A stretch of DNA of 52,547 bases from Minisyncoccia bacterium (GTDB taxonomy: Bacteria > Patescibacteriota > Minisyncoccia > Phycocordibacterales > Zambryskibacteraceae). Location of the stretch: the NCBI GenBank assembly GCA_038212375.1, contig JBBQUO010000001.1, positions 1 through 52,547 of the forward strand. The letters run 5' to 3'. The translations under genes were made by a program, and so were the position numbers. Shown here in pieces: positions 1 through 52,547 of this stretch. Numbering within the stretch: position 1 is the stretch's first letter; the number at the start of each line of letters is the position of its first letter. Under the pieces are notes generated by a model that saw only the letters and a program-made list of their open reading frames with translations, did not search any database and had not been told where the DNA came from.

Positions 1-276
1 AACGGATATGGAAAAAAGACTGATCTCGAAGAATACAAGATTCAAAACCGCGGTGGCTCTGGTATTAAAACTGGAAATGTTACTGCAAAAACTGGAAATG
101 TTATCGCCTCTGCGATTGTCACACCAGCGGAAGAAGAAATCGTAGCTATTTCAAAGAAAGGACAAGTAATTCGTACTTCAATCGAAGAAATTCCAGAACT
201 GGGCCGCCAAACTCAAGGTGTACGCATCATGAAGCTTCGCGAAGGTGACTCACTCGCATCAGTTATTTGTTTCTAA
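1..276 (+). CDS. gyrA: DNA gyrase subunit A, C-terminal fragment (5' end outside window)
   Basis: Frame 1 is open from base 1 to TAA at 274-276. Translation NGYGKKTDLEEYKIQNRGGSGIKTGN...GRQTQGVRIMKLREGDSLASVICF matches the last beta-pinwheel blades of the GyrA CTD. Confidence 0.75.
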   Translation, partial: NGYGKKTDLEEYKIQNRGGSGIKTGNVTAKTGNVIASAIVTPAEEEIVAISKKGQVIRTSIEEIPELGRQTQGVRIMKLREGDSLASVICF

Positions 277-328
277 ATATTGCACCTAGCAACTATGTCT
301 TGAGCGCGCAGTATCGACTCTATTGTTT

Positions 329-356
329 TGTGCACACCATGTCGTATCTGTGCACA
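329..356. promoter_or_regulatory. Two copies of the 8-bp palindrome TGTGCACA, 20 bp apart start to start; candidate operator
   Basis: TGTGCACA at 329-336 and 349-356, in the gyrA/methyltransferase intergenic region. Confidence 0.25.
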
Positions 357-438
357 ATCGCATCTATGCATGATGTATACTATTACCATATATGAGCTGG
401 GTCATGGTTTTTAATCGTCCTACTCTAGAACATCAATC

Positions 439-966
439 ATGTTTAGTGATCCTATTAAAAATGTTGAGCAACTAAGCCTGAGACTTGGATCTGTCGTTCT
501 TGATCTCGGAAGTGGCTCAGGACATTATGCTATTGCATCTGCAAAAGCAGTTGGAGAAAAGGGGGCTGTGTATGCTATTGATATCCAAAAGGATATGCTC
601 ACGAAGCTCAAACGAGAAGCAGGTATCCAGGGCTTCCATAACATTGAAATTGTGTGGGGAGATATCGAAAAGTCAGGCGGAACAAAACTTAAGGATTCGA
701 TCGGTGACTACGCCATTATTTCAAACCTCATGTTTCAGGTAATAGATAAAGATTCTGTTGCAAAAGAAAGTTTTCGAATTTTAAAGTCAGGAGGCAAGCT
801 CCTTGTGGTTGATTGGTCAGACGCTTTTGGGGGTCTTGGTCCCCATGTTGATAGTGTTTTTTCCAAAGATGCAGCAGCAGCTCTCTTTACGAAGACTGGT
901 TTTACAATAGAAAAAGATATACAAGCAGGGAGTCACCACTATGGCATGATTTTTTTGCGACCATAA
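439..966 (+). CDS. Class I SAM-dependent methyltransferase
   Basis: 175-aa ORF with motif I VLDLGSGSGHYA and a typical post-I/II layout (AVYAIDI, GGKLLVVDW). Confidence 0.8.
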   Translation: MFSDPIKNVEQLSLRLGSVVLDLGSGSGHYAIASAKAVGEKGAVYAIDIQKDMLTKLKREAGIQGFHNIEIVWGDIEKSGGTKLKDSIGDYAIISNLMFQVIDKDSVAKESFRILKSGGKLLVVDWSDAFGGLGPHVDSVFSKDAAAALFTKTGFTIEKDIQAGSHHYGMIFLRP

Positions 967-973
967 ACCTATC

Positions 974-2260
974 ATGTCTAAATTTCAATTAATTTTAACG
1001 ATCGTGTTCGGAATCTTCATTGTTATGGGAGTTCTCGTTTTTTCTTTTGTTCGTACGAGTAGTGTTCCGCCTTCGTATGTCACAATTTGGGGTACTATTC
1101 CTCAAGAAATATTTAATGAAGTTCTTTCGCAGTCTCCACTTGGAAAGAGTAAGATTCTTATTCTTACCTATGTCCAAAAAAACTCCGATACATTCGACCA
1201 AGATTTTGTAGAAGCACTTGCATCGGGGACCGGTCCTGATGTAGTACTCCTCCCTCACGAAGAGATTTTGAAAAATCAAAGTAAACTCTTTACGATTCCT
1301 TATACTTCATATCCTGAACGCACATTCAAAGATAATTTTATTCAAGAAGGAGAACTTTTCTTGAGTTCAAAAGGGGTGCTAGCGCTTCCACTTACAGTTG
1401 ATCCATTGGTTATGTATTGGAATCGGGATATATTCAACAATGCCAATTTACCGACACCTCCTACTTATTGGGATGAGTTTTATGGACTTGCACAAAAGCT
1501 TACTACCAAAGACGGTGCTCTCAACATTACCCGCTCTGCAGTGGCACTTGGAGGGTGGAGAAATGTGACAAATGCTAAGGCACTGGTTTCAACACTGCTT
1601 CTTCAGGCAGGAGATCCTATTGTGAAAAACAATGGAACAAAGAACGACGTTGTCCTTGGTGATAGTGTGCAAAACCTTCCAATTTCACCAGCAGTCGCTG
1701 CTCTCACATTTTATACAGAATTTTCAAACCCAGCAAAACCTTTTTATTCTTGGAACCCCGCACTTCCAGAATCACAAAATATGTTTATTTCAGGAGATCT
1801 CGCAACATACTTTGGATTTGCATCTGAGATTAGCTCTCTGAAACTTAAAAACCCGAATCTAAACTTTGATGTTACCCAAATGCCGCAATCTCGAAATAGT
1901 GGAGATAAAATTACGTTTGGAGAGCTACAAGCATTTGCGATCGTAAAAACTTCAAAGACAATCGGTGGATCTTTTGGTGCCATAACATCCCTCACATCAC
2001 CTGACAACGTCGCACTCTTTGCGAGAGCTCTTCATTTGCCACCTGCAAGTCGACTTCTTCTAGCAAGTGTCCCAAAAGACCCATACCTTACGATTTTTTA
2101 TCAGAGCAGTTTGTGGTCTATGGGATGGTTTGATCCTAACGCGCCATACACCGAACGATCACTCCAGATCATGATAGAGAACATAACAGGAGGTAAGGCT
2201 CGTCTCGAAGTAGCAATTAGTAAAGCTCGTGACGAAATAAAGGCAATGCTCAACAACTAA
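974..2260 (+). CDS. Membrane-anchored extracellular solute-binding protein-like (SBP family 1-like); no ABC partners nearby
   Basis: 428 aa with an N-terminal TM helix. SBP_bac_1-like segments PDVVLLPHEEI, DPLVMYWNRDIFNNANL and TYWDEF. The stop is 1 nt before the next ATG. Confidence 0.6.
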   Translation: MSKFQLILTIVFGIFIVMGVLVFSFVRTSSVPPSYVTIWGTIPQEIFNEVLSQSPLGKSKILILTYVQKNSDTFDQDFVEALASGTGPDVVLLPHEEILKNQSKLFTIPYTSYPERTFKDNFIQEGELFLSSKGVLALPLTVDPLVMYWNRDIFNNANLPTPPTYWDEFYGLAQKLTTKDGALNITRSAVALGGWRNVTNAKALVSTLLLQAGDPIVKNNGTKNDVVLGDSVQNLPISPAVAALTFYTEFSNPAKPFYSWNPALPESQNMFISGDLATYFGFASEISSLKLKNPNLNFDVTQMPQSRNSGDKITFGELQAFAIVKTSKTIGGSFGAITSLTSPDNVALFARALHLPPASRLLLASVPKDPYLTIFYQSSLWSMGWFDPNAPYTERSLQIMIENITGGKARLEVAISKARDEIKAMLNN

Positions 2261-2261
2261 C

Positions 2262-2675
2262 ATGAAATTCTTTCAATTCATCACCGTTTCGATTGTCGCC
2301 GCCGCGCTTTTTCTCAGTCCATCTTATATTGTGCACTCGGCAGATTCATCTCTGGTATTTTGCAATCAATCTGTAGACCAGAATGGAAAGTTTGTTGGAA
2401 AAGAATGCGGATGGCCTGAGCTTATTCAGCTCCTAAGCCATATTATCAATTACATTACACTCCTTTCGATACCACTCGCGGCGATTGCCTTCTCTATAGC
2501 TGGATTCAAAGTTATGAGCGCAGGAGGAAGTATGAAAGGAAGAGATGAGGCAAAGAAAATTTTTGAAAATGTCGTAACAGGTCTTTTCTTTATTTTAGCT
2601 GCGTGGCTCATCGTAAACACTATTCTTGTTGCTCTCGTAAAAACAGGAGAAGGGTACTCTATTCTTGGAAATTGA
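2262..2675 (+). CDS. VirB2/TrbC-like 'T4SS pilin' family mini-protein, paralogue 1
   Basis: Signal peptide, then two hydrophobic helices separated by the charged loop SAGGSMKGRDEAKK. Same layout as the six downstream ORFs. Confidence 0.6.
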   Translation: MKFFQFITVSIVAAALFLSPSYIVHSADSSLVFCNQSVDQNGKFVGKECGWPELIQLLSHIINYITLLSIPLAAIAFSIAGFKVMSAGGSMKGRDEAKKIFENVVTGLFFILAAWLIVNTILVALVKTGEGYSILGN

Positions 2676-2694
2676 TAATGATATACTTATTCAT

Positions 2695-3126
2695 ATGAAT
2701 CTAAAACGCTTCGGGATCAATGTGCTGGTTCTCACGGTATTACTTACTCCTTTCCTTTCGTTTGCACAGATAGATTTCCCTGGGCAGGGTAATCCAGTGG
2801 AAGTCACTACACCCGCGTCGTCCCCATCTCCCTCTTCGCAAAGCACATTTCCTAATCCACTTAAGGTTGATACGATTTCACAGCTTATAAGCTTGGTCCT
2901 CAATTCTATTGTTCTTCCAATAGGAGGTATGGTTGCGGTCGGATATATCATTTATGCTGGATTTATTCTCGTTACCGCTCAGGGTAATCCAAAGCAAATT
3001 GAGGAAGGGAAAAAAGCGTTTTATAATGCTTGTATTGGAACCGCAATTCTTCTCGGTGCTGTAGCGATTGCTGACGTTGTTAAAAATACGATTTGTAGTC
3101 TTAGTACCACAATATGCACAGGCTAA
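2695..3126 (+). CDS. VirB2/TrbC-like mini-protein, paralogue 2
   Basis: ATG at 2695 gives signal peptide MNLKRFGINVLVLTVLLTPFLSFAQ, then a P/S-rich linker, helix, loop TAQGNPKQIEEGKK and a second helix. Confidence 0.6.
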   Translation: MNLKRFGINVLVLTVLLTPFLSFAQIDFPGQGNPVEVTTPASSPSPSSQSTFPNPLKVDTISQLISLVLNSIVLPIGGMVAVGYIIYAGFILVTAQGNPKQIEEGKKAFYNACIGTAILLGAVAIADVVKNTICSLSTTICTG

Positions 3127-3512
3127 AGCTATATTATTCGGCTACGAGTATCGCTGCTATAATAGGAGTATTAGCTACTCCGCTTGTTTCATTTGCATTT
3201 TCTTGTCCTGTAAACGCGGTAGTGCCCCCGACCAACTTTACTGACGTAGTCTGTTTTGTCGATAGCCTCATAAACAGCATCCTTCCGCTTATAGTCGGAG
3301 CGAGTCTCCTTGTTTTCTTTGCTGGACTCATCAAGCTTATTCGCGGATCTGGTGATCCAAAGAATATCGCAGCAGGAAAGCAACTCATGATATGGGGCAT
3401 TGTCGCACTTTTTGTAATGTTCTCATTTATTGGGATCCTCAACTTATTCGTTGGAGATTTTTTTGGTAAGACGGTAGGTGTACCGCAATTTCCAGAAACA
3501 TCAACACCATAA
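3114..3512 (+). CDS. VirB2/TrbC-like mini-protein, paralogue 3
   Basis: Signal peptide, helix, loop RGSGDPKNIAAGKQLMIWG, second helix. Overlaps the previous gene by 13 nt. Confidence 0.6.
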   Translation: MHRLKLYYSATSIAAIIGVLATPLVSFAFSCPVNAVVPPTNFTDVVCFVDSLINSILPLIVGASLLVFFAGLIKLIRGSGDPKNIAAGKQLMIWGIVALFVMFSFIGILNLFVGDFFGKTVGVPQFPETSTP

Positions 3513-3522
3513 TTACTATTGT

Positions 3523-3810
3523 ATGATTACAAGTTTTCAAGACCTTATACAAGCCGCTGGGAGTCTACTGAACCTCATCCTTCCTATTACGGTCGCCCTC
3601 GCACTGCTCTATTTTTTGTGGGGACTTACGACATTTATCCAAAAGTCTGGAGATGAAAAAGCTCATGCGGAAGGCAGGAGTAAGATGGTGTGGGGAGTTA
3701 TCGCACTGTTTGTTATGTTTTCTGTGTGGGGCCTTGTGGCATTCTTACAAAACGAGCTTATCGGAGGTTCAGGGACATCAACAAGTTTTCCAATTATTAA
3801 TAATAATTAA
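3523..3810 (+). CDS. VirB2/TrbC-like mini-protein, paralogue 4 (no signal peptide)
   Basis: ATG at 3523 (MITSFQDLIQAAG...). Core LPITVALALLYFLWGL..KSGDEKAHAEGRSKMVWGVIALFVMFSVWGLV. Confidence 0.55.
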   Translation: MITSFQDLIQAAGSLLNLILPITVALALLYFLWGLTTFIQKSGDEKAHAEGRSKMVWGVIALFVMFSVWGLVAFLQNELIGGSGTSTSFPIINNN

Positions 3811-3814
3811 TGGT

Positions 3815-4300
3815 ATGAAAAAAGTATTACTCAGTATCGCTTTTATATCCCTCCCATTGTCTACCTTTGCAGCGGGAGCAGTGCTCTCAGGGACAGAAGA
3901 TTTCATCAAAAGAATTAGTAGTCTTATCGCGCTTCTCTTGCCAATAGTTGTAGCTCTCGCACTGCTCTATTTCTTTTGGGGGCTTGCACAGTTTGTGCTC
4001 GTCTCAGGAGACGATAAATCCATTGCCCAAGGCAAGAATAAAATGATTTGGGGCGTCATAACACTCTTTGTAATGATTTCTGTTTGGGGACTCGTTGGTT
4101 TATTGCAAAGTGAGCTCGGTATTAGAGCCAATCAATCAGCCCCGACCATTCCCACACTTCCTGGGTTTGGAAGCTCAGCTTCTACTGGGACAAATGGATC
4201 TGGAGCGAGTGGAAATCCTAGCGGGTCTGGTGATACCCCTATTTGTCCACCGTGCAGTAATTTCCCAGATCCAGCTTGCCCAGGGCTCGAGGTGTGCTAG
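3815..4300 (+). CDS. VirB2/TrbC-like mini-protein, paralogue 5, with G/S/P- and Cys-rich C-terminal tail
   Basis: ATG at 3815 (MKKVLLSIAFISLPLSTFAAG). Core LLPIVVALALLYFFWGLAQFVLVSGDDK..GKNKMIWG. The tail ends PICPPCSNFPDPACPGLEVC. The track ORF starting at 3653 is an out-of-context upstream extension. Confidence 0.6.
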   Translation: MKKVLLSIAFISLPLSTFAAGAVLSGTEDFIKRISSLIALLLPIVVALALLYFFWGLAQFVLVSGDDKSIAQGKNKMIWGVITLFVMISVWGLVGLLQSELGIRANQSAPTIPTLPGFGSSASTGTNGSGASGNPSGSGDTPICPPCSNFPDPACPGLEVC

Positions 4301-4414
4301 TACTTTTCCCCCGCAACCCATTGTCTTTCGTGCCCCCTCTGATATTATGAAAGGTATCCTTTATGGAAGAAAGAAGGTCATTTATAACGATTTACTAAAT
4401 TAATATATAACACA

Positions 4415-4777
4415 ATGAAGAAATTTTTAGGTGCAGTTACAGCGTTTGCCCTCCCAATGCTTGCATTTGCACAGAGCGGTCCTCAGCTTGGTAACATAGA
4501 AACTTTCATCAAATCTATCAGTCGTCTTATCAATCTTCTCTTGCCGATTGTAGTTGCAATCGCACTGTTGTACTTCTTCTGGGGACTTGCGCAATTTATC
4601 CTCAATTCTGGAGATGACAAAGCACAAGCTGTTGGAAAGAATCGTATGATATGGGGAATTGTTACACTCTTTGTTATGGTGTCAGTGTGGGGTCTTGTAG
4701 GTTTTGTCGGCAGTGCTCTCGGTATTCAGCAAGGAGCAAACTCTGGAAACGTTCCGACAGTTCAAGGAGTTAACTAG
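4415..4777 (+). CDS. VirB2/TrbC-like mini-protein, paralogue 6
   Basis: Signal peptide MKKFLGAVTAFALPMLAFAQ. The core matches paralogue 5 at 49 of 63 residues by manual alignment. Confidence 0.65.
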   Translation: MKKFLGAVTAFALPMLAFAQSGPQLGNIETFIKSISRLINLLLPIVVAIALLYFFWGLAQFILNSGDDKAQAVGKNRMIWGIVTLFVMVSVWGLVGFVGSALGIQQGANSGNVPTVQGVN

Positions 4778-4790
4778 TTTTATTGAGACC

Positions 4791-5084
4791 GTGTCAATTT
4801 CAGGATTTCTCGCTGCGATAGCAAGAGTTATTCTCAATCCTTTGATTGTCCTTGGATTTGTTGTAGCTATCTTGTATTTCTTTTTAGGAATATATAAGTT
4901 CATGACAAAAGCAGGAGACGAAAAGTCTAGACAAGAAGGGAAGAATGGAATTCTTTGGGGTCTGGTCGGGATGTTTATTATGGTAGGAGTGTTTAGTATC
5001 ATTAATGTCATTCTTCACACATTCGGCATTGATCAGACTCAAAGTGTAAGCTCAAATGATTACCTCAATCACTTATTGAAGTAA
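4791..5084 (+). CDS. VirB2/TrbC-like mini-protein, paralogue 7 (start uncertain; GTG at 4791 proposed)
   Basis: The track ORF (4704-5084) overlaps paralogue 6 by 74 nt, and its only ATG is at 4704. An in-frame GTG at 4791 follows the upstream stop. Core ILYFFLGIYKFMTKAGDEKSRQEGKNGILWGLVGMFIM. Confidence 0.45.
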   Translation: MSISGFLAAIARVILNPLIVLGFVVAILYFFLGIYKFMTKAGDEKSRQEGKNGILWGLVGMFIMVGVFSIINVILHTFGIDQTQSVSSNDYLNHLLK

Positions 5085-5097
5085 GTCGTTCACAAAC

Positions 5098-5128
5098 AAA
5101 AAACTCACTCCAATCGAGTGAGTTTTTT
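5098..5128 (+). terminator. Rho-independent terminator closing the mini-protein array
   Basis: aaaaaactcactc / caatc / gagtgagtttttt: a 13-bp stem whose 3' arm ends in a T-run. Confidence 0.75.
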
Positions 5129-5172
5129 GTTGTCCATATGTTCTATCTGGTACAGATCTGTATACTATATCT

Positions 5173-6159
5173 ATGAGTAGACTAACCAAAGGAGCAGGAG
5201 AAACTGATACCGTGTTTATTGCGGCGATCGTTATCTTGCTTATTCTGTCTTGGATCCATCTTGGTGCCACAAGGAGTACTCGCGGGGTTTCAAACCTCAG
5301 TCCGTTTTCAGTTGCAACACCAAGTTCTTCATCTCGTTCCACGCAGCCGTATAATAGTGGAAGCAACAGCACTTTAGATGGCACTAAGTCGCCATGGTAT
5401 GGACTCGTCACGATTGACCTTGGGAGTGCTCCGAGCGAATATGAGCCGTACCAAGAATATATTATTCTCCACGCGAGCGGTGACCTTCAAAAATCTATCA
5501 ATGTATCTGGCTGGCAACTATCCAATGCAAAAGGTGCAAAGGTTTACCAAGTCGGAAGTAATGTCACCCGTTTTCAGTCTGACGTAGCGACCATTCCACT
5601 CGCTGTGCCGCTCTATATCCCAGGAAAGGGAAGTATTGCGAGTCCTGTTATACTCGCGCCAAATGGGCAGGTCATTGTAATTTCCGGTTCCAACACAACT
5701 GCAGGAGGCGTCCTTCCAAGTTTTCGAGAAAACAAATGCACAGCCTATCTCACTCATGATAAAAAAAATCCAGTGACTATTTATCCGAGCGTATACAGCT
5801 ATTGTCCTGCACCGTACAAAGAAGCAGGTGTTTCGGGTCTTGATAATGCATGTAATACGTTTGTTTCGAACCTGAATTCCTGCAGTACTCCAGACTTTGT
5901 AAATAGTGTAAGGACCAATGGGTATCTTGAACCTGGCTATGTCGATACGGTCGGCGGACTTTCTCAGAGCTGTAAAACATATATTCAAAACCACTATAGT
6001 TACAATGGGTGCGTCGCAAGCCATAGTGGTGATAGTGATTTCTACGGCTCAACCTGGCATGTGTACTTGGGTCGCAAATGGGAAATGTGGGCAACTGAAA
6101 GAGAAACGGTTACCCTCCTCGATGCAGATGGAAAAATTGTGAATACGTACTCGTATTAG
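5173..6159 (+). CDS. Membrane-anchored protein with lamin-tail-domain (LTD)-like fold and Cys-rich C-terminal region
   Basis: N-terminal TM helix and S-rich linker. LTD-like segment YGLVTIDLG..YQEYIILHASG..INVSGWQLSNAKG..VILAPNGQVIVISG. The C-terminal half contains 7 Cys. Confidence 0.5.
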   Translation: MSRLTKGAGETDTVFIAAIVILLILSWIHLGATRSTRGVSNLSPFSVATPSSSSRSTQPYNSGSNSTLDGTKSPWYGLVTIDLGSAPSEYEPYQEYIILHASGDLQKSINVSGWQLSNAKGAKVYQVGSNVTRFQSDVATIPLAVPLYIPGKGSIASPVILAPNGQVIVISGSNTTAGGVLPSFRENKCTAYLTHDKKNPVTIYPSVYSYCPAPYKEAGVSGLDNACNTFVSNLNSCSTPDFVNSVRTNGYLEPGYVDTVGGLSQSCKTYIQNHYSYNGCVASHSGDSDFYGSTWHVYLGRKWEMWATERETVTLLDADGKIVNTYSY

Positions 6160-6232
6160 TAGGAAAAAATAGAATCAATCTACTCTGATTAAGTGAAGAA
6201 CAGAATGCGACGTATTCTGAAATATAAAAAAA

Positions 6233-6259
6233 GGGCGAAGCGCATACAGCGCTTCGCCC
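6233..6259. terminator. Bidirectional terminator between convergent genes
   Basis: gggcgaagcgc / ataca / gcgcttcgccc, with an A-run before it. Confidence 0.7.
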
Positions 6260-6277
6260 TCGGTTGTCTCGTCGGTA

Positions 6278-7924
6278 TCAGTGATGATTGAATCGTGTCA
6301 CGGTCATCCGAACGAAATCAGGAGAAAAAGAACGGAATCGGAGAGTTTTTGGTCCAGTCGTAAACTTTCCGTTTACCTTCGGTACCCACTCTCCGTTTTC
6401 GAGTGTGTGACTCATGACTGAGTCACCATGCTCGTTGTAGACGGTGTACCGGATATCCTTTTCCGGTTTTGACCGTGTACGTTGGCTAAATGTGGGTACT
6501 GGTTCAGACAGCGAGCTGTCTCTGGGTAAGTCTACGACGATTATCTCGTCTCTCCCTTCCACGAAAGCTGCAACTTGCTCCGGTGTCCTTTCGTTCGGCC
6601 AACCAGGAGGAATGGTTTTGTATCCCATCTCCCAACAATACCTTGACGAACCCCAGTCATTGAATCTTCGATTATTGTACAACTTGCGAGCAATGCGAGC
6701 ATTGCCTTCCGCTGTTTCGATATTCTCGCCACTTTCCGCAATCATGTCACGATGAATCGTGTCGTTGATCTGAAAGAGGCCGACATCGTACTGATTTTGC
6801 TGACCACGAAGTGCAACTGTCGGATTGGTATCCGAGAATTGCTTTCCTCTTGATTCGCAATAGGCGATAGACTTCATGACCGCTACGACACTGTCGCCTT
6901 GGTCATGAAAGGTGCTATCAATCAGCTTTGAGTACTCTTCGGGGAGCAGATCGGCCTTGTTACTTTTCTCGAACGGATTGCTCGATCCAACGTATGTTAC
7001 CTTTGGAACTTGAGCGATTCGCTCTGAACTACTCGGAGCTTTTTCAGCCCAGAGACTGCTCACCGATTCACGGATGTGATCCGGTAAAAAGTAAGGAACC
7101 ACTCCAAAGAGAAACATAGCTCCTGTACTGACAGCGACAAGCTTATGAACAAGCTTGTGGCCACCGGCGGTTTTCCCGAAGGAATATCCGCCGACGATAA
7201 TGATAATCGTCAGAAAGAGACAGGGAACACTCGTCAGGTACGAGTAGATATTCCTCAATCGTTCTCCATACGGGACAAGTACCCAAATGAGGCCGACAAC
7301 AGCGAGATGAAATAATCCCGCAACCAGCAGACCTTTTCCGAATGTTTTGAGCCCGTCACCGCTTGTTCCTCCAACAGGATTTCCCCATTTTTTGAATGCC
7401 CAGATTATTCCCGCTATTGCTGGAATTCCAACAATAACGAGAGCGATAATCCAAAGCGTTGCTGATGAAGAAAACCATGAAGGAAGCGATGGAGATGAAA
7501 ATGTAGCTTGGGAGATAAACCCAACGAGTCGTATAACTCCATACACGATCGCAATTGCAACTGCAATAAAGATCGCTGATCCAATGCCAATTAGAGGCGT
7601 TGTTTTAATCTTCTTCCACATACCGCGTGACCTCCGTTTTGTTTGAAGATACAGAAAGAATATTCGCTTTCGCAAAAATACTTTCTTGTTGTACCACGAT
7701 GTGAATTGACGAAAATATTTCGCCGTAAACTCTGAGATGTGTTTCCGTGCAGAACGGATATTTTGGAAAATCCAAAGCAATATCCGCGAAACTTTCTGCC
7801 ACACAAAACCAAATGCTTTGCTAGTCGAGCTCGCGACACGACGAGGAATATCCGACATATTGTCGATACTCCACATGGTCATAAGTCGAATATTGAGCAG
7901 AAAGCTCTTCCACCAGTCTTTCAC
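6278..7924 (-). CDS. Polytopic membrane protein with lysozyme-like / lytic transglycosylase (VirB1/SLT-like) domain
   Basis: 548 aa with about 5-6 TM helices in residues ~105-290. Then MKSIAYCESRGKQF...YDVGLFQINDTIH, an E-S catalytic motif plus GLFQIN as in family-1 lytic transglycosylases. The start codon is uncertain. Confidence 0.55.
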   Translation of the reverse strand: MKDWWKSFLLNIRLMTMWSIDNMSDIPRRVASSTSKAFGFVWQKVSRILLWIFQNIRSARKHISEFTAKYFRQFTSWYNKKVFLRKRIFFLYLQTKRRSRGMWKKIKTTPLIGIGSAIFIAVAIAIVYGVIRLVGFISQATFSSPSLPSWFSSSATLWIIALVIVGIPAIAGIIWAFKKWGNPVGGTSGDGLKTFGKGLLVAGLFHLAVVGLIWVLVPYGERLRNIYSYLTSVPCLFLTIIIIVGGYSFGKTAGGHKLVHKLVAVSTGAMFLFGVVPYFLPDHIRESVSSLWAEKAPSSSERIAQVPKVTYVGSSNPFEKSNKADLLPEEYSKLIDSTFHDQGDSVVAVMKSIAYCESRGKQFSDTNPTVALRGQQNQYDVGLFQINDTIHRDMIAESGENIETAEGNARIARKLYNNRRFNDWGSSRYCWEMGYKTIPPGWPNERTPEQVAAFVEGRDEIIVVDLPRDSSLSEPVPTFSQRTRSKPEKDIRYTVYNEHGDSVMSHTLENGEWVPKVNGKFTTGPKTLRFRSFSPDFVRMTVTRFNHH

Positions 7925-8005
7925 AACCTCTCCTTTGTTAAAGTTTCAATGACCAGATTCTGGGCGTATTATAGCACATATAATACACATTTGTCAATAA
8001 AAAAA

Positions 8006-8035
8006 GGGGGCTCATTGACTTAGCAATGAGCCCCC
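8006..8035 (-). terminator. Rho-independent terminator for the SPFH gene
   Basis: gggggctcattg / acttag / caatgagccccc. A T6 run follows on the minus strand. Confidence 0.8.
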
Positions 8036-8058
8036 TTAGGGTCTACTATGACCAATTT

Positions 8059-9228
8059 TTATGCATCCTTCTGTGCAGGTTGGGGAATGATAATCCCCAG
8101 TCCGCCACTATTACCAGGAGCAAATGTGGTGACGGTTTTGTTGTTCTCATAGGCCTCGGCAGCCCGGATTGCTGCCGCTCCTGGCTCCCTTGCAATTGCC
8201 AGAGTTACTCGCTGAACGCGATCAGCAGAAACGTCGTTCTCAAGTGTACCGCGTGTTTTGTTCGCTTCTGCAAGAAGACGAATTGATTCCGCGATACCTT
8301 CCGCTTCGGTGATGGCAGCCTGCTTGCTCGCGGTAGCGACCTTAAGTCGTGCAGCTTGTTCGAGTTCAGTTTTCTTGGCGAGCTCGAGAAGTGCTCGGAG
8401 ACCCACTTCTTTCTTGTCAGGGTCTATCGAGAACAATGTTACTGATGTGATACAGAGACCGAGTTGTTCCTCTGCGGCAGTAGAGATATCTTTTACTTCT
8501 TTAACCAATTCAGCTTTCGCTTCTTTGGTTCCACTGAGGTAGTAATCGGGATCATGTGTGCCAGTAAGTGCGATTGTTTTCGCCTCTGACATTTCTGACA
8601 GAGTGGCGTTGCTATCTGCTACTCGCAGAATCGCCCTTACTGGGTAGATTCGTTCCCAAATGATGTTGTACTTTATGTCGAGAGCAAACGCGCCCTTGGT
8701 TTCAGCAGCATTTACTTCGACTGCCTGCTGACCTGAAAAGAAAACATACTCCGACTGAATTACTTGTGGGAATACATGATATCCTTCCTGATCTGCTACT
8801 TTCTGTTTTGATTTCCTTTTTTCTTTTCCGTCTTTTTCCTCAAGCTCCCCCGTGTCATCTGACTTCTTACTTTCAAGTCCGAAGCGAAATGACTTATCGA
8901 TGTTGAGACGAAGGTCACGGAAAGGACCTTTCCAATGTACTCCGTAAAGGAAATGGAGAAGACCACGGTTTTCTTTTCCATCCTCAAATTTCCAATCGTA
9001 GAAATTGTGGCTTTTTTTATTTAGCACCTTTCCTGGTACTTCGTGCTCAACATCCACAATACCACCACCACCTTTGTCGATGTCGGTTGACACGTTTTCT
9101 TTACTTACCAAGATGGCATACATGCCACCTGGTATGAAGAACCACCATGATGCGTTCCGCACTACGATCCCTACGATTGCCCAAAGGACAACAAGGGTAA
9201 TAGGCACGCCGAGCAAGTACCATAACAT
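8059..9228 (-). CDS. SPFH/band-7 (flotillin/prohibitin-like) domain membrane protein
   Basis: The start at 9228 is preceded by AGGAG at a 7-nt spacing. N-terminal TM helix. C-terminal A/E-rich coiled coil (LELAKKTELEQAARLKVATASKQAAITEAEGIAESIRLLAEA) typical of SPFH proteins, with a lysine/glutamate-rich insert. Confidence 0.5.
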   Translation of the reverse strand: MLWYLLGVPITLVVLWAIVGIVVRNASWWFFIPGGMYAILVSKENVSTDIDKGGGGIVDVEHEVPGKVLNKKSHNFYDWKFEDGKENRGLLHFLYGVHWKGPFRDLRLNIDKSFRFGLESKKSDDTGELEEKDGKEKRKSKQKVADQEGYHVFPQVIQSEYVFFSGQQAVEVNAAETKGAFALDIKYNIIWERIYPVRAILRVADSNATLSEMSEAKTIALTGTHDPDYYLSGTKEAKAELVKEVKDISTAAEEQLGLCITSVTLFSIDPDKKEVGLRALLELAKKTELEQAARLKVATASKQAAITEAEGIAESIRLLAEANKTRGTLENDVSADRVQRVTLAIAREPGAAAIRAAEAYENNKTVTTFAPGNSGGLGIIIPQPAQKDA

Positions 9229-9354
9229 AAGGTAACTCCTGTTTTTTAGAAGGATGACAAAGAAACAGTTCTGGGGCAATATTAGCACGTAAATATAGAA
9301 AAGTCAAGTTATAAGCTAGTTCAAAAAAGGGAAGTGTGATAGAGTATTTCTCAT

Positions 9355-9436
9355 GCCGAGGTGGCGGAATTGGTATACGCGCTAGTCTTAGGAACTAGTT
9401 CCGTAAGGATTAGGAGTTCGAGTCTCCTCCTCGGCA
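9355..9436 (+). tRNA. tRNA-Leu (anticodon TAG)
   Basis: Manual cloverleaf: GCCGAGG/CCTCGGC acceptor, CTAGT-CTTAGGA-ACTAG anticodon arm, 13-nt variable arm, AGGAG-TTCGAGT-CTCCT T-arm. CCA is not encoded. Confidence 0.9.
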
Positions 9437-9440
9437 CAAG

Positions 9441-9466
9441 AAAACTGGCTTAGGCCAGTTTTTTGT
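9441..9466 (+). terminator. Terminator after tRNA-Leu(TAG)
   Basis: aaaactggc / ttag / gccagtttt, followed by ttgtt. Confidence 0.7.
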
Positions 9467-9471
9467 TGCAT

Positions 9472-9860
9472 CGAGGAGGAGGCTCGAAGGGCGTAGGTAT
9501 ATCGCAGATAGTAATCTGCGATACCGAGCTGGGGTCGCGGAAATTTTCGAACGACGGCGAGAAAATTATCTGTGAACGAGACTCGTTAGATGCGCGAGGA
9601 GACTCGAAGACCTTGAATATATCGCACGGAACGGAGTGAGTACGATATGAAAGGTGTACAGAGTCTGTAAGTCTCGAGTCTCCAGACTCGAGACATCACA
9701 ACAGAAAAGGCCAAGAGTGAAAGCTCTTGGCCTTTTCTGTTGTGGTTGAGTGGGAGACTTGAAAGGCGCAGGTAATATCGCATATGGTAATGTGCGACGT
9801 CGAGCCAAGGTAGCAAAAATATGTGAGCGACGGCAAATATATTATTCGTGATCGAGTCTC
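9472..9860 (-). repeat. Three degenerate tRNA-sized repeat units (minus sense), each ending in a tRNA-Leu-like T-arm/acceptor segment
   Basis: Units at about 9472-9584, 9591-9649 and 9752-9860 align by eye. Shared blocks are GGAGaCTCGAAg, TATCGCA-hairpin-TGCGA and CGACGGC..ATTAT..GTGA.CGAGaCTC. 9472-9488 is the reverse complement of tRNA-Leu positions TTCGAGTCTCCTCCTCG with one change. Confidence 0.7.
9697..9744. other. 21-bp perfect hairpin (bidirectional terminator-like)
   Basis: cacaacagaaaaggccaagag / tgaaag / ctcttggccttttctgttgtg. Confidence 0.7.
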
Positions 9861-9866
9861 ATTACG

Positions 9867-9895
9867 TTGACAATTTAATATAATATCAGTATTGT
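9867..9895 (+). promoter_or_regulatory. Candidate sigma70-type promoter for the coiled-coil gene
   Basis: TTGACA (9867-9872), 17-nt spacer, TATTGT (9890-9895), about 45 nt upstream of the ATG at 9939. Confidence 0.35.
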
Positions 9896-9938
9896 AATTT
9901 TTGGCAGTTCATTCCATACCTTAAGTCCAGAGGAAATT

Positions 9939-10373
9939 ATGGCACCAGCTAAAAAGGGTACCCCCAAGCAAAGGAAGCTGCGATTTACAAAACTAAACTT
10001 TGACAGACTCGTCTACGAAGTAGAAGAACTGAAAGATGTTTTGAGTGACTTCCGATCTCACGGGATACATTCGCTAGGAGACATCATTGATTTAAAGGCC
10101 AAACTTACAAAGCTTCATGGTGATAAAGAAACTCAGTGGGAAGCTTGTAAAGCCGCTGAAGGTTTCCTAAAATTACAAATTACTGAGTTGAACATGGCTT
10201 TGGTTGATCGCCAGCAAAATGTGGATGCTCTCACTCGTGATTTGCATGACGCAGATTTGATTTTGTCTAGTTTGCGAAAGGAGCTCAACTCATCATTGGC
10301 TGAAGCTCAACAGTTGAGAGATCAACTCAATCAATCGAAGATAGCTATCGTAAGAATTTCAAGTCTTATATAA
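9939..10373 (+). CDS. Hypothetical coiled-coil protein with basic N-terminus
   Basis: 144 aa. N-terminus APAKKGTPKQRKLRF, followed by heptad-like L/E/K/Q-rich sequence. Has its own promoter candidate and terminator. Confidence 0.55.
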   Translation: MAPAKKGTPKQRKLRFTKLNFDRLVYEVEELKDVLSDFRSHGIHSLGDIIDLKAKLTKLHGDKETQWEACKAAEGFLKLQITELNMALVDRQQNVDALTRDLHDADLILSSLRKELNSSLAEAQQLRDQLNQSKIAIVRISSLI

Positions 10374-10407
10374 TTTTACACTCAAGTGGTGTAAAAAAAT
10401 AAGTTTC

Positions 10408-10438
10408 AAGTCCACATCGGAAGATGTGGACTTTTGTT
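10408..10438 (+). terminator. Rho-independent terminator
   Basis: aagtccacatc / ggaa / gatgtggactt, followed by ttgtt. Confidence 0.75.
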
Positions 10439-10474
10439 ATACAAAAAGCTCCTGCGGGTTTTCTTTGTGGTCAC

Positions 10475-10782
10475 AAGTATTTTTCTACTGAAAAATCTCG
10501 CGACCTCGACGCGCAGTATCAAAAAAATCTCCCGCCAGTTTGGTCGGTCACAAATAATTCAATTGTCGCCAGAATTGAATTTTCACGACCCCGACTTGTG
10601 GTTTTGTGTGCACGTGTGGTCAGGAGTTTTTTTCTTTTCGTCAAAAGAAAAATCTCACGACCCAATTGGGATCGGTCACGAATATTCCACGAACCGTCGT
10701 TCGTGGAATTTCTCGACCCCAGCTCGTCATTTCGCTTACTAGCGAAATATGACTGTGCTTTTCGATCCCAACACGTCGCAAA
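10475..10782 (+). repeat. Field of degenerate tRNA-like/short dispersed repeat units (plus sense), convergent with tRNA-Lys
   Basis: Recurring GAAAAWTYTCRCGACCCC-like blocks at about 10490, 10582, 10648 and 10706. 10475-10498 matches 19895-19918 (24 nt, 1 mismatch). 10544-10559 equals 25190-25205 (16 nt exact). 10761-10772 (TTCGATCCCAAC) equals the tRNA-Lys T-loop plus 3' T-stem on the opposite strand. Confidence 0.65.
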
Positions 10783-10843
10783 ACTGTTTGCGACTTGGGT
10801 GCACAAAATAAAAAAGACGGCCTTCAAGCCGCTTTTTATTTTG

Positions 10844-10916
10844 TGCACCCAGTTGGGATCGAACCAACGACCTTATCCTTAAGAGGGATCTGCTCTACCA
10901 GCTGAGCTATGGGTGC
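10844..10916 (-). tRNA. tRNA-Lys (anticodon CTT)
   Basis: The reverse complement folds as GCACCCA..TGGGTGC acceptor, GCTC/GAGC D-stem, CTCTTAA anticodon loop, and GTTGG-TTCGATC-CCAAC T-arm. 73 nt. Confidence 0.9.
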
Positions 10917-10968
10917 AAAGCAAAATTAACTATCAGATAGTAGCCAAATTTTCCTCTTCTTGCAACCC

Positions 10969-12008
10969 TTACGAAACTCTCGTACTCTTGCTGATTGTAA
11001 AATAAATTTCAAAAAGAGTAAGGAATAGATTCAATGTCAGTGGTCCGAGGAGAAAGCCAATCGGTCCAAAAAAGCTTATTCCGCCGAGTATCGAGAGCAA
11101 AATGAGAAATGAATGCAATCTTACATTTCTTCCAATAAGCTTAGGTCCGAGTACATTGTCGATAAGGCCGACAGCAAGCATTCCCCATACCAATAGGCCA
11201 AACGCAGAAGCAGCTTTCCCTACAACAAATAAATAAACAATAGCTGGCAAGATGACTAGAGAAGTTCCTACGCTCGGTACAAGGGCTGCAACTACAGTAA
11301 CAAGGCCCCATAGAACCGCGCTAGGCACTCCAAAGAAGAGAAAGCCAATCGATGTTAATATTCCTTGTACAAGTGCCACCGTGAGGTTTCCTCTGATAAT
11401 AGAATTTGTAGCTATTTCGAGCTTATCAAAAACTATGACGTCGTACACATCACTGAGGGGACTCAGTTCAATAATTTTGTTTTTAATCGTTTTACCGTCC
11501 TTTAAGAGATAATACAGTGCAAGGAGGAAGATAAAGGTATCGACGAGAATTTTGATTGCGTTCGTAAAGAGAGATCCGATGTTTTGAATAAATATATCGA
11601 GACCACTTTTGATGTATTGATCAATATTAACAACAGCACTTTCAGGGATATTGAGATTTACTTTGAGGTTTTTCAGTGCCTCCACTGCATGTCTAGAGAA
11701 CTCAGTTGAGTTACTTGGTGTCGCAAGTGATGTGTAGATTCCTGTAGCTTCTTGGAATATTTGTACTGAAATAAAAGTGAGTGGGATAATAAGGACTATA
11801 AATACCAATAATGTAGTAAGACTTGCTGAGAAAGCAGGACTATTATGAGTTTTTTTAGTATCCGTTTGTGAATGGGGTCAAGTGCAGTTGCAAACACAAC
11901 CGCAAGAAGAAGGGGATACAAAAAAGGTTGAAAAATAAAAACTATCAATCCAAAAATAGCAATGAGTAATGCAAGGAGAAAATATAATTCTGACTTTTGA
12001 TTTTGCAT
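10969..12008 (-). pseudogene. AI-2E family transporter (PerM/UPF0118) split by a -1 frame change at an A7 run
   Basis: ORF 11796-12008 (N-terminal TM1 and ALDPIHKRILKK) and ORF 10969-11808 (remaining TM segments, ..VLWGLVTVVAALVPSVG..GLIDNVLGPKLIG..) lie in different frames. Adding one A to the run at 11850-11856 gives a continuous ..ILKKTHNSPAFSASLTTLLVFIVLIIPL.. Confidence 0.7.
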
Positions 12009-12018
12009 TAGTTTTTTG

Positions 12019-12100
12019 TGGGCCAGGAGGGAGTCGAACCCTCATCCGCAAGGCGGACAACATTTTAAGTGTTGCGTGTATACCATTCCACCACTAGCCC
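12019..12100 (-). tRNA. tRNA-Leu (anticodon TAA)
   Basis: GGGCTAG/CTGGCCC acceptor (one G-U), CAACA-CTTAAAA-TGTTG anticodon arm, 14-nt variable arm, GAGGG-TTCGACT-CCCTC T-arm. Confidence 0.9.
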
Positions 12101-12124
12101 ATAATTTAAAAGTGGGATCGATCT

Positions 12125-12137
12125 TTCGATTCCCATC
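12125..12137 (+). repeat. Opposite-strand exact copy of the tRNA-Cys T-loop/3' T-stem, inside that tRNA's terminator hairpin
   Basis: TTCGATTCCCATC matches the tRNA-Cys sense sequence over 13 nt, 22 nt downstream of the tRNA 3' end. Confidence 0.8.
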
Positions 12138-12159
12138 GAAAAAACTACGTTTTTTCTAG

Positions 12160-12231
12160 AGGCGTGGATGGGAATCGAACCCATGAATAAAGCTTTTGCA
12201 GAGCTTCGCCTTACCACTTGGCCACCACGCC
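12160..12231 (-). tRNA. tRNA-Cys (anticodon GCA)
   Basis: GGCGTGG/CCACGCC acceptor, AAGCT-CTGCAAA-AGCTT anticodon arm, ATGGG-TTCGATT-CCCAT T-arm. 72 nt. Confidence 0.9.
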
Positions 12232-12393
12232 TTTATACTAATACACCATTTCTTTTTCAAACCGCTTCACTGTATCACCAAGTCAATCTTCGCGCGGTAT
12301 TCCTTTCGCTACGCTCATGCACTTGACTAGCACTCCTTTGTCTAAAATCTAACAACTGATTACTTTGAACTATCAGCCATCTCCTTGGTAATG

Positions 12394-12729
12394 CTAATCA
12401 TTATTAAGGAGAAAATCAATTTTTTGTCGGTTTTTTTCTCCTAAGTCTAGAGCAAAACTGAGCATTGGGATCCTTCCAATGCGAGATTTGTCTTGTACGT
12501 AGTGTTTAAAATCAAGTCTTTTTCGATTGAGAAAATCTTTTGCTGCAAGTTCCTGATTTTCTGGAAGTACCGTGTACAGAAGCATTGCACGCTTACTATC
12601 ACCAGAGAGTCTGCATCCGGTAATAGTGATAAGTGAAGTACGATTTGATTCGAGTGCAATAAAGTCTGCCGCAAGATGCGTAATAAGTTCAGGGAGCTTT
12701 TCTTTTCGGTAACTGATTGGTTTAGGCAT
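12394..12729 (-). CDS. rbfA: Ribosome-binding factor A
   Basis: 111 aa, immediately downstream of infB. RbfA-like pattern: ..ITITGCRLSGDSKRAMLLYTVL.. then ..RIPMLSFALD. Confidence 0.75.
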   Translation of the reverse strand: MPKPISYRKEKLPELITHLAADFIALESNRTSLITITGCRLSGDSKRAMLLYTVLPENQELAAKDFLNRKRLDFKHYVQDKSRIGRIPMLSFALDLGEKNRQKIDFLLNND

Positions 12730-12800
12730 GGAGTAAAAAATGAAGCTATGTCCGTTTGCACAATGCTGAACTTTAACACTTTTTCTGATATTTGTATAGA

Positions 12801-12848
12801 GTCCCTAGGTCTCACCTAGAACAGCTAACCTAGGTGAGACCTAGGGAC
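12801..12848. other. 19-bp perfect inverted repeat abutting the infB stop codon
   Basis: gtccctaggtctcacctag (12801-12819), a 10-nt loop, then ctaggtgagacctagggac (12830-12848). No T-run follows on the minus strand. Each arm carries two CCTAGG-type sub-palindromes. Confidence 0.8.
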
Positions 12849-14347
12849 TATTTTTGGGTGAGCGCAAAGCACTCGATTCTGTCACCAGGCGCTACTTCAA
12901 TTTTTGATTCGAGCATTGCACCGAACTCCTTTCCTTCATCGACACGGCCAATTTTTTCTTTTTGAATCTGAAGTTCACGGATTCTTCCTCGACCGATCTC
13001 AGCGTCACGGCGAATGATTTTTACTTGCTCACCAGAAACAATTTCACCTTCTTCAACTCGACCACCAATAACTTGTTTATCGCGAACTTTTGAAAAGAAT
13101 TTAAGAATTTTTGCTCTTCCGGTCGTTTCTTCTACTTCAACAGAAGGCGTTCTTTCTTTGAGAGCTACTTCGAGCCACTCTGTAATTTTGTAAATTATAT
13201 CAAATTTTTGCACTGGGATTCCAAGGCGTAATGCAAGGCTCTCTGCTTGTGGATCGATCTTGGTATGGAATCCAATAACAATTGGTCTCTCGTGACTCAT
13301 TGCTGCACGAATATCGTTTTCCGATATTGGACCAAGGCCTGACATCACCACTTTCGGCATCATGCGGTCATTTTCTAATTTTCCAATTTCGTAAATCAGT
13401 GCTTCGAGACTTCCTGATGTATCTGCTTTAATAACAATAGGAATAAGTGCCTGACCACTGCTTTGAATTTTCACCGGTTTTTCCTGTAATTTTGCTGTCT
13501 CGGTGTTTTCGAGTACCAGTGCGAGGGCTTCTTTTTTTGTTTTGACGCAAACAAATGCACTCCCAACCGTTGGGGGAATATCCCAGCCAATGATTCTTAT
13601 TGGACTTGAAAATGTAGCCTCATCAATTGGTTTCCCAAGAAAATTTTCTACAATACGAAGAGGGGAAATGCTCCCTCCACATACAGCAAATTCACCTTTG
13701 TGGAGTGTGCCGTTTTTTACAATACCTGATGCAGTAATACCTTTTTTTGTATCGAGGTTGCTTTCAATGATGATTCCAGATGCATCAGCGCCTGCGTCAC
13801 CAGTAAGCTCTTCAAGCTCAGCTGCGAGAAGGACAAGATCGAGGAGCTCAGAGACACCTTCGCCAGTTTTTGCCGAAATAGCTGCCCATGAAATGCTTCC
13901 TCCATATCCTTCGAGAAATATGTCGTTCTCTGCTAAATTTTGTTTTGTCCGATCAACACTTGCTCCTGGTTTATCTATTTTATTTATTGCTACAACGAAG
14001 GGAATAGAATCCTTTTGCAAAACTTTGAGCGCCTCAAGTGTTTGAGGTTTTACGCCGTCTTCTGCTGAGACTACGAGAATACCGAGATCTGCAACGCGTG
14101 CTCCTCGAGCGCGGATAGCACCAAAAGATTCATGTCCTGGTGTATCAAGAAATGTGATTGTGTGCTTCGCTCCATCTTTTGCATCATGGATTACTTCGTA
14201 CGCAGAAAGATGCTGAGTGATACCTCCTGCCTCTGTGTCCACGATATTTGTCTTGCGGATATAATCAAGAAGAGTCGATTTACCATGGTCGATATGACCC
14301 ATAATGGTAACTACAGGAGGTCTGGTGGTCTTAGGTATATCTTTCAT
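12848..14347 (-). CDS. infB: Translation initiation factor IF-2 (short form, no long N-terminal region)
   Basis: 499 aa with G-domain VVTIMGHIDHGKSTLLD, DTPGH and NKID, followed by IF-2 domains. Confidence 0.95.
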   Translation of the reverse strand: MKDIPKTTRPPVVTIMGHIDHGKSTLLDYIRKTNIVDTEAGGITQHLSAYEVIHDAKDGAKHTITFLDTPGHESFGAIRARGARVADLGILVVSAEDGVKPQTLEALKVLQKDSIPFVVAINKIDKPGASVDRTKQNLAENDIFLEGYGGSISWAAISAKTGEGVSELLDLVLLAAELEELTGDAGADASGIIIESNLDTKKGITASGIVKNGTLHKGEFAVCGGSISPLRIVENFLGKPIDEATFSSPIRIIGWDIPPTVGSAFVCVKTKKEALALVLENTETAKLQEKPVKIQSSGQALIPIVIKADTSGSLEALIYEIGKLENDRMMPKVVMSGLGPISENDIRAAMSHERPIVIGFHTKIDPQAESLALRLGIPVQKFDIIYKITEWLEVALKERTPSVEVEETTGRAKILKFFSKVRDKQVIGGRVEEGEIVSGEQVKIIRRDAEIGRGRIRELQIQKEKIGRVDEGKEFGAMLESKIEVAPGDRIECFALTQK

Positions 14348-14357
14348 GGAAGTGTAA

Positions 14358-14840
14358 TTATTTTGGAGTAGTAAGAGTTTGTTTTGCGTTTGCTACTGCT
14401 GTACGTTCCTCTTCGCTCATTTCAAATTCTGACTGAAATTTTTTGAGAGGTTTGCTGAAGATGCTGATATGTTCACGAGAGTAGAGGGATGAAATAACCA
14501 CGCCATCACCTTTTTCGTTCAAAAATGCAGTAGCAAAGCTTTGGTTTCCACCCGAGCCCGTTCCCTTGAAAGGATTGAAACGAATAGTTTCAACCACTTG
14601 GAGACTTCGTTTGATGCGAGCTTCGATGTTCTTGAGATATTCGATTGAATCTTTCTTAAACTGCTCATAATCTGCTAAGCCTCCCTTCATTGCAAGAAGA
14701 GAATCTTCTAGCGTCTCGCTACCTTTGCCCATGAGAAGTCTCTTCATTCTAATCTCAAGATACACGATCCATAAAGACAAAAGAATGATGAGTCCAAATA
14801 GGATATATACCATTAATTGAGTTGTAAAAAATTGAGTCAT
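14358..14840 (-). CDS. DUF4446 family membrane-anchored protein
   Basis: N-terminal TM helix. Central RFNPFKGTGSGGNQSFATAFLNEKGDGVVISSLYSRE matches the DUF4446 signature. Confidence 0.6.
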   Translation of the reverse strand: MTQFFTTQLMVYILFGLIILLSLWIVYLEIRMKRLLMGKGSETLEDSLLAMKGGLADYEQFKKDSIEYLKNIEARIKRSLQVVETIRFNPFKGTGSGGNQSFATAFLNEKGDGVVISSLYSREHISIFSKPLKKFQSEFEMSEEERTAVANAKQTLTTPK

Positions 14841-14954
14841 TCCGTGATATAAAAGGGACCTCAGTATACAAAAAAAATATCAATATGCAAAGAAAATGCT
14901 ACTTTTCTATTCTGACAATAGTATACGAATACAGAAAAAAATGGTATAACAACT

Positions 14955-16181
14955 TTGACTCAAATGACAAAAAAAATAGTTAAAAAAAGAATATATCTTG
15001 ATTATGCTTCGACAACACCGGTAGATTCGGACGTGCTCAAAGCCATGATTCCTTACTTTTCTGATTCTTTCCAGAACCCTTCTGCTTTGTATACAGAAGG
15101 TGTAAAGATGGGGCGTGTATTACTTGAAGCACGCAAAAGCGTAGCAAAGGCACTATCTGCAAATATTGATGAAATTGTATTTACTGGAAGTGGTACTGAA
15201 GCAGATAATCTTGCAGTTCTCGGTGTATTCAAAGCTGCACAGAAAATAATTTCAAAACCTCACGTCATTATTTCCGCTATTGAGCATCCTGCAATTCTAG
15301 AGCTCGCATCCCAGATACAAAAAATGGGTGGTGAAGTAAGTATTGCTCCCGTAAGCGAAGACGGTCTTGTTGATCTCGAATATATTCGAAATCACCTAAA
15401 GTCTCGAACAGTTCTCATCTCTGTGATGTATGCAAACAATGAAGTCGGTACCATTCAGCCGATACGTGAGATTGCAAAACTCATTCGTCAGTATAAAAAA
15501 GCTCAAAGTCATAACCTAACAGCTAACACCTATCCCTACTTTCATACTGACGCATCTCAAGCTGCAAACTATTGCACGCTCAATGTACTTGAACTTCATA
15601 CCGACCTTCTCACGCTCGATGGTTCAAAAATTTATGGACCAAAGGGTGTCGGAGCTCTCTTTGTAAAGCGAGGTACTCATATTGATCCAGTAATGTTTGG
15701 TGGTGGGCAAGAAAAAGGCCTTCGGTCAGGTACTGAGTCCGTTCCGCTTATTGTTGGGTTTGCAAAAGCTCTTTCTGTCGCGGTACAAATGTGTGATGCA
15801 GAATCAAAGCGCCTTACAAAACTTCGTGATACGACTATTGATACGGTGTTGAAAAAGTTTCCCCACGCAATAGTAAATGGCCACAGAACTTTGAGACTTC
15901 CAAACAATATTAATATTTGTTTTGAAGGTACCGACGCAGAATTCGGAGTCATCCTTCTTGACGCTGAAGGATTTTGCGTCTCGACCGCAAGTTCATGCAG
16001 AACCTTGTCAGAAAATGTCCGTTCATACGTCTTAAAAGCAATGGGAATTGAGGAGTGCGCTCAATCAAGTATTCGTATTACGATCGGTAGGGGTACAAAG
16101 CCTAATGATCTCAAATCACTTATCGCAATCCTTCCTAAAGTAATACAGAAAGCAAAGATTTCGTTACATGTAGAGAGTTGA
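14955..16181 (+). CDS. Cysteine desulfurase (class V aminotransferase, NifS/IscS-like)
   Basis: 408 aa with IYLDYASTTP, GSGTEADN, HTDASQA and a PLP-lysine region LDGSKIYGPKG. TTG start at 14955, or ATG at 14964. Confidence 0.85.
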   Translation: MTQMTKKIVKKRIYLDYASTTPVDSDVLKAMIPYFSDSFQNPSALYTEGVKMGRVLLEARKSVAKALSANIDEIVFTGSGTEADNLAVLGVFKAAQKIISKPHVIISAIEHPAILELASQIQKMGGEVSIAPVSEDGLVDLEYIRNHLKSRTVLISVMYANNEVGTIQPIREIAKLIRQYKKAQSHNLTANTYPYFHTDASQAANYCTLNVLELHTDLLTLDGSKIYGPKGVGALFVKRGTHIDPVMFGGGQEKGLRSGTESVPLIVGFAKALSVAVQMCDAESKRLTKLRDTTIDTVLKKFPHAIVNGHRTLRLPNNINICFEGTDAEFGVILLDAEGFCVSTASSCRTLSENVRSYVLKAMGIEECAQSSIRITIGRGTKPNDLKSLIAILPKVIQKAKISLHVES

Positions 16182-16213
16182 AGTGACGTTCAGATGTATA
16201 GTAGAATAGACAC

Positions 16214-17038
16214 ATGGTAGAAGATCTCAACAAAACACAGCTTGTACTCCTGACTTTGCTCATTAGCTTTGTTACATCTATTGCGACAGGTATTATCACA
16301 TTCTCACTACTTCAGCAGGCGCCTCAGACCGTTACCCAAACCATTAACCGTGTGGTAGAACAAACAATCCAGCAAGTAAGCCCTTCACCATCAAATCCTA
16401 CACCGACTAAAGTAACAACCGTCGTTGTAAAGGAAGGGGACGAAATTATTAGCTCAATCAGCAAAAATACCGGAAGCATCGTAAGGATAAAAAATAATAA
16501 CGCAGCAGCTGACGCAGATCCGTTTTATAGTGTTGGAATTGTGCTTTCAAAAGCAGGACATATCGTAGCTCCTGTTTCTGATGGATTTAATCCGGGATTC
16601 GTATACAGCGCCACCTTCCCGGATGCGTCAGTTCATCAGCTCGCATATGTAGGTCAAGACAAAACAAATAAACTCGCTTTCTTCAAAGTTTCGCAAGAGC
16701 CAGGACAAGATGCTTTTAATGCGGGAGTCCCAGCGGTCTTTGCAGATGACGGTGCCAAGCTCGGTCAAACAGTGATTTTGGTAGAAGGGAAGGATAAAAA
16801 CGTTGTTTCAATCGGACATGTTTCAGATTTCACATATGGAGTAGGATCGGATTCAAAAGTGATTTCAGGACTAGAGACAGATATTGTGCCAAAAACAACA
16901 TCTAATGGAGGATTACTTCTCAATTTATCAGGGCAAATAGTCGGTTTTAGAAGTTCTCCATCTATGGCAACAAGCCTTCAAATTTATATTTCCTCAAACT
17001 TTGCAAAGGATACTGTCACGGAATTTATAAAAAAGTAG
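16214..17038 (+). CDS. Membrane-anchored trypsin-like (HtrA-fold) domain protein, probably non-catalytic
   Basis: N-terminal TM helix. Protease-fold blocks SIVRIKN, LAFFKV, GQTVILVEG and SNGGLLLNLSGQIVGF, where TSNGG replaces the GNSGG serine motif. Confidence 0.45.
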   Translation: MVEDLNKTQLVLLTLLISFVTSIATGIITFSLLQQAPQTVTQTINRVVEQTIQQVSPSPSNPTPTKVTTVVVKEGDEIISSISKNTGSIVRIKNNNAAADADPFYSVGIVLSKAGHIVAPVSDGFNPGFVYSATFPDASVHQLAYVGQDKTNKLAFFKVSQEPGQDAFNAGVPAVFADDGAKLGQTVILVEGKDKNVVSIGHVSDFTYGVGSDSKVISGLETDIVPKTTSNGGLLLNLSGQIVGFRSSPSMATSLQIYISSNFAKDTVTEFIKK

Positions 17039-17101
17039 GAATGTTACAGGGTTTTACGGTAGTTTGACTGACGACATTATTACTTGTAATGTATTACCTC
17101 T

Positions 17102-19801
17102 ATGCCACCATTTCAACAATTTACAACCAAAGCGAAAGAAGCAATTCGTAAGGCTCATGAGCTTGCTATTGAACGTGGACAGAATCATGTAAACCCACTC
17201 CATCTTCTCGCATCACTCATTTTGCAAGAAGAGAGTATGGTCGCATCCATCCTCGATCGACTCGATGTTGATACTATCCTTCTCACAGATTCACTGATCG
17301 AGTCTATTGAATCTCCAGACAATAACACTACGATGACTCCGTCGTATCAGATTTTCCTTACGCCAGAACTTGCTCAGATAATCGAAGCATCTATTAAGGT
17401 TGCAGAAGGGCTCGGAGATGAATTTGTTTCAACAGAGCACCTATTTCTTTCTGTTCTTGATACAGCTGGTCCTGCACGAGACCTTCTTTCAAAATTCAAA
17501 ATCGAACGAGCTCTCGTTGTCCGCACCATTGAAGAATTCAAAGCTACCAAAGAACATTCAGGTAAGGAATCCAAGAAACTTAAGTCAATTCTCAAATATA
17601 CTCGCTCACTTACAAAGCTCGCTGCACAAAATAAGCTCGATCCTGTGATCGGTCGTGATGATGAGATTTCTCGAATTATCCAAATCCTTTCTCGCCGTAC
17701 AAAAAATAATCCAATTCTCATTGGAGAAGCGGGGGTAGGAAAGACTGCAATTGTAGAGGGTCTCGCAAATCGTATGGCAAGTGGCAACGTACCAGAATCA
17801 CTTCGTGATAAGGATCTTGTGTCTCTCGATCTTGGACTTCTTATTGCAGGTACCAAGTACCGTGGAGAATTTGAAGAGCGCCTCAAAAACATTCTCAAAG
17901 AAATCGAACGTTCAGAAGGGAAGATTATTCTCTTTATTGATGAGATCCACACTATTGTTGGTGCGGGAGCAGCAGAAGGGTCTCTAGATGCATCGAATAT
18001 GCTGAAGCCCGCGCTTGCTCGAGGAGAGCTTCGTGCAATCGGTGCGACTACCTTGAAGGAATACCAGAAGCATATCGAAAAGGATCCTGCACTCACTCGT
18101 CGTTTCCAACCGGTATTTGTAAACGAACCATCTGAAGAAGATGCGGTTACGATTTTGCGCGGACTCAAAGAAAAGTATGAGCTCTATCACGGAGTGCGCA
18201 TTACCGACGATGCGATCGTATCTGCTGTCAGTCTTTCTTCACGGTATATTACCGACAGATTCTTGCCTGATAAGGCGGTAGATCTCATTGACGAAGCCGC
18301 GTCACATCTCAAAATCTCTCTCGAAAACATGCCGCCAATTCTCGAAGAGACCCATTCGAAAATCATGAAACTCGAAATCGAGAAAGAGGCACTTAAAAAT
18401 GAGGTAAGTGAAGGAAAAAATCCAAAGACGAAAGCTCGAGTAAAAGAAATTACTGAAGGAATTGCAGATCTGAAAGAAAAAACTTCTGAACTTGAGATGA
18501 AGTGGAAGAATGAGAAAGAAACCGTAAACGATATTAAATCCATCAAAAAAGATCTTGAAAGACTTCGACTCGAAGCAGAGTCTGCAGAGGCTCGAGCTGA
18601 CCTTTCTCTTGCTGCAGAGATTCGTTATGGCAAGATCCCGACTCTCGAACGTGATCTCGACGGAAAGAGCAAACGCCTCAAACGTCTTCAGAGTTCTCGC
18701 AGGATTTTGAAAGAAGAAATCACCGAACAAGATATTGCTGATATTGTGTCTCGTTGGACGGGAATTCCAGTTTCGCGCATGATGGAAGAAGAAGCAGAAA
18801 AGCTTTCTCGTATGGAGGAATTTCTCAAGCGTCGTATCGTTGGGCAAGAAGAGGCCGTGCAAAAGATATCAGACACCATCAAGCGCAGTCGCGCAGGGAT
18901 CTCAGACCCCAATCGACCAATTGGTTCATTTATCTTCCTTGGACCTACAGGAGTAGGAAAAACTGAACTTACGAAGGCTCTCACTGAATTTATGTTCGAT
19001 GACGAAAAGTCACTCATTAGAGTCGATATGTCAGAATATATGGAGAAACACTCAGTCAGTCGGCTCATTGGTGCACCTCCAGGATATGTCGGTCACGACG
19101 AAGGTGGATCGCTTACAGAGCTTGTCAGACACAGGCCGTATTCAGTGGTACTATTCGACGAAATAGAAAAAGCTCACCCAGAGGTGTTCAACATTCTTCT
19201 CCAGGTGCTCGACAACGGTCGCCTCACAGATTCAAAAGGACGAACAGTAAACTTCAAAAATACTGTTATTATTCTCACTTCAAATATTGGTGCGCAATTT
19301 ATCGACAAAATGGAGAAGATCGGCTTCGCTGAAGCTCGTGAGCAAAAGCATGATTACGAAGAAGCAAAGAGTAAAGTCATGGAAGCAGTGAAAGATAGCT
19401 TCAGACCAGAATTTCTCAATCGCCTCGACGATATTATCCTTTTTAATATTCTCTCACCAGAAGCTGTCCATAATATTGTGAAGATACAAGTGGACGAAGT
19501 GGTGAAGCGTTTACTCGATAAAGAAATTACACTCGAGGTTACATCTGAGGTGTATGCATATCTTGCAAAGGAAGGGTACAACCCTCAGTACGGTGCACGT
19601 CCGCTCAAGCGCCTTATTCAAAACAAGATCCTCACACCAGTTGCATCGATGATGATATCAAAGAATGTGGTAAAGGGCGGCACTATTTCTGTGGGACTTA
19701 AAAATAACGAACTGACCTTTGAAGTAAAGAAAGGGAGAAAGGGAAGTCTCTGGACTGAAAGCATGATTGATACAAAGGGGGGAGGGGTGAAGAGTAAGTA
19801 A
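17102..19801 (+). CDS. clpB: ATP-dependent chaperone ClpB
   Basis: 899 aa with Clp-N repeats, two AAA+ modules ([18 protein letters not shown]) and a long middle coiled coil. Confidence 0.95.
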
Positions 19802-19804
19802 AAA

Positions 19805-19828
19805 AGTAGCCCTCGACTGAAGGCTACT
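19805..19828 (+). terminator. Terminator after clpB
   Basis: agtagcc / ctcgactgaa / ggctact, followed by tttgc. Confidence 0.55.
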
Positions 19829-19894
19829 TTTGCTTAGGTGCTTGGGAAGGAATTTCTCATCTTACAGGAGCTGTAGAGGTTTCGTATCGATCAA

Positions 19895-20031
19895 AAGTAT
19901 TTTTCTGCTGAAAAATCTTTCAGCCCTACCTCGGCTCGACAGCCTCCGGTCTTGCGAAAGCTCCAAGTATTCGCTTTCTCACTCACTACGTTCTGTGCGA
20001 TACGCTCAATTTTTTCGAATCCTTCCCGCAA
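19895..20031 (+). repeat. Degenerate tRNA-like repeat unit (plus sense), convergent with tRNA-Tyr
   Basis: 19895-19918 matches 10475-10498. 19974-20012 aligns with the reverse complement of 9600-9650 (shared CGTTCYGTGCGATA core). 20014-20028 (TTCGAATCCTTCCCG) is an exact 15-nt copy of the tRNA-Tyr T-loop/acceptor on the opposite strand. Confidence 0.7.
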
Positions 20032-20051
20032 AGCTTTTCTTTGTTTCGGGC

Positions 20052-20093
20052 CACATACAAAAAAGAACCCAGAAGGGTTCTTTTTTGTATGTG
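20052..20093 (-). terminator. 19-bp perfect hairpin abutting the tRNA-Tyr 3' end
   Basis: cacatacaaaaaagaaccc / agaa / gggttcttttttgtatgtg. Confidence 0.75.
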
Positions 20094-20176
20094 TGCGCCG
20101 GGAAGGATTCGAACCTTCGTAGGCCGAAGCCGAGAGATTTACAGTCTCTTGTAATTGACCACTCTACCACCGACGC
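20094..20176 (-). tRNA. tRNA-Tyr (anticodon GTA), long variable arm
   Basis: GCGTCGG/CCGGCGC acceptor (one G-U), AGAGA-CTGTAAA-TCTCT anticodon arm, GAAGG-TTCGAAT-CCTTC T-arm. 83 nt. Confidence 0.9.
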
Positions 20177-20297
20177 AATGGAGTCATTCTAACGGAAAAT
20201 GGCTTTTTATCAAGTCCCATCTACGGGATCTCAAAAAGGCAAATTTCACTATTTTTGACTTGCTTTCCTTGCTCAATATGCTATCCTCATAACCACT

Positions 20298-20453
20298 ATG
20301 TCACAGGATAATCTCATCATGCTGCGTAATAAGGACTCAGGAGAGGTCTATTTTACTCGCAAAAATAAGCGTAAAGTTGAGCGCAAAATCGAGCTTAAGA
20401 AGTATAGTAAGAAGCTCAGAAAGCGAGTGACTTTCAAAGAAGCAAAGAAGTAA
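20298..20453 (+). CDS. rpmG: 50S ribosomal protein L33 (51 aa, below the ORF-track cutoff)
   Basis: Manual translation MSQDNLIMLRNKDSGEVYFTRKNKRKVERKIELKKYSKKLRKRVTFKEAKK. It has the L33 signature Y.T.KNKR....klElkKY...lrkh..hkE.K and is the Cys-less form. Confidence 0.85.
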   Translation: MSQDNLIMLRNKDSGEVYFTRKNKRKVERKIELKKYSKKLRKRVTFKEAKK

Positions 20454-20454
20454 C

Positions 20455-20480
20455 AAAAAATCGGCTGATGCCGGTTTTTT
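20455..20480 (+). terminator. Terminator after rpmG
   Basis: aaaaaatcggc / tgat / gccggtttttt. Confidence 0.7.
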
Positions 20481-20516
20481 GCTACAAAAGAATCGGTTCC
20501 TTTGCACTTTGTGGCT

Positions 20517-20531
20517 TTCGATTCCTTCATC
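20517..20531 (+). repeat. Opposite-strand exact copy of the tRNA-Trp T-loop/acceptor 3' segment
   Basis: TTCGATTCCTTCATC matches the tRNA-Trp sense sequence over 15 nt, 54 nt beyond the tRNA 3' end. Confidence 0.8.
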
Positions 20532-20544
20532 CTCTTTAATGCAC

Positions 20545-20580
20545 CAAAACAAAACAGTCTTAAAAGACTGTTTTGTTTTG
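20545..20580 (-). terminator. Terminator hairpin after tRNA-Trp
   Basis: Arms caaaacaaaacagtctt and aagactgttttgttttg are complementary. Confidence 0.7.
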
Positions 20581-20585
20581 TGTTG

Positions 20586-20656
20586 CGGGCGATGAAGGAA
20601 TCGAACCCTCACCAGTGCTTTTGGAGAGCGCTGTTCTACCATTAAACTAATCGCCC
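20586..20656 (-). tRNA. tRNA-Trp (anticodon CCA)
   Basis: GGGCGAT/ATCGCCC acceptor, CTCCAAA anticodon loop (the stem has one C-A mismatch), GAGGG-TTCGATT-CCTTC T-arm. 71 nt. Confidence 0.8.
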
Positions 20657-20668
20657 AGTACAGGCATC

Positions 20669-21610
20669 CTAGCAGATTTTCTGATTCCTTGAAAGTTGCT
20701 TTTTTAGGAACTTTTTTACTAAAGTTTCAATTTTTTTATTGCTAGTTGTAAGGCTAGGGTCAAACCAATGAATTTCTTTGTTCGCCTTGAACCATGTCTT
20801 TTGGCGTTTTACATATTGCCATATTGCACGTTCCAAATCTTCAATCAATTTTTCTTTGGAAATCATGTTTTGAAGATGCTGTGCTATAAATCGGTATTCG
20901 AGTCCGAGTTCGTTCATGCGCTTCCATGAGACACCACCACTATGAAGTTTTTGTACCTCAAGGATCATCCCTTTTTTGATACGAGCAAGGAGGCGAGTGT
21001 GGATCAACTTTTTAAGTACGTCATCCTTCGGTAACAAACCGATATACAAGTTTTCAGTTTTTGATTGTTTGTTGTTTGTCAGTTTTGGAACTTTACCCAG
21101 CGACTCAATAATCTCAAGTGCTCGGATGAGTCTGACTTTGTTTTTGCTATCTATTATTTTTGATCTGGCAGAATCGAGCTTTTGAAGTTTTTTGAATAGT
21201 GCCTCTGTGCTTTCTTTTTCTAACGCTTTTCGTAGCTTTGGATTCGGCGCTACTTGAGGTAGGGAAGTATTACCCAGTAGACTATCGACATAAAATCCAG
21301 TGCCACCGACAATGATAGGAAGTTTTCGTGTTTGTAATATGTTCTCGAGAGCGATCGTTCCATACTTTCGAAAATCATCAGCGCTGAAGGTTTTTTTTGG
21401 GTCTAGAATATCGAGTAGATGATGAGGGATACCTCGCATTTCTTTTTTGGTAATTTTCCCTGTCCCGATATCCATACCTTTGTATACTTGTCTTGAGTCA
21501 GCAGAAATAACCTCGCCATCAAATATTTTTGCGAGGTGTACTCCCAGACCACTTTTGCCAGATGCAGTGGGGCCGACTACGATGAGGATTTTAGGTTTCT
21601 GCACGGGCAT
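20669..21610 (-). CDS. miaA: tRNA dimethylallyltransferase
   Basis: Start at MPVQKPKILIVVGPTASGKSGLG (P-loop), then ISADSRQVYKGMDIGTGK and IPHHLLD. Confidence 0.9.
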   Translation of the reverse strand: MPVQKPKILIVVGPTASGKSGLGVHLAKIFDGEVISADSRQVYKGMDIGTGKITKKEMRGIPHHLLDILDPKKTFSADDFRKYGTIALENILQTRKLPIIVGGTGFYVDSLLGNTSLPQVAPNPKLRKALEKESTEALFKKLQKLDSARSKIIDSKNKVRLIRALEIIESLGKVPKLTNNKQSKTENLYIGLLPKDDVLKKLIHTRLLARIKKGMILEVQKLHSGGVSWKRMNELGLEYRFIAQHLQNMISKEKLIEDLERAIWQYVKRQKTWFKANKEIHWFDPSLTTSNKKIETLVKKFLKKQLSRNQKIC

Positions 21611-21658
21611 TAGTAATATCATTCTGTATAAAAAATACAACGCCGCAAGGAAATCTCC

Positions 21659-22123
21659 TTACGGCGTTTGATGCTCGTGCACGTTTCTCCAAACAGCATT
21701 AAGCAGTTTTTCTTTCGCAACCTCTCGGTGATCAATCAAGAATCCATCTCCGTACAAACCTTGTTGAGGGGTTTGCATACAGCAACGTTCTCCAGAGGAG
21801 CCTCTCCGCATCTGCTTGTCGACGAAGGTGTCTATCTCTGCATAGCAGAAGTAGCGAGTGTGGTCGCCTTTGTCTTCTGCAATTGTTTCGATAATTGCAT
21901 CGACAGTGATGATGTAACCCGTTTCCTCCCGAAGCTCCCGCACCGCACATTCTTGTGGGGTTTCTGGACAGAGTACATCATTCTTCATGATGTATTTAAG
22001 TTTGCCTCCAGGGAAGCGCTTGAGGAGCTTGTAGGGTCTTCCGCCCATAACATAGGGAATGTACCCCAAATCGAGGGAGAGAGCCATAATAATAGAGGCT
22101 CCTAAGTCATGTAACCGACCCAT
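21659..22123 (-). CDS. NUDIX hydrolase
   Basis: Nudix box GGKLK...PQECAVRELREETGY. Confidence 0.75.
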   Translation of the reverse strand: MGRLHDLGASIIMALSLDLGYIPYVMGGRPYKLLKRFPGGKLKYIMKNDVLCPETPQECAVRELREETGYIITVDAIIETIAEDKGDHTRYFCYAEIDTFVDKQMRRGSSGERCCMQTPQQGLYGDGFLIDHREVAKEKLLNAVWRNVHEHQTP

Positions 22124-22279
22124 GGTGCCTCTGAGGTAATGTGTGAAATAACGTCCAAAAGTGACTATAGCATGTTTTATTATTTTGTCAAATATAGTGG
22201 GATAGAATGAAAAAGATAATCGAGTTCTTGTTTGAATAGAGTTTTTGAGGTACTTTGTACTAGTGTTTTATAGATTCTT

Positions 22280-22360
22280 GCCGGAGTGGCGGAATGGTAT
22301 ACGCGAACGACTCAAAATCGTTTGTCGAAAGGCATGGAGGTTCGAGTCCTCTCTCCGGCA
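22280..22360 (+). tRNA. tRNA-Leu (anticodon CAA)
   Basis: GCCGGAG/CTCCGGC acceptor, AACGA-CTCAAAA-TCGTT anticodon arm, 13-nt variable arm, GGAGG-TTCGAGT-CCTCT T-arm. Confidence 0.9.
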
Positions 22361-22364
22361 CAAT

Positions 22365-22388
22365 AAAACTGCGCAAAGGCAGTTTTTT
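22365..22388 (+). terminator. Terminator after tRNA-Leu(CAA)
   Basis: aaaactgc / gcaaag / gcagtttt, followed by tt. Confidence 0.65.
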
Positions 22389-22420
22389 GTTACCTCGTTG
22401 TTGTATGTTAGAATTTTCTC

Positions 22421-23434
22421 ATGTCACAATTTTATAACGATTCTATTTTCTGGATTGAGGTAGACAAGATCGAACCAAACCCATATCAACCGCGCAAAGA
22501 ATTCAGTCAGCCTGAGCTTCAAAGTCTTGCTGATTCTATTCGTCAGTATGGTGTTCTTCAAGCCCTGGTAGTTACTCGGAAAGAGTTCCAAAAAGAGGAT
22601 GGAGGTCTTGGTGTAAAATATGAACTTATAGCTGGAGAGCGCAGACTAAGAGCATCAAAGCTTGCTGGGCTGCTGCAGGTTCCTGTGCTCATCAAGACAG
22701 GCGAAGGTGAGGATAATGATCTGATGAAGCTTGAGCTTGCGATAATCGAGAATATTCAGCGCCAAGATCTCAATGCGGTTGATCGTGCATATGCATTCGA
22801 GCGTCTTGCAAAAGAATTTGGATTCAAGCATCACACCATTGCTGCAAAAGTAGGTAAGAGTCGTGAGTACGTTTCAAACACTCTCCGAATTCTGATGCTT
22901 CCTCCCGATATTTTAGAGTCGCTCTCTGCAGGTAAAATTTCTGAAGGTCATGCGAGGCCACTTATGATGCTCAATGACAGACCCGAAGAGCAGGTGGTGC
23001 TCTTTAAGGATATAACAACTAAAAAACTTTCAGTGCGTGAAGCAGAGCGTCTTGCTCGGTATATTGCATACGATAAAGTGCGTAAGAAAGAATATCAGTT
23101 TGATCCTGCAATTACTGATATAGAGGAAAAGCTTCGTGAAACTCTCGGTACTCGTGTTCAGATTGAACGAAGACAAGTTGGAGGTAAGGTTATGATTGAT
23201 TTTTTCAACAACGAAGATCTTCAGGCGCTTCTCGATATCATTCAAAAAAACCAGCTTGCGTCGCCTGAAGGAATGAACTCTTCAGAGAGTGGGGTTACAA
23301 TAAGTGCTGAAAATCAAATGGAATCTGCACCAGAAGATACTCACCAAAATTCCCTCGATGACCGCACTCCAGAAGAGAAATTGATAGATGAACAAGAGGA
23401 AGATATGTACTCTGTCAGTAATTTTTCTATTTAA
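22421..23434 (+). CDS. parB: ParB/Spo0J family partition protein (no adjacent parA)
   Basis: IEVDKIEPNPYQPRKEF, LADSIRQYGVLQALVV and GERRLRASKLAG boxes. Acidic C-terminal tail. Confidence 0.9.
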   Translation: MSQFYNDSIFWIEVDKIEPNPYQPRKEFSQPELQSLADSIRQYGVLQALVVTRKEFQKEDGGLGVKYELIAGERRLRASKLAGLLQVPVLIKTGEGEDNDLMKLELAIIENIQRQDLNAVDRAYAFERLAKEFGFKHHTIAAKVGKSREYVSNTLRILMLPPDILESLSAGKISEGHARPLMMLNDRPEEQVVLFKDITTKKLSVREAERLARYIAYDKVRKKEYQFDPAITDIEEKLRETLGTRVQIERRQVGGKVMIDFFNNEDLQALLDIIQKNQLASPEGMNSSESGVTISAENQMESAPEDTHQNSLDDRTPEEKLIDEQEEDMYSVSNFSI

Positions 23435-24940
23435 TTAGAAGAGTTTCTTTTTGAGCTTTTGAATGGTTGATCGGATGTTTCGCTTTGCCGAACTTGTCTT
23501 AGCATATTCGAGCCACTTTTCACTTGGCTTACTCGATGTCCGTGTGATGATTTCTACGATATCTCCATTATGAAGTTCTGTATCGAGTGACACCATTTTT
23601 TTGTTTATTTTTGCTCCTGAAATGTGGTTACCAATATCTGAATGTATTGAATATGCGAAATCAATAGGTGTCGATCCAGTTGGAAGGTCAACTACATCGC
23701 CTTTTGGAGAGAATACGAAAATGCGATATTGAAAGAAGTCTTGTTCCAGATCTTCTCTAAATGTTTCCGTCTTGCCATCACTATGATGGAGTGCAAGGTC
23801 TTCAATCCATCTTGGCACATCACTTTTTTGTGAGGTAGTACTGTCGTCAGTACCTAAGGTATTTCTCTGGGGAAGGAGTTTTGCAACCCAGGCTAAGTTG
23901 CGATCCTCCACTTTGCCTTTATAAGAAATATGCGAGGCTATACCGTACTCAGAGTGCTGATACATGTCCTCCGTTTTGATTTGTACTTCTACTACATTTC
24001 CGTCACCAGTGAAGACTGTGGTATGAAGTGCTTGATATCCATTGGGTTTTGGAAAGGCGATATAGTCTTTGATTCTTCCAGGGAGTGGACGCCATGAACC
24101 ATGTATTACTCCGAGTGCACGATAGCAGTCTGCTACACTCGCTACAATAATGCGGAGCGCAAGCATGTCATGGATTTCTTCGAGATGAATTTTTTTGGTC
24201 TGTGTCTTTTTGTAGAGACTCCAGAGTCCTTTTACTCTATATTCTGTGCGACTATAGAGTACCCCGTCTTTTGCAAGTGCTTTTTTGATCGATTTAAGAA
24301 ACTTCTCAAGACTCTCTACATTTTCATCGTATTGGCGTTTTACTTCACTTTGAAGTTTCTCGTATTCTTTTGGATGCACGTACGGGAATGATAGATCCTC
24401 AAGTTCACGAGAAATCTTGCGGATACCGAGGCGATATGCAGTAGGTGCATAAATTTCGAGCGTTTCCCCCGCGATTCTTTTTTGTTTTTCGCTTGGAACA
24501 AACGAAAGAGTTCGAATGTTATGAAGTCTGTCGGCAAGTTTAATCATAAGCACTCTGATATCTTGTGATGTTGCGATAAAGAGTTTGCGCAAACTTTCGT
24601 TATGACGATCAACGCCATGGTATTTTAATTTTCCGAGCTTGGTTACACCTTCGACAAGAAATAGAATCTCTTCACCGAATTCTTGTCTAATTGTGTTTGT
24701 AGAAATCATCATATCTTCGATGCTGTCGTGAAGAAGTCCAGCAGCGATTGTGGTCGCTCCCATGCCGTATTCTGCCAGTATCTTGGCTACTTCGGACAGG
24801 TGGTTAAAATAGGGTTCACCAGACATGCGCTTGTGCGTTTTGTGAGCTTCCTGCGCAAATTCATAAGCGCGAGTAATAAGTGCCTCGTCAGCAGGGGTAA
24901 GGGGCTCTATGAGGCGGATAATATCTCTAAGGGTAGCCAT
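23435..24940 (-). CDS. rel: Bifunctional (p)ppGpp synthetase/hydrolase (RelA/SpoT homologue; HD + synthetase + TGS, no ACT)
   Basis: HD motif LLHDSIEDM. Synthetase block RVKGLWSLYKK..ALRIIV..DYIAFPKPNGYQALHTTV. TGS block IFVFSPKGDVVDLPTGSTPIDFAYSIH. Confidence 0.9.
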   Translation of the reverse strand: MATLRDIIRLIEPLTPADEALITRAYEFAQEAHKTHKRMSGEPYFNHLSEVAKILAEYGMGATTIAAGLLHDSIEDMMISTNTIRQEFGEEILFLVEGVTKLGKLKYHGVDRHNESLRKLFIATSQDIRVLMIKLADRLHNIRTLSFVPSEKQKRIAGETLEIYAPTAYRLGIRKISRELEDLSFPYVHPKEYEKLQSEVKRQYDENVESLEKFLKSIKKALAKDGVLYSRTEYRVKGLWSLYKKTQTKKIHLEEIHDMLALRIIVASVADCYRALGVIHGSWRPLPGRIKDYIAFPKPNGYQALHTTVFTGDGNVVEVQIKTEDMYQHSEYGIASHISYKGKVEDRNLAWVAKLLPQRNTLGTDDSTTSQKSDVPRWIEDLALHHSDGKTETFREDLEQDFFQYRIFVFSPKGDVVDLPTGSTPIDFAYSIHSDIGNHISGAKINKKMVSLDTELHNGDIVEIITRTSSKPSEKWLEYAKTSSAKRNIRSTIQKLKKKLF

Positions 24941-25187
24941 GTACTCATTCTATACAGTGGAGAAAGAAAGGCAATTGAGATTGTTTTAGGTCACATGTCG
25001 ATTTTGTTCCGTCGAACAAAATCGTTTGCGGCCCCCGATTCAACATTCTTTCTTTTGAAAGAATGTACTTCCTTCTCACAAAAACTATGTGGGCATGCAA
25101 CGAAAGTCGGATGTTTACAGTTTACTTTATGAGTTTATGAGGGTTATAGTTTGCACATGCTTTGTTGCTGTAACGCACAGGAATAGT

Positions 25188-25300
25188 CTTCGGTCACAAA
25201 TAATTTCCTCGCCGACGCTCAAAAATTTTCGCGACCCCACCTCACTTCTGGACTCTACTGAGTCCAGTCTCGCTTTGCTCGAGCGTTCCGGCTCACGAAA
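25188..25300 (+). repeat. Orphan copy of the tRNA-like dispersed repeat (no tRNA gene adjacent)
   Basis: 25190-25205 equals 10544-10559. 25222-25238 (AAAATTTTCGCGACCCC) matches the reverse complement of 9531-9547 at 16 of 17 positions. Followed by the 8-bp hairpin ctggactc/gagtccag (25248-25267). Confidence 0.6.
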
Positions 25301-25321
25301 ACCATCCTGCTTTATACACTA

Positions 25322-27502
25322 TTATTTCATTAATTTATGGGGATTGTGGTTTGAACATGATTTACTCGAACATCTTTCTGGGATGGTTTTTGTGCCATCC
25401 ATCATGAGGCTTCCGCAGAGGTCGCATATTGCTCCGGTAGGTTTTGCTTTGATTGCGTTCTTGCATTTTGGATAGTTCGTACATGAATAGAAAATGCCGA
25501 AGCGGCCACGGCGTTCCATCATTTCTCCATCAGAGCAAACAGGACATTTCACACCAGTAAGAAGTTTTTTCTTTGCTTCTGGATCTTCTTTTACAAATTT
25601 ACATTTTGGATATCGTCCACATGCAATGAATCTGCCGTATTTTCCATCTCGTTCTACAAGATTAGCTTTACCGCATTCAGGACAGAGCTCGCCAGTATCT
25701 TTTGGTCCCATCATTTCTTCACCATCGAGACTCCTCGCTCCAGTACAGTTAGGGAATGTTTCGCACGAAAGGAAACGGCCATTTTTCCCGAGTTTAATAA
25801 TCATGTCACTTCCACACTTAGGACACTTCCACTGCGGATCAGCCTTTCCAAGGTTCGTAATTTTATTTAATTTATCTTTTGATTTTATATCTTTGAGGAA
25901 AGGTGTATAAAACTCTTTCAGGGTTTTCACATAGTCGCGTTTTCCAAGCGCTATGTCATCGAGCTTGTCTTCCATCTCTGCTGTAAATGAGTCATTGATG
26001 TACTCAAGGAAATTATCTTCGAGGAAAGAGCTTACCACGTCTCCGGTATCAGTTGGGATGAGTGATCGCTGTTCTTTCAAGACATAGCCACGATCAACAA
26101 TAGTTTTGATGATAGATGCGTACGTTGATGGTCTTCCAATGCCACGTTTCTCCAGCTCTTTGACGAGTCCTGCTTCAGAATATCGAGGGAGGGGAGTTGT
26201 CTGTTTCTCTTCAGTATTCAAGCTGAGTAGTTTGAGAGCCGCACCCTTTGCAAGTTTTGGCACTTCGATATCTTCTTGTTTTGCATGCGGGTCTGCCACA
26301 AGCCATCCATCAAAAAGTACCCTCGAACCATTTAGTGAAAAGTCAGGTATCGTATCTGAAGCAATATTTGCAGTTACTTTCGTGCGGAGCATTCTCGCAT
26401 CTTTCATTTGTGATGCGACCGTGCGCGCCCAAATGAGCGCATAGAGTTTTTTTTGCTCGTCGTTATTACCAGCACTCATTTTTGTAATATCAGACGGTCT
26501 CACCGCTTCGTGCGCTTCTTGAGCATTCTTACTCGTTTTTCCAAAGACTCTTTCTTCGAGAAGATTTGGCCCAAATTTTTTATTCACCACTTCAGCAATT
26601 TGCTTCTTTGCTTGAACACTGAGGTTCGTACTATCAGTACGCATGTAGGTAATATATCCAGCTTCATAGAGTTTCTGCGCTACACCCATCGTTCTCGATG
26701 GAGAAAATCCAAGTCTGGAGCTCGCAGCTTGCTGAAGGGTAGAAGTAATAAAGGGGGGTTTTGGTGCCCGTTTTACTTCAGTCTCTTTGATATCTTTGAT
26801 TGCCCAGTGTTCACTTTCTGCAATCTGTACAATGCGGTCAACCTCTTTTTTGTCCCGAGGTTCTTCATCGCACATAAAGGTGAGTTCGGTGTTTTCTTTT
26901 GTTTGAAGAAGTGCTGAGAGGGACCAATATGTTTCAGGAATAAAAGCGCGGATTTCTCGTTCACGTTCCATAATGATGCGAAGTGCGGGAGACTGTACGC
27001 GTCCTGCAGAAAGACCGTACCGCACTTTTTTCCAGATCAGCCCCGAAAGGTCATATCCTACAAGTCGATCAAGTACGCGACGTGCTTCCTGTGCAATCTT
27101 GAGGTTATCGTCGATCTCGCGAGGATGCTTCATAGCTTCTGTTACTGCATCTTTCGTAATTTCATGAAAGACGACACGCTTTGGTTTGCGCAGTCCCACT
27201 GCTTGTGCAATGTGCCAGGCGATCGCTTCTCCTTCACGGTCGGGGTCAGTCGCGAGGATGACATCTTCTGCTCCTGCTGCGAGTTTTTTGATCTCACTGA
27301 CTACTTTCTCCTTTCCTTTTGAAATTTCATAATGCGGCACAAAACCAGCTTCGATGTCGATAGCTTTTTTGTTCGACTTTGGAAGGTCTCTGACATGACC
27401 AATAGACGCGACTACATCGTACTCGTCGTTGAGATATTTTGAAATTGTTTTTGCCTTTGCCGGAGACTCAACAATCAATAATTTTTTTCCGTGTTTTGCC
27501 AT
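25322..27502 (-). CDS. topA: DNA topoisomerase I
   Basis: Start at MAKHGKKLLIVESPAKAKTISKYL (27502). TOPRIM and Topo IA core, with several C-terminal Cys4 zinc ribbons. Confidence 0.95.
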   Translation of the reverse strand: MAKHGKKLLIVESPAKAKTISKYLNDEYDVVASIGHVRDLPKSNKKAIDIEAGFVPHYEISKGKEKVVSEIKKLAAGAEDVILATDPDREGEAIAWHIAQAVGLRKPKRVVFHEITKDAVTEAMKHPREIDDNLKIAQEARRVLDRLVGYDLSGLIWKKVRYGLSAGRVQSPALRIIMEREREIRAFIPETYWSLSALLQTKENTELTFMCDEEPRDKKEVDRIVQIAESEHWAIKDIKETEVKRAPKPPFITSTLQQAASSRLGFSPSRTMGVAQKLYEAGYITYMRTDSTNLSVQAKKQIAEVVNKKFGPNLLEERVFGKTSKNAQEAHEAVRPSDITKMSAGNNDEQKKLYALIWARTVASQMKDARMLRTKVTANIASDTIPDFSLNGSRVLFDGWLVADPHAKQEDIEVPKLAKGAALKLLSLNTEEKQTTPLPRYSEAGLVKELEKRGIGRPSTYASIIKTIVDRGYVLKEQRSLIPTDTGDVVSSFLEDNFLEYINDSFTAEMEDKLDDIALGKRDYVKTLKEFYTPFLKDIKSKDKLNKITNLGKADPQWKCPKCGSDMIIKLGKNGRFLSCETFPNCTGARSLDGEEMMGPKDTGELCPECGKANLVERDGKYGRFIACGRYPKCKFVKEDPEAKKKLLTGVKCPVCSDGEMMERRGRFGIFYSCTNYPKCKNAIKAKPTGAICDLCGSLMMDGTKTIPERCSSKSCSNHNPHKLMK

Positions 27503-27616
27503 AGAATCGTTATCATTAGTACTATACCTCAGAATTGAATGCAAATTGTGGCTGGTATGTGTGTGCAAAAGAAAATGCACACACAGCAATTTCTTGCGGT
27601 GCGTGCAGGGTGTTTC

Positions 27617-27850
27617 TTAGACGAGGCTTGGTTCAGTCACTTTGACGAGGTAAACAATTTGTCCAGGCTCGCAGTAGTATTCTTGCGGAGCCTTGTCCGT
27701 TCTAACTTGCTCGCAATTGATAGTTTTGAGAGGTCCTGGATTTTCTGAATGGCGTCTGGGGATCTTCTCAAAACTTTCTGCATTGTTATCTTGAAAACAG
27801 AATGTTGCTCCGATTTTCAAATCTCTGAACCTAATGGGTTCCAGAATCAT
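27617..27850 (-). CDS. Hypothetical small protein
   Basis: 77-aa ORF with AGGAG 7 nt upstream of the ATG. No recognisable motifs. Confidence 0.4.
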   Translation of the reverse strand: MILEPIRFRDLKIGATFCFQDNNAESFEKIPRRHSENPGPLKTINCEQVRTDKAPQEYYCEPGQIVYLVKVTEPSLV

Positions 27851-27926
27851 ACAATACTCCTGCGTACGGGTGGGTGGTGTACTTCTATGTTTGATTCTAT
27901 TGATAATTTAATTCTTTGCAAGAGCG

Positions 27927-28787
27927 CTATGAACAAAGGCGAATTTCTCCCATGCTTTCAATAACAACTCCTTTTATCTCAAGAACTGCAAGAACACTGT
28001 TCACTAAATGAGGAGGAAGGTTGCTTTCACGAATGATTACATCGCGTTCACGAGGTGTTTCTAATATATTGATAATGATTCTCTCTTCAATACTTTCGGG
28101 TTCGTAAGCTATCTTTTCTCTTCCGTCGATGGAAAAGCCGAGTGCCATTACGAGGTCTGCTCGATTTGTGATGGGTGTTGCTCCAAGACGAATAAGCATA
28201 TGAGGTCCTTCAGATTGTGCTGAAAAAATAGATCCAGGTACCGCAAATACATCATGGTTGTATTCCGTTGCGAGTTTTGAAGTGATGAGTGTTCCAGATT
28301 TTAGCTCTGCTTCAATAACAAGAACCGCATGACTCATGCCTGCCATGATGCGATTGCGCTGTGGAAAGCTCCACTGTGTAGCCGTAAAGTCGTGTTCAAA
28401 TTCTGAAATAAGAGCACCGCCGTTATCTAGAATTTCATGAGCTAAGCTAAGGTGAGACCGAGGATACAGAACCTTCGGGTCAAGTCCAGAACCCGGTACC
28501 GCAACCGTATGAAGCCCCGCAGAAAGCGCGGCTTTGTGTGCGATAGAGTCTATGCCAAGCGCAAGGCCTGAAACGATGCTTATAGGTAAACCACGAAGGC
28601 CTTCTATTAAATGAGTACACACCTCATTGCCGTATTGGGTATGCTTACGTGATCCCACAACACAGAGAAGTTTGTAATCTTCTGGGGGGAGAGTTCCAGT
28701 TGCAAACAGTGTTTTCGGTGGATCAATAATTTCGGAAAGGAGTAACGGGAATTCTTCCTTTGTAAGCTCACGAATGTGATAGCTCAT
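27927..28787 (-). CDS. dprA: DNA processing protein DprA (Smf)
   Basis: VVGSRKHTQYG, VSGLALGIDSIAHKAAL, FPQRNRIMAGMS and VLVIEAELKSGTLITS. Confidence 0.9.
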   Translation of the reverse strand: MSYHIRELTKEEFPLLLSEIIDPPKTLFATGTLPPEDYKLLCVVGSRKHTQYGNEVCTHLIEGLRGLPISIVSGLALGIDSIAHKAALSAGLHTVAVPGSGLDPKVLYPRSHLSLAHEILDNGGALISEFEHDFTATQWSFPQRNRIMAGMSHAVLVIEAELKSGTLITSKLATEYNHDVFAVPGSIFSAQSEGPHMLIRLGATPITNRADLVMALGFSIDGREKIAYEPESIEERIIINILETPRERDVIIRESNLPPHLVNSVLAVLEIKGVVIESMGEIRLCS

Positions 28788-28823
28788 ATTTCAATATTAT
28801 TATTTTCTGATACTATTGACCCC

Positions 28824-30095
28824 ATGCTAGATATTAAGTTTATCAGAGAAAACAAAGACCTTATAGTGGAAAGTGCTCGTAAAAAGCATGTCAGATTTGA
28901 TATTGAAACTCTTTTGGCCTCAGACGATAAACGTAAAGAGCTCCTTCAGACCGTAGAAGAAAAACGTAAGATTCAGAACGACATGAATCAGACGATTGTT
29001 TCTGAGCAAGATGCTCGAATCAAACTCGGTCTGATCGACTCAATGCGCCTTGTAAAAGAAGAACTTCAGAAAGAAGAAGAAGAACTTCGTGAGGTTATGA
29101 AAGTATGGCAGATGCAGATGGTGCAGGTTCCTAATGTTCCTGATATTTCTGTGCCCGAAGGAGAGAGCGATGCGGATAATCGTGAAATAAAAACATGGGG
29201 TACACTGCCAGCATTCGATTTTACTCCAAGAGACCATGTTGAGCTTATGGAGCAGCTTGATATTGCTGACTTCGAGCGTGGCACAAAAGTTTCTGGATTC
29301 CGTGGATACTTTTTAAAAAATGATGGAGCACTTCTTTCGTTCGCTATTTGGAATTATGCAATGGAATTTTTTACAGGAAAGGGATTTTCACCGATGATTG
29401 TCCCATCACTTGTTCGCAGAGAAAATTTGCTGGGCACAGGATTCATTCCGCAAGGAGAAGAAGACTTATATAAAACACAAGACGAAGAATTTCTTGCAGG
29501 TACTGCAGAGGTAGCAGTCATGGGGTATCATGCAAACGAAATCCTCGACAGTCAGCTTTTTCCACGCAAATATCTAGGGTTCTCTCCATGTTTCAGGCGT
29601 GAAGCGGGAAGTCATAGTAGAGACGTCAAAGGTCTCATTCGCGTACATGAATTTTATAAGTGGGAGCAGGTTATTCTCTGTGAAGCAGACCATGGTGCCT
29701 CTGTTAGATATCACGAAGAGCTTCTTCGAAATACCGAAGAATTCATTGAGTCGCTTCAGATTCCTTATCACACTGTGGTTAATTGTGCAGGAGACCTCGG
29801 TCTCGGCCAGGTAAAAAAGTATGATGTAGAGCTTTGGGTCCCGCTAGAACTAAAGTATCGAGAAATTGCTTCAGCTTCATACTTTCATGATTTTCAAACG
29901 AGACGCCTCAATATACGGTACAAAGATACTGATGGTAAAATGAAGTACGCTCACTCTCTCAATTGCACCGCAATTCCTACTCCTCGTATATTAGTTTCAC
30001 TGATCGAAAATTATCAGCAAGCAGATGGCTCTATCGCTATTCCAGCAGTACTCCAGAAATATATGGGCGGCAGAACGGTAATTTCAAAAAGGTAG
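28824..30095 (+). CDS. serS: Seryl-tRNA synthetase
   Basis: Start at MLDIKFIRENKDLI (28824). N-terminal coiled coil. Class II motifs FRREAGSHSRDVKGLIRVHEF and the end ..LNCTAIPTPRILVSLIENYQ. Confidence 0.95.
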   Translation: MLDIKFIRENKDLIVESARKKHVRFDIETLLASDDKRKELLQTVEEKRKIQNDMNQTIVSEQDARIKLGLIDSMRLVKEELQKEEEELREVMKVWQMQMVQVPNVPDISVPEGESDADNREIKTWGTLPAFDFTPRDHVELMEQLDIADFERGTKVSGFRGYFLKNDGALLSFAIWNYAMEFFTGKGFSPMIVPSLVRRENLLGTGFIPQGEEDLYKTQDEEFLAGTAEVAVMGYHANEILDSQLFPRKYLGFSPCFRREAGSHSRDVKGLIRVHEFYKWEQVILCEADHGASVRYHEELLRNTEEFIESLQIPYHTVVNCAGDLGLGQVKKYDVELWVPLELKYREIASASYFHDFQTRRLNIRYKDTDGKMKYAHSLNCTAIPTPRILVSLIENYQQADGSIAIPAVLQKYMGGRTVISKR

Positions 30096-30098
30096 CTC

Positions 30099-30923
30099 AT
30101 GCCTATTAAGCCGCTCAGTTCACCACGGCTCCTGAAAAAACGGAGAAAGCGCATTATGTTTCAAGCTATCTTAATGTCGCTTTCTGCAATCTTACTTTTA
30201 GGGCTTCCGGTTTTTTTGTTTCATCTTTCGTTTTGGAAAGTACAAACGATCGAAGTGCTCGACAACAAAGTCGTGGCCGAAGATTCTATCAAAAAGGTAG
30301 CTGAGAACGATATGGATGGGTCATATTATTTTTTATTTCCTCGATCTAATATTCTACTGTTCCCAAAAGCTCAAATCATACAAGACATTGACCGAACATT
30401 TCCTCGAATTAAAAGTACCGAAATACACATGAAGTCACTCACTTCTTTCACTATTACTGTCAGTGAAAGAACGCCGAATGCGCTCTGGTGCGCTGATGTA
30501 CAAACAGGCACCAATGATTGTTACTTTCTTGATGAACATGGGCTTGTGTTCGATCACGCTCCAGAGTTTACGAACAATGTCTATAGCGCCTACTCGGGAA
30601 GTATAAATGGTGATCCAATTGGTAAAACATTTGTCAGTAGTGACGAGTTCAATCATATTCAAAGCTTGATTACGAGCTTGAAAGCGCTGGGGCTTGAGCC
30701 TGTTTCAGTGAGTACTATTCTTGATGGAGATTACTCTATACAGCTTTTACAAGGGGAACAAATACTCATTACAACTCGTGAATCAATAGAACAGACGTTG
30801 TCAAACTTAGATTCCGTTCTCTCTGATCCAAAACTTTCGTTAAAGCAAGGAAGCAGTCTCACATTTTCCTCTATAGATCTCCGATTTGGGAATAAAGTCT
30901 TCTACAAACAGAAGGGGAAGTAG
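30099..30923 (+). CDS. FtsQ/DivIB-like cell division protein (TM + POTRA)
   Basis: Basic N-terminus, one TM helix, POTRA-like KVQTIEVLDNKVVAEDSIKKV, FtsQ-like C-terminal region. Confidence 0.5.
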   Translation: MPIKPLSSPRLLKKRRKRIMFQAILMSLSAILLLGLPVFLFHLSFWKVQTIEVLDNKVVAEDSIKKVAENDMDGSYYFLFPRSNILLFPKAQIIQDIDRTFPRIKSTEIHMKSLTSFTITVSERTPNALWCADVQTGTNDCYFLDEHGLVFDHAPEFTNNVYSAYSGSINGDPIGKTFVSSDEFNHIQSLITSLKALGLEPVSVSTILDGDYSIQLLQGEQILITTRESIEQTLSNLDSVLSDPKLSLKQGSSLTFSSIDLRFGNKVFYKQKGK

Positions 30924-30936
30924 TATACTGAAACTT

Positions 30937-31326
30937 ATGGAAACCTTGTTTTTTGTGCCTCAATACGCTCGTTGGCATTATGGTCGTAGCCTGCGTGAGC
31001 TTGTAACTCACTGCATTGATGTTCTTTGGTTTATTACAATATTTTTTTCTATCGGAATTCTTGTAAATACGCTTTTTTCTAAATCCAAACTAGAAGGTGA
31101 ACGAACTTCTTCACATGAAAGCGTTCGGGCTATGACAGGTACAGTATTTGCTCAAACTATTACAACGGTATTTGAGTTTTGTATTCGAATCATTATTCTT
31201 TGTTTAGGATTCTTTTCGATAGTTTGCACAATTTTTTTCTCACTTATATTTTGCATCGTATGGATATTACTTCCGATCATTATCATTTTTTTGTCCGCGC
31301 TTTCTCTGCAGTATCTTTTTTCATAA
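30937..31326 (+). CDS. Hypothetical integral membrane protein
   Basis: ATG at 30937 (METLFFVPQYARWHYGRSL). About 3 TM helices. The stop is 1 nt before the next start. Confidence 0.5.
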   Translation: METLFFVPQYARWHYGRSLRELVTHCIDVLWFITIFFSIGILVNTLFSKSKLEGERTSSHESVRAMTGTVFAQTITTVFEFCIRIIILCLGFFSIVCTIFFSLIFCIVWILLPIIIIFLSALSLQYLFS

Positions 31327-31327
31327 T

Positions 31328-32770
31328 ATGAAATTCTCTGATTTTCTAAAAAAAATTGAAGGGTATAGAGGGGTATGCACGCTTGAAAAGCTTATGAAGC
31401 ATCGCACAAGGGTGTGGATGAAAAAAGTATTTTTCTTTCTTACGCTCCTGTTATTTGCATTTAGTACACTCTCCCCACAAGGTGTACCAGTGAAGCTTAC
31501 AGGATTCTTTTTCCTTTTACTTGTTATTACTACAGTACTTTCTGCTCTTGATGCTTTCTACTATTCATATGCTCGCACTACTCAAGATGCTGAGCCTTAT
31601 CTACTTGATTTAGCAAGTATTATCTCTGTAACAAACGAAAAAGACATAATCGGCGGATTCATTCGTTCTGATATTGGTATGCAAATACTAATTCGTGCAG
31701 GTTTACAGAAAGAAACAATCTCAAAATACCTTCATTCACGAACAAGTTTTGTCACTGCACAAACATTTTCTGGAGTTAAATCTAATGCCGTATTCTCGTC
31801 GTATTTACTCGGAATATATGGATGCGATAAAGGTTTTGAGCACTTGCTGCTTGCTCATGGCATTGATGCATCGCTCTTTATTGGTTCCGCACTTTGGGTT
31901 ATACATAGCAACACTTCTCTTCGTGAAAAAAGAAGGTGGTGGGCGCGAGAAAGACTCCATACCGTTCCATCGCTCAGCAGAGTATGGTCTTTTCGTAATT
32001 CACATTCGCTCATGCGAATGACGACCCCACTCCAGTTTTCTAGATATCAAGGTATAGAGAATCACGGAGAAGCCGTAGAGCGACTTGAAACTATTCTTAC
32101 AAGGTCCAGTCATGCTAATGCCATTTTGATAGGTGATGATGGTGTGGGAAAGATGGAGGTAATAGAAAGTTTGGCGCGTAAAGCATTCAGTCGAAATAGC
32201 ACACCAGAACTTCTCGAGAAAGAATACTTTGTGCTCGATTTTGAGAGACTTGCTGAAGCGTCAATAGACAGGCTTACCTTTGAAACACTTTTTTCGAATA
32301 TGTTAATCGAAGCTTCAAGATCTGGAAATGTATTGTTTGTTATTCCTAATTTTTCAGATCTTTTGCTCTTTGCAGAATCGTTCGGATCGGATCTATCGTC
32401 TCTTATGAATCGCTTTTTAAGCTCAACGACTATTCAATTCGTTGCAATAAGTGACACTGATGAATTTTTTGAGTACCTTCAAGAAGACACTGTGCTTATA
32501 AATCATTTTACCCGTATCAATGTTGTAGAAGAATATTCTACTCTTGCAATTCGCACACTTCATGAAACTGTACACTCCTTTGAGTTACAGAATCCTATTG
32601 TCATTAGCTACCCTTCAATCTACGCTGTGATCAAGAGTGGTAGGGCGATTTCAGAGGATGATTCATTGTTTGATAATACAGAGGAGCTTCTCCGTAGGGT
32701 AATAGGAAAAGTCTTGAACGAAGAAAGAAATATTGTATACGAAGAAGATATTGATGAATTATTTCAGTAA
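31328..32770 (+). CDS. Membrane-anchored ClpA/B-like N-domain + degenerate AAA+ D1-like protein
   Basis: Two N-terminal TM helices and Clp-N-like repeats. The Walker A-like motif is ILIGDDGVGKME, compared with GEPGVGKTA in Clp ATPases. No second AAA module. Confidence 0.45.
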   Translation: MKFSDFLKKIEGYRGVCTLEKLMKHRTRVWMKKVFFFLTLLLFAFSTLSPQGVPVKLTGFFFLLLVITTVLSALDAFYYSYARTTQDAEPYLLDLASIISVTNEKDIIGGFIRSDIGMQILIRAGLQKETISKYLHSRTSFVTAQTFSGVKSNAVFSSYLLGIYGCDKGFEHLLLAHGIDASLFIGSALWVIHSNTSLREKRRWWARERLHTVPSLSRVWSFRNSHSLMRMTTPLQFSRYQGIENHGEAVERLETILTRSSHANAILIGDDGVGKMEVIESLARKAFSRNSTPELLEKEYFVLDFERLAEASIDRLTFETLFSNMLIEASRSGNVLFVIPNFSDLLLFAESFGSDLSSLMNRFLSSTTIQFVAISDTDEFFEYLQEDTVLINHFTRINVVEEYSTLAIRTLHETVHSFELQNPIVISYPSIYAVIKSGRAISEDDSLFDNTEELLRRVIGKVLNEERNIVYEEDIDELFQ

Positions 32771-32784
32771 ATAAATACAAAGAA

Positions 32785-32817
32785 AAAGCCCTCGCAATAT
32801 ACTGTTGCGAGGGCTTT
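32785..32817. terminator. Bidirectional terminator
   Basis: aaagccctcgcaa / tatactg / ttgcgagggcttt. Confidence 0.75.
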
Positions 32818-32837
32818 GTACGAGAGGTGTTCTTGCT

Positions 32838-33188
32838 CTAGTACTCTCTTTCTGATGGATCAATATCCCCGATGTTAAATACTGGTACTACCTGTCCAGT
32901 CCCGGTAAGGGGGTTCAGCATGTGCGGGCGCCGAACTTCAGGTTTCAAGCCTTTTGAGTGAATTCGATCTTCGACTTGTGCATTTCGAATGCACATTGAA
33001 AGGAGCTGCTCTTCGTGGAGGCTACGGTTGCTCGGAAGAACGGGAGTTCCGATTACATCATCTAGAACCCTTGAATTAACTGGCGCTGTGTCGGCAAATC
33101 CCCAAGGTACAGGGTGCTCTCCAGTTGTGAGGCCAATGTCGACGAGCATTTCGTCGAGTCCTTCACACTGCTGCTTGCTGAGATGCAT
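32838..33188 (-). CDS. Hypothetical protein
   Basis: ORF taken from the internal ATG at 33188 (MHLSKQQCEG...). No recognisable motifs. Looks GC-richer than its neighbours by eye. Confidence 0.35.
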   Translation of the reverse strand: MHLSKQQCEGLDEMLVDIGLTTGEHPVPWGFADTAPVNSRVLDDVIGTPVLPSNRSLHEEQLLSMCIRNAQVEDRIHSKGLKPEVRRPHMLNPLTGTGQVVPVFNIGDIDPSEREY

Positions 33189-33338
33189 TGCTCTTTCCGG
33201 AAAGAAGAGTAAAAAATAATGAACGAATCTCACGGTATTGTGAGGTTCTAGTATGAAGAATACCCACAAAAAAATAAAGAATCAATGTCTACCCACACCG
33301 CTACACAAAACATGTATTTTGTGGTATTGTGATTTCTT

Positions 33339-34307
33339 ATGACTGAGCTTGGATTTTGGAAAAATCTAAAAAAACCTATACTTGTTCTCGCACCAATGGC
33401 AGATGTTACTGACCCAGCATTTCGACGTATCATTGCACAGTACGGCAAACCAGACGTACTGTGGACTGAGTTTGTGTCAGCTGATGGAATTTTTTTAGCT
33501 GATGAAGACGGCAAGCAAAAACTCATGCGAGATTTAGTATTTAGTGAAACAGAGCGTCCGATCATCGCGCAATTTTTTACTGCAAATCCAGAGCGTATGA
33601 AAAAAGCTGCAGAACTTGCACGAGAGCTGGGCTTTGATGGGTTCGATATTAATATGGGCTGCCCTGATAAAGGGGTAGAGAGGCAAGGTGCAGGTGCAGC
33701 ACTCATCAAAAATCCAAAGCTTGCCCGTGAGCTAATCCGTGCTGCAAAAGAAGGAGCTGGTACCATGCCTGTCTCAGTTAAAACTCGTGTTGGTTACAAC
33801 AAGAACGAGCTCGAGTCATGGATTCCTGAGCTTCTTGCAGAAGAACCTGCGCTTATAACAGTACATGCACGAACTCGTAAAGAAATGTCTAAAGTTCCAG
33901 CACACTGGGTAGACGTACAACGCGCAGTAGAGATTCGTAATGCAATGAACTCCCAAGCACTTATATTTGGAAATGGAGATGTTGTTGATTTTAAGGATGC
34001 ACGAAAAAGGGCGGAAGAAACTGGTGCAGATGGAGTAATGCTTGGACGAGCTATATTTGGAAATCCGTGGTTAGGAAAGGAATATACGCCAACTATCAAG
34101 GAAAAATTACTCGTTATGGTGGAGCATACAAAGCTTTTTGAAGAACTTCTCGGAGATATAAAAAACTTCGCTATTATGAAGAAACATTACAAAGCGTACG
34201 TAAATGGATTTGATGGATCAAAAGAGCTTCGGCTCATGCTGATGGAGGCAAAAGATTCTATTGAGGTCGAGTCTGTTGTGCTGCAATATATTTCACAGCT
34301 ATCCTAA
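33339..34307 (+). CDS. dus: tRNA-dihydrouridine synthase
   Basis: LAPMADVTDPAFRRI, DINMGCP and VSVKTRVG, consistent with a TIM-barrel Dus family protein. Confidence 0.9.
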   Translation: MTELGFWKNLKKPILVLAPMADVTDPAFRRIIAQYGKPDVLWTEFVSADGIFLADEDGKQKLMRDLVFSETERPIIAQFFTANPERMKKAAELARELGFDGFDINMGCPDKGVERQGAGAALIKNPKLARELIRAAKEGAGTMPVSVKTRVGYNKNELESWIPELLAEEPALITVHARTRKEMSKVPAHWVDVQRAVEIRNAMNSQALIFGNGDVVDFKDARKRAEETGADGVMLGRAIFGNPWLGKEYTPTIKEKLLVMVEHTKLFEELLGDIKNFAIMKKHYKAYVNGFDGSKELRLMLMEAKDSIEVESVVLQYISQLS

Positions 34308-34690
34308 ATAGCTTCCAATTCTTTCCAAGAGATAATGGAAAAAGTATCTGAGTCAGCCGCAACCTCGATATTTGTATACGAGTCTTCAAAGATAGACTGA
34401 ATACGAATGATTTTTTGGTTGTTTATTGTAGTTACACTTTGAATGGTACAGGTATCAACATCAGAAAGGTGGATTGTTCCTTCTGGAGTTATTTTTTTTG
34501 CTATGCGCAAAAGAGCAATATTAAGACAGGCTTCAGAAGTGGTTTTACTTCGTGCTTTGTATTCTGACTCAAGTACTGTAAACCGTGTAAAGAAACTGCT
34601 AAACGAAAGGATTGTTGTAACAACAAGAAGAATCGTTGAGATTATCACAACTGATAGTAGTGCAATAAAACCAGAGTGCTCATTTTTCAC
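34304..34690 (-). CDS. Minor pseudopilin-like protein (no Glu at +5)
   Basis: N-terminus MKNEHSG/FIALLSVVIISTILLVV. Last gene of the pilus operon, overlapping its neighbours by 4 nt. Confidence 0.5.
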   Translation of the reverse strand: MKNEHSGFIALLSVVIISTILLVVTTILSFSSFFTRFTVLESEYKARSKTTSEACLNIALLRIAKKITPEGTIHLSDVDTCTIQSVTTINNQKIIRIQSIFEDSYTNIEVAADSDTFSIISWKELEAI

Positions 34691-35193
34691 TGTACGTATG
34701 TAGTTAGAGATCCGTTCATACCATCAATTGTAGTGCTTGCTGAAATGCTGTAAACATTTGTAGATCCAATGCTAGATGAATACTGAAAACTTAGATTTGT
34801 GACGCTCACGTTCTGACTTGTCAGGGGAATGTATTCAGCCATCTCTCCGCCTTCACGCATTTCAATGCTACTACTTGCCTCTACGTATCTGATGTCGACT
34901 TGAATCCCGTCACTTCGTTTCAGTGAAAGTATATTAGTATATTGATTCGTTACGTTCGGTGTAATAAGTCGTGCAATGGAGGACGTGCCGCTGAGGGTCC
35001 AGTTAATTTTTTGCATTACAAAATTTATTTCGTCTTGCGCAATAATTTTGCCAGTATTTAGATTTGAGTTTTGAAGTATTGATTGTGATGCAATAAAAAG
35101 TCCAGTCATCAAAATGCTAAAAAGTGCGATATAGACAATAATTTCAATAAGAAAAAATCCAGAATCTTTCTTTTTTGGGAATGTTTTTATCAT
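34687..35193 (-). CDS. Type IV pilin-like minor pilin (prepilin N-terminal motif)
   Basis: MIKTFPKKKDSG/FFLIEIIVYIALFSILM: G at -1, F at +1, E at +5. Confidence 0.7.
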   Translation of the reverse strand: MIKTFPKKKDSGFFLIEIIVYIALFSILMTGLFIASQSILQNSNLNTGKIIAQDEINFVMQKINWTLSGTSSIARLITPNVTNQYTNILSLKRSDGIQVDIRYVEASSSIEMREGGEMAEYIPLTSQNVSVTNLSFQYSSSIGSTNVYSISASTTIDGMNGSLTTYVQ

Positions 35194-36710
35194 GGGTTTG
35201 GAGAAGCAGAAATAATGGAAAGCATGTCTTTCCTGTTCGTGCTTGGAGTAAGAATACCCAAGTACATAAAGTCTCCAGAACAGTATGATGGTCCTCCACT
35301 ACCACCAAGACTTGCAAGAGATAAAAACGTGTTTGTGGTGCTATCTTGTGACCATGGTTTTATTGAGTTGATGTTAGAGACATCCCAAACTTGAAATTGC
35401 GCCTTTGTAATGAAGAATGCCAGGTCGCCCTTCACGGAAATTCCATAAATACTATTTTTGTTATTTGGATTCACTACAACATTGAGGTTTCCGAGAGTTA
35501 GAACGTTTGTGGGATTTGAAATATTAAGTGCATAGAACTCATTGGTACCGTACGTTCTTCCAAAGTACATCGTATTTCCCAAAAGAAACATGCTTTCTCC
35601 ATAGTTTGAACCAACACCATTTAAATCAGGGGGATAAAATGAAGAAGTAAATCCTCCAATCCTTTGCATGAATGTTTTGCTACTGGGCAAGATATCAAGT
35701 ATGGTCATGCTTTCGCTACTCGGTGTTGCTATGTAGGCATAGTTTCCTCGTGTCACAATACTATTTACATCATGTCCGACTTCATACATTCCATTTGAAA
35801 TAAGAATTGGGTTTGTGGAACTTGAAACATCAAAAACAGCAAGTTCAGCTCCAGAAGTATTGGCGGTTAGTCCCAGATAAATCTTGTTGTTGTGGTAGTG
35901 GATCGCATTTCCAAGCCCACTCGAGCCTGTAACTTTTCTAGAAGCTACGATTGTTGGCTTTGTTGGATCAGATATATCAATAACTTGAAGCTGACTTACT
36001 GTACTCTTGGTGGCTACGAAAGCATAGTTTCTTGATATTGCGATCGCACTGACAAGTGCCGCGGTGGTCGTAGCGCCTCGATATACCGGCTTTTGTCCAG
36101 ATGACGTAGGAAGGTCGAAAATATAAATCGTATTTTTATTTGAGCTTGGCACTGCGTCGAGCCCAATATACAACCTCTGATTACTAACCGATAAACCTCC
36201 GATACCGAAACCATTACCATTTCCACCATTTACGCCGAGCTCTCCAAAGTCCCAGGTACTTGCAGTTGGATTTTTCCAACTTTCTTTATCTATGTAGATA
36301 GAATTGCAGCTATCACCATTTAAGTACCCGAGTGGGTTGGTAAGTAAAGTGGAAAGTGAGACGTGAAGGGAGAGACCGTATTCATTCCACGATACAGTAC
36401 TTGTGGCTTGTTTTGTAAATGGATCAATCTGAGTTGCTTCCAGTGATCTTTCGTATGTTCCATCAGTTGTTTTTACAATGGGTTGGACAAGATTGAAATC
36501 AAACGTTGCAAGACCCCGTACTTCTTCTATAGTTTCAAGAGCCATAGAAAGCGCTGAACTGCTCATGCTATTACTTTCTACAATAGATTGGTTGCGAAAC
36601 GTTATCAGGATAATTGCACCGAGGCTTAGCGAGAGGACAGTAAATGCAATAAGTATTTCTATACTTGCCATACCTGACAGCTTTTGATTAGTAGATGATT
36701 GCGCCTTCAT
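35190..36710 (-). CDS. Prepilin-type N-terminus fused to an LVIVD-repeat beta-propeller domain
   Basis: MKAQSSTNQKLSG/MASIEILIAF (G at -1, E at +5). Repeated blocks NYAFVATKS..LQVIDISDPTKPTIV, NKIYLGLTA..LAVFDVSSSTNPILI, GNYAYIATPS..MTILDI and GDLAFFITKAQFQVWDVSNINSIKP. Confidence 0.65.
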   Translation of the reverse strand: MKAQSSTNQKLSGMASIEILIAFTVLSLSLGAIILITFRNQSIVESNSMSSSALSMALETIEEVRGLATFDFNLVQPIVKTTDGTYERSLEATQIDPFTKQATSTVSWNEYGLSLHVSLSTLLTNPLGYLNGDSCNSIYIDKESWKNPTASTWDFGELGVNGGNGNGFGIGGLSVSNQRLYIGLDAVPSSNKNTIYIFDLPTSSGQKPVYRGATTTAALVSAIAISRNYAFVATKSTVSQLQVIDISDPTKPTIVASRKVTGSSGLGNAIHYHNNKIYLGLTANTSGAELAVFDVSSSTNPILISNGMYEVGHDVNSIVTRGNYAYIATPSSESMTILDILPSSKTFMQRIGGFTSSFYPPDLNGVGSNYGESMFLLGNTMYFGRTYGTNEFYALNISNPTNVLTLGNLNVVVNPNNKNSIYGISVKGDLAFFITKAQFQVWDVSNINSIKPWSQDSTTNTFLSLASLGGSGGPSYCSGDFMYLGILTPSTNRKDMLSIISASPNP

Positions 36711-37152
36711 AGTTTACGGTAGTCGTTGAAATGTGACTTTCTTGATGAATAACAATTACTACCGGAGTGCTCGTGCCGCTTAGTTGAGTGAATACAACAC
36801 CAAGGCCATAAATGCAGGAAATTATGTTTGGGCTACTTTCGACCGAAACATGAGAGTTTGCTGAGATTGAGATATTGCTGCTACTCATGGCATCGTAGGT
36901 GTATCCCTCAAATAGTACATAGGAGTGCGATTCTTGCTTGTAACAAACACCATGTCTTGTTTGATGTATGTTGTTTTGTGCTTGGCCGCGTGCTCTCGAA
37001 AGGAGATTTATCAGTGTTGACTGTTCTGATGTGGATACAAAATTTTGCTGAAGCGCAGTGCTATACAGCATCCCCAAACTAAGGAGTATTGTGAGAATAG
37101 TTATCGAAATAATTACTTCGATGAGTGTAAAAGCATCAGTGTGTTTAAGCAT
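36688..37152 (-). CDS. Type IV pilin-like minor pilin
   Basis: Start at 37152: MLKHTDA/FTLIEVIISITILTILL (F at +1, E at +5). Overlaps the end of pilC by 8 nt. Confidence 0.65.
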   Translation of the reverse strand: MLKHTDAFTLIEVIISITILTILLSLGMLYSTALQQNFVSTSEQSTLINLLSRARGQAQNNIHQTRHGVCYKQESHSYVLFEGYTYDAMSSSNISISANSHVSVESSPNIISCIYGLGVVFTQLSGTSTPVVIVIHQESHISTTTVNYEGAIIY

Positions 37153-38254
37153 GAAGATTTTGAGTGATGCTATAAATTGGAGTAATAATAGAAACAGCGA
37201 TAAAACCAACAATAATTCCCATAATTATCATGAGTACAGGCTCCACTAGATTTGAAAGATTTTTTGTCATAGCATCTACTTCCTGTTCAAAAAATTCTGC
37301 AAGATACATACATGAATTTTCAAGATCACCAGTTCGCTCTCCAACAGAAATAATTTGCGACATCACATCAGGAAATAAGTCTGGGTAGAGTGCAATGTGA
37401 CTTGTTATGGTTCCTCCCTGAATGATCCTTTCTATAAGTAGTTCATACTGGTATCTAAATTGATAGTTTTGTGTTGTATTTTTTACCACCACAACTGCTT
37501 CTGAAAGAGACATTGAACTACGCAAGAGTAGTGCGAGAGTTCGCATACTATTTGCAAGAGTGTAATATTTTGTCATTGGTCCAACGATAGGCGTTCTCAA
37601 GATTAATTGATCGACAAAGAATGCAAACTTTGGTAATTTTTTTATCGTAAATGCAATCAATACCGCTATGCCAAAACTTATGAAAATGCATGCGATGCCA
37701 AAGTTACTAATGAAATGAGAAAGTTTCATAACAATACGTGTTGTAAGGGGAATTTTTACATGCAAACTTAAAAAAATCGGCATAATTTTTGGAAACAGAT
37801 ATACTACGAGAAACGATGTAATCCCAAGAGTTGCAACACAGACTACTATAGGATAGATAAATGCACTGATTACTTTGCGCTTCAGCATTTGTTTCTTCTG
37901 TAGTTCATCAGCAAGATAGCTTAAGTTACTACTGAGAATTCCAGTACTTTCTCCAATTTCAATAATATTAATTGCAAAAGAACCAAAAAGATATTCTGCT
38001 TTCTTGAGACTTTTTGAAAGTGATTGACCGTTCGAAACCTGATATGTAGCAATTCCTAGTAGGATTAGGGTCCGTGGATTACGAGTTTGTTCTTTGATAA
38101 TAAGGAGGCTTTCGAGTACAGGGATTCCAGACCTAATAAGAAATGACAAACGTTTTGCCAAAAAAGTTTGCTCTTTGATAGAAAGTTTCGAGCGAAAAAG
38201 AGATTTAAAAAAGTGTTTAAAACGATTAATATAGGTGATTACAATGTTATTCAT
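37145..38254 (-). CDS. pilC: Type IV pilus/T2SS platform protein (GspF/PilC family)
   Basis: 369 aa with two T2SSF repeats and 3 TM segments. Confidence 0.85.
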   Translation of the reverse strand: MNNIVITYINRFKHFFKSLFRSKLSIKEQTFLAKRLSFLIRSGIPVLESLLIIKEQTRNPRTLILLGIATYQVSNGQSLSKSLKKAEYLFGSFAINIIEIGESTGILSSNLSYLADELQKKQMLKRKVISAFIYPIVVCVATLGITSFLVVYLFPKIMPIFLSLHVKIPLTTRIVMKLSHFISNFGIACIFISFGIAVLIAFTIKKLPKFAFFVDQLILRTPIVGPMTKYYTLANSMRTLALLLRSSMSLSEAVVVVKNTTQNYQFRYQYELLIERIIQGGTITSHIALYPDLFPDVMSQIISVGERTGDLENSCMYLAEFFEQEVDAMTKNLSNLVEPVLMIIMGIIVGFIAVSIITPIYSITQNLHA

Positions 38255-39455
38255 AGATCACTCTAAGTACTTCATCGATAGTTGTTTGCCCAGATAAAGC
38301 TTTCAAAAAACCATCTTCGAGCATTGTTGTCATACCGTTTTTTTTCGCAATCATTTTTAATTCTTCCGATGATGCTTTTCTTAAAATTGCTTCGCGAATT
38401 TCATTATCAGAGACAAGTACTTCATTTATTGAAATTCTCCCTTTGTATCCGCTGTTCGCGCACTGTCCGCACCCTAATCCTTTATAGATTATTGTTCCAG
38501 GTACAAAAAGTGATGAAAATTCAGAAAGTGCATTGCTCAATATTTCGGATACAACAATTTTTTCTTTGCAGTGATTACAAATTTTTCGAACTAGCCTTTG
38601 TCCAATCGCAATGTTGACTGTTGAAGCTACAAGGTATGTCTCAATCCCCATATCAAGAAGGCGAGGAAGTGTGGTTGCCGCATCGTTTGTGTGTAGTGTT
38701 GAAAGCAAAAGGTGTCCTGTGAGCGCAGTGTTTACTGCAATGCTTGCAGTCTCAGTATCACGAATTTCTCCAACCATAATGATGTTCGGATCTTGTCTTA
38801 GAATCGATCGCAAACCATTTGCAAATGTAAGTCCAGTTCTTGAATTCACTTGAATCTGCTCAATGTTTGCGATTGCATATTCAATCGGGTCTTCAATGGT
38901 AATAATAGATACTTCACTGGAGTTCAGCATTTTGACCAGTGTATAGAGTGTAGTTGTTTTGCCGCTTCCAGTAGGCCCTGTTGCAAGAATCATCCCACTC
39001 GATTTTTGGAGCGCTTTCTGAATTTTTATCGTGTCGCTCGCACTAAATCCTAAAGATTCTATGGTTGATACTTCTGCTTTGTCAGAAAGCACTCGTAAGA
39101 CAGCATTTTCTCCATAATATGTTGGAACAATAGATATTCGTACATCAATATAATTTCCTGCTTCGCATAGATGACGAAAGCGACCGTCTTGGGTCGCTTG
39201 ATGTTCGTCTAATCTAAGTTTTGCTAAGACTTTTATACGTGAGATGAGTTCGCTCTGTATGGTGATCGGTAACACGTATGTATTGAAGAGCACACCATCG
39301 ATCCGAAGCCTTATTCTGAGCGAATCAGGACTTGGGTCGATATGGATATCTGACGCTCCACTTTCATTCGCTTTTTCGATAATGCAGTCGACAAGATACA
39401 TGATCGATATGTCAGCTCCGCGACCCACTTCATTTTTTACTCGAGCATCAATCAT
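38247..39455 (-). CDS. pilB: Type IV pilus assembly ATPase (GspE/PilB family, short N-terminus)
   Basis: Walker A GPTGSGKTTT, Asp/His boxes, and a tetracysteine CNHC..CGQC. Confidence 0.9.
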   Translation of the reverse strand: MIDARVKNEVGRGADISIMYLVDCIIEKANESGASDIHIDPSPDSLRIRLRIDGVLFNTYVLPITIQSELISRIKVLAKLRLDEHQATQDGRFRHLCEAGNYIDVRISIVPTYYGENAVLRVLSDKAEVSTIESLGFSASDTIKIQKALQKSSGMILATGPTGSGKTTTLYTLVKMLNSSEVSIITIEDPIEYAIANIEQIQVNSRTGLTFANGLRSILRQDPNIIMVGEIRDTETASIAVNTALTGHLLLSTLHTNDAATTLPRLLDMGIETYLVASTVNIAIGQRLVRKICNHCKEKIVVSEILSNALSEFSSLFVPGTIIYKGLGCGQCANSGYKGRISINEVLVSDNEIREAILRKASSEELKMIAKKNGMTTMLEDGFLKALSGQTTIDEVLRVIYE

Positions 39456-39558
39456 TGATACTAAAAATGTATGTAAAAACTGTACTATAAAGTGTAGTTA
39501 TCTGCAAGAAATGCAATTGTACAAACATTACCTATCTCATCGCTGATATACTATAGAT

Positions 39559-40815
39559 ATGACACTTGACGACATCGCACTTCTTGAAAGCACCGCATTG
39601 TGGACTAAAACAGAACTCGAACGGCACTACGTTAAAGGTTTTGGCATTTTCCCGTCTGCAGATCCAGATGATAATTATTATAATCAACTTTGGTCTAGAG
39701 ACTTTGCCCATGCAGCATGCCACTACTTTATCCGAGAGAACCCAGAGGCAGTACTCGACTCGCTTATGACAATATTCAAGCACCAAGATGCTGAAGGATG
39801 TTTACCGTTTCGTGTAGAAAGAGAATACACCATTTTCAAGATTATTCCTGGATTCGATCGTGTTTCGAAGCCGATCTTTTCTATGTTTGAAAAGATATTT
39901 CACAATAGAAATGAGAAGCCGCTGTATGAAAAAGATGATTTGATCAACGCAGGAGACACGATACCAGTCATCTTGATTACTCTTGGATATTTTTCCAGCA
40001 CTTCTGCTCTTGGGAAAGAATTTGTAAAAAATCATGCGAAGCAGATAGCCGACGCAATCAAATACTTCCAAAAACAGTCAGATCCTGTCGATAGTCTTGC
40101 GATAATCAAAGGACCATATCCAGATTGGGCTGACACAATCAAAAAATCTGGAAAACTTTCTACTATTAACATCTGGTGGGCAGAGGGACTTGAAATGATG
40201 GGAACCATATTTAGTGAGCTTGGATTTTCAGAAGATGCACTGACTTTTACAGAGCTTTCTAGAAAAGTGAAAACAACAATCTATATGAAACTTTTCGATG
40301 CGAGTAGTGGATACTTTAAAGCTGACGTAGGGGACCCTCGTCTTTCTACTGTCGCGTCAATTTTTGGATCCCAATATATCCTCGATGCTACACAGGCGGA
40401 AAGAGTAGAAACTACGCTTTTCAAGCGAGTTCGTCATACGACAGGATACAAAAACTTTGATCCAGAATATGTGATAGAAAAAATTTTGCCTATCCAGCGA
40501 ATTCTTGGGAATAGTGACTATCACAACGTAAATGTGTGGCCGTGGGTAACACTGCAGAATATTTTTGTAAAAGTAAAAATCGCACTGGATCATCCAAGTG
40601 CAGAAATACAAACTCGGTATAAAAATGAAGCTATTGAAGATTTGTTTCTCATCGCAAAACTTTTCAAGGAGTCAGGTGGTGCGTATGAAGTATTTTTACC
40701 TGATAAGTCCGAGCCAGCTCACGGTCTTGTCTATGCTTCGGCACGAAACTTCATGGGAAGCCTCGCTGGATATCATGGTGCGTACCATAAACTAAAATCG
40801 CTACACTGGATCTGA
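39559..40815 (+). CDS. (alpha/alpha)6-barrel glycoside hydrolase (amylo-alpha-1,6-glucosidase/GH15-GH63-like)
   Basis: LWSRDFAHAACHYF, HQDAEGCLPF and NVWPWVTLQNIF blocks, typical of GDE_C-type barrels. Assigned at family level only. Confidence 0.5.
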   Translation: MTLDDIALLESTALWTKTELERHYVKGFGIFPSADPDDNYYNQLWSRDFAHAACHYFIRENPEAVLDSLMTIFKHQDAEGCLPFRVEREYTIFKIIPGFDRVSKPIFSMFEKIFHNRNEKPLYEKDDLINAGDTIPVILITLGYFSSTSALGKEFVKNHAKQIADAIKYFQKQSDPVDSLAIIKGPYPDWADTIKKSGKLSTINIWWAEGLEMMGTIFSELGFSEDALTFTELSRKVKTTIYMKLFDASSGYFKADVGDPRLSTVASIFGSQYILDATQAERVETTLFKRVRHTTGYKNFDPEYVIEKILPIQRILGNSDYHNVNVWPWVTLQNIFVKVKIALDHPSAEIQTRYKNEAIEDLFLIAKLFKESGGAYEVFLPDKSEPAHGLVYASARNFMGSLAGYHGAYHKLKSLHWI

Positions 40816-40816
40816 G

Positions 40817-41692
40817 TTACTCAAAGAAATTTATAAGATAGGTGTCAATCTCTCTCTGGTCGAGATTATAAAATTCCTTTTGGTCGTTGTGTATTTTTGT
40901 AGAAAGCGCAGTGCCAACATATCTCCAGTGCCAAGGCTCGTAAATATAGTATTTGTTATTAGGTGGATACGATTCAATAAAACCATATTGCCAAGCATTT
41001 GCTTTAAGCCATGTGTATTCTGAAGTCATTTGAAAACCTGTAAATGTTGCTTTCACTTTCGGATTCGTAAAGTCCAACGCTGTACCGAGCTGGTGCTCAG
41101 AATAGCCTTGATCTGCTGAGAATTTATTAGCCCCTGACCCATAGACCACTGCATATGTAGATTTTAGCCCTGATTGCTCTGAAAATGAGCGATACGATGA
41201 AAGAACTTCAAGACTTAGTCCTGCTCCCTTTGCTGCATTGAGAAGGGTATTGAGGTGAGGCAATGCACCTGTCAAAAATCTTAAAGGTTTTGCTTTATCA
41301 TAGAGAAACTGAGGGTCAATTTCTGTGAGTCCTACTGGAAGGTAGTTTTCATTGAGGAAGAATATTTTTGAATATTTTTTTAAGAGTTCGGGATCAGTTT
41401 GTGAGAGTTTCTGGAGTGTTCCTACGGTATTTGAAATTCCTTTGATTTGACCATCAAGACCACTTAGCTGGTTTTGTGCGTATCCGAGAGCATTTACCAG
41501 TTCAGTATTTTTTGTTTGTTCAGATTGAACTTCGGCATGCAGATCGCTGATAGTTTGTTGTTGCTCGACTGTTTTGATATAGAGAAGATATCCTCTATAA
41601 GAGCCATAGCTTATACAACCAAATATCACAATAAAAAAAATATATACACTAATTTTTTTACCCAGACTAGACTTTTTTACCGTATCTTCCAT
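40817..41692 (-). CDS. D-alanyl-D-alanine carboxypeptidase, peptidase M15 (VanY-like)
   Basis: N-terminal TM and coiled coil. SSYRSFSEQ, SEHQLGTALDF and EPWHWRYVG zinc-peptidase motifs. Confidence 0.85.
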   Translation of the reverse strand: MEDTVKKSSLGKKISVYIFFIVIFGCISYGSYRGYLLYIKTVEQQQTISDLHAEVQSEQTKNTELVNALGYAQNQLSGLDGQIKGISNTVGTLQKLSQTDPELLKKYSKIFFLNENYLPVGLTEIDPQFLYDKAKPLRFLTGALPHLNTLLNAAKGAGLSLEVLSSYRSFSEQSGLKSTYAVVYGSGANKFSADQGYSEHQLGTALDFTNPKVKATFTGFQMTSEYTWLKANAWQYGFIESYPPNNKYYIYEPWHWRYVGTALSTKIHNDQKEFYNLDQREIDTYLINFFE

Positions 41693-41739
41693 GAGCGGAA
41701 TTGTACCACGCAGTTTCTCTTTCTTGATATACTCATAGT

Positions 41740-42345
41740 ATGGACAAACTTACAAAAAAAGAGAATGCTATATTTAATACACTCAATACTCCAAAAAAAA
41801 TTCAAGATTTTCTTGAAACCCTCTCGATTAATTTTGAAAAAGATGGAGATGTTTTGAAATCCCCTCGGGAAGTGCTGCGAACCAAAAATGCACAATGCTT
41901 TGAAGGTGCACTTTTCGCTGCAGCAGCGCTCTATTATCACGGACATAAGCCTCTTCTTCTCGACCTTGTAACTTCTCATGGAGATGATAGTCATGTTGTA
42001 GCTTTGTACAAGATTGGAAATAAATGGGGCGCACTGAGCAAGACTAATCATGCAGTCCTTCGTTTTCGTGACGCCGTATATTATTCGCCAAGAGAAGTTG
42101 CGATGTCATACTTTCATGAATATTTTCTTGATAATGGAATAAAAACCTTACGAAGCTACGCTGTATATGATTTAAGAAAGATAAAAAATAACTGGATTGT
42201 TGATGAAAAAAATTTGTGGTATGTCGATGATGCTCTTGAGCGAACAAAACATATCGAAATAATTTCGCAGCAAGATGCAAAGACACTGAGAAAAGCTGAT
42301 GATATAGAAATTCTTGCAGGTAAGATTGTAAAAGAAAAAAAATGA
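41740..42345 (+). CDS. Hypothetical protein, transglutaminase-like Cys-His fold suspected
   Basis: NAQCFEGALFAAAALYYHG...DDSHVVALYKIGNKWGALSKTNH resembles the Cys/His core of transglutaminase-like peptidases. Confidence 0.35.
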   Translation: MDKLTKKENAIFNTLNTPKKIQDFLETLSINFEKDGDVLKSPREVLRTKNAQCFEGALFAAAALYYHGHKPLLLDLVTSHGDDSHVVALYKIGNKWGALSKTNHAVLRFRDAVYYSPREVAMSYFHEYFLDNGIKTLRSYAVYDLRKIKNNWIVDEKNLWYVDDALERTKHIEIISQQDAKTLRKADDIEILAGKIVKEKK

Positions 42346-42370
42346 AACCCCGCACAAGTGCGGGGTTTCA
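42343..42370. terminator. Bidirectional terminator
   Basis: tgaaaccccgcac / aa / gtgcggggtttca, preceded by an A8 run. Confidence 0.8.
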
Positions 42371-42377
42371 TTAATAC

Positions 42378-43100
42378 TTATTCGAGTACCAATGTGCTAT
42401 CAAATAGATGACCTTCTGGAATGTCTGGGTCATCAATGTGATCTATGATCCACATTGCGATTGTCTCTGGTTGCACCGCAAGTGCTCTCTTTTCCTCTGT
42501 ATCGAGGAGAAGTTTTGTTTCACCACTGTTTACTATTGCCGGTGCAAGGTCTGTAAGTCTTACTGGCGTATCAGCAAGCTCGTAGATAAGGGAGTGTATA
42601 AAATGCCTCGAAGCAGCCTTCATCGCTCCATAGCTTAGATTGCCGATGAGGTGTGGTCGTAGAGCCGCATGCGAAGAAATATTTACAATGAGACCTTTGC
42701 CTTGTGCACGAAAAAACTCTTGTGCAACAGATGCAATAACAACCGTAGTTTTGAGGAGCGCGTGGTAGTGCTTGTCGAATATCTCCACAATTTCTTCAGG
42801 AGAATTATCGATAGAAGTACGGGACCATGTGCCAGTTGCGTTCACGATTGCATCAATTGTCCCAAACTTTTTGACTGCAAAGTCAAGAAGATTTCTGATG
42901 TTTTCGACACTGGTCGCATCGGATGGGACATACGCTGAACGCGTAGGATCGCACTGCGCAAACAATGCTTCAAGTTTTTTCTCGTCACGCGCAGCGAGGA
43001 CTACATGAGCTCCTTGTTCGAGAAACACTCGAACAAGAACACTCCCAATGCCGCCTGTTGCACCGACGACAATAATGACTTTTCCAGAGATAGTTTTCAT
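42378..43100 (-). CDS. SDR family oxidoreductase
   Basis: VVGATGGIGS cofactor motif and YGAMKAA catalytic motif. Confidence 0.8.
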   Translation of the reverse strand: MKTISGKVIIVVGATGGIGSVLVRVFLEQGAHVVLAARDEKKLEALFAQCDPTRSAYVPSDATSVENIRNLLDFAVKKFGTIDAIVNATGTWSRTSIDNSPEEIVEIFDKHYHALLKTTVVIASVAQEFFRAQGKGLIVNISSHAALRPHLIGNLSYGAMKAASRHFIHSLIYELADTPVRLTDLAPAIVNSGETKLLLDTEEKRALAVQPETIAMWIIDHIDDPDIPEGHLFDSTLVLE

Positions 43101-43170
43101 GAGTAGTATGGGTTAGGGAAGTGCAGAGTTCTTCTATAGGTATACAGTATTTTGAGGAGAAAATACAATC

Positions 43171-44178
43171 TTACTTTCCTTGTCCATACACCTTTCTTAA
43201 AAGAGCTACATGCTCTTTGTATGTTTCAGTGCAATGGAAGTTTCCTTGTGGATCATTAAAGTAGTAAAGACATGGAGTTTTGATTGGGTTTAGAGCAGCA
43301 AGGATTGCAGCTACAGAAGGATTTGAGATAGGGGTGGGCGGTAAGCCACTTTCACTATATGTATTGTATGGAGATTTTAGATACTTATCTTTTGGAAGCA
43401 CTTTTGGCCACCAAACGCTTGTCTTGTTGGTGCTTGCTTTTGCATATTGTAGTGTTGCATCTACTTGGAGATTCATATTTGCAAATAATCGGTTCCAGAT
43501 AATTCCAGAAATAAGACGCATATCGTCGTTTCCAATAGTTTCTCTCTGGATGATAGAAGCGATAGTAAGCGCGTCGTTAAGTGGGACTTTTTCCTGAGTT
43601 GTGGTGCCGTAATGAGAAAGCACATCTTGCGTAAATCTTGCATTCACTTGTGCTTGCACTAATCCAGGGGTAGTACCACTTTCAACGTAGTAAGTAGCTG
43701 GAGCAAATGAACCTTCTGCAAAGGGAAGCGCACCACCATTTTGAGCAGTAAGGAATGCAAGTTTCTCATCAGCTTTCCAACCAAGTGTTATGCTAAATGC
43801 ATTTACCACTTGTTCCTTCCTCATCCCTGGTGTGATAGTGACAAAATGGCTATTAACTGATGCAAGACTTTGATACCACGGTGACTCTGCGATTGATTGC
43901 GCAATAAAACTAAATACCTGCCAAAAAGTATTTTGTGCATTGTGAGTTGATGCTTGAAGTGGTGAACTTGGACTTACAAGATATGCATTCACATCAGAAT
44001 TCTCAGTGATACTTTTCCGAATCGGATCAACCGTGACCGGAAACTGTGATGTGTTCGAAGTTTTTTGTTGTTCGTAGTGCAAGTTTGCAACAAAAATTTT
44101 TGGTATTAAAAAAATACTAAACACAATAACTAGTACACTGGTAAATGCGCTAAGAGCAATCTTCAATCGAGAATTCAT
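43171..44178 (-). CDS. mltG: Endolytic murein transglycosylase MltG (YceG-like)
   Basis: Start at 44178 (MNSRLKIALSAF, TM). ASIIQRETIGNDD, GIIWNRL, SPYNTYSESGLPPTPISNPS. Confidence 0.85.
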   Translation of the reverse strand: MNSRLKIALSAFTSVLVIVFSIFLIPKIFVANLHYEQQKTSNTSQFPVTVDPIRKSITENSDVNAYLVSPSSPLQASTHNAQNTFWQVFSFIAQSIAESPWYQSLASVNSHFVTITPGMRKEQVVNAFSITLGWKADEKLAFLTAQNGGALPFAEGSFAPATYYVESGTTPGLVQAQVNARFTQDVLSHYGTTTQEKVPLNDALTIASIIQRETIGNDDMRLISGIIWNRLFANMNLQVDATLQYAKASTNKTSVWWPKVLPKDKYLKSPYNTYSESGLPPTPISNPSVAAILAALNPIKTPCLYYFNDPQGNFHCTETYKEHVALLRKVYGQGK

Positions 44179-44222
44179 TATCACTATTGTACCGTAGATT
44201 ATAGAAAAATACTGGAAAGGAA

Positions 44223-44259
44223 ACGGGCGGCTTTTTACTTTCGGTAAAAAGCCGCCCGT
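44223..44259 (-). terminator. Terminator hairpin after the 79-aa gene
   Basis: acgggcggcttttta / ctttcgg / taaaaagccgcccgt. Confidence 0.6.
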
Positions 44260-44269
44260 ATACTTCTTT

Positions 44270-44509
44270 TCATGCAGCTGGTTTGGTTGGAGGCATAGCT
44301 CCACCTCCTTCAGCACCTGAATATGGGTGCCGATTTTTTTGCATTGAACGTAGAAGCGCTTCATCACGATCGTCATCTGAAAGGTGTGTTCTTAGGGTTG
44401 GATGATTTCGGCTCCTACCTTTACCTAGAATGATGATAAGAGCTACGCTTGCAAGAGTGAGCGTAATCAAAAGATGATTGCCGATGAATTGCTCGAGTTT
44501 TTCGAACAT
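44270..44509 (-). CDS. Small membrane protein, hypothetical
   Basis: 79 aa with one TM helix. GAGGTG RBS upstream and its own terminator downstream. Confidence 0.5.
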   Translation of the reverse strand: MFEKLEQFIGNHLLITLTLASVALIIILGKGRSRNHPTLRTHLSDDDRDEALLRSMQKNRHPYSGAEGGGAMPPTKPAA

Positions 44510-44608
44510 GTGTCACCTCTTGGTTAGGGTTCTGCAGTTAGAATACCGTACTTCGGAGTGTAGAGTAAAGCTTCCGTAAAGAGTATTTCTCATGCATAAT
44601 GTCTTTCT

Positions 44609-45022
44609 ATGATTACCAAAAAACTTCCCCAAAAATATCAACAGATTCAAAGAAAATTAAAAGCGAAAAAATCGTATGCAGGGTTAGGGTTGTTTACCGA
44701 CAGTGACATTGAGCGAAAAGGATTCATTATCGAATACGTCGGGCCTATCCTAAGCGAAAAACAGGCAAATATACGAGCAGGGAAATATCTCTTTGAAACA
44801 AGTAAAAATCGATTTATCGATGGAACCGATCGAAAAAATATTGCCCGCTATGCCAATCACTCATGCAGACCAAATGCAGAAGTTGATATTCTGAAAGGAA
44901 GGGTATACCTTTTTGCCAAACAAAAGATCGTTGCAGGAGAAGAAATTCTTTATGATTATGGAAAAGAGTATTTCGACGAGCATATAAAGCCATTTGGCTG
45001 CAGGTGTGCTAAGTGTAAATAG
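44609..45022 (+). CDS. SET domain protein (putative lysine methyltransferase)
   Basis: GLGLFTDSDIERKGFIIEYVG, ARYANHSCRPN, EEILYDYG and a post-SET CRCAKC. Confidence 0.8.
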   Translation: MITKKLPQKYQQIQRKLKAKKSYAGLGLFTDSDIERKGFIIEYVGPILSEKQANIRAGKYLFETSKNRFIDGTDRKNIARYANHSCRPNAEVDILKGRVYLFAKQKIVAGEEILYDYGKEYFDEHIKPFGCRCAKCK

Positions 45023-45087
45023 TTTTTGCAAATTTCTGAAAAATGCGAGAGTTTAATGTGGGTTGAACTTTTCACACAGGAGGAAAC

Positions 45088-45531
45088 ATGGGGTTTAGAA
45101 ACAGGGAGGTTTATATTGCCTCAAAGTTCGGGCACTCAGATATTACTGCTTTCAAGTCAAAAGAATCATTGGTAAATAAGGGTTACACCATAGGTTCTGA
45201 TTGGGTGAGTATTAGTATTTCAAAAGCACATCAGAACAAAGGTAACATTAATGATTTGGTTAGCTGCATTATACAAGCAGTACGCGAAGCTGGAATCATC
45301 ATTGTGATACCATTTCCTGGAGGTATAGGTCTCCATATAGAAACAGGTATGGCTATTGCGATCAGCGCAGTGCTCACCTTGCTTTCAGGTCAGAGTCCAG
45401 ACGGTATTAAGGATAAGAAAATTTTTATTTTAGGCGAAGAAAATGATAGATCACCTTTTTATTTCCACACCTTAGTTACTCGTGTACCAGACATTGAAGC
45501 GCTCCTTAAGCTTCTACCTGATATTGCATAA
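45088..45531 (+). CDS. Hypothetical protein, nucleoside 2-deoxyribosyltransferase-like fold suspected
   Basis: AGGAGG RBS. EVYIASKF near the N-terminus and ..AGIIIVIPFPGGIGLHIETGMAIA.. resemble the NDT-like Rossmann pattern. Weak call. Confidence 0.3.
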   Translation: MGFRNREVYIASKFGHSDITAFKSKESLVNKGYTIGSDWVSISISKAHQNKGNINDLVSCIIQAVREAGIIIVIPFPGGIGLHIETGMAIAISAVLTLLSGQSPDGIKDKKIFILGEENDRSPFYFHTLVTRVPDIEALLKLLPDIA

Positions 45532-45563
45532 CAAAAACAGGCGCAACGAAGTTGCGCCTGTTT
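45517..45563 (+). repeat. Direct repeat copy A (includes the stop of the upstream ORF and a 13-bp terminator hairpin)
   Basis: 45526-45563 is identical to 46237-46274 (38 nt). The 9 nt upstream differ at 2 positions. Hairpin aaacaggcgcaac/gaa/gttgcgcctgttt. Confidence 0.9.
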
Positions 45564-45609
45564 TTCATTCAACCAAAATTAATTGCTCCTCCTGCTTTGT
45601 TTGTTTGTG

Positions 45610-45618
45610 TGATACAAT
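45610..45618 (+). promoter_or_regulatory. Extended -10 element (TGATACAAT), 6 nt upstream of the pilin ATG
   Basis: TGnTACAAT at 45610-45618. There is no purine-rich SD between it and the ATG at 45625, so a leaderless transcript is plausible. Confidence 0.35.
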
Positions 45619-45624
45619 TTTTAT

Positions 45625-46182
45625 ATGAAAAACAAACAAGGAGACAAACAAACACTTGGATTCACCCTTTCAGAACTACTTGTAGTCATTGCAATTATTG
45701 GAGTCTTGTCTGCTATTGTACTAGCGTCCCTAAGTGCAAGTAGAACAAAATCTGCCGATGCATCTGTTATGTCAAGTCTCAATCAGGCACGCTTACAATC
45801 AACCTCATATTACGTTGACAACAATAATTACGGGGTTGTAATGGCAACAGCAAAATGCCCAACGAGTGGAACCTCTATGTTTTATGCCGATACAAAGATA
45901 CGGTCGTATATTCAAGAGGCAAATGTTGCTAACGGCAATAACACCTATTGTGCAGCAGGGTCAGTATCTGGCTCAGGTGCTAATACCTGGGTTATCGCAT
46001 CTCCACTCAAAGGTAGTTCTGGATATTGGTGTGTTGATGGGCAAGGTGCATCAAAAAAGGTTGGGATAATAGAAAAAAATGATTGGAAGGACTTATTTTT
46101 TAAAACAGCATTTGCGACTGCGGGTCCACCACCGGGACCTAATTTTGGAGGAGGTGATGGAAGTCCAGCAGGGTGCAATTAA
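45625..46182 (+). CDS. Type IV pilin (major pilin candidate, PilA-like)
   Basis: MKNKQGDKQTLG/FTLSELLVVIAIIGVLSAIVLASL is a canonical prepilin cleavage/methylation motif. The globular domain contains Cys residues. Confidence 0.85.
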   Translation: MKNKQGDKQTLGFTLSELLVVIAIIGVLSAIVLASLSASRTKSADASVMSSLNQARLQSTSYYVDNNNYGVVMATAKCPTSGTSMFYADTKIRSYIQEANVANGNNTYCAAGSVSGSGANTWVIASPLKGSSGYWCVDGQGASKKVGIIEKNDWKDLFFKTAFATAGPPPGPNFGGGDGSPAGCN

Positions 46183-46227
46183 TTTTCTGTATTTCAATCT
46201 GTGATAAGGATACTTGTCATGGTTATT

Positions 46228-46274
46228 CCTGAAATCGCATAACAAAAACAGGCGCAACGAAGTTGCGCCTGTTT
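46228..46274 (+). repeat. Direct repeat copy B (terminator hairpin shared by the pilin gene and the convergent VOC gene)
   Basis: See copy A. The preceding cctgaaatcgcataa mimics the last codons and stop of ORF 45088-45531. Confidence 0.9.
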
Positions 46275-46278
46275 CCTA

Positions 46279-46722
46279 TTAGGCAGCTTTTTTGAGTACT
46301 TCAATATCTATTTTCTTCATGTTCATCAAAGCTTCCATAACTTTGGGAGCTTTCATTCCATCGGAAAGAAGTTCTCCGAGCGCTTTCGGCACGATTTGCC
46401 ATGAGAGTCCATATCTATCTTTGAGCCACCCACACTGACTTTCCTTACCGCCTTCAGTGAGTTTGTTCCAGTACATATCGACTTCTACTTGATCTTGGCA
46501 TTCTACAAATAGAGATATAGCTTCAGTAAAGGGAAACATAGAACCAGCGTTCATGACCATAAGTTTTTGTCCCTCGATTTCAAATTCACCCGAAAATACT
46601 TTCCCATCAGATCCTTTTCTGAGACTTAGAATCTTTCCATTCTTAAATATTGAAAGATAAAAGTTGATAGCTTCTTCTGCATCATCGTTGAACCAAAGAA
46701 ACGGGGTTATTTTTTGTGACAT
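46279..46722 (-). CDS. VOC/glyoxalase superfamily protein (PhnB-like, 3-demethylubiquinone-9 3-methyltransferase domain)
   Basis: MSQKITPFLWFNDDAEEAINFYLSIFKNGKI.. is the typical N-terminus of this family. Confidence 0.75.
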   Translation of the reverse strand: MSQKITPFLWFNDDAEEAINFYLSIFKNGKILSLRKGSDGKVFSGEFEIEGQKLMVMNAGSMFPFTEAISLFVECQDQVEVDMYWNKLTEGGKESQCGWLKDRYGLSWQIVPKALGELLSDGMKAPKVMEALMNMKKIDIEVLKKAA

Positions 46723-46775
46723 TGTTATAGTGTGTGAACTTTTAGTATATCAAAATATAGTAAGATGAAAGTTTA

Positions 46776-46803
46776 TTGACTTTTATTTTTTTTAGTACAT
46801 AAT
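46776..46803 (+). promoter_or_regulatory. Candidate promoter
   Basis: TTGACT (46776-46781), 16-nt spacer, CATAAT (46798-46803), upstream of ORF 46841. Confidence 0.35.
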
Positions 46804-46840
46804 AATTGATAGATAGTTCAACCACATAAACAGGGGACAT

Positions 46841-47146
46841 ATGCCAAAACAGATCAGCTTGGTTATGTGCGGTAAATGCTATAAGCATGGAAACTGGCGT
46901 TTCCAAGACGGGAGTACGAGTGATCAGTTCATCACTCAAGGAGAAGGTGCCTTATTTTTTCTCAAAGCAATTCGAGAAGGTAAGGCATCACTACTTGATG
47001 TTGATACCGTGCTTTTCCAGCTAGAGAAAACACAGCTCATGGTTTCGAAGATTGAGCTCGTTGCAGCAGTGATCGCAGAAAACACGTCACCCTTTTCGCT
47101 AGAATCATCTGCTATTCCCAATGGCTGTGATCCACGAATGAATTAG
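46841..47146 (+). CDS. Hypothetical protein
   Basis: 101-aa ORF with a promoter candidate and a downstream hairpin. N-terminal CGKC pair. Confidence 0.45.
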   Translation: MPKQISLVMCGKCYKHGNWRFQDGSTSDQFITQGEGALFFLKAIREGKASLLDVDTVLFQLEKTQLMVSKIELVAAVIAENTSPFSLESSAIPNGCDPRMN

Positions 47147-47153
47147 TTTGCTC

Positions 47154-47187
47154 CAAAAGCTCTCCAGTGTAATTACTGGGGAGCTTT
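47154..47187 (+). terminator. Terminator hairpin
   Basis: aaaagctctcc / 12-nt loop / ggggagctttt (one G-U pair). Confidence 0.55.
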
Positions 47188-47221
47188 TAATGTATAGAAG
47201 ACGATATGGTAGTATTTTGAA

Positions 47222-48067
47222 ATGCTACTAAAAGAAATACTCAAAATCAGTCGGCCAAGATTTTGGCTCTACGAAGCAGGCACATTTGCCTTAATTGGTA
47301 CTGTCTCCGCTCACAATGGGTTTGGATTTTTCCATCAACCTTTGTATTGGCTTTTCGCCTTTTACTTTCTTATTCCTGCCAATATTTTAATTTATGGGAT
47401 CAACGATATTTTTGATTTTGAAACAGATAAGACTAATCCAAAGAAGGGAACTTACGAAGCTCTTGTGCCGCCAGAGCATCAAAAGACATTATGGAAGTGG
47501 ATTTTCCTAAGTAATATTCCTTTTTTCTTTTTTGTGCCGCATACGTATGCCCTTTCTCTTTCTTTTTTTGCTTTTGTTTTTTTCGCTACGTTCTATTCAG
47601 CAAAGCCTATTCGAGCAAAAGCAAAACCGATCATCGACTCCTTTTTTTCTGCGGGACACTACATCGCAACTGGAGTATTTGGTTTTTATTTTGCGGGTGG
47701 AGCAGGTTTGCCACTTAAGGCAATTATTGCAGGAATGTCGTGGGGCATTGCAATGCATGCCTTTAGCGCAGTGCCAGATATAGAGTCCGATAGTAAGGCT
47801 GGACTGAAGACAATTGCAATTCTTATCGGGAAACAAAAGACCATCGCGTTATGTTGGTTTCTCTATCTTTTTTCTGCGTTTCTTGTGATGAAAACATTGC
47901 TTCCCATATCGATAATAGGAGCGCTCACGTTTTCCTACCTCATGATTATTTCTCTGCGAGCAAAAAGTGATACGGAACTTTTCAAAATCTATACCTATTT
48001 CCCGTATGTAAATGTTGCGATTGGTACACTCCTTTCAATGACGCTTTTCGCGCAGAATCTGTTCTAA
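47222..48067 (+). CDS. UbiA family prenyltransferase (carotenoid-cluster associated; lycopene-elongase/CrtEb-like candidate)
   Basis: Multi-TM protein with Asp-rich motifs NDIFDFETDKTNPKK and DIESDSKAG. Confidence 0.7.
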   Translation: MLLKEILKISRPRFWLYEAGTFALIGTVSAHNGFGFFHQPLYWLFAFYFLIPANILIYGINDIFDFETDKTNPKKGTYEALVPPEHQKTLWKWIFLSNIPFFFFVPHTYALSLSFFAFVFFATFYSAKPIRAKAKPIIDSFFSAGHYIATGVFGFYFAGGAGLPLKAIIAGMSWGIAMHAFSAVPDIESDSKAGLKTIAILIGKQKTIALCWFLYLFSAFLVMKTLLPISIIGALTFSYLMIISLRAKSDTELFKIYTYFPYVNVAIGTLLSMTLFAQNLF

Positions 48068-48140
48068 AGGTTTGATTGGTTGCACCATTACAAAAAAGTT
48101 GTATTGTAATTTCGGACCCCTAAACTACAGGAGATGTCAC

Positions 48141-48506
48141 ATGACTACCCACGAAGTAGCCCACATGCTTGCAATTTTCGTCGTTCTTGTGATGACGCTC
48201 GCGTACATTTCAAAGAATTGGGACTGCTTCAACGTGCACTACCGTGTCATGTTTGTCGTTTCATGTGCAGCTGAACTTTGTTTCTTGGCGTTTACTCCAT
48301 GGTTTATGTTTCTTTTCGCATCTTTCGGCATGAGTATTGTAAAGGGTACGATCGAGTCTCGAGGTGCTGAGGATTGCATCAAGGAATATCCGGTCTGGCC
48401 GAAGTTTGAAACAGGAACGATGGCATGGTACTTTACCAATAGTCTCTGGGCTCTATTTTTTGTACAAACAGCAAGTTGGGTGTCTCCTGTTCTCTTCGGT
48501 TCATAA
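48141..48506 (+). CDS. Small integral membrane protein, hypothetical
   Basis: ATG at 48141 preceded by AGGAG. About 4 TM helices. No PxEE-type lycopene cyclase motif seen. Confidence 0.5.
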   Translation: MTTHEVAHMLAIFVVLVMTLAYISKNWDCFNVHYRVMFVVSCAAELCFLAFTPWFMFLFASFGMSIVKGTIESRGAEDCIKEYPVWPKFETGTMAWYFTNSLWALFFVQTASWVSPVLFGS

Positions 48507-48523
48507 TAAAGGAGGTGTGAATC

Positions 48524-48559
48524 AAAATAGCGTTGCCGACATGTCGGCAACGCTATTTT
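48524..48559. terminator. Bidirectional terminator (17-bp arms)
   Basis: aaaatagcgttgccgac / at / gtcggcaacgctatttt. Confidence 0.8.
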
Positions 48560-48567
48560 CTTTTCTA

Positions 48568-50073
48568 CTAGAGCGATGTAAGAGGGGAAGGATCAGTAAT
48601 GTTTTCTATACGCTTATACGCAAGTTCTGCTGAAATTAGACATATCGGCATACCAATGCCAGGGTTTGTCCCTGCTCCAACATAGAAAAGGTTTTTGATC
48701 GTTTTATGGACATTGTTCGGACGGAAGGTAGCAGTTTGCGGAAGTGTATGTGCGAGACCGAGTGCAGTACCCTTGAACGCGTTGTAGTCAGTAATGAAGT
48801 CTTTAATAGAATACGATCTCTCGACTATAATGCGACTTTCGAGGTCCGGTGCTCCAAATGCTTTTGCAATTTCTGCAATTGTTTTATCACGATATTCCTT
48901 GAGAGATGCATCTGTATATGCGAGTCCAGGCGCAATCGGCACCAAGACAAACAAGTTTTCATCTTCTTCTGGTGCGACTGAGGCGTCAGACTTTGATGGA
49001 ACACAGACATAGAGAGAGGGATCAGTGGGCCAAGTCTTGTTCTTTCCAAAAATTTGATCAAAGTTTTCATCCCAATTTTTTGAGAATATCAGATTGTGAT
49101 GCACGGCATTCGGAAGCTTTCCTTTTACACCGAGATAGAGAATAAATGCACTCGGAGCGAGTGTTCGGGAATCCCAATACTTCTCTGTTTTTTCTGCGTG
49201 TTTTCCAAGAAGCTTTTGGTCAGTGTGTGCAATATCTGCATTTGAAACTACAATATCAGCACTTAGTTCCTCTCCATTTTTTAGGACAACACCTTTTGCA
49301 GTAATCCCTAGTACATCTATATGTTCTACTTCGCTGTTTGTAAGTATCTTAACTCCATATTTTTTCGCAATCTTCTCAAGGGCTCTAGGGAGCTCAATGA
49401 TGCCACCTTCTGGATACCAGACACCGAGACCGAAGTCTACATAATTCATGAGGCTATAAATTCCTGGAGTATTTCCCGGTGATGTGCCGATCAGTACTGT
49501 CTGATATTGCATAACCTTCTGGAGAATTTCACTGTGGAAAATCTTTTTGATGATAGAGCTTTGCTTTTGAAACAGGGGAAGTTTCCGTCCGAGTGTCATC
49601 ACTCGCTTGTTGAAAAAGTCGAATATGGAATCGTAATTTTTATACATGAATTCTTGCTTTGCGATTTCATATTGATATTTGGTCATCTCGAGAAATTTCA
49701 CGAGCTTTTCTCCGGAACCCGGCTCTATAGATTCAAAGGTTTTTATATTTTTTTCAATATCGCCGAAAAAATCATAATACGATCCATCACTTTTGAGCAT
49801 AACCCTATAAGAAGGAGAGAGTTTTCTCAGTTTCAGATATTGATGCACATCTTCTCCGAGAAGATGAAAAAAGTCTTCGAAGACGTCAGGCATCATGTAC
49901 CAGCTTGGTCCCATGTCGAAGGTAAAGCCATCTTTTTGCCAGAGGCGTGCACGTCCGCCGATCGATTCATTCTTTTCTGCGATTGTTACATCATATCCAC
50001 GCTTGCCAAGTAGGCAGGCAAGTCCAAGTCCACCAATACCTCCTCCGATAATGATTACAGATTTTTTTTGCAT
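48568..50073 (-). CDS. crtI: Phytoene desaturase family FAD oxidoreductase (CrtI/CrtN-like)
   Basis: VIIIGGGIGGLGLACLLGKRGYDVTIAEKNESIGGRA dinucleotide fold. C-terminal FYVGAGTNPGIGMP. Confidence 0.85.
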   Translation of the reverse strand: MQKKSVIIIGGGIGGLGLACLLGKRGYDVTIAEKNESIGGRARLWQKDGFTFDMGPSWYMMPDVFEDFFHLLGEDVHQYLKLRKLSPSYRVMLKSDGSYYDFFGDIEKNIKTFESIEPGSGEKLVKFLEMTKYQYEIAKQEFMYKNYDSIFDFFNKRVMTLGRKLPLFQKQSSIIKKIFHSEILQKVMQYQTVLIGTSPGNTPGIYSLMNYVDFGLGVWYPEGGIIELPRALEKIAKKYGVKILTNSEVEHIDVLGITAKGVVLKNGEELSADIVVSNADIAHTDQKLLGKHAEKTEKYWDSRTLAPSAFILYLGVKGKLPNAVHHNLIFSKNWDENFDQIFGKNKTWPTDPSLYVCVPSKSDASVAPEEDENLFVLVPIAPGLAYTDASLKEYRDKTIAEIAKAFGAPDLESRIIVERSYSIKDFITDYNAFKGTALGLAHTLPQTATFRPNNVHKTIKNLFYVGAGTNPGIGMPICLISAELAYKRIENITDPSPLTSL

Positions 50074-50906
50074 AATGCTTTCGTAATGAGTAATGTTTTT
50101 TTTGTTGTACTGACACGAGCACGTTTCTTAAACACGTCATACTGTTGCTTTTCTATTTCGTCGAGTATCGCTTCATAAATGATACTAGCTGCGTATACTG
50201 CCTTTCTTCCATCCTTTTGGAGCATGTAGATCCCCGCATTTCCTTTCTTGAATAGTTCTCGAGTACGAGCGATTTCAAACTTCATGAGACTTTTCCACTC
50301 ACTCGTCACTTTGTGATTTCTTATGTTTTCTTCAGTAACACTGAATCGATTCATGTCCTCTTTCGGTATATATATTCGATTGCGTTCCTCATAGTCCTCT
50401 CGTACATCTCTGAGAATATTTGCCATTTGCATTGCTTCTCCAAGCGCCCGTGCAAATGGGAGCGCACCTTCTTCGAATCCAATAATATAGCTAATGATAT
50501 ATCCAACTACAGACGCTGATCCATACATATACTGCTCAAGCTCTGCGTATGTGTGATATCGATCGACTGTCAGATCTTGCTTCATTGCATCGAGGAAAGC
50601 AAAGCTGTACTCATGGGGAATGTGATATGTTCCAAACAATATTTTTGTCTGCTGTAAGATATCATTCTCAATTTTCTTGCCTGTGAGAATTTCTTTCCAC
50701 TCGAGTGTCCACTTTGCAAGGTTTGCTGTTGATATCATTTTATCATGCTCCATATCGATCATCTCATCTGGGAGACGTACAAATGCATAGAGTGTCCACA
50801 CGTCTTCTTTTTTTGATTGAGGAAAGAGGAGTGTGGCGCGATAAAATCCCGTGCCATAGGTACGGGTGATATTTCTGACTTTTGAAACAAAGGAAAGTTC
50901 TTTCAT
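50055..50906 (-). CDS. crtB: Phytoene/squalene synthase family (CrtB/CrtM-like)
   Basis: YAFVRLPDEMID, YMYGSASVVG and ANILRDVREDYEERNRIYIP. Overlaps crtI by 19 nt. Confidence 0.85.
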   Translation of the reverse strand: MKELSFVSKVRNITRTYGTGFYRATLLFPQSKKEDVWTLYAFVRLPDEMIDMEHDKMISTANLAKWTLEWKEILTGKKIENDILQQTKILFGTYHIPHEYSFAFLDAMKQDLTVDRYHTYAELEQYMYGSASVVGYIISYIIGFEEGALPFARALGEAMQMANILRDVREDYEERNRIYIPKEDMNRFSVTEENIRNHKVTSEWKSLMKFEIARTRELFKKGNAGIYMLQKDGRKAVYAASIIYEAILDEIEKQQYDVFKKRARVSTTKKTLLITKALCKKNL

Positions 50907-51127
50907 TCGAATTTACTATCTTCTGGCCTATACAAATCATGGCCGTCCTCTACGGGACGACCAGTTGATGCTTGGATAGTTCGTAACATGGCAAGTATAT
51001 CGTTTTTTCTATGATAAATCTATCTTGTGTTTTACACGATACATTGAGAGTATTGGATAAAATAATCAATGCATTATGAGCATATTTTGTAAGTCCTTGG
51101 TGTGTGTTTGGTATACTCAAGATACCT

Positions 51128-51379
51128 ATGAATAGAAATAAACATTCTTCTGTATTCATGCATGCAATGCCTACCGATTTTCGAAAGGCTATTGATTCTG
51201 ATAAGGCAACAAAAAGCTTGTGGGCAGAGATCACTCCACTCGCTCACAATGAGTGGATTTGTTGGGTCATCTCAGCAAAAAAAGAAGAAACGAGGGCACG
51301 TCGAATCACAGTTGGTATCGATAAAATGCAAAAGGGGATGCGCAGGCCATGCTGCTGGGCAGGCTGTCCGCATAGGTAA
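51128..51379 (+). CDS. YdeI/OmpD-associated family protein
   Basis: ..LAHNEWICWVISAKKEETRARRI.. and the C-terminal RRPCCWAGCPHR are typical of the family. Start uncertain (51104, 51128 or 51149). Confidence 0.55.
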   Translation: MNRNKHSSVFMHAMPTDFRKAIDSDKATKSLWAEITPLAHNEWICWVISAKKEETRARRITVGIDKMQKGMRRPCCWAGCPHR

Positions 51380-51426
51380 CCAAAGCTCTCGTGACCCCAC
51401 TGAGTCATGCTACAATGGCTGCTATT

Positions 51427-51999
51427 ATGCATATCAAATCTGCAACATTTGTTCGAGGCGTGACAAACAGCGAAAATATAATTCAGGATGATTTGCCGCA
51501 GGTAGTATTCATTGGACGGTCTAACGTTGGCAAATCAAGCCTCATCAATACTCTGACAAAACAAAAAAAGCTGGCTCGTGAGAGTTCTACTGCCGGCAGA
51601 ACTCAAGAAATAAACTTTTTTCTGATCAATAAATCTTTTTATCTCGTAGATTTACCTGGATACGGTTTTGCGGAAGGGAATCACGACAAGAGAGACAGTA
51701 TTGCCGAGCGAATTGGTGGATACTTGTTTGATTCAGCTATCAACCATTACAAAATTGTACTTATTATTGATACTAAGGTTGGTATGACAAATAATGATAA
51801 AGCAATGTTTCAAGAATTGGTAAACAATCACAAAGATATCGTCATCGTTGCGAACAAAATAGACAAATTAAATCAAAGCGAGAAACAAAAAAATATAACT
51901 GCGATTAAACAATTTGTTGGCACGTGTCCTGTTGTACCCTTTTCCTCATTGGAGCACATTGGAACAGGCGAACTTACTCAGGCAATTTTCCCAAAATAA
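51427..51999 (+). CDS. engB: Ribosome biogenesis GTPase YsxC/EngB
   Basis: FIGRSNVGKSSLIN, DLPGYG and NKIDK. Start probably MHIKSATF (51427); the ORF is open from 51391. Confidence 0.85.
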   Translation: MHIKSATFVRGVTNSENIIQDDLPQVVFIGRSNVGKSSLINTLTKQKKLARESSTAGRTQEINFFLINKSFYLVDLPGYGFAEGNHDKRDSIAERIGGYLFDSAINHYKIVLIIDTKVGMTNNDKAMFQELVNNHKDIVIVANKIDKLNQSEKQKNITAIKQFVGTCPVVPFSSLEHIGTGELTQAIFPK

Positions 52000-52047
52000 A
52001 TACGATCTCGAAATCTTTCAGTTCAAGGTTGTTAGTCAAAATATACT

Positions 52048-52084
52048 AAAACCCCACTCCTAGGTTCTGGGTGGGGTTTTTTTT
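52048..52084. terminator. Bidirectional terminator
   Basis: aaaaccccac / 13-nt loop / gtggggtttttttt. Confidence 0.7.
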
Positions 52085-52088
52085 AATC

Positions 52089-52268
52089 CTACTTGGGAAG
52101 TCCGAATTCTGAGATCCCGAGTCCGTGAGGATCATGGTACTTTTGCTGGTGTAAAAACAAATCCTCTTCAGAAGAGAATGTGTTGTCGCAAAACCAGCAT
52201 TTCGTGCTACTTCTGTGAATCATCGGTTTGTGAAGCTTTTGCTTTGGTGGGCGCAACTTCTTGTCCAT
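52089..52268 (-). CDS. 59-aa classical C2H2 zinc-finger protein (not in the ORF track)
   Basis: Manual translation MDKKLRPPKQKLHKPMIHRSSTKCWFCDNTFSSEEDLFLHQQKYHDPHGLGISEFGLPK. The pattern C-x2-C-x3-F-x5-L-x2-H-x4-H is matched exactly. GGAG lies about 7 nt upstream of the ATG. Confidence 0.6.
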   Translation of the reverse strand: MDKKLRPPKQKLHKPMIHRSSTKCWFCDNTFSSEEDLFLHQQKYHDPHGLGISEFGLPK

Positions 52269-52330
52269 TGCAGACTCCGGTGAATTAGGTTGATCTATGC
52301 TCCTTTTTTATTATACATACAAAATGTGTC

Positions 52331-52357
52331 AAAAAAAAACGCCATGAAGGCGTTTTT
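52331..52357 (-). terminator. Strong terminator (T9 run on the minus strand)
   Basis: aaaaacgcc / atgaa / ggcgttttt, preceded on the plus strand by A9. Confidence 0.75.
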
Positions 52358-52547
52358 CTTTGCTCGACATGGTGGCTGAGATAGGAACCTTTTGGAAGCT
52401 AGATCCACTGGCCGCATACCTGCCGAATTTGAAGGATGGATTATATCCGGTGGTGAGGCCGACGAGTGCGGAGTTGGCGGAATATTTAGCTTAAAATATG
52501 TTGTTAATAAAATCATAAAAAAATACAAGCACATCAGTGTTTTTATT

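Follow-up and report, generated by a model that had tools for sequence, protein, structure and literature searches.

The gene array analysed here is probably a chromosomal pilin operon of a Patescibacteria-type, MPF-FATA-related type IV secretion system (T4SS), whose virB4, trsD, virB3/prgI and virB6 genes would be encoded elsewhere in the genome. Its host is an ultrasmall bacterium (CPR/Patescibacteria), a monoderm of the class Paceibacteria, and the window, by which we mean the whole stretch of DNA under analysis, is one entire MAG contig of 52.5 kb. VirB2-like arrays are already known in this phylum (Wang et al. 2023, PMC10633639; Quinonero-Coronel et al. 2025, PMC12102498), the latter study reporting 441 of them with 2-11 genes each, and the word 'undescribed', used in the initial annotation, was therefore an overstatement. 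What appears to be new is the linkage of such an array to a sugar-binding protein (SBP), an MBP-like binder without nearby transporter genes, together with the finding that the pilin paralogues appear to be ancient and ordered. The sugar-binding partner and the fixed gene order offer a new clue to the function of the secretion system.

All eleven genes that had been annotated between positions 974 and 9228 are present there, and their family assignments were confirmed by open reading frames and Pfam matches. The remainder of the window is housekeeping, with infB, clpB, topA, dprA, serS, parB, relA and seven tRNAs. The operon runs in the order (methyltransferase)-SBP-P1-P2-P3-P4/5/6-Plast and is located between gyrA and infB, detached from any ATPase. 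Spacing in the window is tight, with a 1-nt spacer, a 13-nt overlap and gaps of 4-19 nt, and supports a single operon in which the pilin genes are translationally coupled with the orphan SBP; the tight coupling claimed for the first eight genes holds, the one exception being the 114 nt that separate pil5 from pil6 (4300 to 4415). The first gene of the operon is probably a class I SAM-dependent methyltransferase (439..966, plus strand, 175 aa; Methyltransf_31/25/11 matches), whose end is separated from the SBP start by 7 nt. In 71/87 loci the methyltransferase gene is found immediately 5' of the SBP, and in one of these (L001) its stop overlaps the SBP start.

The seven mini-proteins at the core of the operon, all on the plus strand, exceed the gathering score of the T4SS_pilin family PF18895 (26.6 bits), and at the level of sequence the view of them as VirB2/TrbC-type pilin-like proteins is supported. 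P1 (2262..2675, 137 aa, 36.0 bits) consists of a signal peptide and a two-helix hairpin. P2 (2695..3126, 38.0 bits) comprises 143 aa from its likely start at ATG 2695, in an ORF that opens at TTG 2665, and overlaps by 13 nt with P3 (3114..3512, 132 aa, 27.5 bits). P4 (3478..3810, 39.8 bits) is devoid of a signal peptide and likely begins at ATG 3523, giving 95 aa, and P5 (3815..4300, likely start ATG 3815, 161 aa, 40.2 bits) carries a Gly/Ser- and Cys-rich C-terminal extension. After the 114-nt gap follow P6 (4415..4777, 120 aa, 43.4 bits) and P-last, the product of pil7 (4791..5084, 29.4 bits), which belongs to a short subunit class without signal peptide and has 97 aa from its likely start at GTG 4791, the ORF opening at TTG 4704. 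Identity among the seven ranges from 21 to 60%; P4 is 54% identical to P5 and P6 (BLASTP), and the 60% identity between P5 and P6 points to a recent duplication. An HMM built from the seven proteins revealed no additional pilin copies in the window.

The hairpin architecture is visible in TM scan, alignment and AF2 model, the model of P6 (pLDDT 68.5) showing a signal-peptide helix (3-20) and hairpin helices 28-63 and 68-101. With the VirB2/TrbC pilins of diderms (PF04956) the proteins share the signal peptide, two hydrophobic helices and a short basic loop, and P2 matches this family weakly but significantly (E 8.9e-5, under the gathering score). The window, however, belongs to a monoderm, encodes no VirB5 and has, in place of a single major pilin, seven ordered paralogues, and solved conjugative pilins were retrieved neither by Foldseek at E 0.001 or better nor by profile search, so 'VirB2-like' denotes sequence similarity at the Pfam/NCBIfam level plus architecture. 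Similarity is also detectable to the small two-helix proteins of the Mbov_0395 family (NCBIfam NF045849, 'pilin-like conjugal transfer protein') of monoderm ICEs and plasmids, but these matches are sub-threshold (E 3e-8 to 2e-4; 21-33 bits against a cut-off of 40), and the family is found as a single copy in a conjugation cluster. In a tblastn search P2 matched such a gene, annotated 'Mbov_0395 family pilin-like conjugal transfer protein', on a Pontibacillus (Bacillota) replicon that encodes, four genes away, a 'VirB4-like ATPase, CD1110 family' together with a large peptidoglycan hydrolase. At a related locus, L046, the pilin array encodes a protein of 2,170 aa that combines a signal peptide and Ig/cadherin/PKD repeats with a P2-type pilin core at its end, which we count as a sign of surface exposure.

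The SBP (974..2260, plus strand, 428 aa) is an orphan homologue of MBP-like oligosaccharide-binding proteins (SBP_bac_1, E 5e-19, Pfam) with a single N-terminal TM helix as membrane anchor (residues 1-32, TM scan). The best Foldseek matches of its AF2 model (pLDDT 87.6) are manno-, malto- and cyclodextrin-binding SBPs (E about 1e-21), and by fold it models as an MBP-like oligosaccharide binder; its invariant residues form a conserved set rich in aromatics. Orthologues with 45-65% identity occur in at least 582 species genomes. Synteny in relatives proved strongly conserved, the SBP being directly followed by 5-8 pilin genes in 76/76 related species loci, a count restricted to those with sequence downstream of the SBP. 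The first pilin ORF follows the SBP stop after a median of 2 nt (at most 40 nt in 71/77 loci), and successive pilins are separated by a median of 13.5 nt. ABC permease, ATPase or other transporter genes are absent from the vicinity of the SBP.

Extracytoplasmic SBPs that are genetically or functionally coupled to a T4SS include PrgZ of pCF10, a member of SBP family 5, and ChvE of Agrobacterium, a sugar binder that signals host presence. Their roles lie in regulation or pheromone import, and neither shows the translational coupling to pilin genes that marks the window SBP; the latter has no adjacent partner kinase or permease. Two points here count against our preferred explanation: we know of no T4SS with an SBP as structural partner, and an SBP with such conserved, aromatic-rich residues could simply be a nutrient receptor co-transcribed by chance.

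The order of the pilins is conserved as well. The best match of P1 elsewhere occupies the first array position in 75/76 genomes, that of P2 position 2 in 72/76, that of P3 position 3 in 49/73 and that of P-last the last position in 67/74, and the P6 subfamily mostly takes the penultimate place in other arrays. None of the larger Louvain communities extends beyond one position or two adjacent ones. Across about 75 species, the pilins at positions 1, 2 and last are orthologues with 36-44% identity, and paralogues inside one genome are more distant than same-position orthologues across species. Members of the last-position class have a median length of 94 aa and, in 49/66 cases, only two hydrophobic segments. 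Arrays of relatives contain 5 to 8 pilins, and the middle P4-6 subfamily has undergone lineage-specific duplication.

As initially annotated, T4SS ATPases and a relaxase are absent from the window: no VirB4, VirD4, VirB6, VirB8 or relaxase was found among its ORFs of at least 100 aa, and no T4SS ATPase anywhere in the 52.5 kb, an absence that covers this contig alone. Nor is there an ATPase within 10 kb either side of the 80 related loci. VirB4 has been reported in 2,417/3,035 Patescibacteria assemblies, with virB4 of Paceibacteria located near dnaA/dnaN, and 22/25 Zambryskibacteria assemblies are listed as VirB4-positive; the 3/25 negative listings are likely due to MAG incompleteness. One of the positive assemblies, Zambryskibacteria RIFOXYC1_FULL_39_10, carries an SBP-pilin locus (L029) without an ATPase within 10 kb either side. 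Pilins are near virB4 in only 1,135/1,948 assemblies (PMC12102498). The initial annotation had offered a choice between a minimal apparatus and a satellite of a T4SS encoded elsewhere; the satellite reading is supported because published Patescibacteria arrays include pilins far from virB4, whereas VirB4-less self-sufficiency has no positive evidence.

Two published cases come close. In Ca. Southlakia epibionticum ML1, six PF18895 pilins (SEML1_0014-0019), all of them essential, are encoded beside VirB4, PrgI and VirB6 (Wang et al. 2023, PMC10633639). In both cases six to seven PF18895 proteins of about 100-190 aa, with little identity to one another, are encoded in tandem on one strand, in a Patescibacterium without relaxase and with lysozyme-like proteins encoded nearby. 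The ML1 array, however, lies inside the T4SS cluster and has no SBP, whereas that of the window is detached from the ATPase, situated between gyrA and infB and headed by the MBP-like SBP. Similarly, the arrays surveyed by Quinonero-Coronel et al. consist of 2-11 PF18895/PF04956 genes with about 25% mean identity, and many of their pilins are not near virB4 (PMC12102498). That survey focused on the 20 CDS on each side of virB4, reported arrays chiefly from Microgenomatia and Saccharimonadia and explained them by host-range versatility; SBP linkage, a Paceibacteria-wide SBP-headed operon and positional orthology are absent from its account. Counting against our preferred explanation, no Patescibacteria T4SS pili have been visualised, and the literature speaks merely of the 'potential to elaborate' pili.

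According to this explanation, most subunits would be exported via Sec and cleaved after a P-x-x-F-A-type signal peptide, leaving in the membrane two-helix hairpins whose short basic loop contains an invariant Gly and Lys; from there, a distant VirB4 machine would extract the subunits and assemble a heteromeric filament or conduit at the surface. Array positions would differ in role. P4-6 is possibly the bulk subunit, since duplications are seen in this family; P1 and P2 may be specialised subunits able to carry ectodomains, and the short P-last without signal peptide could stay in the membrane as a base or initiator. For the SBP, which is co-translated with the pilins, the proposed ligand is a glycan, be it an oligosaccharide of the host envelope or cell wall or the cell's own wall; the protein might act as an adhesin or co-receptor, or take part in assembly or substrate capture at the base of the structure.

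The same order and coupling can also be read as a VirB4-independent membrane pore or receptor of fixed stoichiometry, formed by the seven two-helix proteins, with a docked SBP that imports or senses host-derived oligosaccharide. Defined stoichiometry is suggested by the ancient fixed paralogue order, and the conserved subunit without signal peptide, the lineage-wide SBP-pilin coupling, the oligosaccharide-binding fold without ABC permease or ATPase nearby, and the lack of an ATPase at the locus in all 80 genomes are in line with such a complex. We nevertheless regard it as unlikely: the pilin family is homologous to T4SS pilin-like proteins of VirB4 clusters, an energising component is not evident, such a transporter is without precedent, and cleaved signal peptides as well as the adhesin of some 2,000 aa fused to a pilin core point to surface display rather than a pore. 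It also seems improbable that the pilins are interchangeable major subunits for antigenic or host-range variation, next to an unrelated co-transcribed nutrient receptor. Such a role has been proposed for Bartonella and Anaplasma pilins and suggested for Patescibacteria (PMC12102498), and the low identity within the array, the P4-6 duplication and the variable array size agree with it, but the positional orthology across species argues for conservation of distinct roles, not diversification, and an SBP linkage present in 76/76 loci at a spacing of about 2 nt is hard to ascribe to chance. Ancient, ordered paralogues with a last class systematically lacking a signal peptide fit a hetero-oligomer better than antigenic variation.

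The genes further downstream are less firmly connected. The anchored, Cys-rich LTD-like protein (5173..6159, plus strand, 328 aa; LTD 32.2 bits, cut-off 34.3) has homologues in only 5 of about 80 loci (the window, L008, L020, L025 and L058); its gene is accessory and confined to a subclade, and the product may be a lineage-specific accessory surface protein. On the minus strand lie a polytopic membrane protein with a lysozyme-like domain (6278..7924; SLT_3 26.4 bits, cut-off 27, E 9.6e-6) and an SPFH/Band-7 membrane protein (8059..9288, likely start ATG 9228, 389 aa; Band_7 23.2 bits, cut-off 23.6, E 7.9e-5) with one N-terminal TM helix (TM scan). The LTD, SLT_3 and Band_7 matches thus have significant E-values and scores slightly below the curated Pfam cut-offs. 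Each of the two minus-strand genes has its own promoter and/or terminator: the polytopic-protein gene is preceded by a sigma-70 promoter (7968..7997, minus strand; TTGACA, 18-nt spacer, TG-TATAAT) with 12/12 consensus matches and an extended -10 element, and followed by a strong intrinsic terminator between the convergent units (6231..6261, minus strand; 13-bp stem, 9 GC pairs, T-run). A second strong terminator, 3' of the SPFH gene (8004..8037, minus strand; 14-bp stem, 8 GC pairs, T-run), marks the latter as a separate transcript.

A polytopic-protein homologue is found directly 3' of the array in 36/44 loci and an SPFH homologue within 5 kb in 42/44. Adjacency to the array (29/35 and 34/35, respectively) is no better conserved than that of the upstream gyrA (60/62), and because the whole gyrA-to-infB region is collinear, it carries little information and is inseparable from general genome collinearity. 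The eleven genes cannot be demonstrated to form one module. To our knowledge, no pilin of the VirB2-like class polymerises without VirB4. An autonomous attachment filament of SBP, pilins, LTD, lysozyme-domain and SPFH proteins without T4SS ATPase is very doubtful on this ground and also because of the collinearity, the five-locus LTD gene, the separate transcription units, the lysozyme motif missing from about a third of the polytopic-protein orthologues and the presence of VirB4 in most relatives, one of them with the same locus, even if the 80 ATPase-free neighbourhoods, the few VirB4-negative assemblies and the retention of the lysozyme-domain gene (9/10) and SPFH gene (10/10) beside the array where infB synteny is lost speak in its favour.

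The tie of both minus-strand genes to the operon is tentative: the SPFH protein could give order to a membrane patch, and the lysozyme-domain protein plausibly opens the peptidoglycan locally in a VirB1-like manner. With an annotated start M17 at 7876 it comprises 532 aa, about five TM segments (TM scan), the lysozyme-like domain at about aa 345-433 and a conserved beta-rich C-terminal domain. Like VirB1, TraG of pIP501 and PrgK, it is a membrane-anchored lysozyme-fold protein with a catalytic Glu-Ser motif encoded beside pilin genes, and Glu357-Ser358 and Gly382/Gln385 are (nearly) invariant in 15 orthologues. In contrast to these proteins, it has no CHAP or M23 domain, its gene has its own promoter and terminator, its short orthologues lack the lysozyme domain, and the domain does not match Pfam SLT (PF01464); the family profile finds C-type (GH22) lysozymes as best match (E 1e-6), which corrects the initial VirB1/SLT-like label. 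Relatives carry PG_binding_1.

In Paceibacteria, the pilin genes form a lineage-wide operon apart from virB4, and an MBP-like oligosaccharide-binding protein is co-translated with the pilins in every case. We consider that this is probably a type IV secretion system (T4SS) pilin operon detached from the ATPase and channel genes, in which heteromeric, ordered VirB2-like subunits are combined with an anchored oligosaccharide-binding protein. Possible roles of this solute-binding protein (SBP) are those of a co-receptor or adhesin for glycans, or of a factor in assembly or capture. A lysozyme-like membrane protein that is transcribed on its own is a plausible means of passage through the wall.

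The region had initially been annotated as a single candidate module of eleven genes, and an ORF map with Pfam scans confirmed its gene list. The SBP gene (974-2260, plus strand) encodes 428 aa with one N-terminal transmembrane helix and an SBP_bac_1/SBP_bac_8 match (E 5e-19). It is followed on the same strand by seven small pilin genes, pil1 to pil7 (2262-5084), and by the gene of an anchored 328-aa LTD-like protein (5173-6159). On the minus strand, convergent with these genes, lie those of a polytopic protein of 548 aa (6278-7924) and an SPFH protein of 409 aa (8059-9288). Likely starts are ATG 2695 for pil2, ATG 3523 for pil4, ATG 3815 for pil5, GTG 4791 for pil7 (97 aa) and ATG 9228 for the SPFH gene. 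With these refinements, neighboring plus-strand genes have a spacer of 1 nt, overlap by 13 nt or leave gaps of 4-19 nt, except that 114 nt precede pil6. Directly upstream, the gene of a 175-aa class I SAM methyltransferase (439-966, plus strand) stops 7 nt before the SBP gene; it occupies this place in 71 of the 87 loci, overlaps the SBP start with its stop in the related locus L001, and may be a member of the operon.

The single module was borne out in gene content but not in organization. A promoter and terminator scan assigned the polytopic gene a sigma-70 promoter of its own (7997-7968, minus strand; extended -10 element, a perfect 12/12 match) as well as a strong terminator (6261-6231, minus strand), and placed a further strong terminator 3' of the SPFH gene (8037-8004, minus strand). 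The two genes are therefore separate monocistronic units outside the pilin operon, and the lysozyme gene cannot be counted as part of a T4SS operon. The LTD gene is confined to five loci and is accessory.

The conservation of the operon was analyzed in relatives of the SBP, of which the database holds more than 2,500, the best 120 all being about 430 aa long and 47-65% identical. At least 582 species-representative genomes carry such a relative. From these, the 80 best loci were fetched with 10-kb flanks; they bear the labels Paceibacteria, Zambryskibacteria, Parcubacteria or Campbellbacteria. A pilin HMM made from the seven proteins of the window was iterated over all their ORFs. Among these, every one of the 76 non-redundant relatives that extend past the SBP has five to eight same-strand pilin ORFs directly 3' of it, most commonly six or seven; the synteny of SBP and pilin genes is strongly conserved. 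The median distance is 2 nt from the SBP stop to the first pilin ORF and 13.5 nt between pilins. Gene calls with precomputed Pfam annotation on four independent contigs give the same picture. An origin as integrative element or plasmid was rejected, since the same gyrA...rbfA-infB housekeeping frame recurs in dozens of species and the GC content is unremarkable. Upstream of the SBP locus of one related Patescibacterium (L042; 2288-5107, minus strand) we also noted a 939-aa protein with shoulder and repeat domains of the Major Vault Protein.

The SBP itself is well defined at the level of the fold. It matches PF01547 with 69.8 bits, and an AF2 model built with 21 orthologues (pLDDT 87.6) adopts the bilobal periplasmic-binding-protein fold. 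Foldseek placed oligosaccharide-binding proteins closest (E ~1e-21, TM 0.65-0.75, 15-19% identity), namely the mannooligosaccharide-binding CpMnBP1, Atu4361 with sucrose or maltotriose, and cyclo/maltodextrin-binding proteins; the sequence likeness to MalE is remote. Trp, Tyr, Asp and Asn abound among its invariant residues as they do in sugar binders, which is suggestive only and points to a small molecule or an oligosaccharide as putative ligand. No BPD_transp or ABC_tran gene occurs in the 52.5-kb window. Among ORFs of at least 400 aa in the 10-kb flanks of the 80 loci, a single ABC ATPase was found (in the related locus L086), and this large-ORF census yielded no recurrent ABC ATPase or permease; a cognate permease may be encoded farther away. 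The searchable literature contains no paper tying an SBP to patescibacterial pilins.

A bolder reading, which we regard as unlikely, is that Paceibacteria recruited T4SS-derived pilins into an SBP-coupled device, an ordered heteromeric filament or conduit with the anchored oligosaccharide-binding protein as obligate partner, and that the T4SS of these CPR bacteria is an attachment-and-uptake organelle and not an exporter. The SBP would then recognize glycans of the host envelope at the contact site, or capture host sugars arriving via the conduit. If true, a solute-binding protein would for the first time be an integral part of a T4SS, and its ligand would give direct access to what the essential CPR T4SS does. 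Should the SBP be an ordinary nutrient receptor, what remains is a conserved pilin operon, usefully annotated.

That the small proteins belong to the T4SS pilins is indicated by several lines of evidence. The initial annotation had called them VirB2/TrbC-like, and all seven exceed the gathering score of PF18895, T4SS_pilin (27.5-43.4 versus 26.6 bits). The TrbC part of the claim held in a weaker form: no pilin reaches the gathering score of PF04956 (27.9 bits), but pil2 has a significant sub-threshold match (23.1 bits, E 8.9e-5); pil1 follows with only E 0.045, and the remaining five have none. Sub-threshold matches to NCBIfam NF045849, the "Mbov_0395 family pilin-like conjugal transfer protein", were obtained for four of the five pilins scanned. 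The seven tandem genes, of low mutual identity and 21-60% identical to pil6, qualify as a patescibacterial array. Hydropathy, alignment and AF2 agree on two hydrophobic helices, usually preceded by a signal peptide (absent from pil4 and pil7) and linked by a short charged loop in which Gly66 and Lys69 are invariant. AF2 models pil6 (pLDDT 68.5) as a signal-peptide helix followed by a hairpin of helices 28-63 and 68-101.

Using tblastn against all PLSDB plasmids, we obtained a single match (E 1e-4), which is annotated as just such a pilin-like protein and belongs to a Pontibacillus replicon (L087; NZ_CP062975.1, 351801-361354). In this Bacillota replicon, a "VirB4-like conjugal transfer ATPase, CD1110 family" is encoded four genes further downstream, together with a peptidoglycan hydrolase of 1,050 aa. 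The gene content of L087 indicates that monoderm MPF-FATA-type clusters can encode VirB2-like proteins, of which this class had been presumed devoid (PMC12102498). Against the PDB, the pil6 model found no Foldseek match at E <=0.001 and the pilin profile no conjugative pilin, both being comparisons in which short helical hairpins are poorly discriminated. An SBP-dependent membrane complex that forms no filament would be an alternative explanation, which we judge quite unlikely next to the seven PF18895 matches and the likeness to conjugal pilins.

The paralogues of the operon keep a characteristic order. The best match of pil1 occupies array position 1 in 75 of 76 genomes, that of pil2 position 2 in 72 of 76, that of pil3 position 3 in 49 of 73 and that of pil7 the last position in 67 of 74. 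The genes pil4, pil5 and pil6 form one subfamily with a mutual identity of 54-60%, found mostly at the penultimate position. The larger Louvain communities of 445 pilins are each restricted to one position or two adjacent positions, and positional orthologues are 36-44% identical between species. Pilins of the last position form a class of short proteins (median 94 aa) devoid of a signal peptide, in which 49 of 66 members have only two hydrophobic segments; pilins at other positions carry a signal peptide and two helices. On this evidence, the pilins are ancient, position-specific paralogues, which would imply a heteromeric structure with distinct subunit roles.

For the 441 arrays in their survey, each with 2-11 pilin genes, Quinonero-Coronel et al. 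suggested a benefit in adapting to different hosts (PMC12102498). An array of interchangeable variants, to which the SBP would be incidental, is in line with that suggestion and with the low mutual identity of the seven pilins. Positional orthology and a last class without signal peptide fit such an array poorly and favor distinct, conserved roles within one assembly, and we consider interchangeable variants distinctly improbable. The SBP-linked array of another Patescibacterium (L046) contains a gene (9747-16259, plus strand) for a protein of 2,170 aa. The protein combines a signal peptide and He_PIG, Big_9, cadherin, PKD and fn3 repeats with a C-terminal VirB2-like pilin core of the P2 type (aa 2059-2170), and is predicted to be a giant adhesin fused to a pilin. 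This fusion indicates that the N-terminus of the pilin core can carry a large ectodomain.

The ATPase of the system probably lies outside these loci. ORF scans bore out that the window contains no VirB4, VirD4, VirB6, VirB8 or relaxase, and PrgI is likewise absent. As the window is the entire 52,547-bp MAG contig, this absence is silent on the rest of the genome. VirB4 or mating-pair-formation genes were found neither in these 52.5 kb nor within 10 kb either side of the 80 related loci, whose ORFs of at least 400 aa include no recurrent P-loop ATPase, only singletons such as SMC, ABC, P-type ATPase, RNase J and LigD. Elsewhere in related genomes the ATPase is on record. The survey of Quinonero-Coronel et al. 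found VirB4 in 2,417 assemblies among 3,035 genomes; VirB2-like pilins occur in 1,948 VirB4-positive assemblies and are close to virB4 in just 1,135 (PMC12102498). In Paceibacteria virB4 lies near dnaA/dnaN, and Table S1 of the survey has VirB4 in 22 of its 25 Zambryskibacteria assemblies, among them RIFOXYC1_FULL_39_10, the genome that holds one of our SBP loci, L029 (PMC12102498). Most Wildermuthbacteria, by contrast, are given there as VirB4-negative.

The initial annotation had offered two alternatives, an undescribed minimal apparatus or a satellite of a T4SS encoded elsewhere. The ATPase-free loci, the VirB4 recorded in relatives including the L029 genome, and the likeness to TrbC and NF045849 together support the satellite. 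A fully autonomous apparatus, which would agree with the missing ATPase genes, is very improbable given VirB4 in these relatives. Nor is the locus of an undescribed kind: tandem PF18895 pilin arrays are a published feature of Patescibacteria (PMC10633639; PMC12102498), and a patescibacterial VirB2-like array represents a known type of system. In Ca. Southlakia epibionticum, Wang et al. reported six PF18895 genes, SEML1_0014-0019, all essential for epibiotic growth and adjoining VirB6-like, PrgI and VirB4/TraC genes (PMC10633639). That cluster has no SBP, whereas the array in the window is headed by one.

Tracing the genes that neighbor the T4SS pilin operon required iterated profiles. Single-sequence phmmer under-detected their orthologues, recovering the lysozyme-domain protein in 14 loci and the SPFH protein in 12, as compared to 59 and 61 with iterated profiles. 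By the latter, of the 44 loci whose sequence reaches far enough, 36 have a polytopic orthologue directly after the array and 42 have an SPFH orthologue within 5 kb of it. As a control for collinearity, gyrA was located upstream of the SBP in 60 of 62 loci; adjacency to the array amounts to 34 of 35 for the SPFH gene and 29 of 35 for the polytopic gene. Since the whole region is collinear, adjacency alone is weak functional evidence. Where infB synteny is lost, the SPFH gene is kept in 10 of 10 loci and the polytopic gene in 9 of 10.

The polytopic family evolves fast (about 20% identity, 139-686 aa), and its lysozyme-like motif is usual in members of about 350 aa or more and absent from shorter ones. 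The protein in the window, initially annotated with a VirB1/SLT-like domain, does not match PF01464 and falls just short of the cut-off of PF18896, SLT_3 (residues 347-424; 26.4 versus 27 bits). The lysozyme-fold motifs Glu(-Ser) and G-x-x-Q-I are conserved in the family: across 15 orthologues E357 and Q385 are at least 90% conserved, and S358 and G382 are invariant. Searched as a profile, the lysozyme-like domain (~345-433) matches animal C-type (GH22) lysozymes (E 1e-6) better than any bacterial SLT structure, with E357 aligned to Glu35 and D380 to Asp52 of HEWL, the latter site being Asp in 10 of the 15 orthologues. An exhaustive search retrieved 839 relatives of this domain, mostly small secreted-type proteins, some with PG_binding_1. 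Pfam and NCBIfam scans gave no match supporting a likeness of the polytopic domain to VirB6/TrbL. Also below their cut-offs are the SPFH protein with PF01145, Band_7 (23.2 versus 23.6 bits, E 7.9e-5), whose orthologue in the related locus L003 is on record as Band_7, and the LTD protein with PF00932 (32.2 versus 34.3 bits, E 1.5e-7).

According to reviews, the function of the Patescibacteria T4SS is completely unknown, though epibiotic growth depends on it in the single species tested. For Paceibacteria, the largest class, the locus contributes testable facts. The operon headed by an SBP throughout the lineage is new, as are its fixed chromosomal frame away from virB4, the orthology by position and the last subunit without signal peptide. 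The pilins will not surprise a specialist; the obligate SBP partner provides a concrete experimental route into the role of the CPR T4SS. The soluble ectodomain of the SBP should be easy to express and to screen for ligands without cultivation, and could reveal what the apparatus recognizes or takes up from the host.

Apart from the T4SS-type pilins, the window contains a separate type IV pilus cluster (34304-39455, minus strand) with a T2SSE ATPase (38247-39455), T2SSF/PilC (37145-38254), an LVIVD beta-propeller protein (35190-36710) and two N_methyl-motif pilins (34687-35193 and 36688-37212), all on the minus strand, and a further N_methyl pilin at 45625-46182 (plus strand); the cell thus has at least two unrelated filament systems. 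The other sizeable ORFs are housekeeping or unrelated genes (infB, rbfA, clpB, miaA, parB, relA/spoT, topA, dprA, serS, ftsQ and dus), accompanied by seven tRNAs. An AI-2E family transporter gene (10969-12008, minus strand) seems split: the ORF at 10969-11808 covers profile positions 56-326, and a 70-aa ORF in another frame (11796-12008) resembles the missing N-terminus, which reflects either a frameshift, a pseudogene or an assembly error. Finally, a phytoene/squalene synthase (50055-50906), a flavin amine-oxidase/desaturase-type enzyme (48568-50073) and a UbiA prenyltransferase (47222-48067) cluster at 47222-50906, an isoprenoid/carotenoid-like trio that is unexpected for a reduced CPR genome.

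Follow-up and report, generated by a model that had tools for sequence, protein, structure and literature searches.

The window, the whole 52,547-nt stretch of DNA analysed here, carries at positions 2262-5084 of the plus strand seven same-strand ORFs that code for helix-loop-helix membrane proteins of 95-161 aa, designated p1 to p7. We refined the gene starts of p1-p7 by comparison with orthologues (Table 1). The array of seven tandem paralogous two-helix proteins given in the preliminary description was thereby confirmed, with two TM-length segments per paralogue in the hydropathy profiles (7/7) and matches to the PF18895 profile in all seven, except that p4 comprises 95 aa instead of 97 aa. 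A profile made from p1-p7 detected no further array copies among the 610 six-frame ORFs of the window.

Table 1. Genes and regulatory features of the pilin-like array and its surroundings (positions in the window).
Feature	Position	Strand	Remarks
MalE-like solute-binding protein (SBP)	974..2260	+	428 aa; SBP_bac_1 69.8 bits, SBP_bac_8 60 bits
p1, type T1	2262-2675	+	137 aa; PF18895 36 bits
p2, type T2	2695-3126	+	143 aa; PF18895 38 bits
p3, type T3	3114-3512	+	132 aa; PF18895 27.5 bits
p4, type T4	3523-3810	+	95 aa; PF18895 39.8 bits
p5, extra T4/T5-class copy	3815-4300	+	161 aa; PF18895 40.2 bits
Promoter-like site	4321..4348	+	TTGTCT-16-TATTAT with upstream TG; inside the 114-nt spacer before p6
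p6, type T5	4415-4777	+	120 aa; PF18895 43.4 bits
p7, type T6	4791-5084	+	97 aa, GTG start; PF18895 29.4 bits
Hairpin terminator	5095..5131	+	between A-run and T-run; -21.2 kcal/mol, z = -7.1
Polytopic membrane protein with C-terminal lysozyme-like (SLT_3) domain	6278..7924	-	PF18896 26.4 bits, cutoff 27
SPFH/Band_7 membrane protein, conserved neighbour	8059..9288	-	Band_7 23.2 bits, cutoff 23.6

The hairpin is combined with different additions in the individual proteins: it is preceded by a signal peptide and a Cys..Cys N-terminal segment in p1, by a signal peptide and a Pro/Ser-rich linker in p2 and by a signal peptide and a conserved Cys pair in p3, and p5 carries a Gly/Ser-rich tail with four Cys at the end. 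By a heuristic reading, five of the seven proteins start with a signal-peptide-like segment whose last residues are x-F/S-A, whereas p4 and p7 lack one. The start of p4 was placed with the help of orthologues that begin with MISxxQDL, and in this genome the protein has no signal peptide; T6 orthologues (69-97 aa, beginning with MSIxxFL) are always devoid of one. Pairwise identity within the array is 19-61%, and the start Met, one loop Gly and one loop Lys are the only residues that the alignment leaves invariant in all seven. The core motif that had been described as common to all members is exact in p3-p7 and degenerate in p1 (AFSIAGF) and p2 (YIIYAGF). The strong differences between the N- and C-terminal segments of the paralogues, which had also been pointed out, are borne out by the alignment.

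Judged by profile scores, the seven proteins are members of the known PF18895 family (T4SS_pilin) of type IV secretion pilin-like proteins. All of them pass the gathering score of 26.6 with 27.5-43.4 bits (E 3e-6 to 4e-11), so that chance can be dismissed, and all share the family traits of small size, two hydrophobic helices and a short charged loop, the signal-peptide-like N-terminus being found in 5/7. The threshold of the TrbC family PF04956 (27.9 bits) was missed by p2, the most TrbC-like among the seven (23.1 bits, E 9e-5), and by p1 (14.4 bits), and p3-p7 gave no match to this profile. NCBIfam model NF045849 (Mbov_0395 pilin-like conjugal transfer protein) is matched over nearly its whole length by six of the seven paralogues (E 2e-4 to 2e-8) with 21-34 bits, including 30.5 bits for p2 and 34.1 bits for p7, without reaching the cutoff of 40; p1-p7 seem to be related to this family, yet we do not file them as members. 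In line with this, the sole plasmid match of p2 in tblastn is a Pontibacillus pilin-like conjugal transfer gene, which belongs to a VirB4-containing cluster of a Firmicute and has a VirB4-like ATPase 4 kb downstream of it. The top PDB entry in the sequence-profile search, the pKM101 TraM pilin, is a weak match (E 0.12). AF2 predicts helix-loop-helix hairpins (pLDDT 80.6 and 84.3), with a signal helix at residues 2-20 and helices at residues 25-63 and 68-101 in the p6 model (pLDDT 80.6). Foldseek searches of the PDB with two AF2 models, one full and one mature without signal peptide, returned generic helical hairpins, every one at E >0.3, and no pilin; the hairpin fold is so simple that the method has no discriminating power here. 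The earlier proposal of an exposed filament subunit fits the assignment of all seven proteins to PF18895, while our literature search found no demonstrated pilus or filament made of PF18895 proteins.

The first gene of the operon is the SBP gene, whose stop lies 1 nt ahead of the p1 ATG. Its product is membrane-anchored by one N-terminal TM segment (residues 6-24) and is an orphan, with no gene for an ABC permease or ATPase in its surroundings. In 71/73 related loci the SBP gene adjoins the array on the same strand and is separated from T1 by a median of 2 nt, and the array is also present in two loci that were picked via the SBP and not via the pilin. In these 71 loci, the array is translationally coupled to the orphan MalE-like SBP gene. 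To our knowledge, so tight a coupling is a feature of no known T4SS pilus operon, which speaks against a pilus.

A second distinctive point of the operon is the junction before T5, which has a median length of 82-104 nt, compared with 1-19 nt at every other junction. In 11 loci the equivalent spacer contains a TTG.. element and a (TG)nTAT(A/T)AT element that align with each other. Downstream of p7, the fold of the terminator was equalled by 0/200 shuffles. A generic promoter/terminator scan remained at background level overall and missed this terminator owing to pairing between its A-run and T-run; it was recovered by folding. In the region 1-10000, Rfam detected nothing beyond one tRNA.

The gene for the lysozyme-like protein converges on the array. 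The protein has five TM segments (residues 118-276) and readable CES / GLFQI / YN motifs, and in 37 loci a homologue begins no more than about 290 nt from where the array ends, the conserved portion of these homologues being the lysozyme-like domain. It is a candidate for a VirB1-like cell-wall hydrolase. A Band_7 homologue follows 0.5-3.1 kb past the array in about 54 loci. Small proteins with two TM helices next to a lysozyme-like gene could also be read as a lysis cassette of holin-like proteins, but we regard this as hardly credible: the holin-like assignment, already named in the preliminary description as an example of a refuting finding, did not materialise, with no match of p1-p7 to holin families at E <=0.1, and 5/7 proteins bear signal peptides. 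Moreover, the lysozyme-like protein is itself held in the membrane by its five TM segments, and the locus lies on the chromosome, keeps its synteny across ~80 species and has housekeeping genes as neighbours, with no phage genes among them. The holin identity was dropped on the grounds of the PF18895 profile assignment and this conserved chromosomal context.

Genes for VirB4, VirB6 and VirD4 were found neither on the 52.5-kb contig, where ORFs of at least 120 aa were scanned, nor within 10 kb of ~80 related loci, so that we only infer the dependence of the array on a type IV secretion system. In the accessible data of Quinonero-Coronel et al. (2025, PMC12102498), in which Zambryskibacteria are placed in the class Paceibacteria (Table S1), most of the tabulated Zambryskibacteria genomes carry VirB4, including that of our locus L031, and one array-bearing relative, a draft assembly, is listed without VirB4.

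The comparison set comprised about 85 related Paceibacteria loci, with ~80 species representatives for gene order; the nearest relatives bear the names Parcubacteria, Minisyncoccia, Zambryskibacteria and Paceibacteria. The order T1-T2-T3-(T4/T5)n-T6 is kept across the species representatives. Six is the modal copy number, and between species it ranges from 4 to 9, with only the T4/T5 class varying through lineage-specific duplications. T6 is final in the array except in loci L007/L027, L032 (extra T5 copy after T6) and L077 (order scrambled). In six other genomes, the best match of every window paralogue is the gene at the same position. For p1, this is the position-1 gene in 6/6 loci with 28-46% identity, compared with 35% to the best in-window paralogue. 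For p2, position-2 orthologues exist in 6/6 compared loci, and for p3, position-3 orthologues share 38-62% identity; in relatives, proteins at the T3 position can have long N-terminal extensions (313 aa, 678 aa). p4 is a member of the variable T4/T5 class, and p5 clusters with the in-window copies and not with a cross-species orthologue. The orthologues of p6, with 55-74% identity, occupy the penultimate position and fall into one clean clade. T5 is the best-conserved type, with an IF-2-like level of conservation, and its exposed C-terminal tail is conserved as well. There are also single ORFs, judged to be genuine, with one signal peptide and six hairpin modules. Such fused six-module chains are hard to square with a structure polymerised from monomers, unless processing takes place.

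The sequence comparison shows a conserved operon of six old pilin types that keep a fixed order and are not interchangeable, to which the extra T4/T5-class copy p5 is added here. We found no published account of six fixed, ordered types coupled to the gene of a sugar-binding-type protein. Among the options offered earlier, the multi-subunit fibre is the favoured one, with orthologues at the same positions in every related genome examined and T5 evolving as slowly as IF-2.

The age of the paralogues is best seen in the closest pair, p5 and p6. We count 53/66 identical core residues, close to the 49/63 reported before, and 61% identity over 117 aa. This similarity had been taken as a sign of recent duplication, which the nucleotide data do not support: with pS 0.63 and dS about 1.4 the synonymous sites are almost saturated, and no stretch of identical nucleotides is longer than 11. 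Together, these values indicate an old duplication. As even this pair is synonymously saturated and contains no identical run >11 nt, no conversion tracts between paralogues were seen. Pairwise dN/dS values of the paralogues are 0.16-0.37 but, given the saturation of synonymous sites, cannot be relied on. The paralogues had separated before the species did. Strain-level variants were not found among the relatives, the nearest of which is 73-77% identical.

These data bear directly on the proposal of antigenic or host-range variation, according to which the array would be a cassette of interchangeable versions of one exposed subunit, for evasion of recognition or matching of hosts. Such a reading is also suggested in the accessible text of PMC12102498, and it could draw on the divergent N- and C-terminal segments and on the changing copy number produced by duplications in the T4/T5 class. 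We consider it improbable, since each type has its same-position orthologue across ~80 species, the paralogues predate the species splits, the closest pair is saturated and the T5 type is conserved up to its exposed tail; the dN/dS range points in the same direction, subject to the saturation caveat. Neither recent turnover or conversion nor interchangeable copies, as expected of an antigenic-variation cassette, were observed, and the T4/T5 class is the only one that varies in copy number. In Candidatus Southlakia epibionticum ML1, according to the accessible part of the report, each of six tandem PF18895 pilins (SEML1_0014-0019, 103-185 aa) is essential (Wang et al. 2023, PMC10633639), so the copies are not redundant there. 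Taken together, an antigenic-variation cassette is unlikely, and a set of six old types with an unchanging order points to a machine of several subunits instead.

Patescibacteria make up a large and mostly uncultured share of bacterial diversity, and their way of life seems to be one of attachment to other cells. Among their envelope systems, the array of pilin-like genes is one of the few that have been shown to be essential for this attached lifestyle, in one cultured species. The window does not add a system of a new kind, but the comparison with related loci narrows the options. On balance, we think that the array is probably a VirB2/TrbC-like pilin operon whose products form a surface structure of several subunits, put together by a secretion system with genes in another part of the genome. 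Each protein would sit in the membrane as a helical hairpin whose two ends face outwards and whose Lys-rich loop faces inwards; five of them would use a cleaved signal peptide, and T6 (as well as T4 in this genome) would have none. Assembly into a heteromeric surface structure would be the task of this type IV secretion machinery (VirB4, VirB6 and others). In this structure, i) T5 may serve as the abundant structural subunit, and ii) the remaining types may be minor or specialised subunits with exposed variable ends, while iii) the lysozyme-like protein could make the opening that it needs in the cell wall. Contact or exchange with host cells may be its purpose, as proposed for the Southlakia array. 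With its own promoter-like spacer and its high conservation, T5 (p6) is a candidate for the major subunit, and the strict coupling to an orphan SBP together with the lysozyme-like protein supplies concrete candidate partners.

The coupling to the SBP gene also lends itself to a different interpretation, namely a hetero-oligomer of fixed stoichiometry that is kept in the membrane, such as a pore, platform or ring of about six hairpins, which works with the SBP, for example in the uptake of host material. Apart from the linkage to T1 in nearly all loci, the orphan state of the SBP and the arrays recovered via the SBP, the modal number of six distinct types, the individually essential pilins of S. 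epibionticum, the single chains with one signal peptide and six modules and the absence of VirB4 within 10 kb of every locus would all suit such a complex. Against this stand the detectable kinship with TrbC/VirB2 and with pilin-like conjugal transfer proteins of VirB4 clusters, the position of the Saccharimonadia array within a T4SS cluster and the adjacent lysozyme-like wall-opening enzyme, which suits an envelope-spanning structure. In addition, the surrounding gene order is largely conserved too, and the SBP linkage could in part be inherited synteny. We therefore give the membrane oligomer a rather low probability, and a still somewhat lower one to the specific version in which the six types, sometimes as one six-module chain, form a fixed hetero-oligomer that, together with the co-translated SBP, channels or senses material derived from the host. 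If true, a hetero-oligomer with an SBP would mean that the VirB2 fold has been put to a new use, other than that of an ordinary homopolymeric pilus.

Coming back to the pilin operon as the preferred reading, its pilins resemble VirB2 (Agrobacterium), TrbC (RP4), TraM (pKM101) and TraA (F) in being small proteins with a leader, two hydrophobic helices and a short basic loop. The sequence likeness to conjugative pilins is weak (TrbC 23.1 bits, below threshold; TraM E 0.12), and these systems normally have one pilin gene in a diderm transfer operon, in contrast to seven genes in a monoderm-type lineage and away from VirB4. The Mbov_0395 family (NF045849) is found in Mycoplasma ICEs and Firmicutes, and its Pontibacillus member is a single annotated copy in a conjugation-type cluster. 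Several tandem, divergent VirB2-like genes are also known from Bartonella and Anaplasma, where, as cited in the accessible text of PMC12102498, the paralogues are seen as variants of antigenic or host-interaction type; unlike these, the types described here are old and positionally conserved and show no sign of conversion.

The Southlakia array is likewise a series of tandem same-strand PF18895 genes in a Patescibacterium, and its six members equal the modal six types found here, although the classes differ (Saccharimonadia and Paceibacteria, respectively). As far as its published cluster goes, it lies within a T4SS cluster beside VirB6-, VirB4- and PrgI-like genes and includes no SBP gene in rows SEML1_0005-0021 (PMC10633639), whereas the present array stands apart from VirB4 and its operon opens with the SBP gene. 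In the portion available to us, Quinonero-Coronel et al. (2025, PMC12102498) describe 441 VirB2 arrays of 2-11 pilin genes in 383 assemblies of Patescibacteria, so the kind of system reported here is already known, and the seven adjacent PF18895 genes agree with their definition of a VirB2 array, namely at least two PF18895/PF04956 genes that follow each other in tandem or with one gene in between. Identity within their arrays is 25% on average with a maximum of 54%, compared with 19-61% here and 61% for p5/p6. An SBP is not mentioned in the available main and supplementary text of that study, nor did we find there a fixed type order or an internal promoter. Finally, that text favours versatility in host range, whereas our data favour fixed, specialised subunits.

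Seven consecutive plus-strand ORFs occupy positions 2262-5084 (p1 to p7, numbered 5' to 3'), with start codons placed by comparison with orthologues. All seven exceed the gathering threshold of the Pfam family PF18895 "T4SS_pilin" (27.5-43.4 bits vs 26.6), which confirms the array of small two-helix paralogues recognized in the preliminary description and identifies its family. When a profile of the seven paralogues was run against 610 ORFs from all six frames of the window, no further copy was detected; with E values of 0.001 or below, 54,542 cluster representatives match this profile, and the pilin-like family is therefore very common. In each paralogue two membrane-length hydrophobic segments flank a short Lys-rich loop, and in a heuristic reading five of the seven, all except p4 and p7, carry a signal-peptide-like N-terminus ending x-F/S-A. 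Pairwise identity is 19-61%, and only the start Met, one loop Gly and one loop Lys are invariant; the proposed shared motif is exact in p3 to p7 but degenerate in p1 and p2. The C-terminus of p5 forms a Gly/Ser-rich tail of ~55 aa closing with four Cys (PICPPCSNFPDPACPGLEVC), which is missing from the orthologous copies examined. A holin reading of the two-helix proteins was rejected.

Features of the pilin-like array and of the surrounding contig
Feature	Coordinates	Strand	Details
SBP	974-2260		Orphan MalE-like solute-binding protein, membrane-anchored (N-terminal anchor); ends 1 nt before p1
p1	2262-2675	+	137 aa
p2	2695-3126	+	143 aa
p3	3114-3512	+	132 aa
p4	3523-3810	+	95 aa
p5	3815-4300	+	161 aa
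Pre-T5 spacer	4301-4414
Promoter-like site	4321-4348
p6	4415-4777	+	120 aa
p7	4791-5084	+	97 aa, GTG start
Hairpin	5095-5131		After p7; -21.2 kcal/mol, z = -7.1
Lamin-tail-domain protein	5173-6159		Membrane-anchored; LTD 32.2 bits, under cutoff 34.3
Lysozyme-like gene	6278-7924	-	Five TM; SLT_3 26.4 bits vs cutoff 27; CES, GLFQI, YN motifs
SPFH/Band_7 protein	8059-9288	-	Conserved convergent neighbour
Large ORF	31328-32770		480 aa, no Pfam match
Type IV pilus set	35190-39455	-
Large ORF	39559-40815		418 aa, no Pfam match
Type IV pilus set	44609-46182	+
Type IV pilus set protein	45625-46182		N-terminal methylation motif
UbiA to squalene/phytoene synthase group	47222-50906

For comparison we used seven syntenic loci obtained by exact-protein look-up and 80 species-representative loci found via T5 alignment, where T1 to T6 denote six old pilin types by array position (p1 to p4, p6 and p7 in the window). 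In each of six genomes, the best match of every window paralogue sits at the same array position, and for T1, T2, T3, T6 and p6 it scores well over any in-window paralogue. Type-specific profiles recovered the order SBP, T1, T2, T3, (T4/T5)n, T6 on a single strand in almost every locus. The array most often holds six copies (46/69 loci), with seven in 12 loci and a range of 4-9; changes in number are confined to the T4/T5 class and arise via lineage-specific duplications, and the T5 genes at the penultimate position group cleanly as one clade of orthologues. Some position-3 pilins bear a very long N-terminal extracellular extension ahead of the pilin domain (L025:6754-8787, 678 aa; L008:8563-9504, 313 aa).

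One of the extra T4/T5-class copies is p5, which is 61% identical to p6 and had been taken for its recent duplicate. However, a pS of 0.63 and a longest identical run of 11 nt make this duplication an old one, and no conversion tract was seen between the two genes. Identity to the same set of genomes is 53-74% for T5, 51-74% for IF-2, 39-57% for the SBP and 28-62% for T1-T4; the lysozyme-like neighbour, at 29-35%, evolves fastest within the block. The pilins of the array are not hypervariable. Antigenic variation among the copies, as first suggested, is disfavoured by their positional orthology, by their age and by Southlakia epibionticum, in which all six copies are essential: Wang et al. tabulate SEML1_0014-0019 as a tandem run of six PF18895 genes, every one of them scored as essential (PMC10633639).

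The array is joined to the SBP gene, whose orthologue adjoins it in 71/73 loci reaching far enough upstream (median gap 2 nt), and it is also present at two loci chosen via the SBP rather than the pilin; the SBP gene is translationally coupled to that of the first pilin. Genes for an ABC permease or ATPase are absent from its vicinity. Median gaps are 1-19 nt at the junctions T1-T2, T2-T3, T3-T4 and T5-T6, and 82-104 nt upstream of T5, the best-conserved pilin gene. In this spacer, TTG.. and (TG)nTAT(A/T)AT elements (-35-like and extended -10-like) align across 11 loci (the window, L001, L003, L005, L007-L010, L013, L015 and L020) and overlap the promoter-like site. On the other side, the lysozyme-like gene converges on the array, and its homologue starts at most ~290 nt from the array end in 37 loci; the SPFH gene then follows in ~54 loci. 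The window, L003 and L070 are the only loci in which a lamin-tail-domain gene is inserted between array and lysozyme-like gene; in L007 a copy lies at a distance of 3 kb.

Besides the PF18895 membership itself, several matches point towards T4SS pilins: p2 has a sub-threshold TrbC match (23.1 bits), six of the seven paralogues have sub-threshold matches to NCBIfam NF045849 "Mbov_0395 family pilin-like conjugal transfer protein", and a tblastn match of p2 is a pilin-like conjugal transfer gene on a Pontibacillus megaplasmid, where a VirB4-like ATPase and a large peptidoglycan endopeptidase are encoded 4 kb downstream of it. The top PDB profile match is the pKM101 pilin TraM, which is weak (E 0.12); AF2 models contain the expected hairpin, which Foldseek cannot separate from any other hairpin. 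VirB4, VirB6 and VirD4 domains were absent among the larger ORFs of the contig. Dependence on a T4SS is suggested by the family's context elsewhere and by the VirB4 table of PMC12102498, in which most Zambryskibacteria carry VirB4, including the genome behind L031, and the draft genome behind L015 is listed without it.

The main rival to a surface structure is a hetero-oligomer that stays in the membrane and acts with the SBP. It draws on the strict SBP coupling, on the lack of a VirB4 gene within 10 kb of the array in any of ~80 loci, and on genuine single ORFs combining one signal peptide with six hairpin modules (6-8 tandem pilin-like modules across P0243, P0245, P0241, P0246, P0255 and P0256). 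P0243 (L093:76-1743) was verified as one uninterrupted ORF of 555 aa, followed by three ordinary single pilin genes; such fused proteins sit poorly with simple polymerisation of monomers. Based on our data, a heteromeric envelope structure of six specialised VirB2-like subunits is the best-supported reading. The original interpretation is partly supported: the putative filament subunit agrees with the family assignment, and the multi-subunit fibre is favoured. Our data show membership in PF18895 and a conserved six-type operon; we infer the membrane topology of the products, their assembly, a filament and their function. T5 would be the major component, promoted separately together with T6; a T4SS encoded elsewhere would assemble the structure, aided by the adjacent candidate wall hydrolase (the lysozyme-like protein), and it would serve in the interaction with a host cell.

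The window, which spans one entire NCBI contig of 52,547 bp, is chromosomal (IF-2, ClpB, TopA, DprA, SerRS, RelA, ParB, seven tRNAs and type IV pilus genes), and the names attached to the closest relatives of p6 and of the genes around it are Parcubacteria, Minisyncoccia, Zambryskibacteria and Paceibacteria; PMC12102498 places Zambryskibacteria in the class Paceibacteria. A type IV pilus set on the same contig makes up a second pilus system, unrelated to the array; it comprises a PilB-like ATPase (T2SSE), a PilC-like protein (T2SSF), an LVIVD-repeat protein and at least one protein with an N-terminal methylation motif. Besides, UbiA prenyltransferase, an amine-oxidase/phytoene-desaturase-like flavoprotein and squalene/phytoene synthase are encoded side by side, apparently as a gene group for isoprenoids or carotenoids. 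Such a group would not be expected in a metabolically reduced Patescibacterium.

In the papers examined on Patescibacteria pilin arrays, we found no mention of the six-type fixed order, the SBP coupling, the internal promoter or the lysozyme-like neighbour. Arrays as such are known: Quinonero-Coronel et al. (2025) used PF18895, PF04956 and CONJScan profiles to screen 3,035 Patescibacteria genomes and described, in 383 assemblies, 441 "VirB2 arrays" with 2-11 genes each (mean identity 25%, maximum 54%); drawing an analogy to Bartonella and Anaplasma, they proposed that the arrays provide versatility towards host strains (PMC12102498). A 2025 review describes Patescibacteria pilins as conserved in structure and divergent in sequence, and treats a pilus only as a possibility (PMC12857230). 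Given the Southlakia six-gene array and the 441 VirB2 arrays, the window array is therefore a member of the published kind, to which it adds a Paceibacteria-lineage representative.

Follow-up and report, generated by a model that had tools for sequence, protein, structure and literature searches.

Folded tRNA-linked units with inverted and direct copies of the neighbouring tRNA 3' end in Patescibacteria

Inverted copies of tRNA 3' segments that lie downstream of tRNA genes in a 52,547-nt stretch of DNA from a Minisyncoccia bacterium (the window) are each the left arm of a small folded non-coding element, which stands behind the tRNA gene and ends in a copy of the tRNA 3' end. These elements (units) occupy the tRNA-sense strand directly after the tRNA terminator, contain no ORF, and constitute a previously undescribed Patescibacteria (CPR) counterpart of the tRNA-linked repeats of E. 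coli. After the tRNA and its terminator come a segment complementary to the acceptor 3' strand, a small hairpin, a segment complementary to the T-stem 3' strand and T-loop, the structured core and, last, a direct copy spanning the tRNA from T-loop to 3' end, often with a second terminator behind it. The succession of inverted arm, core and direct arm was found in dozens of units.

Analysis with ARAGORN and Rfam identified seven tRNA genes in the window, five of which are followed, 22-71 nt beyond the tRNA, by an inverted copy (10-15 nt exact) of the T-loop/T-stem/acceptor 3' segment. The last 26 nt of each tRNA were compared with the 150 nt downstream, and the longest exact inverted match was recorded. 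The matches noted in the preliminary description were recovered for tRNA-Lys(CTT) (12 nt, with the acceptor 3' strand complemented by a separate 9 nt), tRNA-Cys (13 nt), tRNA-Tyr (15 nt) and tRNA-Trp (15 nt), while tRNA-Leu(TAA) and tRNA-Leu(CAA) showed none over the same 150 nt, as had been reported. For tRNA-Leu(TAG) the exact match is 10 nt at offset 35, or 16/17 allowing a single mismatch, and a second inverted copy of 13 nt lies at offset 159. The segment 9472-9488 (CGAGGAGGAGGCTCGAA) is indeed the reverse complement of TTCGAGTCTCCTCCTCG of this tRNA with one change, A to G, which would pair as G-U in RNA. This property of the Leu example does not generalise: mismatches between arms and tRNAs comprise 11 of G-U type, 11 of A-C type and 27 others, with no G-U bias. 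All window matches start at the complement of T54 (ending in ...TCGAA) and run through the T-stem 3' strand into the acceptor, consistent with the earlier delimitation of the copied segment as T-loop, 3' T-stem and acceptor.

Shuffling of each downstream stretch (n = 2000) never reached the observed match length for Lys, Cys, Tyr and Trp, and reached it twice for Leu-TAG. Among 276 tRNAs from 80 Paceibacteria loci and the window, a complement of T54-65 (at least 11/12) was present within 200 nt downstream for 57, compared with 0/276 in the upstream control and 4/276 when a tRNA was compared with the flank of another, non-cognate tRNA. Together these controls rule out a chance origin, uphold the claim that the copies are specific to their gene, and place the pattern beyond the window.

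Three features had escaped the preliminary description: the tRNA 3' end recurs in the same sense, as a direct copy, further downstream; inverted and direct copies enclose a conserved structured core; and the Leu-TAG flank contains three units (U1-U3) instead of one (Table 1). Its argument that an inverted copy differs from the usual duplication footprint fails, since direct repeats of the tRNA 3' end are present too, usually at full length in the relatives. In the window the direct copy is retained at Lys (15/17), Leu U2 (9 nt) and Cys (8 nt), and is lost at Tyr and Trp; at Tyr a clear right arm is gone, and at Trp the left arm is followed by a heavily deleted core remnant extending to about 20480. 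Only the inverted copies had caught the eye because most right arms of the window are already decayed. Since four of its five right arms are degenerate, the units concerned may be dead.

Table 1 Features of the tRNA-linked units in the window
Feature	Position	Strand	Basis or detail
tRNA-Leu(TAG) gene, no encoded CCA; T54-to-3'-end segment copied downstream	9355-9437	+	ARAGORN, Rfam
tRNA-Leu(TAG) terminator hairpin (AAAACTGGC..GCCAGTTTTTT)	9441-9464	+	sequence inspection
U1 left arm, inverted copy of tRNA-Leu 3' 21 nt	9464-9488	+	match scan; core match 9472-9488, 16/17
U1 class A core, three-way junction with GAGCTGGGGTCG and hairpin loop CGACGG	9486-9577	+	R2 match, 81.1 bits
U1 decayed right arm (CGAGACTCG), pairs with left arm	9577-9585	+	fold
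U2 left arm (CGAGGAGACTCGAA), 13-nt exact complement of tRNA-Leu T-loop/T-stem	9595-9608	+	match scan
U2 class B core (P2, UACAG junction, P3 with UGUAA loop)	9606-9675	+	R1 match, 51.8 bits
U2 right arm, direct copy CGAGTCTCC of tRNA-Leu T-loop and T-stem 3' strand	9675-9683	+	sequence
Second terminator hairpin, closes U1 and U2	9700-9741	+	sequence inspection
U3 overall (class A core 9761-9853)	9752-9863	+	R2 match, 68.8 bits
U3 decayed left arm GGGAGACTTGAA	9752-9763	+	sequence
U3 right arm CGAGTCTC	9853-9860	+	sequence
tRNA-Lys(CTT) gene	10843-10916	-	ARAGORN, Rfam
tRNA-Lys terminator hairpin; stem prolonged by tRNA 3' end pairing with 10796-10804	10805-10842	-	sequence, fold
Lys unit left arm, overall	10761-10804	-	match scan
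Lys left arm, first part: acceptor 3'-strand complement and AC (GTGCACCCA)	10796-10804	-	
Lys left arm, middle: AG, small hairpin, then CGT	10775-10794 (hairpin)	-	
Lys left arm, last part: T-stem 3'-strand and T-loop complement (GTTGGGATCGAA)	10761-10772	-	
Lys unit class A core	10674-10763	-	R2 match, 84 bits
Lys unit right arm, direct copy of T-loop to acceptor (CGATCCCAATTGGGTCG)	10658-10674	-	15/17
Three more decayed class A cores in tandem (10618-10663, 10546-10599, 10469-10533)	10469-10663	-	R2 matches, 27-38 bits
Minimal unit behind tRNA-Cys (gene 12159-12231)	12113-12137	-	core reduced to AGAT
Cys unit left arm GATGGGAATCGAA	12125-12137	-	13/13
Cys unit partner (direct repeat) CGATCCCA	12113-12120	-	
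Composite unit behind tRNA-Tyr (gene 20093-20176, terminator 20053-20092)	19861-20028	-	
Tyr unit left arm CGGGAAGGATTCGAA	20014-20028	-	15/15
Tyr unit B-like frame, ending in CTACAGCTCCTGTAAG	19861-19876 (end)	-	
Tyr unit nested class A core	19889-19954	-	
Trp left arm GATGAAGGAATCGAA (gene 20585-20656, terminator 20545-20580)	20517-20531	-	15/15
Two class A cores (25192-25278, 24989-25079) between two protein genes, no adjoining tRNA	24989-25278	-	R2 matches, 58.3 and 27.9 bits

The cores fall into at least two classes, A and B, both of which are three-way junctions with strong covariation, folded on the tRNA-sense strand. For class B, 94.5% of cells are paired and 134 cells are changed on both sides, with none of 500 shuffles as good. 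For class A, compensatory changes occur at 15 of 21 pairs, and one G-U pair is invariant in 13/13 sequences. Some 15 other G-U pairs occur in the core helices. Left and right arms pair into a tRNA-like acceptor/T helix, and a conserved hairpin, flanked by AG and CGU, is placed exactly at the acceptor/T-stem boundary. The unit thereby mimics the coaxial acceptor/T-stem helix of its tRNA; the core stands where the T-loop would be, and a single hairpin replaces the D and anticodon arms. The arms appear perfect at birth and decayed later, while the core helices remain paired. Among class B units, the arm-arm helix showed few compensatory changes relative to the tRNA and frequent decay on one side, which fits weak or no selection on many copies. 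An ungapped count over the arm-arm helix gave 7 G-U against 3 A-C. In a second unit class the repeat consists of the extreme tRNA 3' end and trailer, and the complement covers mostly trailer.

Taken alone, the Lys unit (10656-10806) was predicted to adopt the expected tRNA-like fold (dG -70.9, z -8.2). Its opposite strand also folds well (dG -65.0, z -9.2), and the terminators carry A- and U-tracts on both sides, as would suit the earlier proposal of convergent tRNA-like decoy RNAs read from the opposite strand, with a bidirectional terminator common to them and the tRNA. However, the sense strand is about 6 kcal/mol more stable, the small hairpin occupies the position of a tRNA's D/anticodon domain only in the sense-strand reading, and the G-U pairs of the core helices, including the invariant one, become A-C mismatches on the other strand, which leaves this proposal exceedingly improbable. 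For an opposite-strand tRNA gene or pseudogene, ARAGORN and the Rfam tRNA model returned only the seven annotated tRNAs, and the sequence 5' of the opposite-strand copy completes no T-stem.

The inverted copy continues into the gene trailer (AC, then the A-tract) and not into a CCA end, and thus mirrors the tRNA gene or precursor, not the mature tRNA. On these grounds, primer-binding-site-like pairing with the mature tRNA and copying by reverse transcription were rejected. A T-box was likewise discarded, as the complement targets the T-arm and acceptor and not the anticodon and NCCA.

In the preliminary description, the main suggestion was a fold-back of read-through RNA, in which the inverted copy pairs in cis with the tRNA's T-loop and 3' half. 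Such pairing would serve regulation or quality control, and the direct copy would compete for it. Complementarity to the tRNA is near perfect despite the decayed right arm at Tyr and Trp (15/15) and Cys (13/13), and when tRNA-Leu and U1 were folded jointly, the predicted minimum-energy structure joined the inverted copy to the tRNA 3' half over the intervening terminator. Against this, the mismatches lack a G-U bias, the complement enters the trailer and not CCA (and is mostly trailer in the 3'-end class), units without a tRNA exist, units are predicted to fold stably unaided, and pairing between arm and tRNA would ruin the tRNA fold. Moreover, most tRNA transcripts never contain the inverted copy because the terminator U-tract precedes it. 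Pairing back on the tRNA is thus very unlikely. The read-through part of the suggestion comes close to the best-supported reading, whereas the structural partner of the inverted segment is more likely the downstream direct copy than the tRNA itself, because the isolated unit is predicted to take a tRNA-like shape.

A single long palindrome runs unbroken through the tRNA 3' end, A-tract, GC hairpin, U-tract and inverted copy of canonical units, and the inverted copy of U1 is continuous for about 21 nt. Such sequences could be a mutational by-product without function, formed when palindromic terminators are extended by intrastrand template switching that makes an inverted copy of the preceding tRNA 3' end. 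We regard this as very improbable, as it leaves unexplained the boundary hairpin with its AG and CGU, the covarying cores and downstream direct copy, and the constant stop at T54.

The occurrence of units in relatives was assessed using covariance models built from the cores alone, with the arms unused (R1, class B; R2, class A); for class B these models replaced a noisy regex scan. A search of 1.2 Mb yielded 44 class B and 56 class A cores, 88 of which (of 100) lie no more than 450 nt downstream of a same-strand tRNA. The 5' flanks of the cores are complementary to the neighbouring tRNA from T54, and the 3' flanks repeat the 3' end of that tRNA, with a 12/12 match of the right arm in 14/27 class B units. 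Direct repeats of at least 14 nt in the relatives numbered 47, all within 400 nt downstream and none further away. A terminator-like site follows 25/95 cores compared with 24/400 random windows, and is equally frequent behind tRNAs (75/300). Presence is patchy: units were found at 44 of 81 loci and with about a third of the tRNAs of any species (between a quarter and a third of all those sampled), and some stand alone without a tRNA. Both single units and arrays of two to four were seen (three behind Leu-TAG, four behind Lys, three in L027 and two in L020); within arrays, successive units differ in core class and terminator and distal units are more decayed. Intact examples are L040 4018-4200, L012 5399-5535 and the Lys unit of the window.

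This distribution bears on the main rival explanation, in which each unit is a small mobile or integrative element, non-autonomous, that enters the T-loop or 3' end of the tRNA gene, bringing a new 3' end and terminator and pushing the original 3' end downstream. The circular form, consisting of 3' end, terminator, inverted arm and core, would be fully base-paired, resembling the folded sites of integron cassettes and CTX phage. The make-up of the arrays, the patchy presence, the units away from tRNAs, the second class with its repeat of the extreme 3' end and trailer, and the decay of arms that were perfect at birth beside still-paired core helices all suit such an origin. So does the loss of a unit between the two closest genomes, L044 and L055. 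In a comparison of empty and filled sites, this closest species pair (83% identity) showed nothing beyond loss or decay of a unit, and the sole exact relative found, L081, is the same strain. The direct repeat from T-loop to tRNA 3' end is, in addition, the classic footprint of an integrase with a T-loop crossover; in mycobacteriophage Ms6, the overlap of the 26-bp attP core with the tRNA 3' end takes in the T-loop (PMC1762012). Yet tyrosine-integrase att duplications of this kind differ from the Patescibacteria repeats, which enclose only 130-250 bp without an integrase; within that segment the site recurs inverted, beside a covarying folded core.

Other observations weigh against mobility. 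No linked recombinase, transposase or reverse transcriptase was found, and a circle of 150-250 bp is small for double-stranded recombination. The 47 direct repeats of tRNA 3' ends all lie within 400 nt, and neither a large island nor an integrase gene with cargo was found between such repeats. There was no sign of a recent repeat burst, since core identity is not raised within genomes (0.59-0.61) over that between genomes (0.54-0.59). Two pattern scans of a viral contig collection returned 89 stretches, of which the covariance models upheld only one (L086), and with long-range repeats absent, a phage or island att footprint was rejected. Finally, mobility does not explain how both arms are rewritten for each tRNA. 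We therefore consider a mobile origin possible but rather unlikely; being a statement on origin, it could be compatible with the best explanation given below.

A folded single-strand site would provide a further parallel. The units share with integron attC and CTX attP(+) what we take to be the hallmarks of those sites: inverted arms around a structured middle, structure conserved far above sequence, folding of one specific strand, and arrays in which the same short direct repeat ends each unit. No integron- or Xer-type recombinase is linked to the Patescibacteria units. Their arms copy the tRNA gene and not, as in those systems presumably, a fixed core site, and a single-stranded DNA form, as opposed to RNA, is putative.

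A bolder variant, which we hold to be improbable, would make the units self-propagating non-coding elements addressed to tRNA genes. Their three-way-junction cores, of at least two unrelated classes and likely with a loop-junction pseudoknot, would be functional RNA or single-stranded DNA modules for ligand or protein binding or catalysis. The putative pseudoknots involve UAC and GUA in class B, and GUCG and CGAC in class A. Because the arms would be an address copied from the target tRNA gene, and hence programmable, pairing from T54 to the 3' end would guide insertion or duplication, and the E. coli repeats would be degenerate relatives.

The explanation that we consider probable is that the inverted copy is the left arm of a tRNA-linked repeat, in which a unit reached by read-through is trimmed like a tRNA, and whose arms were copied at birth and then decayed. 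Because a strong terminator stands between tRNA and unit, transcription of the unit would depend on reading through that terminator. Sharing its terminal helix and 3' end with the tRNA, the unit would then be trimmed by the enzymes that process tRNA ends, which would free a stable, structured small RNA. By analogy with the E. coli repeats, this trimming of read-through transcripts is the most likely mechanism. The arms would match the tRNA because they were copied from the neighbouring gene when the unit arose.

Searches with Rfam 15 over the units, at gathering and relaxed thresholds, returned tRNAs and no other family; hammerhead and other small ribozymes were rejected, with no Rfam match and junction sequences that do not fit on inspection. 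RtT RNA (RF00391) gave no match at E up to 10 in positions 9300-10950 of the window or at E up to 1 in six loci, and in the reverse search R1 and R2 scored at most 8 bits on the E. coli tyrT locus. Nothing relevant was found in the literature on CPR tRNA-like RNAs, inverted repeats downstream of tRNAs or miniature integrative elements. The two classes are thus new candidate RNA families for Rfam, through which such regions would be annotated; at present, genome annotation and island searches that take tRNA 3' duplications for att sites would be misled by these units.

The closest known systems are the tRNA-linked repeats (TLRs) of E. coli, on record since 1978 and mostly without known function or origin. 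Each finishes in 18-19 bp that match the 3' end of the preceding tRNA or rRNA exactly; there are one to five per locus, and the authors proposed them to be processing signals (PMC8144298). Our inspection found that the tyrT, tyrV and arg repeats also carry an inverted arm, GGGGAAGGAT-GAGAA being complementary at 13/15 positions to TTCGAATCCTTCCCC of tRNA-Tyr, and that the closing helix of RF00391 is this inverted arm paired with the direct copy. The units share this architecture: a position directly 3' of a tRNA on the same strand, a copy of the 3' end, one to five tandem units, and a closing helix of inverted arm and direct copy. In E. coli the inverted arm spans the T-stem 3' strand and the first part of the acceptor, and it follows the respective tRNA at both the Tyr and Arg loci. 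The Patescibacteria left arm is much longer, a full 21 nt interrupted by a hairpin, and includes the T-loop complement as well as the entire acceptor strand. A terminator separates tRNA and unit in Patescibacteria, and CCA, being absent from the genes, lies outside the repeat. The cores are different, with two or more classes, neither sequences nor covariance models show similarity, and the hosts belong to far-apart phyla; the link is one of architecture, not of demonstrated homology.

The same plan in an unrelated, much better structured version, found in tiny genomes with little tolerance for junk, marks an inverted arm followed by a core and a direct 3' copy as a recurrent solution and not an enterobacterial accident. 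Because definite structural features are predicted for these units (a terminal helix resembling that of a tRNA, a possible pseudoknot, two terminators), the old question of what such repeats do becomes testable. The members rrA, rrB and rrF of the E. coli rRNA operons stand behind 5S rRNA, bind Hfq and CsrA (nothing similar is known in Patescibacteria), and have no detectable homology to the Patescibacteria units, but they display the same succession of stable RNA, first terminator, unit with a 3'-end copy, and second terminator. These repeats between two terminators are products of read-through at the first and are subsequently processed, the repeat being the proposed target of the nuclease that matures the upstream RNA (PMC8144298).

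The inverted copy behind tRNA-Leu(TAG) has exactly the extent and single change given in the preliminary description. The exact match lengths reported there for Lys (12 nt), Cys (13 nt), Tyr (15 nt) and Trp (15 nt) were reproduced, as were the offsets of 22-71 nt downstream of the tRNA 3' end and the absence of a copy for Leu-TAA and Leu-CAA. All inverted matches of the window tRNAs terminate at the complement of T54. Flank shuffles reached the observed match in 0/2000 trials for four tRNAs and 2/2000 for Leu-TAG, in line with the earlier view that chance is not responsible. Every tRNA in 80 IF-2-centred loci, one genome per species, was scanned for the longest exact inverted match to its 3' 26 nt. 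Matches of at least 10 nt were found in 63 of 294 downstream flanks versus 1 upstream flank. A complement of T54-65 at 11 or more of 12 positions lay downstream of 57/276 tRNAs and upstream of none, compared with 4 mismatched tRNA/flank pairs. The tRNAs concerned are Cys, Lys, Tyr, Trp, Met, Asp and three Leu, in a sample biased to tRNAs near IF-2. The shuffle, upstream and mismatched-flank controls together demonstrate that the pattern is real, tRNA-specific and widespread in the class.

A larger conserved unit follows the tRNA terminator, and the inverted copy forms its 5' end. The unit opens with a segment complementary to the acceptor 3' strand and the following two gene nucleotides (e.g. 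GTGCGCCGG); AG, a small hairpin and CG(U/A) come next, then a segment complementary to the T-stem 3' strand and T-loop (e.g. GAGGGATTCGAA). A structured core (60-130 nt) leads on to a direct tRNA copy of up to 21 nt running from the T-loop interior to the 3' end and, often, to a further terminator. Direct repeats of tRNA 3' ends of at least 14 nt numbered 47 within 400 nt downstream and none beyond, and a terminator-like site follows 25/95 cores versus 24/400 random windows. Folded alone, the Lys unit is tRNA-like (dG -70.9, z -8.2), with an acceptor-like stem, a single arm and an extended T-stem running into the core. The same shape was obtained for U1, the Leu-TAG unit whose left arm contains the inverted copy; decay of its right arm makes the fold weaker (z -3.5). 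In these predicted folds, the helix between the arms recreates the acceptor/T-stem stack seen in the adjoining tRNA. Most units in the window are partly decayed, which is why the inverted arms alone are conspicuous there. The earlier pattern held, and generally, and its interpretation held in part. That the inverted copy folds back on the tRNA itself seems very improbable.

Positions of features in the window and in loci retrieved for comparison (L-numbers)
Feature	Sequence	Position	Strand	Remark
Inverted copy, tRNA-Leu(TAG)	window	9472-9488		reverse complement of TTCGAGTCTCCTCCTCG, one change
Class A GUCG and hairpin, loop CGACGG	window	9533-9557		GUCG immediately 5' of hairpin; candidate pseudoknot
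Class B UAC and GUA	window	9655-9672		candidate pseudoknot
Promoter-like site	window	9867-9895		of coiled-coil ORF
Coiled-coil ORF, 144 aa	window	9939-10373	+	lone, flanked by the convergent arrays behind tRNA-Leu(TAG) and tRNA-Lys
Terminator	window	10408-10433		of coiled-coil ORF
Lys unit	window	10656-10806	-
AI-2E-family transporter, larger ORF	window	10969-11808	-	Pfam match begins at profile position 56
AI-2E-family transporter, smaller ORF	window	11796-12008	-	noted together with 12008-12017
Composite unit	window	19861-20028	-	behind tRNA-Tyr; class A core nested in B-like frame
Segment matching L081 (1-987)	window	20150-21136		100% identical
ORF	window	23435-24940	-
Class A core	window	24989-25079	-	no tRNA within 600 nt
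Class A core	window	25192-25278	-	no tRNA within 600 nt
topA-like ORF	window	25322-27589	-
Module of composite unit (GCGAATACTTGGAGCTTTCGCAAGACC)	L012	~5600-5690		second occurrence
Three-unit array	L027	13079-13650	+	behind tRNA-Leu(TAG)
Stand-alone class B unit	L033	~4100-4260	-	no tRNA gene on 6.6-kb contig
tyrT/tyrV locus	E. coli K-12 (L171)	1286000-1288500

The cores fall into two classes of three-way junction. Class B (alignments A1 to A3, covariance model R1) comprises P1, formed by the arms, a long and variable P2, and a short P3 with a UGUAA-type loop; RNAalifold revealed compensatory changes in 20/22 pairs. Across 44 matches, 94.5% of cells are paired with 134 double changes, a result equalled by 0/500 shuffles. 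GAA aside, invariance is limited to UAC immediately 5' of P3 and GUA in the loop of P3, a sequence pattern that suggests a 3-bp pseudoknot. Class A (alignment A5, model R2) contains the motifs AGCCGSAG..GAGNCGGGGUCG and a GGUCG/UGACC stem with an invariant G-U pair, and 15/21 pairs show compensatory changes. In class A cores with the loop CGACGG, that loop and the preceding GUCG could form the same candidate topology. G-U pairs are frequent and A-C mismatches scarce in both classes, indicating that the tRNA-sense strand is the folded one. Neither class matched any Rfam 15 family at gathering or relaxed thresholds.

R1 and R2 carry no arm sequence except GAA, and searches of 1.2 Mb with them returned 44 class B and 56 class A cores, with at least one in 44/81 loci. 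For 88 of these 100 cores, a same-strand tRNA lies no more than 450 nt upstream; such downstream regions amount to ~5% of the strand space searched. Their 5' flanks complement the adjoining tRNA from T54 and their 3' flanks repeat its 3' end. The association of cores with tRNAs is no artefact of how the units were found.

Units also occur in arrays, with three behind Leu-TAG (order A, B, A) and four behind Lys in the window, A then B in L020, and three with one terminator each in L027; the tRNA match is poorer in distal units. The distal class B unit of L027 is well preserved, and its arms correspond to a different tRNA-Leu(TAG) allele (L004 type), not the resident gene's. In some young-looking units (L075, L045, L052, L043) the trailer is also duplicated. 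In a second arrangement, a class A core abuts an extended terminator hairpin; 5' of the core the flank complements the last few tRNA nucleotides and trailer, and 3' of the core the flank repeats them (e.g. CTTTGTGCG .. CACAAAG). In the stand-alone unit of L033, the acceptor-like stem is perfect over 7 bp and the T-stem arms are of tRNA-Leu(TAA) type. Two tRNA-less class A cores of the window lie between a topA-like ORF and another ORF; judged by sequence, the flanks of these cores (GCAGGA .. TCCTGTGC) resemble a T-stem/acceptor pair that has decayed. Mismatches between inverted arm and tRNA show no bias towards G-U, and in class B units one arm, on either side, may decay with the other perfect. 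These observations argue that the arms were perfect at birth and decayed later; core helices appear to remain paired. Between the two most closely related genomes, a unit present in one is reduced in the other to its first few nucleotides.

The units might alternatively be mobile elements; we consider this unlikely, although as an account of origin it is compatible with the tRNA-linked-repeat reading. T-loop integrases classically leave a direct repeat of this kind, from T-loop to 3' end (PMC1762012). An array whose cores and terminators are unrelated to one another resembles serial insertions, but no enzyme, large element or recent burst was found, and we know of no mechanism that writes inverted and direct target copies around a foreign core. 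Core identity is ~0.6 within a locus versus 0.54-0.59 between loci, near-equal values that do not indicate a recent burst. Two pattern scans of a viral contig collection returned 89 stretches, 1 of which was confirmed by the covariance models.

The host belongs to the Patescibacteria (CPR), of Paceibacteria/Parcubacteria type (G+C 41%). Among its housekeeping genes, the window encodes a short IF-2 (499 aa), ClpB, MiaA, ParB and cysteine desulfurase, and the best relatives of IF-2 (44-58% identity) are all metagenome-assembled Paceibacterota or Parcubacteria. A 987-nt contig (L081) from public run SRR19962015 places the window's strain in that sample as well. The coiled-coil ORF has a weak DUF7653 match, under the Pfam threshold. 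Downstream of tRNA-Leu(TAA), the AI-2E-family transporter gene is apparently split into two ORFs, which could reflect a frameshift or a sequencing error. None of the seven tRNA genes encodes CCA, and all end in ..AC followed by an A-rich trailer, so endonucleolytic 3' trimming and CCA addition are needed.

Beyond the architecture, folded strand, arm-arm helix, frequent second terminator and decay established here, E. coli precedent suggests how the units might work. Their transcripts would arise when transcription reads through the tRNA terminator. Sharing a terminal helix and 3' sequence with the tRNA, they might for that reason be trimmed by tRNA end-maturation enzymes into discrete structured RNAs. 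By analogy, for CCA-less genes this would presumably involve RNase Z and then CCA addition, and RNase P at the 5' side.

In E. coli, 22 tRNA-linked repeat (TLR) units occur at ten loci, with 1-5 each, and function is known only for the three units enclosed by the dual terminators of rRNA operons; these are produced by read-through and then processed, and the repeat is the proposed target of the nuclease maturing the upstream RNA (PMC8144298). At tyrT/tyrV, every 178-bp repeat contains the direct copy AATCCTTCCCCCACCACCA, and ~85 nt upstream of it GGGGAAGGAT-GAGAA complements tRNA-Tyr TTCGAATCCTTCCCC at 13/15 positions. In the model of RtT RNA (Rfam RF00391), the tyrT-operon member, the closing helix is the inverted arm paired with the direct copy. 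The arg operon arm, GGGAGGAT, matches tRNA-Arg, and that of the lys operon keeps the Tyr-like GAAGGAT with a poorer match to tRNA-Lys. At tyrT/tyrV and arg, the inverted T-stem/acceptor arm tracks the upstream tRNA, as in the CPR units. This curated family already follows the plan of an inverted arm, a core and a direct 3' copy, and we found no emphasis on that plan in the literature. Searches in either direction detected no relatedness between CPR cores and RtT. The CPR units lie outside RF00391. We somewhat favour reading them as the Patescibacteria form of tRNA-linked repeats, in which two new RNA core classes show covariation. They would then be not a new kind of system but a well-structured, widespread new instance of the TLR plan, which has been known for decades.

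Follow-up and report, generated by a model that had tools for sequence, protein, structure and literature searches.

Two families of folded repeat elements carrying copies of neighbouring gene 3' ends in Paceibacteria

Introduction

REP, BIME and REPIN sequences are short, multi-copy extragenic hairpins at the 3' ends of genes that do not encode a protein and are co-transcribed with the upstream gene. REPs are not known to be branched, to be tied to tRNA 3' ends or to be closed by inverted and direct copies derived from their target. In BOX, Correia and RUP repeats the terminal inverted repeats are fixed, and target duplications are short or missing. The genomes of Patescibacteria (CPR) are tiny, are thought to be nearly free of mobile DNA and to contain few known non-coding RNAs. 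Islands that tyrosine integrases insert at tRNA genes regenerate their target and leave a displaced fragment of it (PMC4383910).

Here we analyze a window of 52,547 nucleotides from the 657-kb, 92%-complete genome of a Minisyncoccia bacterium. We demonstrate that the units placed at 9472-9860 by the initial annotation belong to two previously undescribed, related families of folded repeat elements of about 100-120 bases, termed type A and type B. We found no description of type A or type B elements in the literature.

Results

The initial annotation had described three degenerate, tRNA-like units in tandem, each roughly 70 nt long and read on the minus strand. The repeated layout was indeed found at these positions and in further copies at 10706-10782 and 25222-25300, both of type A, a three-way junction. 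Units 1 and 3 also belong to type A and are homologous (72% identity over 90 nt), whereas unit 2 represents the second family, type B. The elements actually measure ~117 nt (type A) and ~105 nt (type B), and each of the 12 type A copies gives the more stable fold in the sense of the neighbouring tRNA (8.8 kcal/mol on average), which speaks against the minus-strand reading. Three hairpins with differing stems were recovered where they had been reported: ATCGCAGA/TCTGCGAT at 9501-9522, ATTTCGCT/AGCGAAAT at 10729-10748 and CTGGACTC/GAGTCCAG at 25248-25267. The claim that pairing is retained while the sequence changes could be substantiated, with values that clearly exceed those of shuffled and slid controls. 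Among 61 type A copies, paired cells amount to 93.7% (65.9% after shuffling, 36-45% after sliding) with double changes in 33 of 37 pairs, and type B reaches 94.7% (71.8% after shuffling) with compensatory changes in 15 of 18 pairs; the percentages are inflated because the large alignments were built by fitting to the model. A type A alignment (A1) made with structure-blind MAFFT contains compensatory changes in 27 of 37 pairs. The tRNA-sense strand of type A has two conserved G.U pairs, with G.U at 118:175 in 53 of 58 copies; beyond these two columns strand asymmetry is weak (74 G.U versus 46 A.C cells). Diverged copies are 94-97% paired and keep bulges and G.U pairs, which would equally fit an RNA function selected by the host at each locus. 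A K-turn proposed by eye for GGUCGNGA/UGUGACC was dropped because the required G.A/A.G register is absent.

Rfam 15 yielded no family at gathering threshold over the whole window apart from tRNAs and only chance-level matches at E <=10. Elements were detected with covariance models, R1 for type A and R2 for type B, and covariance-model E-values range from 1e-20 to 1e-31. The motif CGACCCCAGCTCG with up to two mismatches occurs three times versus 0.31 expected, and the pattern GGTCACRA-N15-45-TCNCGACC four times versus none expected; the sequences of the units are thus real and far above chance. For type B, nhmmer and covariance models replaced a fuzzy regular-expression scan that had overlooked known copies.

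The elements lie just 3' of their targets in sense orientation. Targets are chiefly tRNA genes and also include topA and rplL, and the same module follows at least 15 different tRNAs. Among 40 element matches in the genome, 29 are located within 700 nt downstream of a tRNA (17 of 26 for type A, 12 of 14 for type B; ~2% of the genome expected by chance), each of them co-oriented with it, and the same holds for 21 of 21 tRNA-adjacent best matches in relatives. Orientation is not set by the direction of replication, since the convergent Leu and Lys genes each bear elements in their own sense. A filled site consists of the gene 3' end (X), a trailer hairpin, an optional anti-acceptor segment with the hairpin hp0, the segment IR-L, which repeats the initial 9-18 nt of X in inverted form, the module, and a second, direct copy of X that spans 5 to ~95 nt (X'). 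Where the target is a tRNA, X begins either at the T-loop or at the CACAAA trailer. Insertion is accompanied by direct duplication of the target 3' end, which therefore leaves the gene intact and a displaced copy behind.

Given this layout with inverted and direct copies, the T-loop and acceptor appearance of the units is copied from the neighbouring tRNA: the TTCGAG-type T-loop with an acceptor-like end does not represent the remains of a tRNA but reproduces, in inverted form, the 3' part of the real tRNA next to it, tRNA-Leu(tag) or tRNA-Lys(ctt). IR-L could have been a direct copy of the 5' strands of the tRNA stems, as in a tandem tRNA duplicate. This is ruled out by tRNA-Trp, where the segment reads GAAGG and not GAGGG, the stem's own 5' strand (a G.U case), and by reverse-complemented T-loops, as at L029, where it is the complement of the odd T-loop GTCAGCA. 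Simple palindrome extension cannot account for X' either, because X' is colinear with X over up to 83 nt and IR-L covers 9-18 nt. Many elements, among them those at L040, L034 and in G002, are flanked by co-oriented tRNAs with no U-tract terminator. Many copies follow an intrinsic terminator, so that their transcription is not assured. Perfect palindromes of 19-29 bp that take in the tRNA 3' end were found at ~18 of 39 tRNAs, some of them without a module.

ARAGORN reported only seven true tRNAs in the window. One of them, tRNA-Leu(tag) (9355..9437, plus strand; ARAGORN and Rfam), contributes its 3' part from T54 to the 3' end (X) to the elements downstream. A trailer/terminator hairpin (9434..9469, plus strand; fold, inverted repeats I2 and I9) separates it from the first element and forms, together with 9417-9444/9461-9488, a single long palindrome that takes in the tRNA 3' end. 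The first type A element (9468..9586, plus strand; R1 94.7 bits, E 6e-24), i.e. unit 1 on the other strand, contains IR-L at 9472-9488 (the inverted tRNA-Leu 3' part), the arms hp2 (9501-9522) and hp1 (9533-9577), and then a short direct T-loop-like copy. It is followed by the type B element that had been unit 2 (9594..9695, plus strand; R2 95 bits, E 1.6e-19; A3), which is composed of IR-L (9595-9608), P1 (ACCUU/AAGGU), a GA/GA internal loop, P2 (AUAUCG/CGAUAU), a small hairpin near CUGUAAG and the direct copy TCGAGTCTCC. A perfect, unstranded hairpin with 21-bp arms (9697..9744; inverted repeat I3) stands between the type B element and the second type A element, the former unit 3 (9743..9862, plus strand; R1 87.1 bits), with IR-L at 9752-9763 and the direct copy at 9850-9860.

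On the minus strand, tRNA-Lys(ctt) (10843..10916; ARAGORN and Rfam) is the source of the 3' copies in the right-hand array. A perfect 19-bp palindrome (10796-10814/10833-10851) takes in its final bases and the terminator and belongs, with the anti-acceptor segment and hp0 (10775-10794), to an interval at 10775..10851 (minus strand; inverted repeats I4 and I6, terminator scan). The adjoining type A element (10665..10781, minus strand; R1 119.2 bits, E 6e-31) comprises IR-L (10761-10772), hp2 (10729-10748), hp1 (10674-10718) and X' (10660-10673). Two partial elements at 10460..10663 (minus strand; R1 45.1 and 29.3 bits, pattern matches) consist chiefly of hp1-type hairpins GGUCGNGA..UUGUGACC, and behind each of them comes a stretch similar to the 3' end of tRNA-Lys. 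The two arrays face outward, and between them, outside the element families, lies an ORF for an orphan, coiled-coil-like protein of 144 aa (9939..10373, plus strand). It was rejected as a partner protein, since 40 relatives contain no homologue and no match to a Pfam or NCBIfam family exceeds the cut-off. Elsewhere in the window, a type B-like element with a ~100-nt insertion in its tip follows tRNA-Tyr (19898..20028, minus strand; R2 30.6 bits, sequence), and a solo closing hairpin of IR-L and X' without a module occupies the tRNA-Cys/tRNA-Leu(taa) spacer (12112..12136, minus strand).

A protein gene is the target at 25183..25301 (minus strand; R1 80 bits), where a type A element directly follows the end of topA at 25325. 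IR-L of this element (25294-25307) complements topA codons located at 25381-25394, and X' (25122..25190, minus strand) is a diverged second copy of the last 23 codons (X, 25322-25390) with an open frame up to the homologous stop. Downstream of X' lies a weaker type A element (24980..25097, minus strand; R1 49.4 bits). Across genomes the topA site is filled in 12 and empty in 14, the topA-linked copy is retained across several families of bacteria, and G024 carries three tandem element copies behind topA. At topA, G017 and G018 have an in-frame TAG. IR-L covaries with synonymous changes in topA (CACAAAAAC/GTTTTTGTG, CACGAAAAC/GTTTTCGTG, CACAAAGACT/AGTCTTTGTG, TACCAAAAC/GTTTTGGTA) and, as read from the sequences, is able to pair with the diverged X' via G.U wobbles. 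The differences between X and X' are mostly synonymous (14:5, 13:5 and 11:3 in three comparisons), with substitutions of all kinds that are not confined to adenines, and X' frequently resembles topA of other genomes more closely than it resembles its own X. It may be of foreign origin or may formerly have been coding.

The initial annotation had proposed a covariance-model search of the genome and of CPR metagenomes. Covariance models indeed returned further copies: 25 type A and 15 type B matches in this genome, and type A in 34 of 41 genomes of the same order and in 59 of 151 genomes sampled from the class. With hundreds of copies, its view that the units are not inert pseudogene debris stands. 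The seven order genomes without type A all lack type B as well, which suggests a shared partner. Both families are absent from whole genera. Among congeners copy numbers are 25, 16, 7, 5 and 13 for type A and 15, 5, 7, 9 and 2 for type B. The tRNA-Cys/Leu(taa) spacer is empty in G001 (1 nt) and G003 (53 nt), and G004 and G037 contain a complete type A element at this site; in G004 a direct duplication of ~55 nt extends from the T-loop through the trailer hairpin. The Lys(ctt)/Leu(tag) spacer is occupied by type B in G002 and by type A in G004, G005 and G001. Internally deleted elements and solo-hairpin remnants were observed, and several copies are situated at contig ends.

In a search that covered reverse transcriptases, tyrosine recombinases and RAYT-like proteins, no enzyme able to move the elements (transposase, integrase or reverse transcriptase) was found. 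In the 92%-complete genome RVT_1 has no match, and the only tyrosine recombinase is Xer-like, with XerC and XerD as best NCBIfam matches and integron-integrase models far below cut-off. A RAYT-like ORF (C17:13073-13753) matches Y1_Tnp with 30.7 bits and REP_Tyr_transpos with 41 bits, below the cut-off of 80. Likewise, no SbcD homologue above the family cut-off exists in the 41 genomes, the sole match being a sub-threshold one of 25 bits in G000; SbcD therefore does not discriminate between element-positive and element-negative genomes and was discarded as a separator of the two. Its absence is compatible with tolerance of perfect palindromes of 19-29 bp.

Discussion

The units could be non-autonomous structured insertion elements specific to Paceibacteria that duplicate the 3' end of their target and are co-transcribed with tRNAs, an interpretation to which we give an even chance. 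In that case, they would be transcribed within tRNA precursors and fold as RNA, with IR-L and X' forming a closing helix from which, in type A, the arms hp2 and hp1 would branch. We know of no single mechanism that yields both an inverted copy and a long direct duplication of the target. Spread to new sites might rely on host replication or repair, with template switching guided by microhomology at the T-loop, which is near-palindromic (TTCGAA), or at CACAAA; alternatively, an enzyme acting in trans might be responsible. The template-switch route is pieced together from multiple steps and has never been observed. Between genomes, elements could spread by homologous recombination through the conserved X. 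The complementarity of IR-L to X would be upheld by selection for pairing or by template-switch correction of quasi-palindromes, the latter being an established process (PMC7202029).

A more specific proposal, which we hold only tentatively, is a self-tailoring mobile structured element: lacking an enzyme of its own, it would copy the target 3' end in inverted and direct form, and as these copies become its closing helix, the gene would be preserved. Such an element would ride on the tRNA precursor as a folded RNA, and tRNA-processing enzymes or a shared Paceibacteria-specific factor might recognise it; copies with the anti-acceptor segment and hp0 would mimic the stack of acceptor and T-arm of the neighbouring tRNA.

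Other explanations account for part of these observations. The elements might be structured RNAs selected by the host and not selfish DNA, i.e. working parts of the tRNA, topA and rplL transcripts such as spacer insulators, signals for 3'-end processing or stability, or protein-binding sites, with the copies of X as mere by-products. The strong compensatory change and the G.U pairs and bulges conserved in the tRNA sense would agree with this, as would the strict co-orientation with the upstream gene, the placement within tRNA operons, the retention of the topA-linked copy across several families, an IR-L that follows synonymous topA changes and pairs with the diverged X' by wobbles, and the joint absence of both families from seven genomes, which suggests a shared partner. 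However, copy numbers differ up to five-fold between congeners, one spacer can be empty or hold A or B in sister species, whole genera have neither family, many copies lie behind terminators, and internally deleted and solo-hairpin remnants occur. Taken together, we consider a host-selected function clearly less probable than not. The T-loop-starting direct duplication of the tRNA 3' part is exactly the trace left by tDNA islands (PMC4383910), and an intact gene followed by a displaced fragment is seen at the 3' ends of tRNA and protein genes alike. The elements could thus be scars of integrase-borne islands or prophages, with X and X' as the regenerated end and the displaced fragment of an island that had entered the T-loop, and the modules as conserved att-proximal arms that stayed when the island was lost by deletion. 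Still, we regard this as unlikely: the intervals span just 120-250 nt, the at least 15 different tRNAs followed by the same module would each require their own attP, no integrase besides the Xer-type exists, covariation of the RNA type is unexpected of protein-binding arms, and att sites do not include an additional inverted copy. Moreover, the five IMG/VR matches of a 20-nt type A junction motif are chance matches, none of the five being confirmed as type A by the covariance model, and phage carriage of type A was accordingly rejected.

It is very improbable that there is no element at all and that palindromes grew neutrally and duplicated in tandem around terminator hairpins where hairpin nucleases are missing, the modules being locally evolved hairpins. 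Perfect palindromes at ~18 of 39 tRNAs, some of them without a module, the lack of SbcD above cut-off among 41 genomes and the existence of tandem arrays speak for such a process. Yet it is strongly disfavoured because the modules are homologous across loci and bacterial families with E-values down to 1e-31, which local growth is unable to yield, and the junction positions are fixed relative to the T-loop. An interpretation as decayed tRNA genes or tRNA-like RNAs of the minus strand, which the initial annotation either favoured or used as its null, fares worst and can practically be dismissed. In its favour, the segments bear a T-loop and acceptor-like sequence. A tRNA-like fold is contradicted by ARAGORN and the Rfam tRNA model, both of which pass over the units even at E <=10 (cmscan at this threshold matches the two real genes alone between 9300 and 10950). 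No T-stem can form, as the bases 5' of the TTCGAG segment are unpaired with the 3' strand. Read in reverse complement, the segment equals the 3' strand of the tRNA next to it, as the tRNA-Trp and L029 cases illustrate; the same module follows topA and rplL; and folding favours the opposite strand.

For the biology of these bacteria, two structured families that occupy a noticeable part of the intergenic sequence in a 657-kb genome are of consequence in several respects. The elements break the assembly at several contig ends and mark points of rearrangement in tRNA clusters. If they are mobile, they insert next to essential genes, duplicate and preserve the gene end and do so without an enzyme encoded by the element. 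If they are functional RNAs, they constitute an abundant and novel class of RNA linked to tRNA maturation, in organisms for which growth in isolation is not yet possible. For annotation, the two covariance models allow masking of the elements, explain "tRNA shadows", avert false calls of tRNA pseudogenes and help to interpret contig breaks in Paceibacteria MAGs.

Like tRNAs (RF00005), the elements contain a T-loop together with the 3' strands of T-stem and acceptor, all from a real tRNA, and copies with the anti-acceptor segment and hp0 echo the strand order of a tRNA (acceptor 5'-like, hairpin, T 5'-like, insert, T 3', acceptor 3'). In contrast to a tRNA, they have no cloverleaf and no anticodon arm, and the T-loop is replaced by its own complement and a ~90-nt module. 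In having the last codons of a gene twice in direct orientation and a hairpin behind the first copy, the elements recall diversity-generating retroelements, which combine a VR at the 3' end of a gene with a template repeat close by; a retroelement origin was rejected in view of the missing RVT_1 and of differences between X and X' that are not adenine-specific. Most targets, moreover, are tRNAs. Integron attC sites resemble the elements in a structure that is kept while the sequence varies, a strand-specific hairpin, conserved unpaired bases and a fixed orientation 3' of a gene. However, type A and B elements follow tRNAs and not cassette arrays, and the closing helices, in which no RYYYAAC/GTTRRRY core boxes were seen, copy the upstream gene of each locus. 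No integron integrase was found in the genome, and a reading as attC sites or integrase scars was rejected with the Xer-type enzyme as sole recombinase.

In tDNA islands, too, the gene stays intact and a direct 3' copy, often starting at the T-loop, lies at the far end of the insert; a regenerated gene with a directly repeated, displaced 3' fragment was found behind tRNAs and topA. Type A and B elements differ in their size of ~120-250 nt, in the use of one module at many tRNAs and in the extra inverted copy of the target; no integrase or other ORF lies within the 120-250-nt intervals. MITE-like repeats such as pneumococcal BOX, Neisseria Correia elements and RUP are likewise non-autonomous, foldable and intergenic, consist of modular arms that are present, absent or multiplied, and are co-transcribed, as is probable for types A and B. 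Empty and filled sites and flanking direct duplications are present. In contrast to MITE-like repeats, the terminal inverted repeat derives from the target, and the duplicated stretch comprises 5 to ~95 nt of the 3' end of the upstream gene; to our knowledge, this is seen in no MITE. A search for a related autonomous element or transposase among reverse transcriptases, tyrosine recombinases and RAYTs returned none: there is no reverse transcriptase, the recombinase is of the Xer type alone, and RAYT is uncorrelated with the elements. Fourteen genomes have type A without RAYT and five have RAYT without type A, and a RAYT/REP link was rejected, the RAYT-like gene being flanked by its own CCTAGGTCTCACC palindromes and not by A or B elements. 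As repeats, the elements nevertheless resemble REP, BIME and REPIN of Proteobacteria, i.e. short, multi-copy extragenic hairpins at gene 3' ends that encode no protein, vary in copy number and are transcribed with the upstream gene, the last trait being presumed for types A and B. Compared to REPs, type A and B elements are branched, span ~105-117 nt, are bound to tRNA 3' ends and are closed by copies derived from their target.

Results

The units claimed in the initial annotation fall between two convergent genes, tRNA-Leu(tag) (9355-9437, + strand) and tRNA-Lys(ctt) (10843-10916, - strand), of a genome of 657 kb, 37 contigs and 41% GC, in which the window is the entire contig C1. They correspond to repeat elements of two folded families, type A (~117 nt) and type B (~105 nt), found 3' of genes. 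Three elements follow tRNA-Leu(tag) in tandem and in its sense (+): type A at 9468-9586, type B at 9594-9695 and type A at 9743-9862. Another type A (10665-10781), accompanied by two partial elements, lies behind tRNA-Lys(ctt) in its sense (-). The copy reported at 25222-25300 is also type A and immediately follows topA, a minus-strand gene whose end is at 25325. The strings and hairpins originally quoted are present in the sequence and non-random. Of the three units described as alike, the first and third are indeed homologous (72% identity over 90 nt), whereas the second belongs to a different family. Midway between the two outward-facing arrays lies an orphan, coiled-coil-like ORF of 144 aa (9939-10373, +), which has a promoter-like site (9867-9895) and a terminator (10408-10433) of its own. 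Since no homologue was found in 40 relatives, the ORF looks like a strain-specific gene picked up by the tRNA/element hotspot.

In upstream-gene sense, the order of parts is identical in every well-preserved copy: the gene 3' end (X); a trailer or terminator hairpin; sometimes an anti-acceptor segment with a variable hairpin, hp0 (GAAG-stem-loop-stem-CGT); IR-L, which repeats the first 9-18 nt of X in inverted form and ends in ..ATCGAA, the complement of T-loop T54-A58; the module; and X', where X recurs in direct orientation from near G57/A58. The reverse complement of the adjacent tRNA-Leu 3' part makes up the TTCGAG...CCTCGATGCA segment, giving a 28-nt inverted repeat, and tRNA-Lys is mirrored in like manner by the copy at 10761-10783. 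Genome-wide, ~18 of 39 tRNA genes have such a shadow, their own 3' end in inverted copy 10-70 nt downstream; these shadows score 12-18, whereas shuffled sequence reaches at most 10.5 and the upstream side of tRNAs stays at noise level. Because tRNA-Trp, with a G.U pair in its T-stem, is shadowed by GAAGG and not GAGGG, the shadow is a copy of the 3' strand and not of the stems' 5' strands. A relative's tRNA-Asp with the odd T-loop GTCAGCA has the shadow TGCTGAC.

Type A folds as a three-way junction closed by a helix of IR-L with the start of X', with arms hp1 (GGUCG-N-GRAAUU...AAUU-A-UYUGUGACC) and hp2 (loop YAGYAR). The assertion that pairing is kept while sequence changes was borne out: when 11 copies of this genome were aligned by MAFFT blind to structure, 27 of 37 pairs showed compensatory changes. 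In 61 copies from >30 genomes, whose alignment was fitted to the model so that pairing is inflated, 93.7% of cells were paired (65.9% shuffled, 36-45% slid) and double changes occurred in 33/37 pairs; the G.U at 118:175 was retained in 53/58 copies. Alignments and covariance-model searches share one common seed. Type B comprises P1 (ACCUU/AAGGU), a GA/GA internal loop, P2 (AUAUCG/CGAUAU), a variable tip and a small hairpin around CUGUAAG, and was 94.7% paired against 71.8% shuffled, with double changes in 15/18 pairs. All 12 type A copies folded better on the tRNA-sense strand, by 8.8 kcal/mol on average; this asymmetry was smaller in type B (8/12). Structure at the RNA rather than the single-stranded-DNA level is likely but not proven, as the excess of G.U over A.C cells (74 vs 46 outside two conserved G.U columns) is modest. 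Type B behind tRNA-Tyr (20093-20176) and tRNA-Leu(gag) (contig C6, 12913-13240) carries a ~100-nt tip insertion that itself includes a hairpin resembling hp1 of type A (GGYUGAAAGAYUUUUCAGYAGAAAAAUACUUUURAYC), one element thus being nested in another.

The covariance-model search also recovered copies elsewhere: type A in 34/41 genomes of the order (1-22 hits each) and, in a sample of 151 genomes from across the class, in 59 at E up to 1e-6; type B in 31/41 genomes of the order. The seven A-negative genomes of the order are all B-negative as well. In this genome, 17/26 A hits and 12/14 B hits lie <=700 nt downstream of a tRNA, and all 29 are co-oriented with it (chance, ~2% of positions). Among the 30 best-hit loci of relatives, 21 have a tRNA immediately upstream, co-oriented in every case; three more lie behind topA and two behind rplL. 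Five further A hits of this genome are at contig ends. Type A stands at the ends of contigs C8, C14, C15 and C34, with C14 and C15 sharing a first element before diverging; the repeats therefore break assembly, so that fragmented MAGs understate copy number. On C26 (1749-1821), directly after an initiator-like tRNA-Met, ARAGORN called a tRNA with an undetermined two-base anticodon (tt), followed downstream by degenerate type A and B pieces.

Several elements lie between co-oriented tRNAs lacking a U-tract terminator (Val-A-Arg, Lys-A-A-Leu and, in congener G002, Lys-B-Leu), from which we infer that they belong to the tRNA precursor. As the convergent Leu and Lys tRNAs of the window each carry own-sense elements, orientation follows the gene, which rules out that it is set by replication direction.

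Comparison of relatives (G-numbers) gives evidence of insertion and turnover. The spacer from tRNA-Cys to Leu(taa) is 1 nt in G001 and an empty 53 nt in G003; in its congener G004 it holds type A with a ~55-nt flanking direct duplication that begins at the T-loop and runs through the trailer hairpin. It is filled in G037, with a ~95-nt duplication, and holds in this genome a remnant 'solo' hairpin of IR-L and X'. In the Lys(ctt) to Leu(tag) spacer, G002 has type B where G001, G004 and G005 have type A. Five congeners have 25/16/7/5/13 copies of A and 15/5/7/9/2 of B. tRNA-Leu(tag) points the opposite way from the Cys, Leu(taa), Lys(ctt) cluster in this genome and G001 (9355-12231 versus extracted loci L096-L100), and the same way in G002, G004 and G005; the element arrays lie at the breakpoint of this inversion.

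At topA the element is present in 12 genomes and absent in 14, congeners G002 and G003 among them; G024 has three tandem copies, whose repeat units look identical in the printed sequence. Here X is the final 55-83 nt of the ORF, stop codon included, and X', a second copy of the last ~23 codons (25122-25190, - strand; comparable in loci L052-L080 of many genomes), usually retains frame and stop codon. The two are identical in G004, near-identical in G011 and G037 and diverged in other genomes, with mostly synonymous differences (14:5 in G007, 13:5 in G021, 11:3 in G029, 10:7 in this genome). Across genomes, IR-L changes in step with the synonymous state of X, in four different complementary pairs; in this genome, on our reading, three G.U wobbles still allow IR-L to pair with the diverged X'. 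X' is often nearer another genome's topA end than its own X, a noisy comparison over 57 nt only; on this basis one copy resembles a topA end that was once coding and is possibly foreign. This would fit elements travelling with a replacement 3' end and recombining through it. Readthrough, a lost zinc-ribbon repeat and foreign origin are candidate accounts of the second copy. In G017 and G018 no module separates the topA TAG stop from X', which continues in frame.

Discussion

We regard it as an even call that the units are non-autonomous, structured insertion elements at the 3' flank of conserved genes, which duplicate the target end and are carried in tRNA transcripts. The origin of the inverted and direct copies is inferred; by the preferred route they would arise when microhomology guides a template switch at the T-loop, which is near-palindromic and universally conserved, or at CACAAA. 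The match of IR-L to X would next be maintained by quasi-palindrome correction (PMC7202029) or by selection, and homologous recombination through X would spread the elements between genomes.

No reverse transcriptase was found in this genome. A RAYT-like Y1 (HUH) transposase of 226 aa (C17, 13073-13753, - strand; extracted locus L082, 774-1454) has homologues in 25/41 relatives, <=4 per genome. Its gene has a CCTAGGTCTCACC motif upstream and a perfect palindrome on that motif downstream; with its own flanking palindromes and a distribution unrelated to the A/B elements, it was rejected as the mover and is a second, independent repeat system. The 144-aa ORF was dismissed as an orphan. A single-motif search of IMG/VR found no type A.

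That the elements serve purely as a host-functional RNA is unlikely; the conserved fold speaks for this reading, the empty spacers of congeners against it. Scars of integrase-borne islands, for which tDNA islands are the comparison case (PMC4383910), are improbable; the only tyrosine recombinase of this genome is Xer-like. Neutral palindrome growth appears very improbable. None of the order's 41 genomes gave an SbcD (TIGR00619) homologue above cut-off, against 13/14 reference genomes in a control search. This absence fits the survival of perfect 19-29-bp palindromes and may explain the persistence of long perfect palindromes in the lineage; being common to all 41, it does not separate element-positive from element-negative genomes. 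We give almost no credence to tRNA relics: the tRNA-like structure proposed for the units was detected by neither ARAGORN nor Rfam (E up to 10), and the supposed T-loop and acceptor-like end is the inverted copy of the neighbouring real tRNA's 3' part.

No Rfam family matched the elements, whether at gathering thresholds over the window or, beyond chance level, at E up to 10 for the region of the units, and full-text literature searches found no description of them. Their closest known counterparts are REP/BOX/Correia-type repeats and tDNA islands, from both of which the A and B elements are set apart by their target-derived closing helix and long 3'-end duplication.
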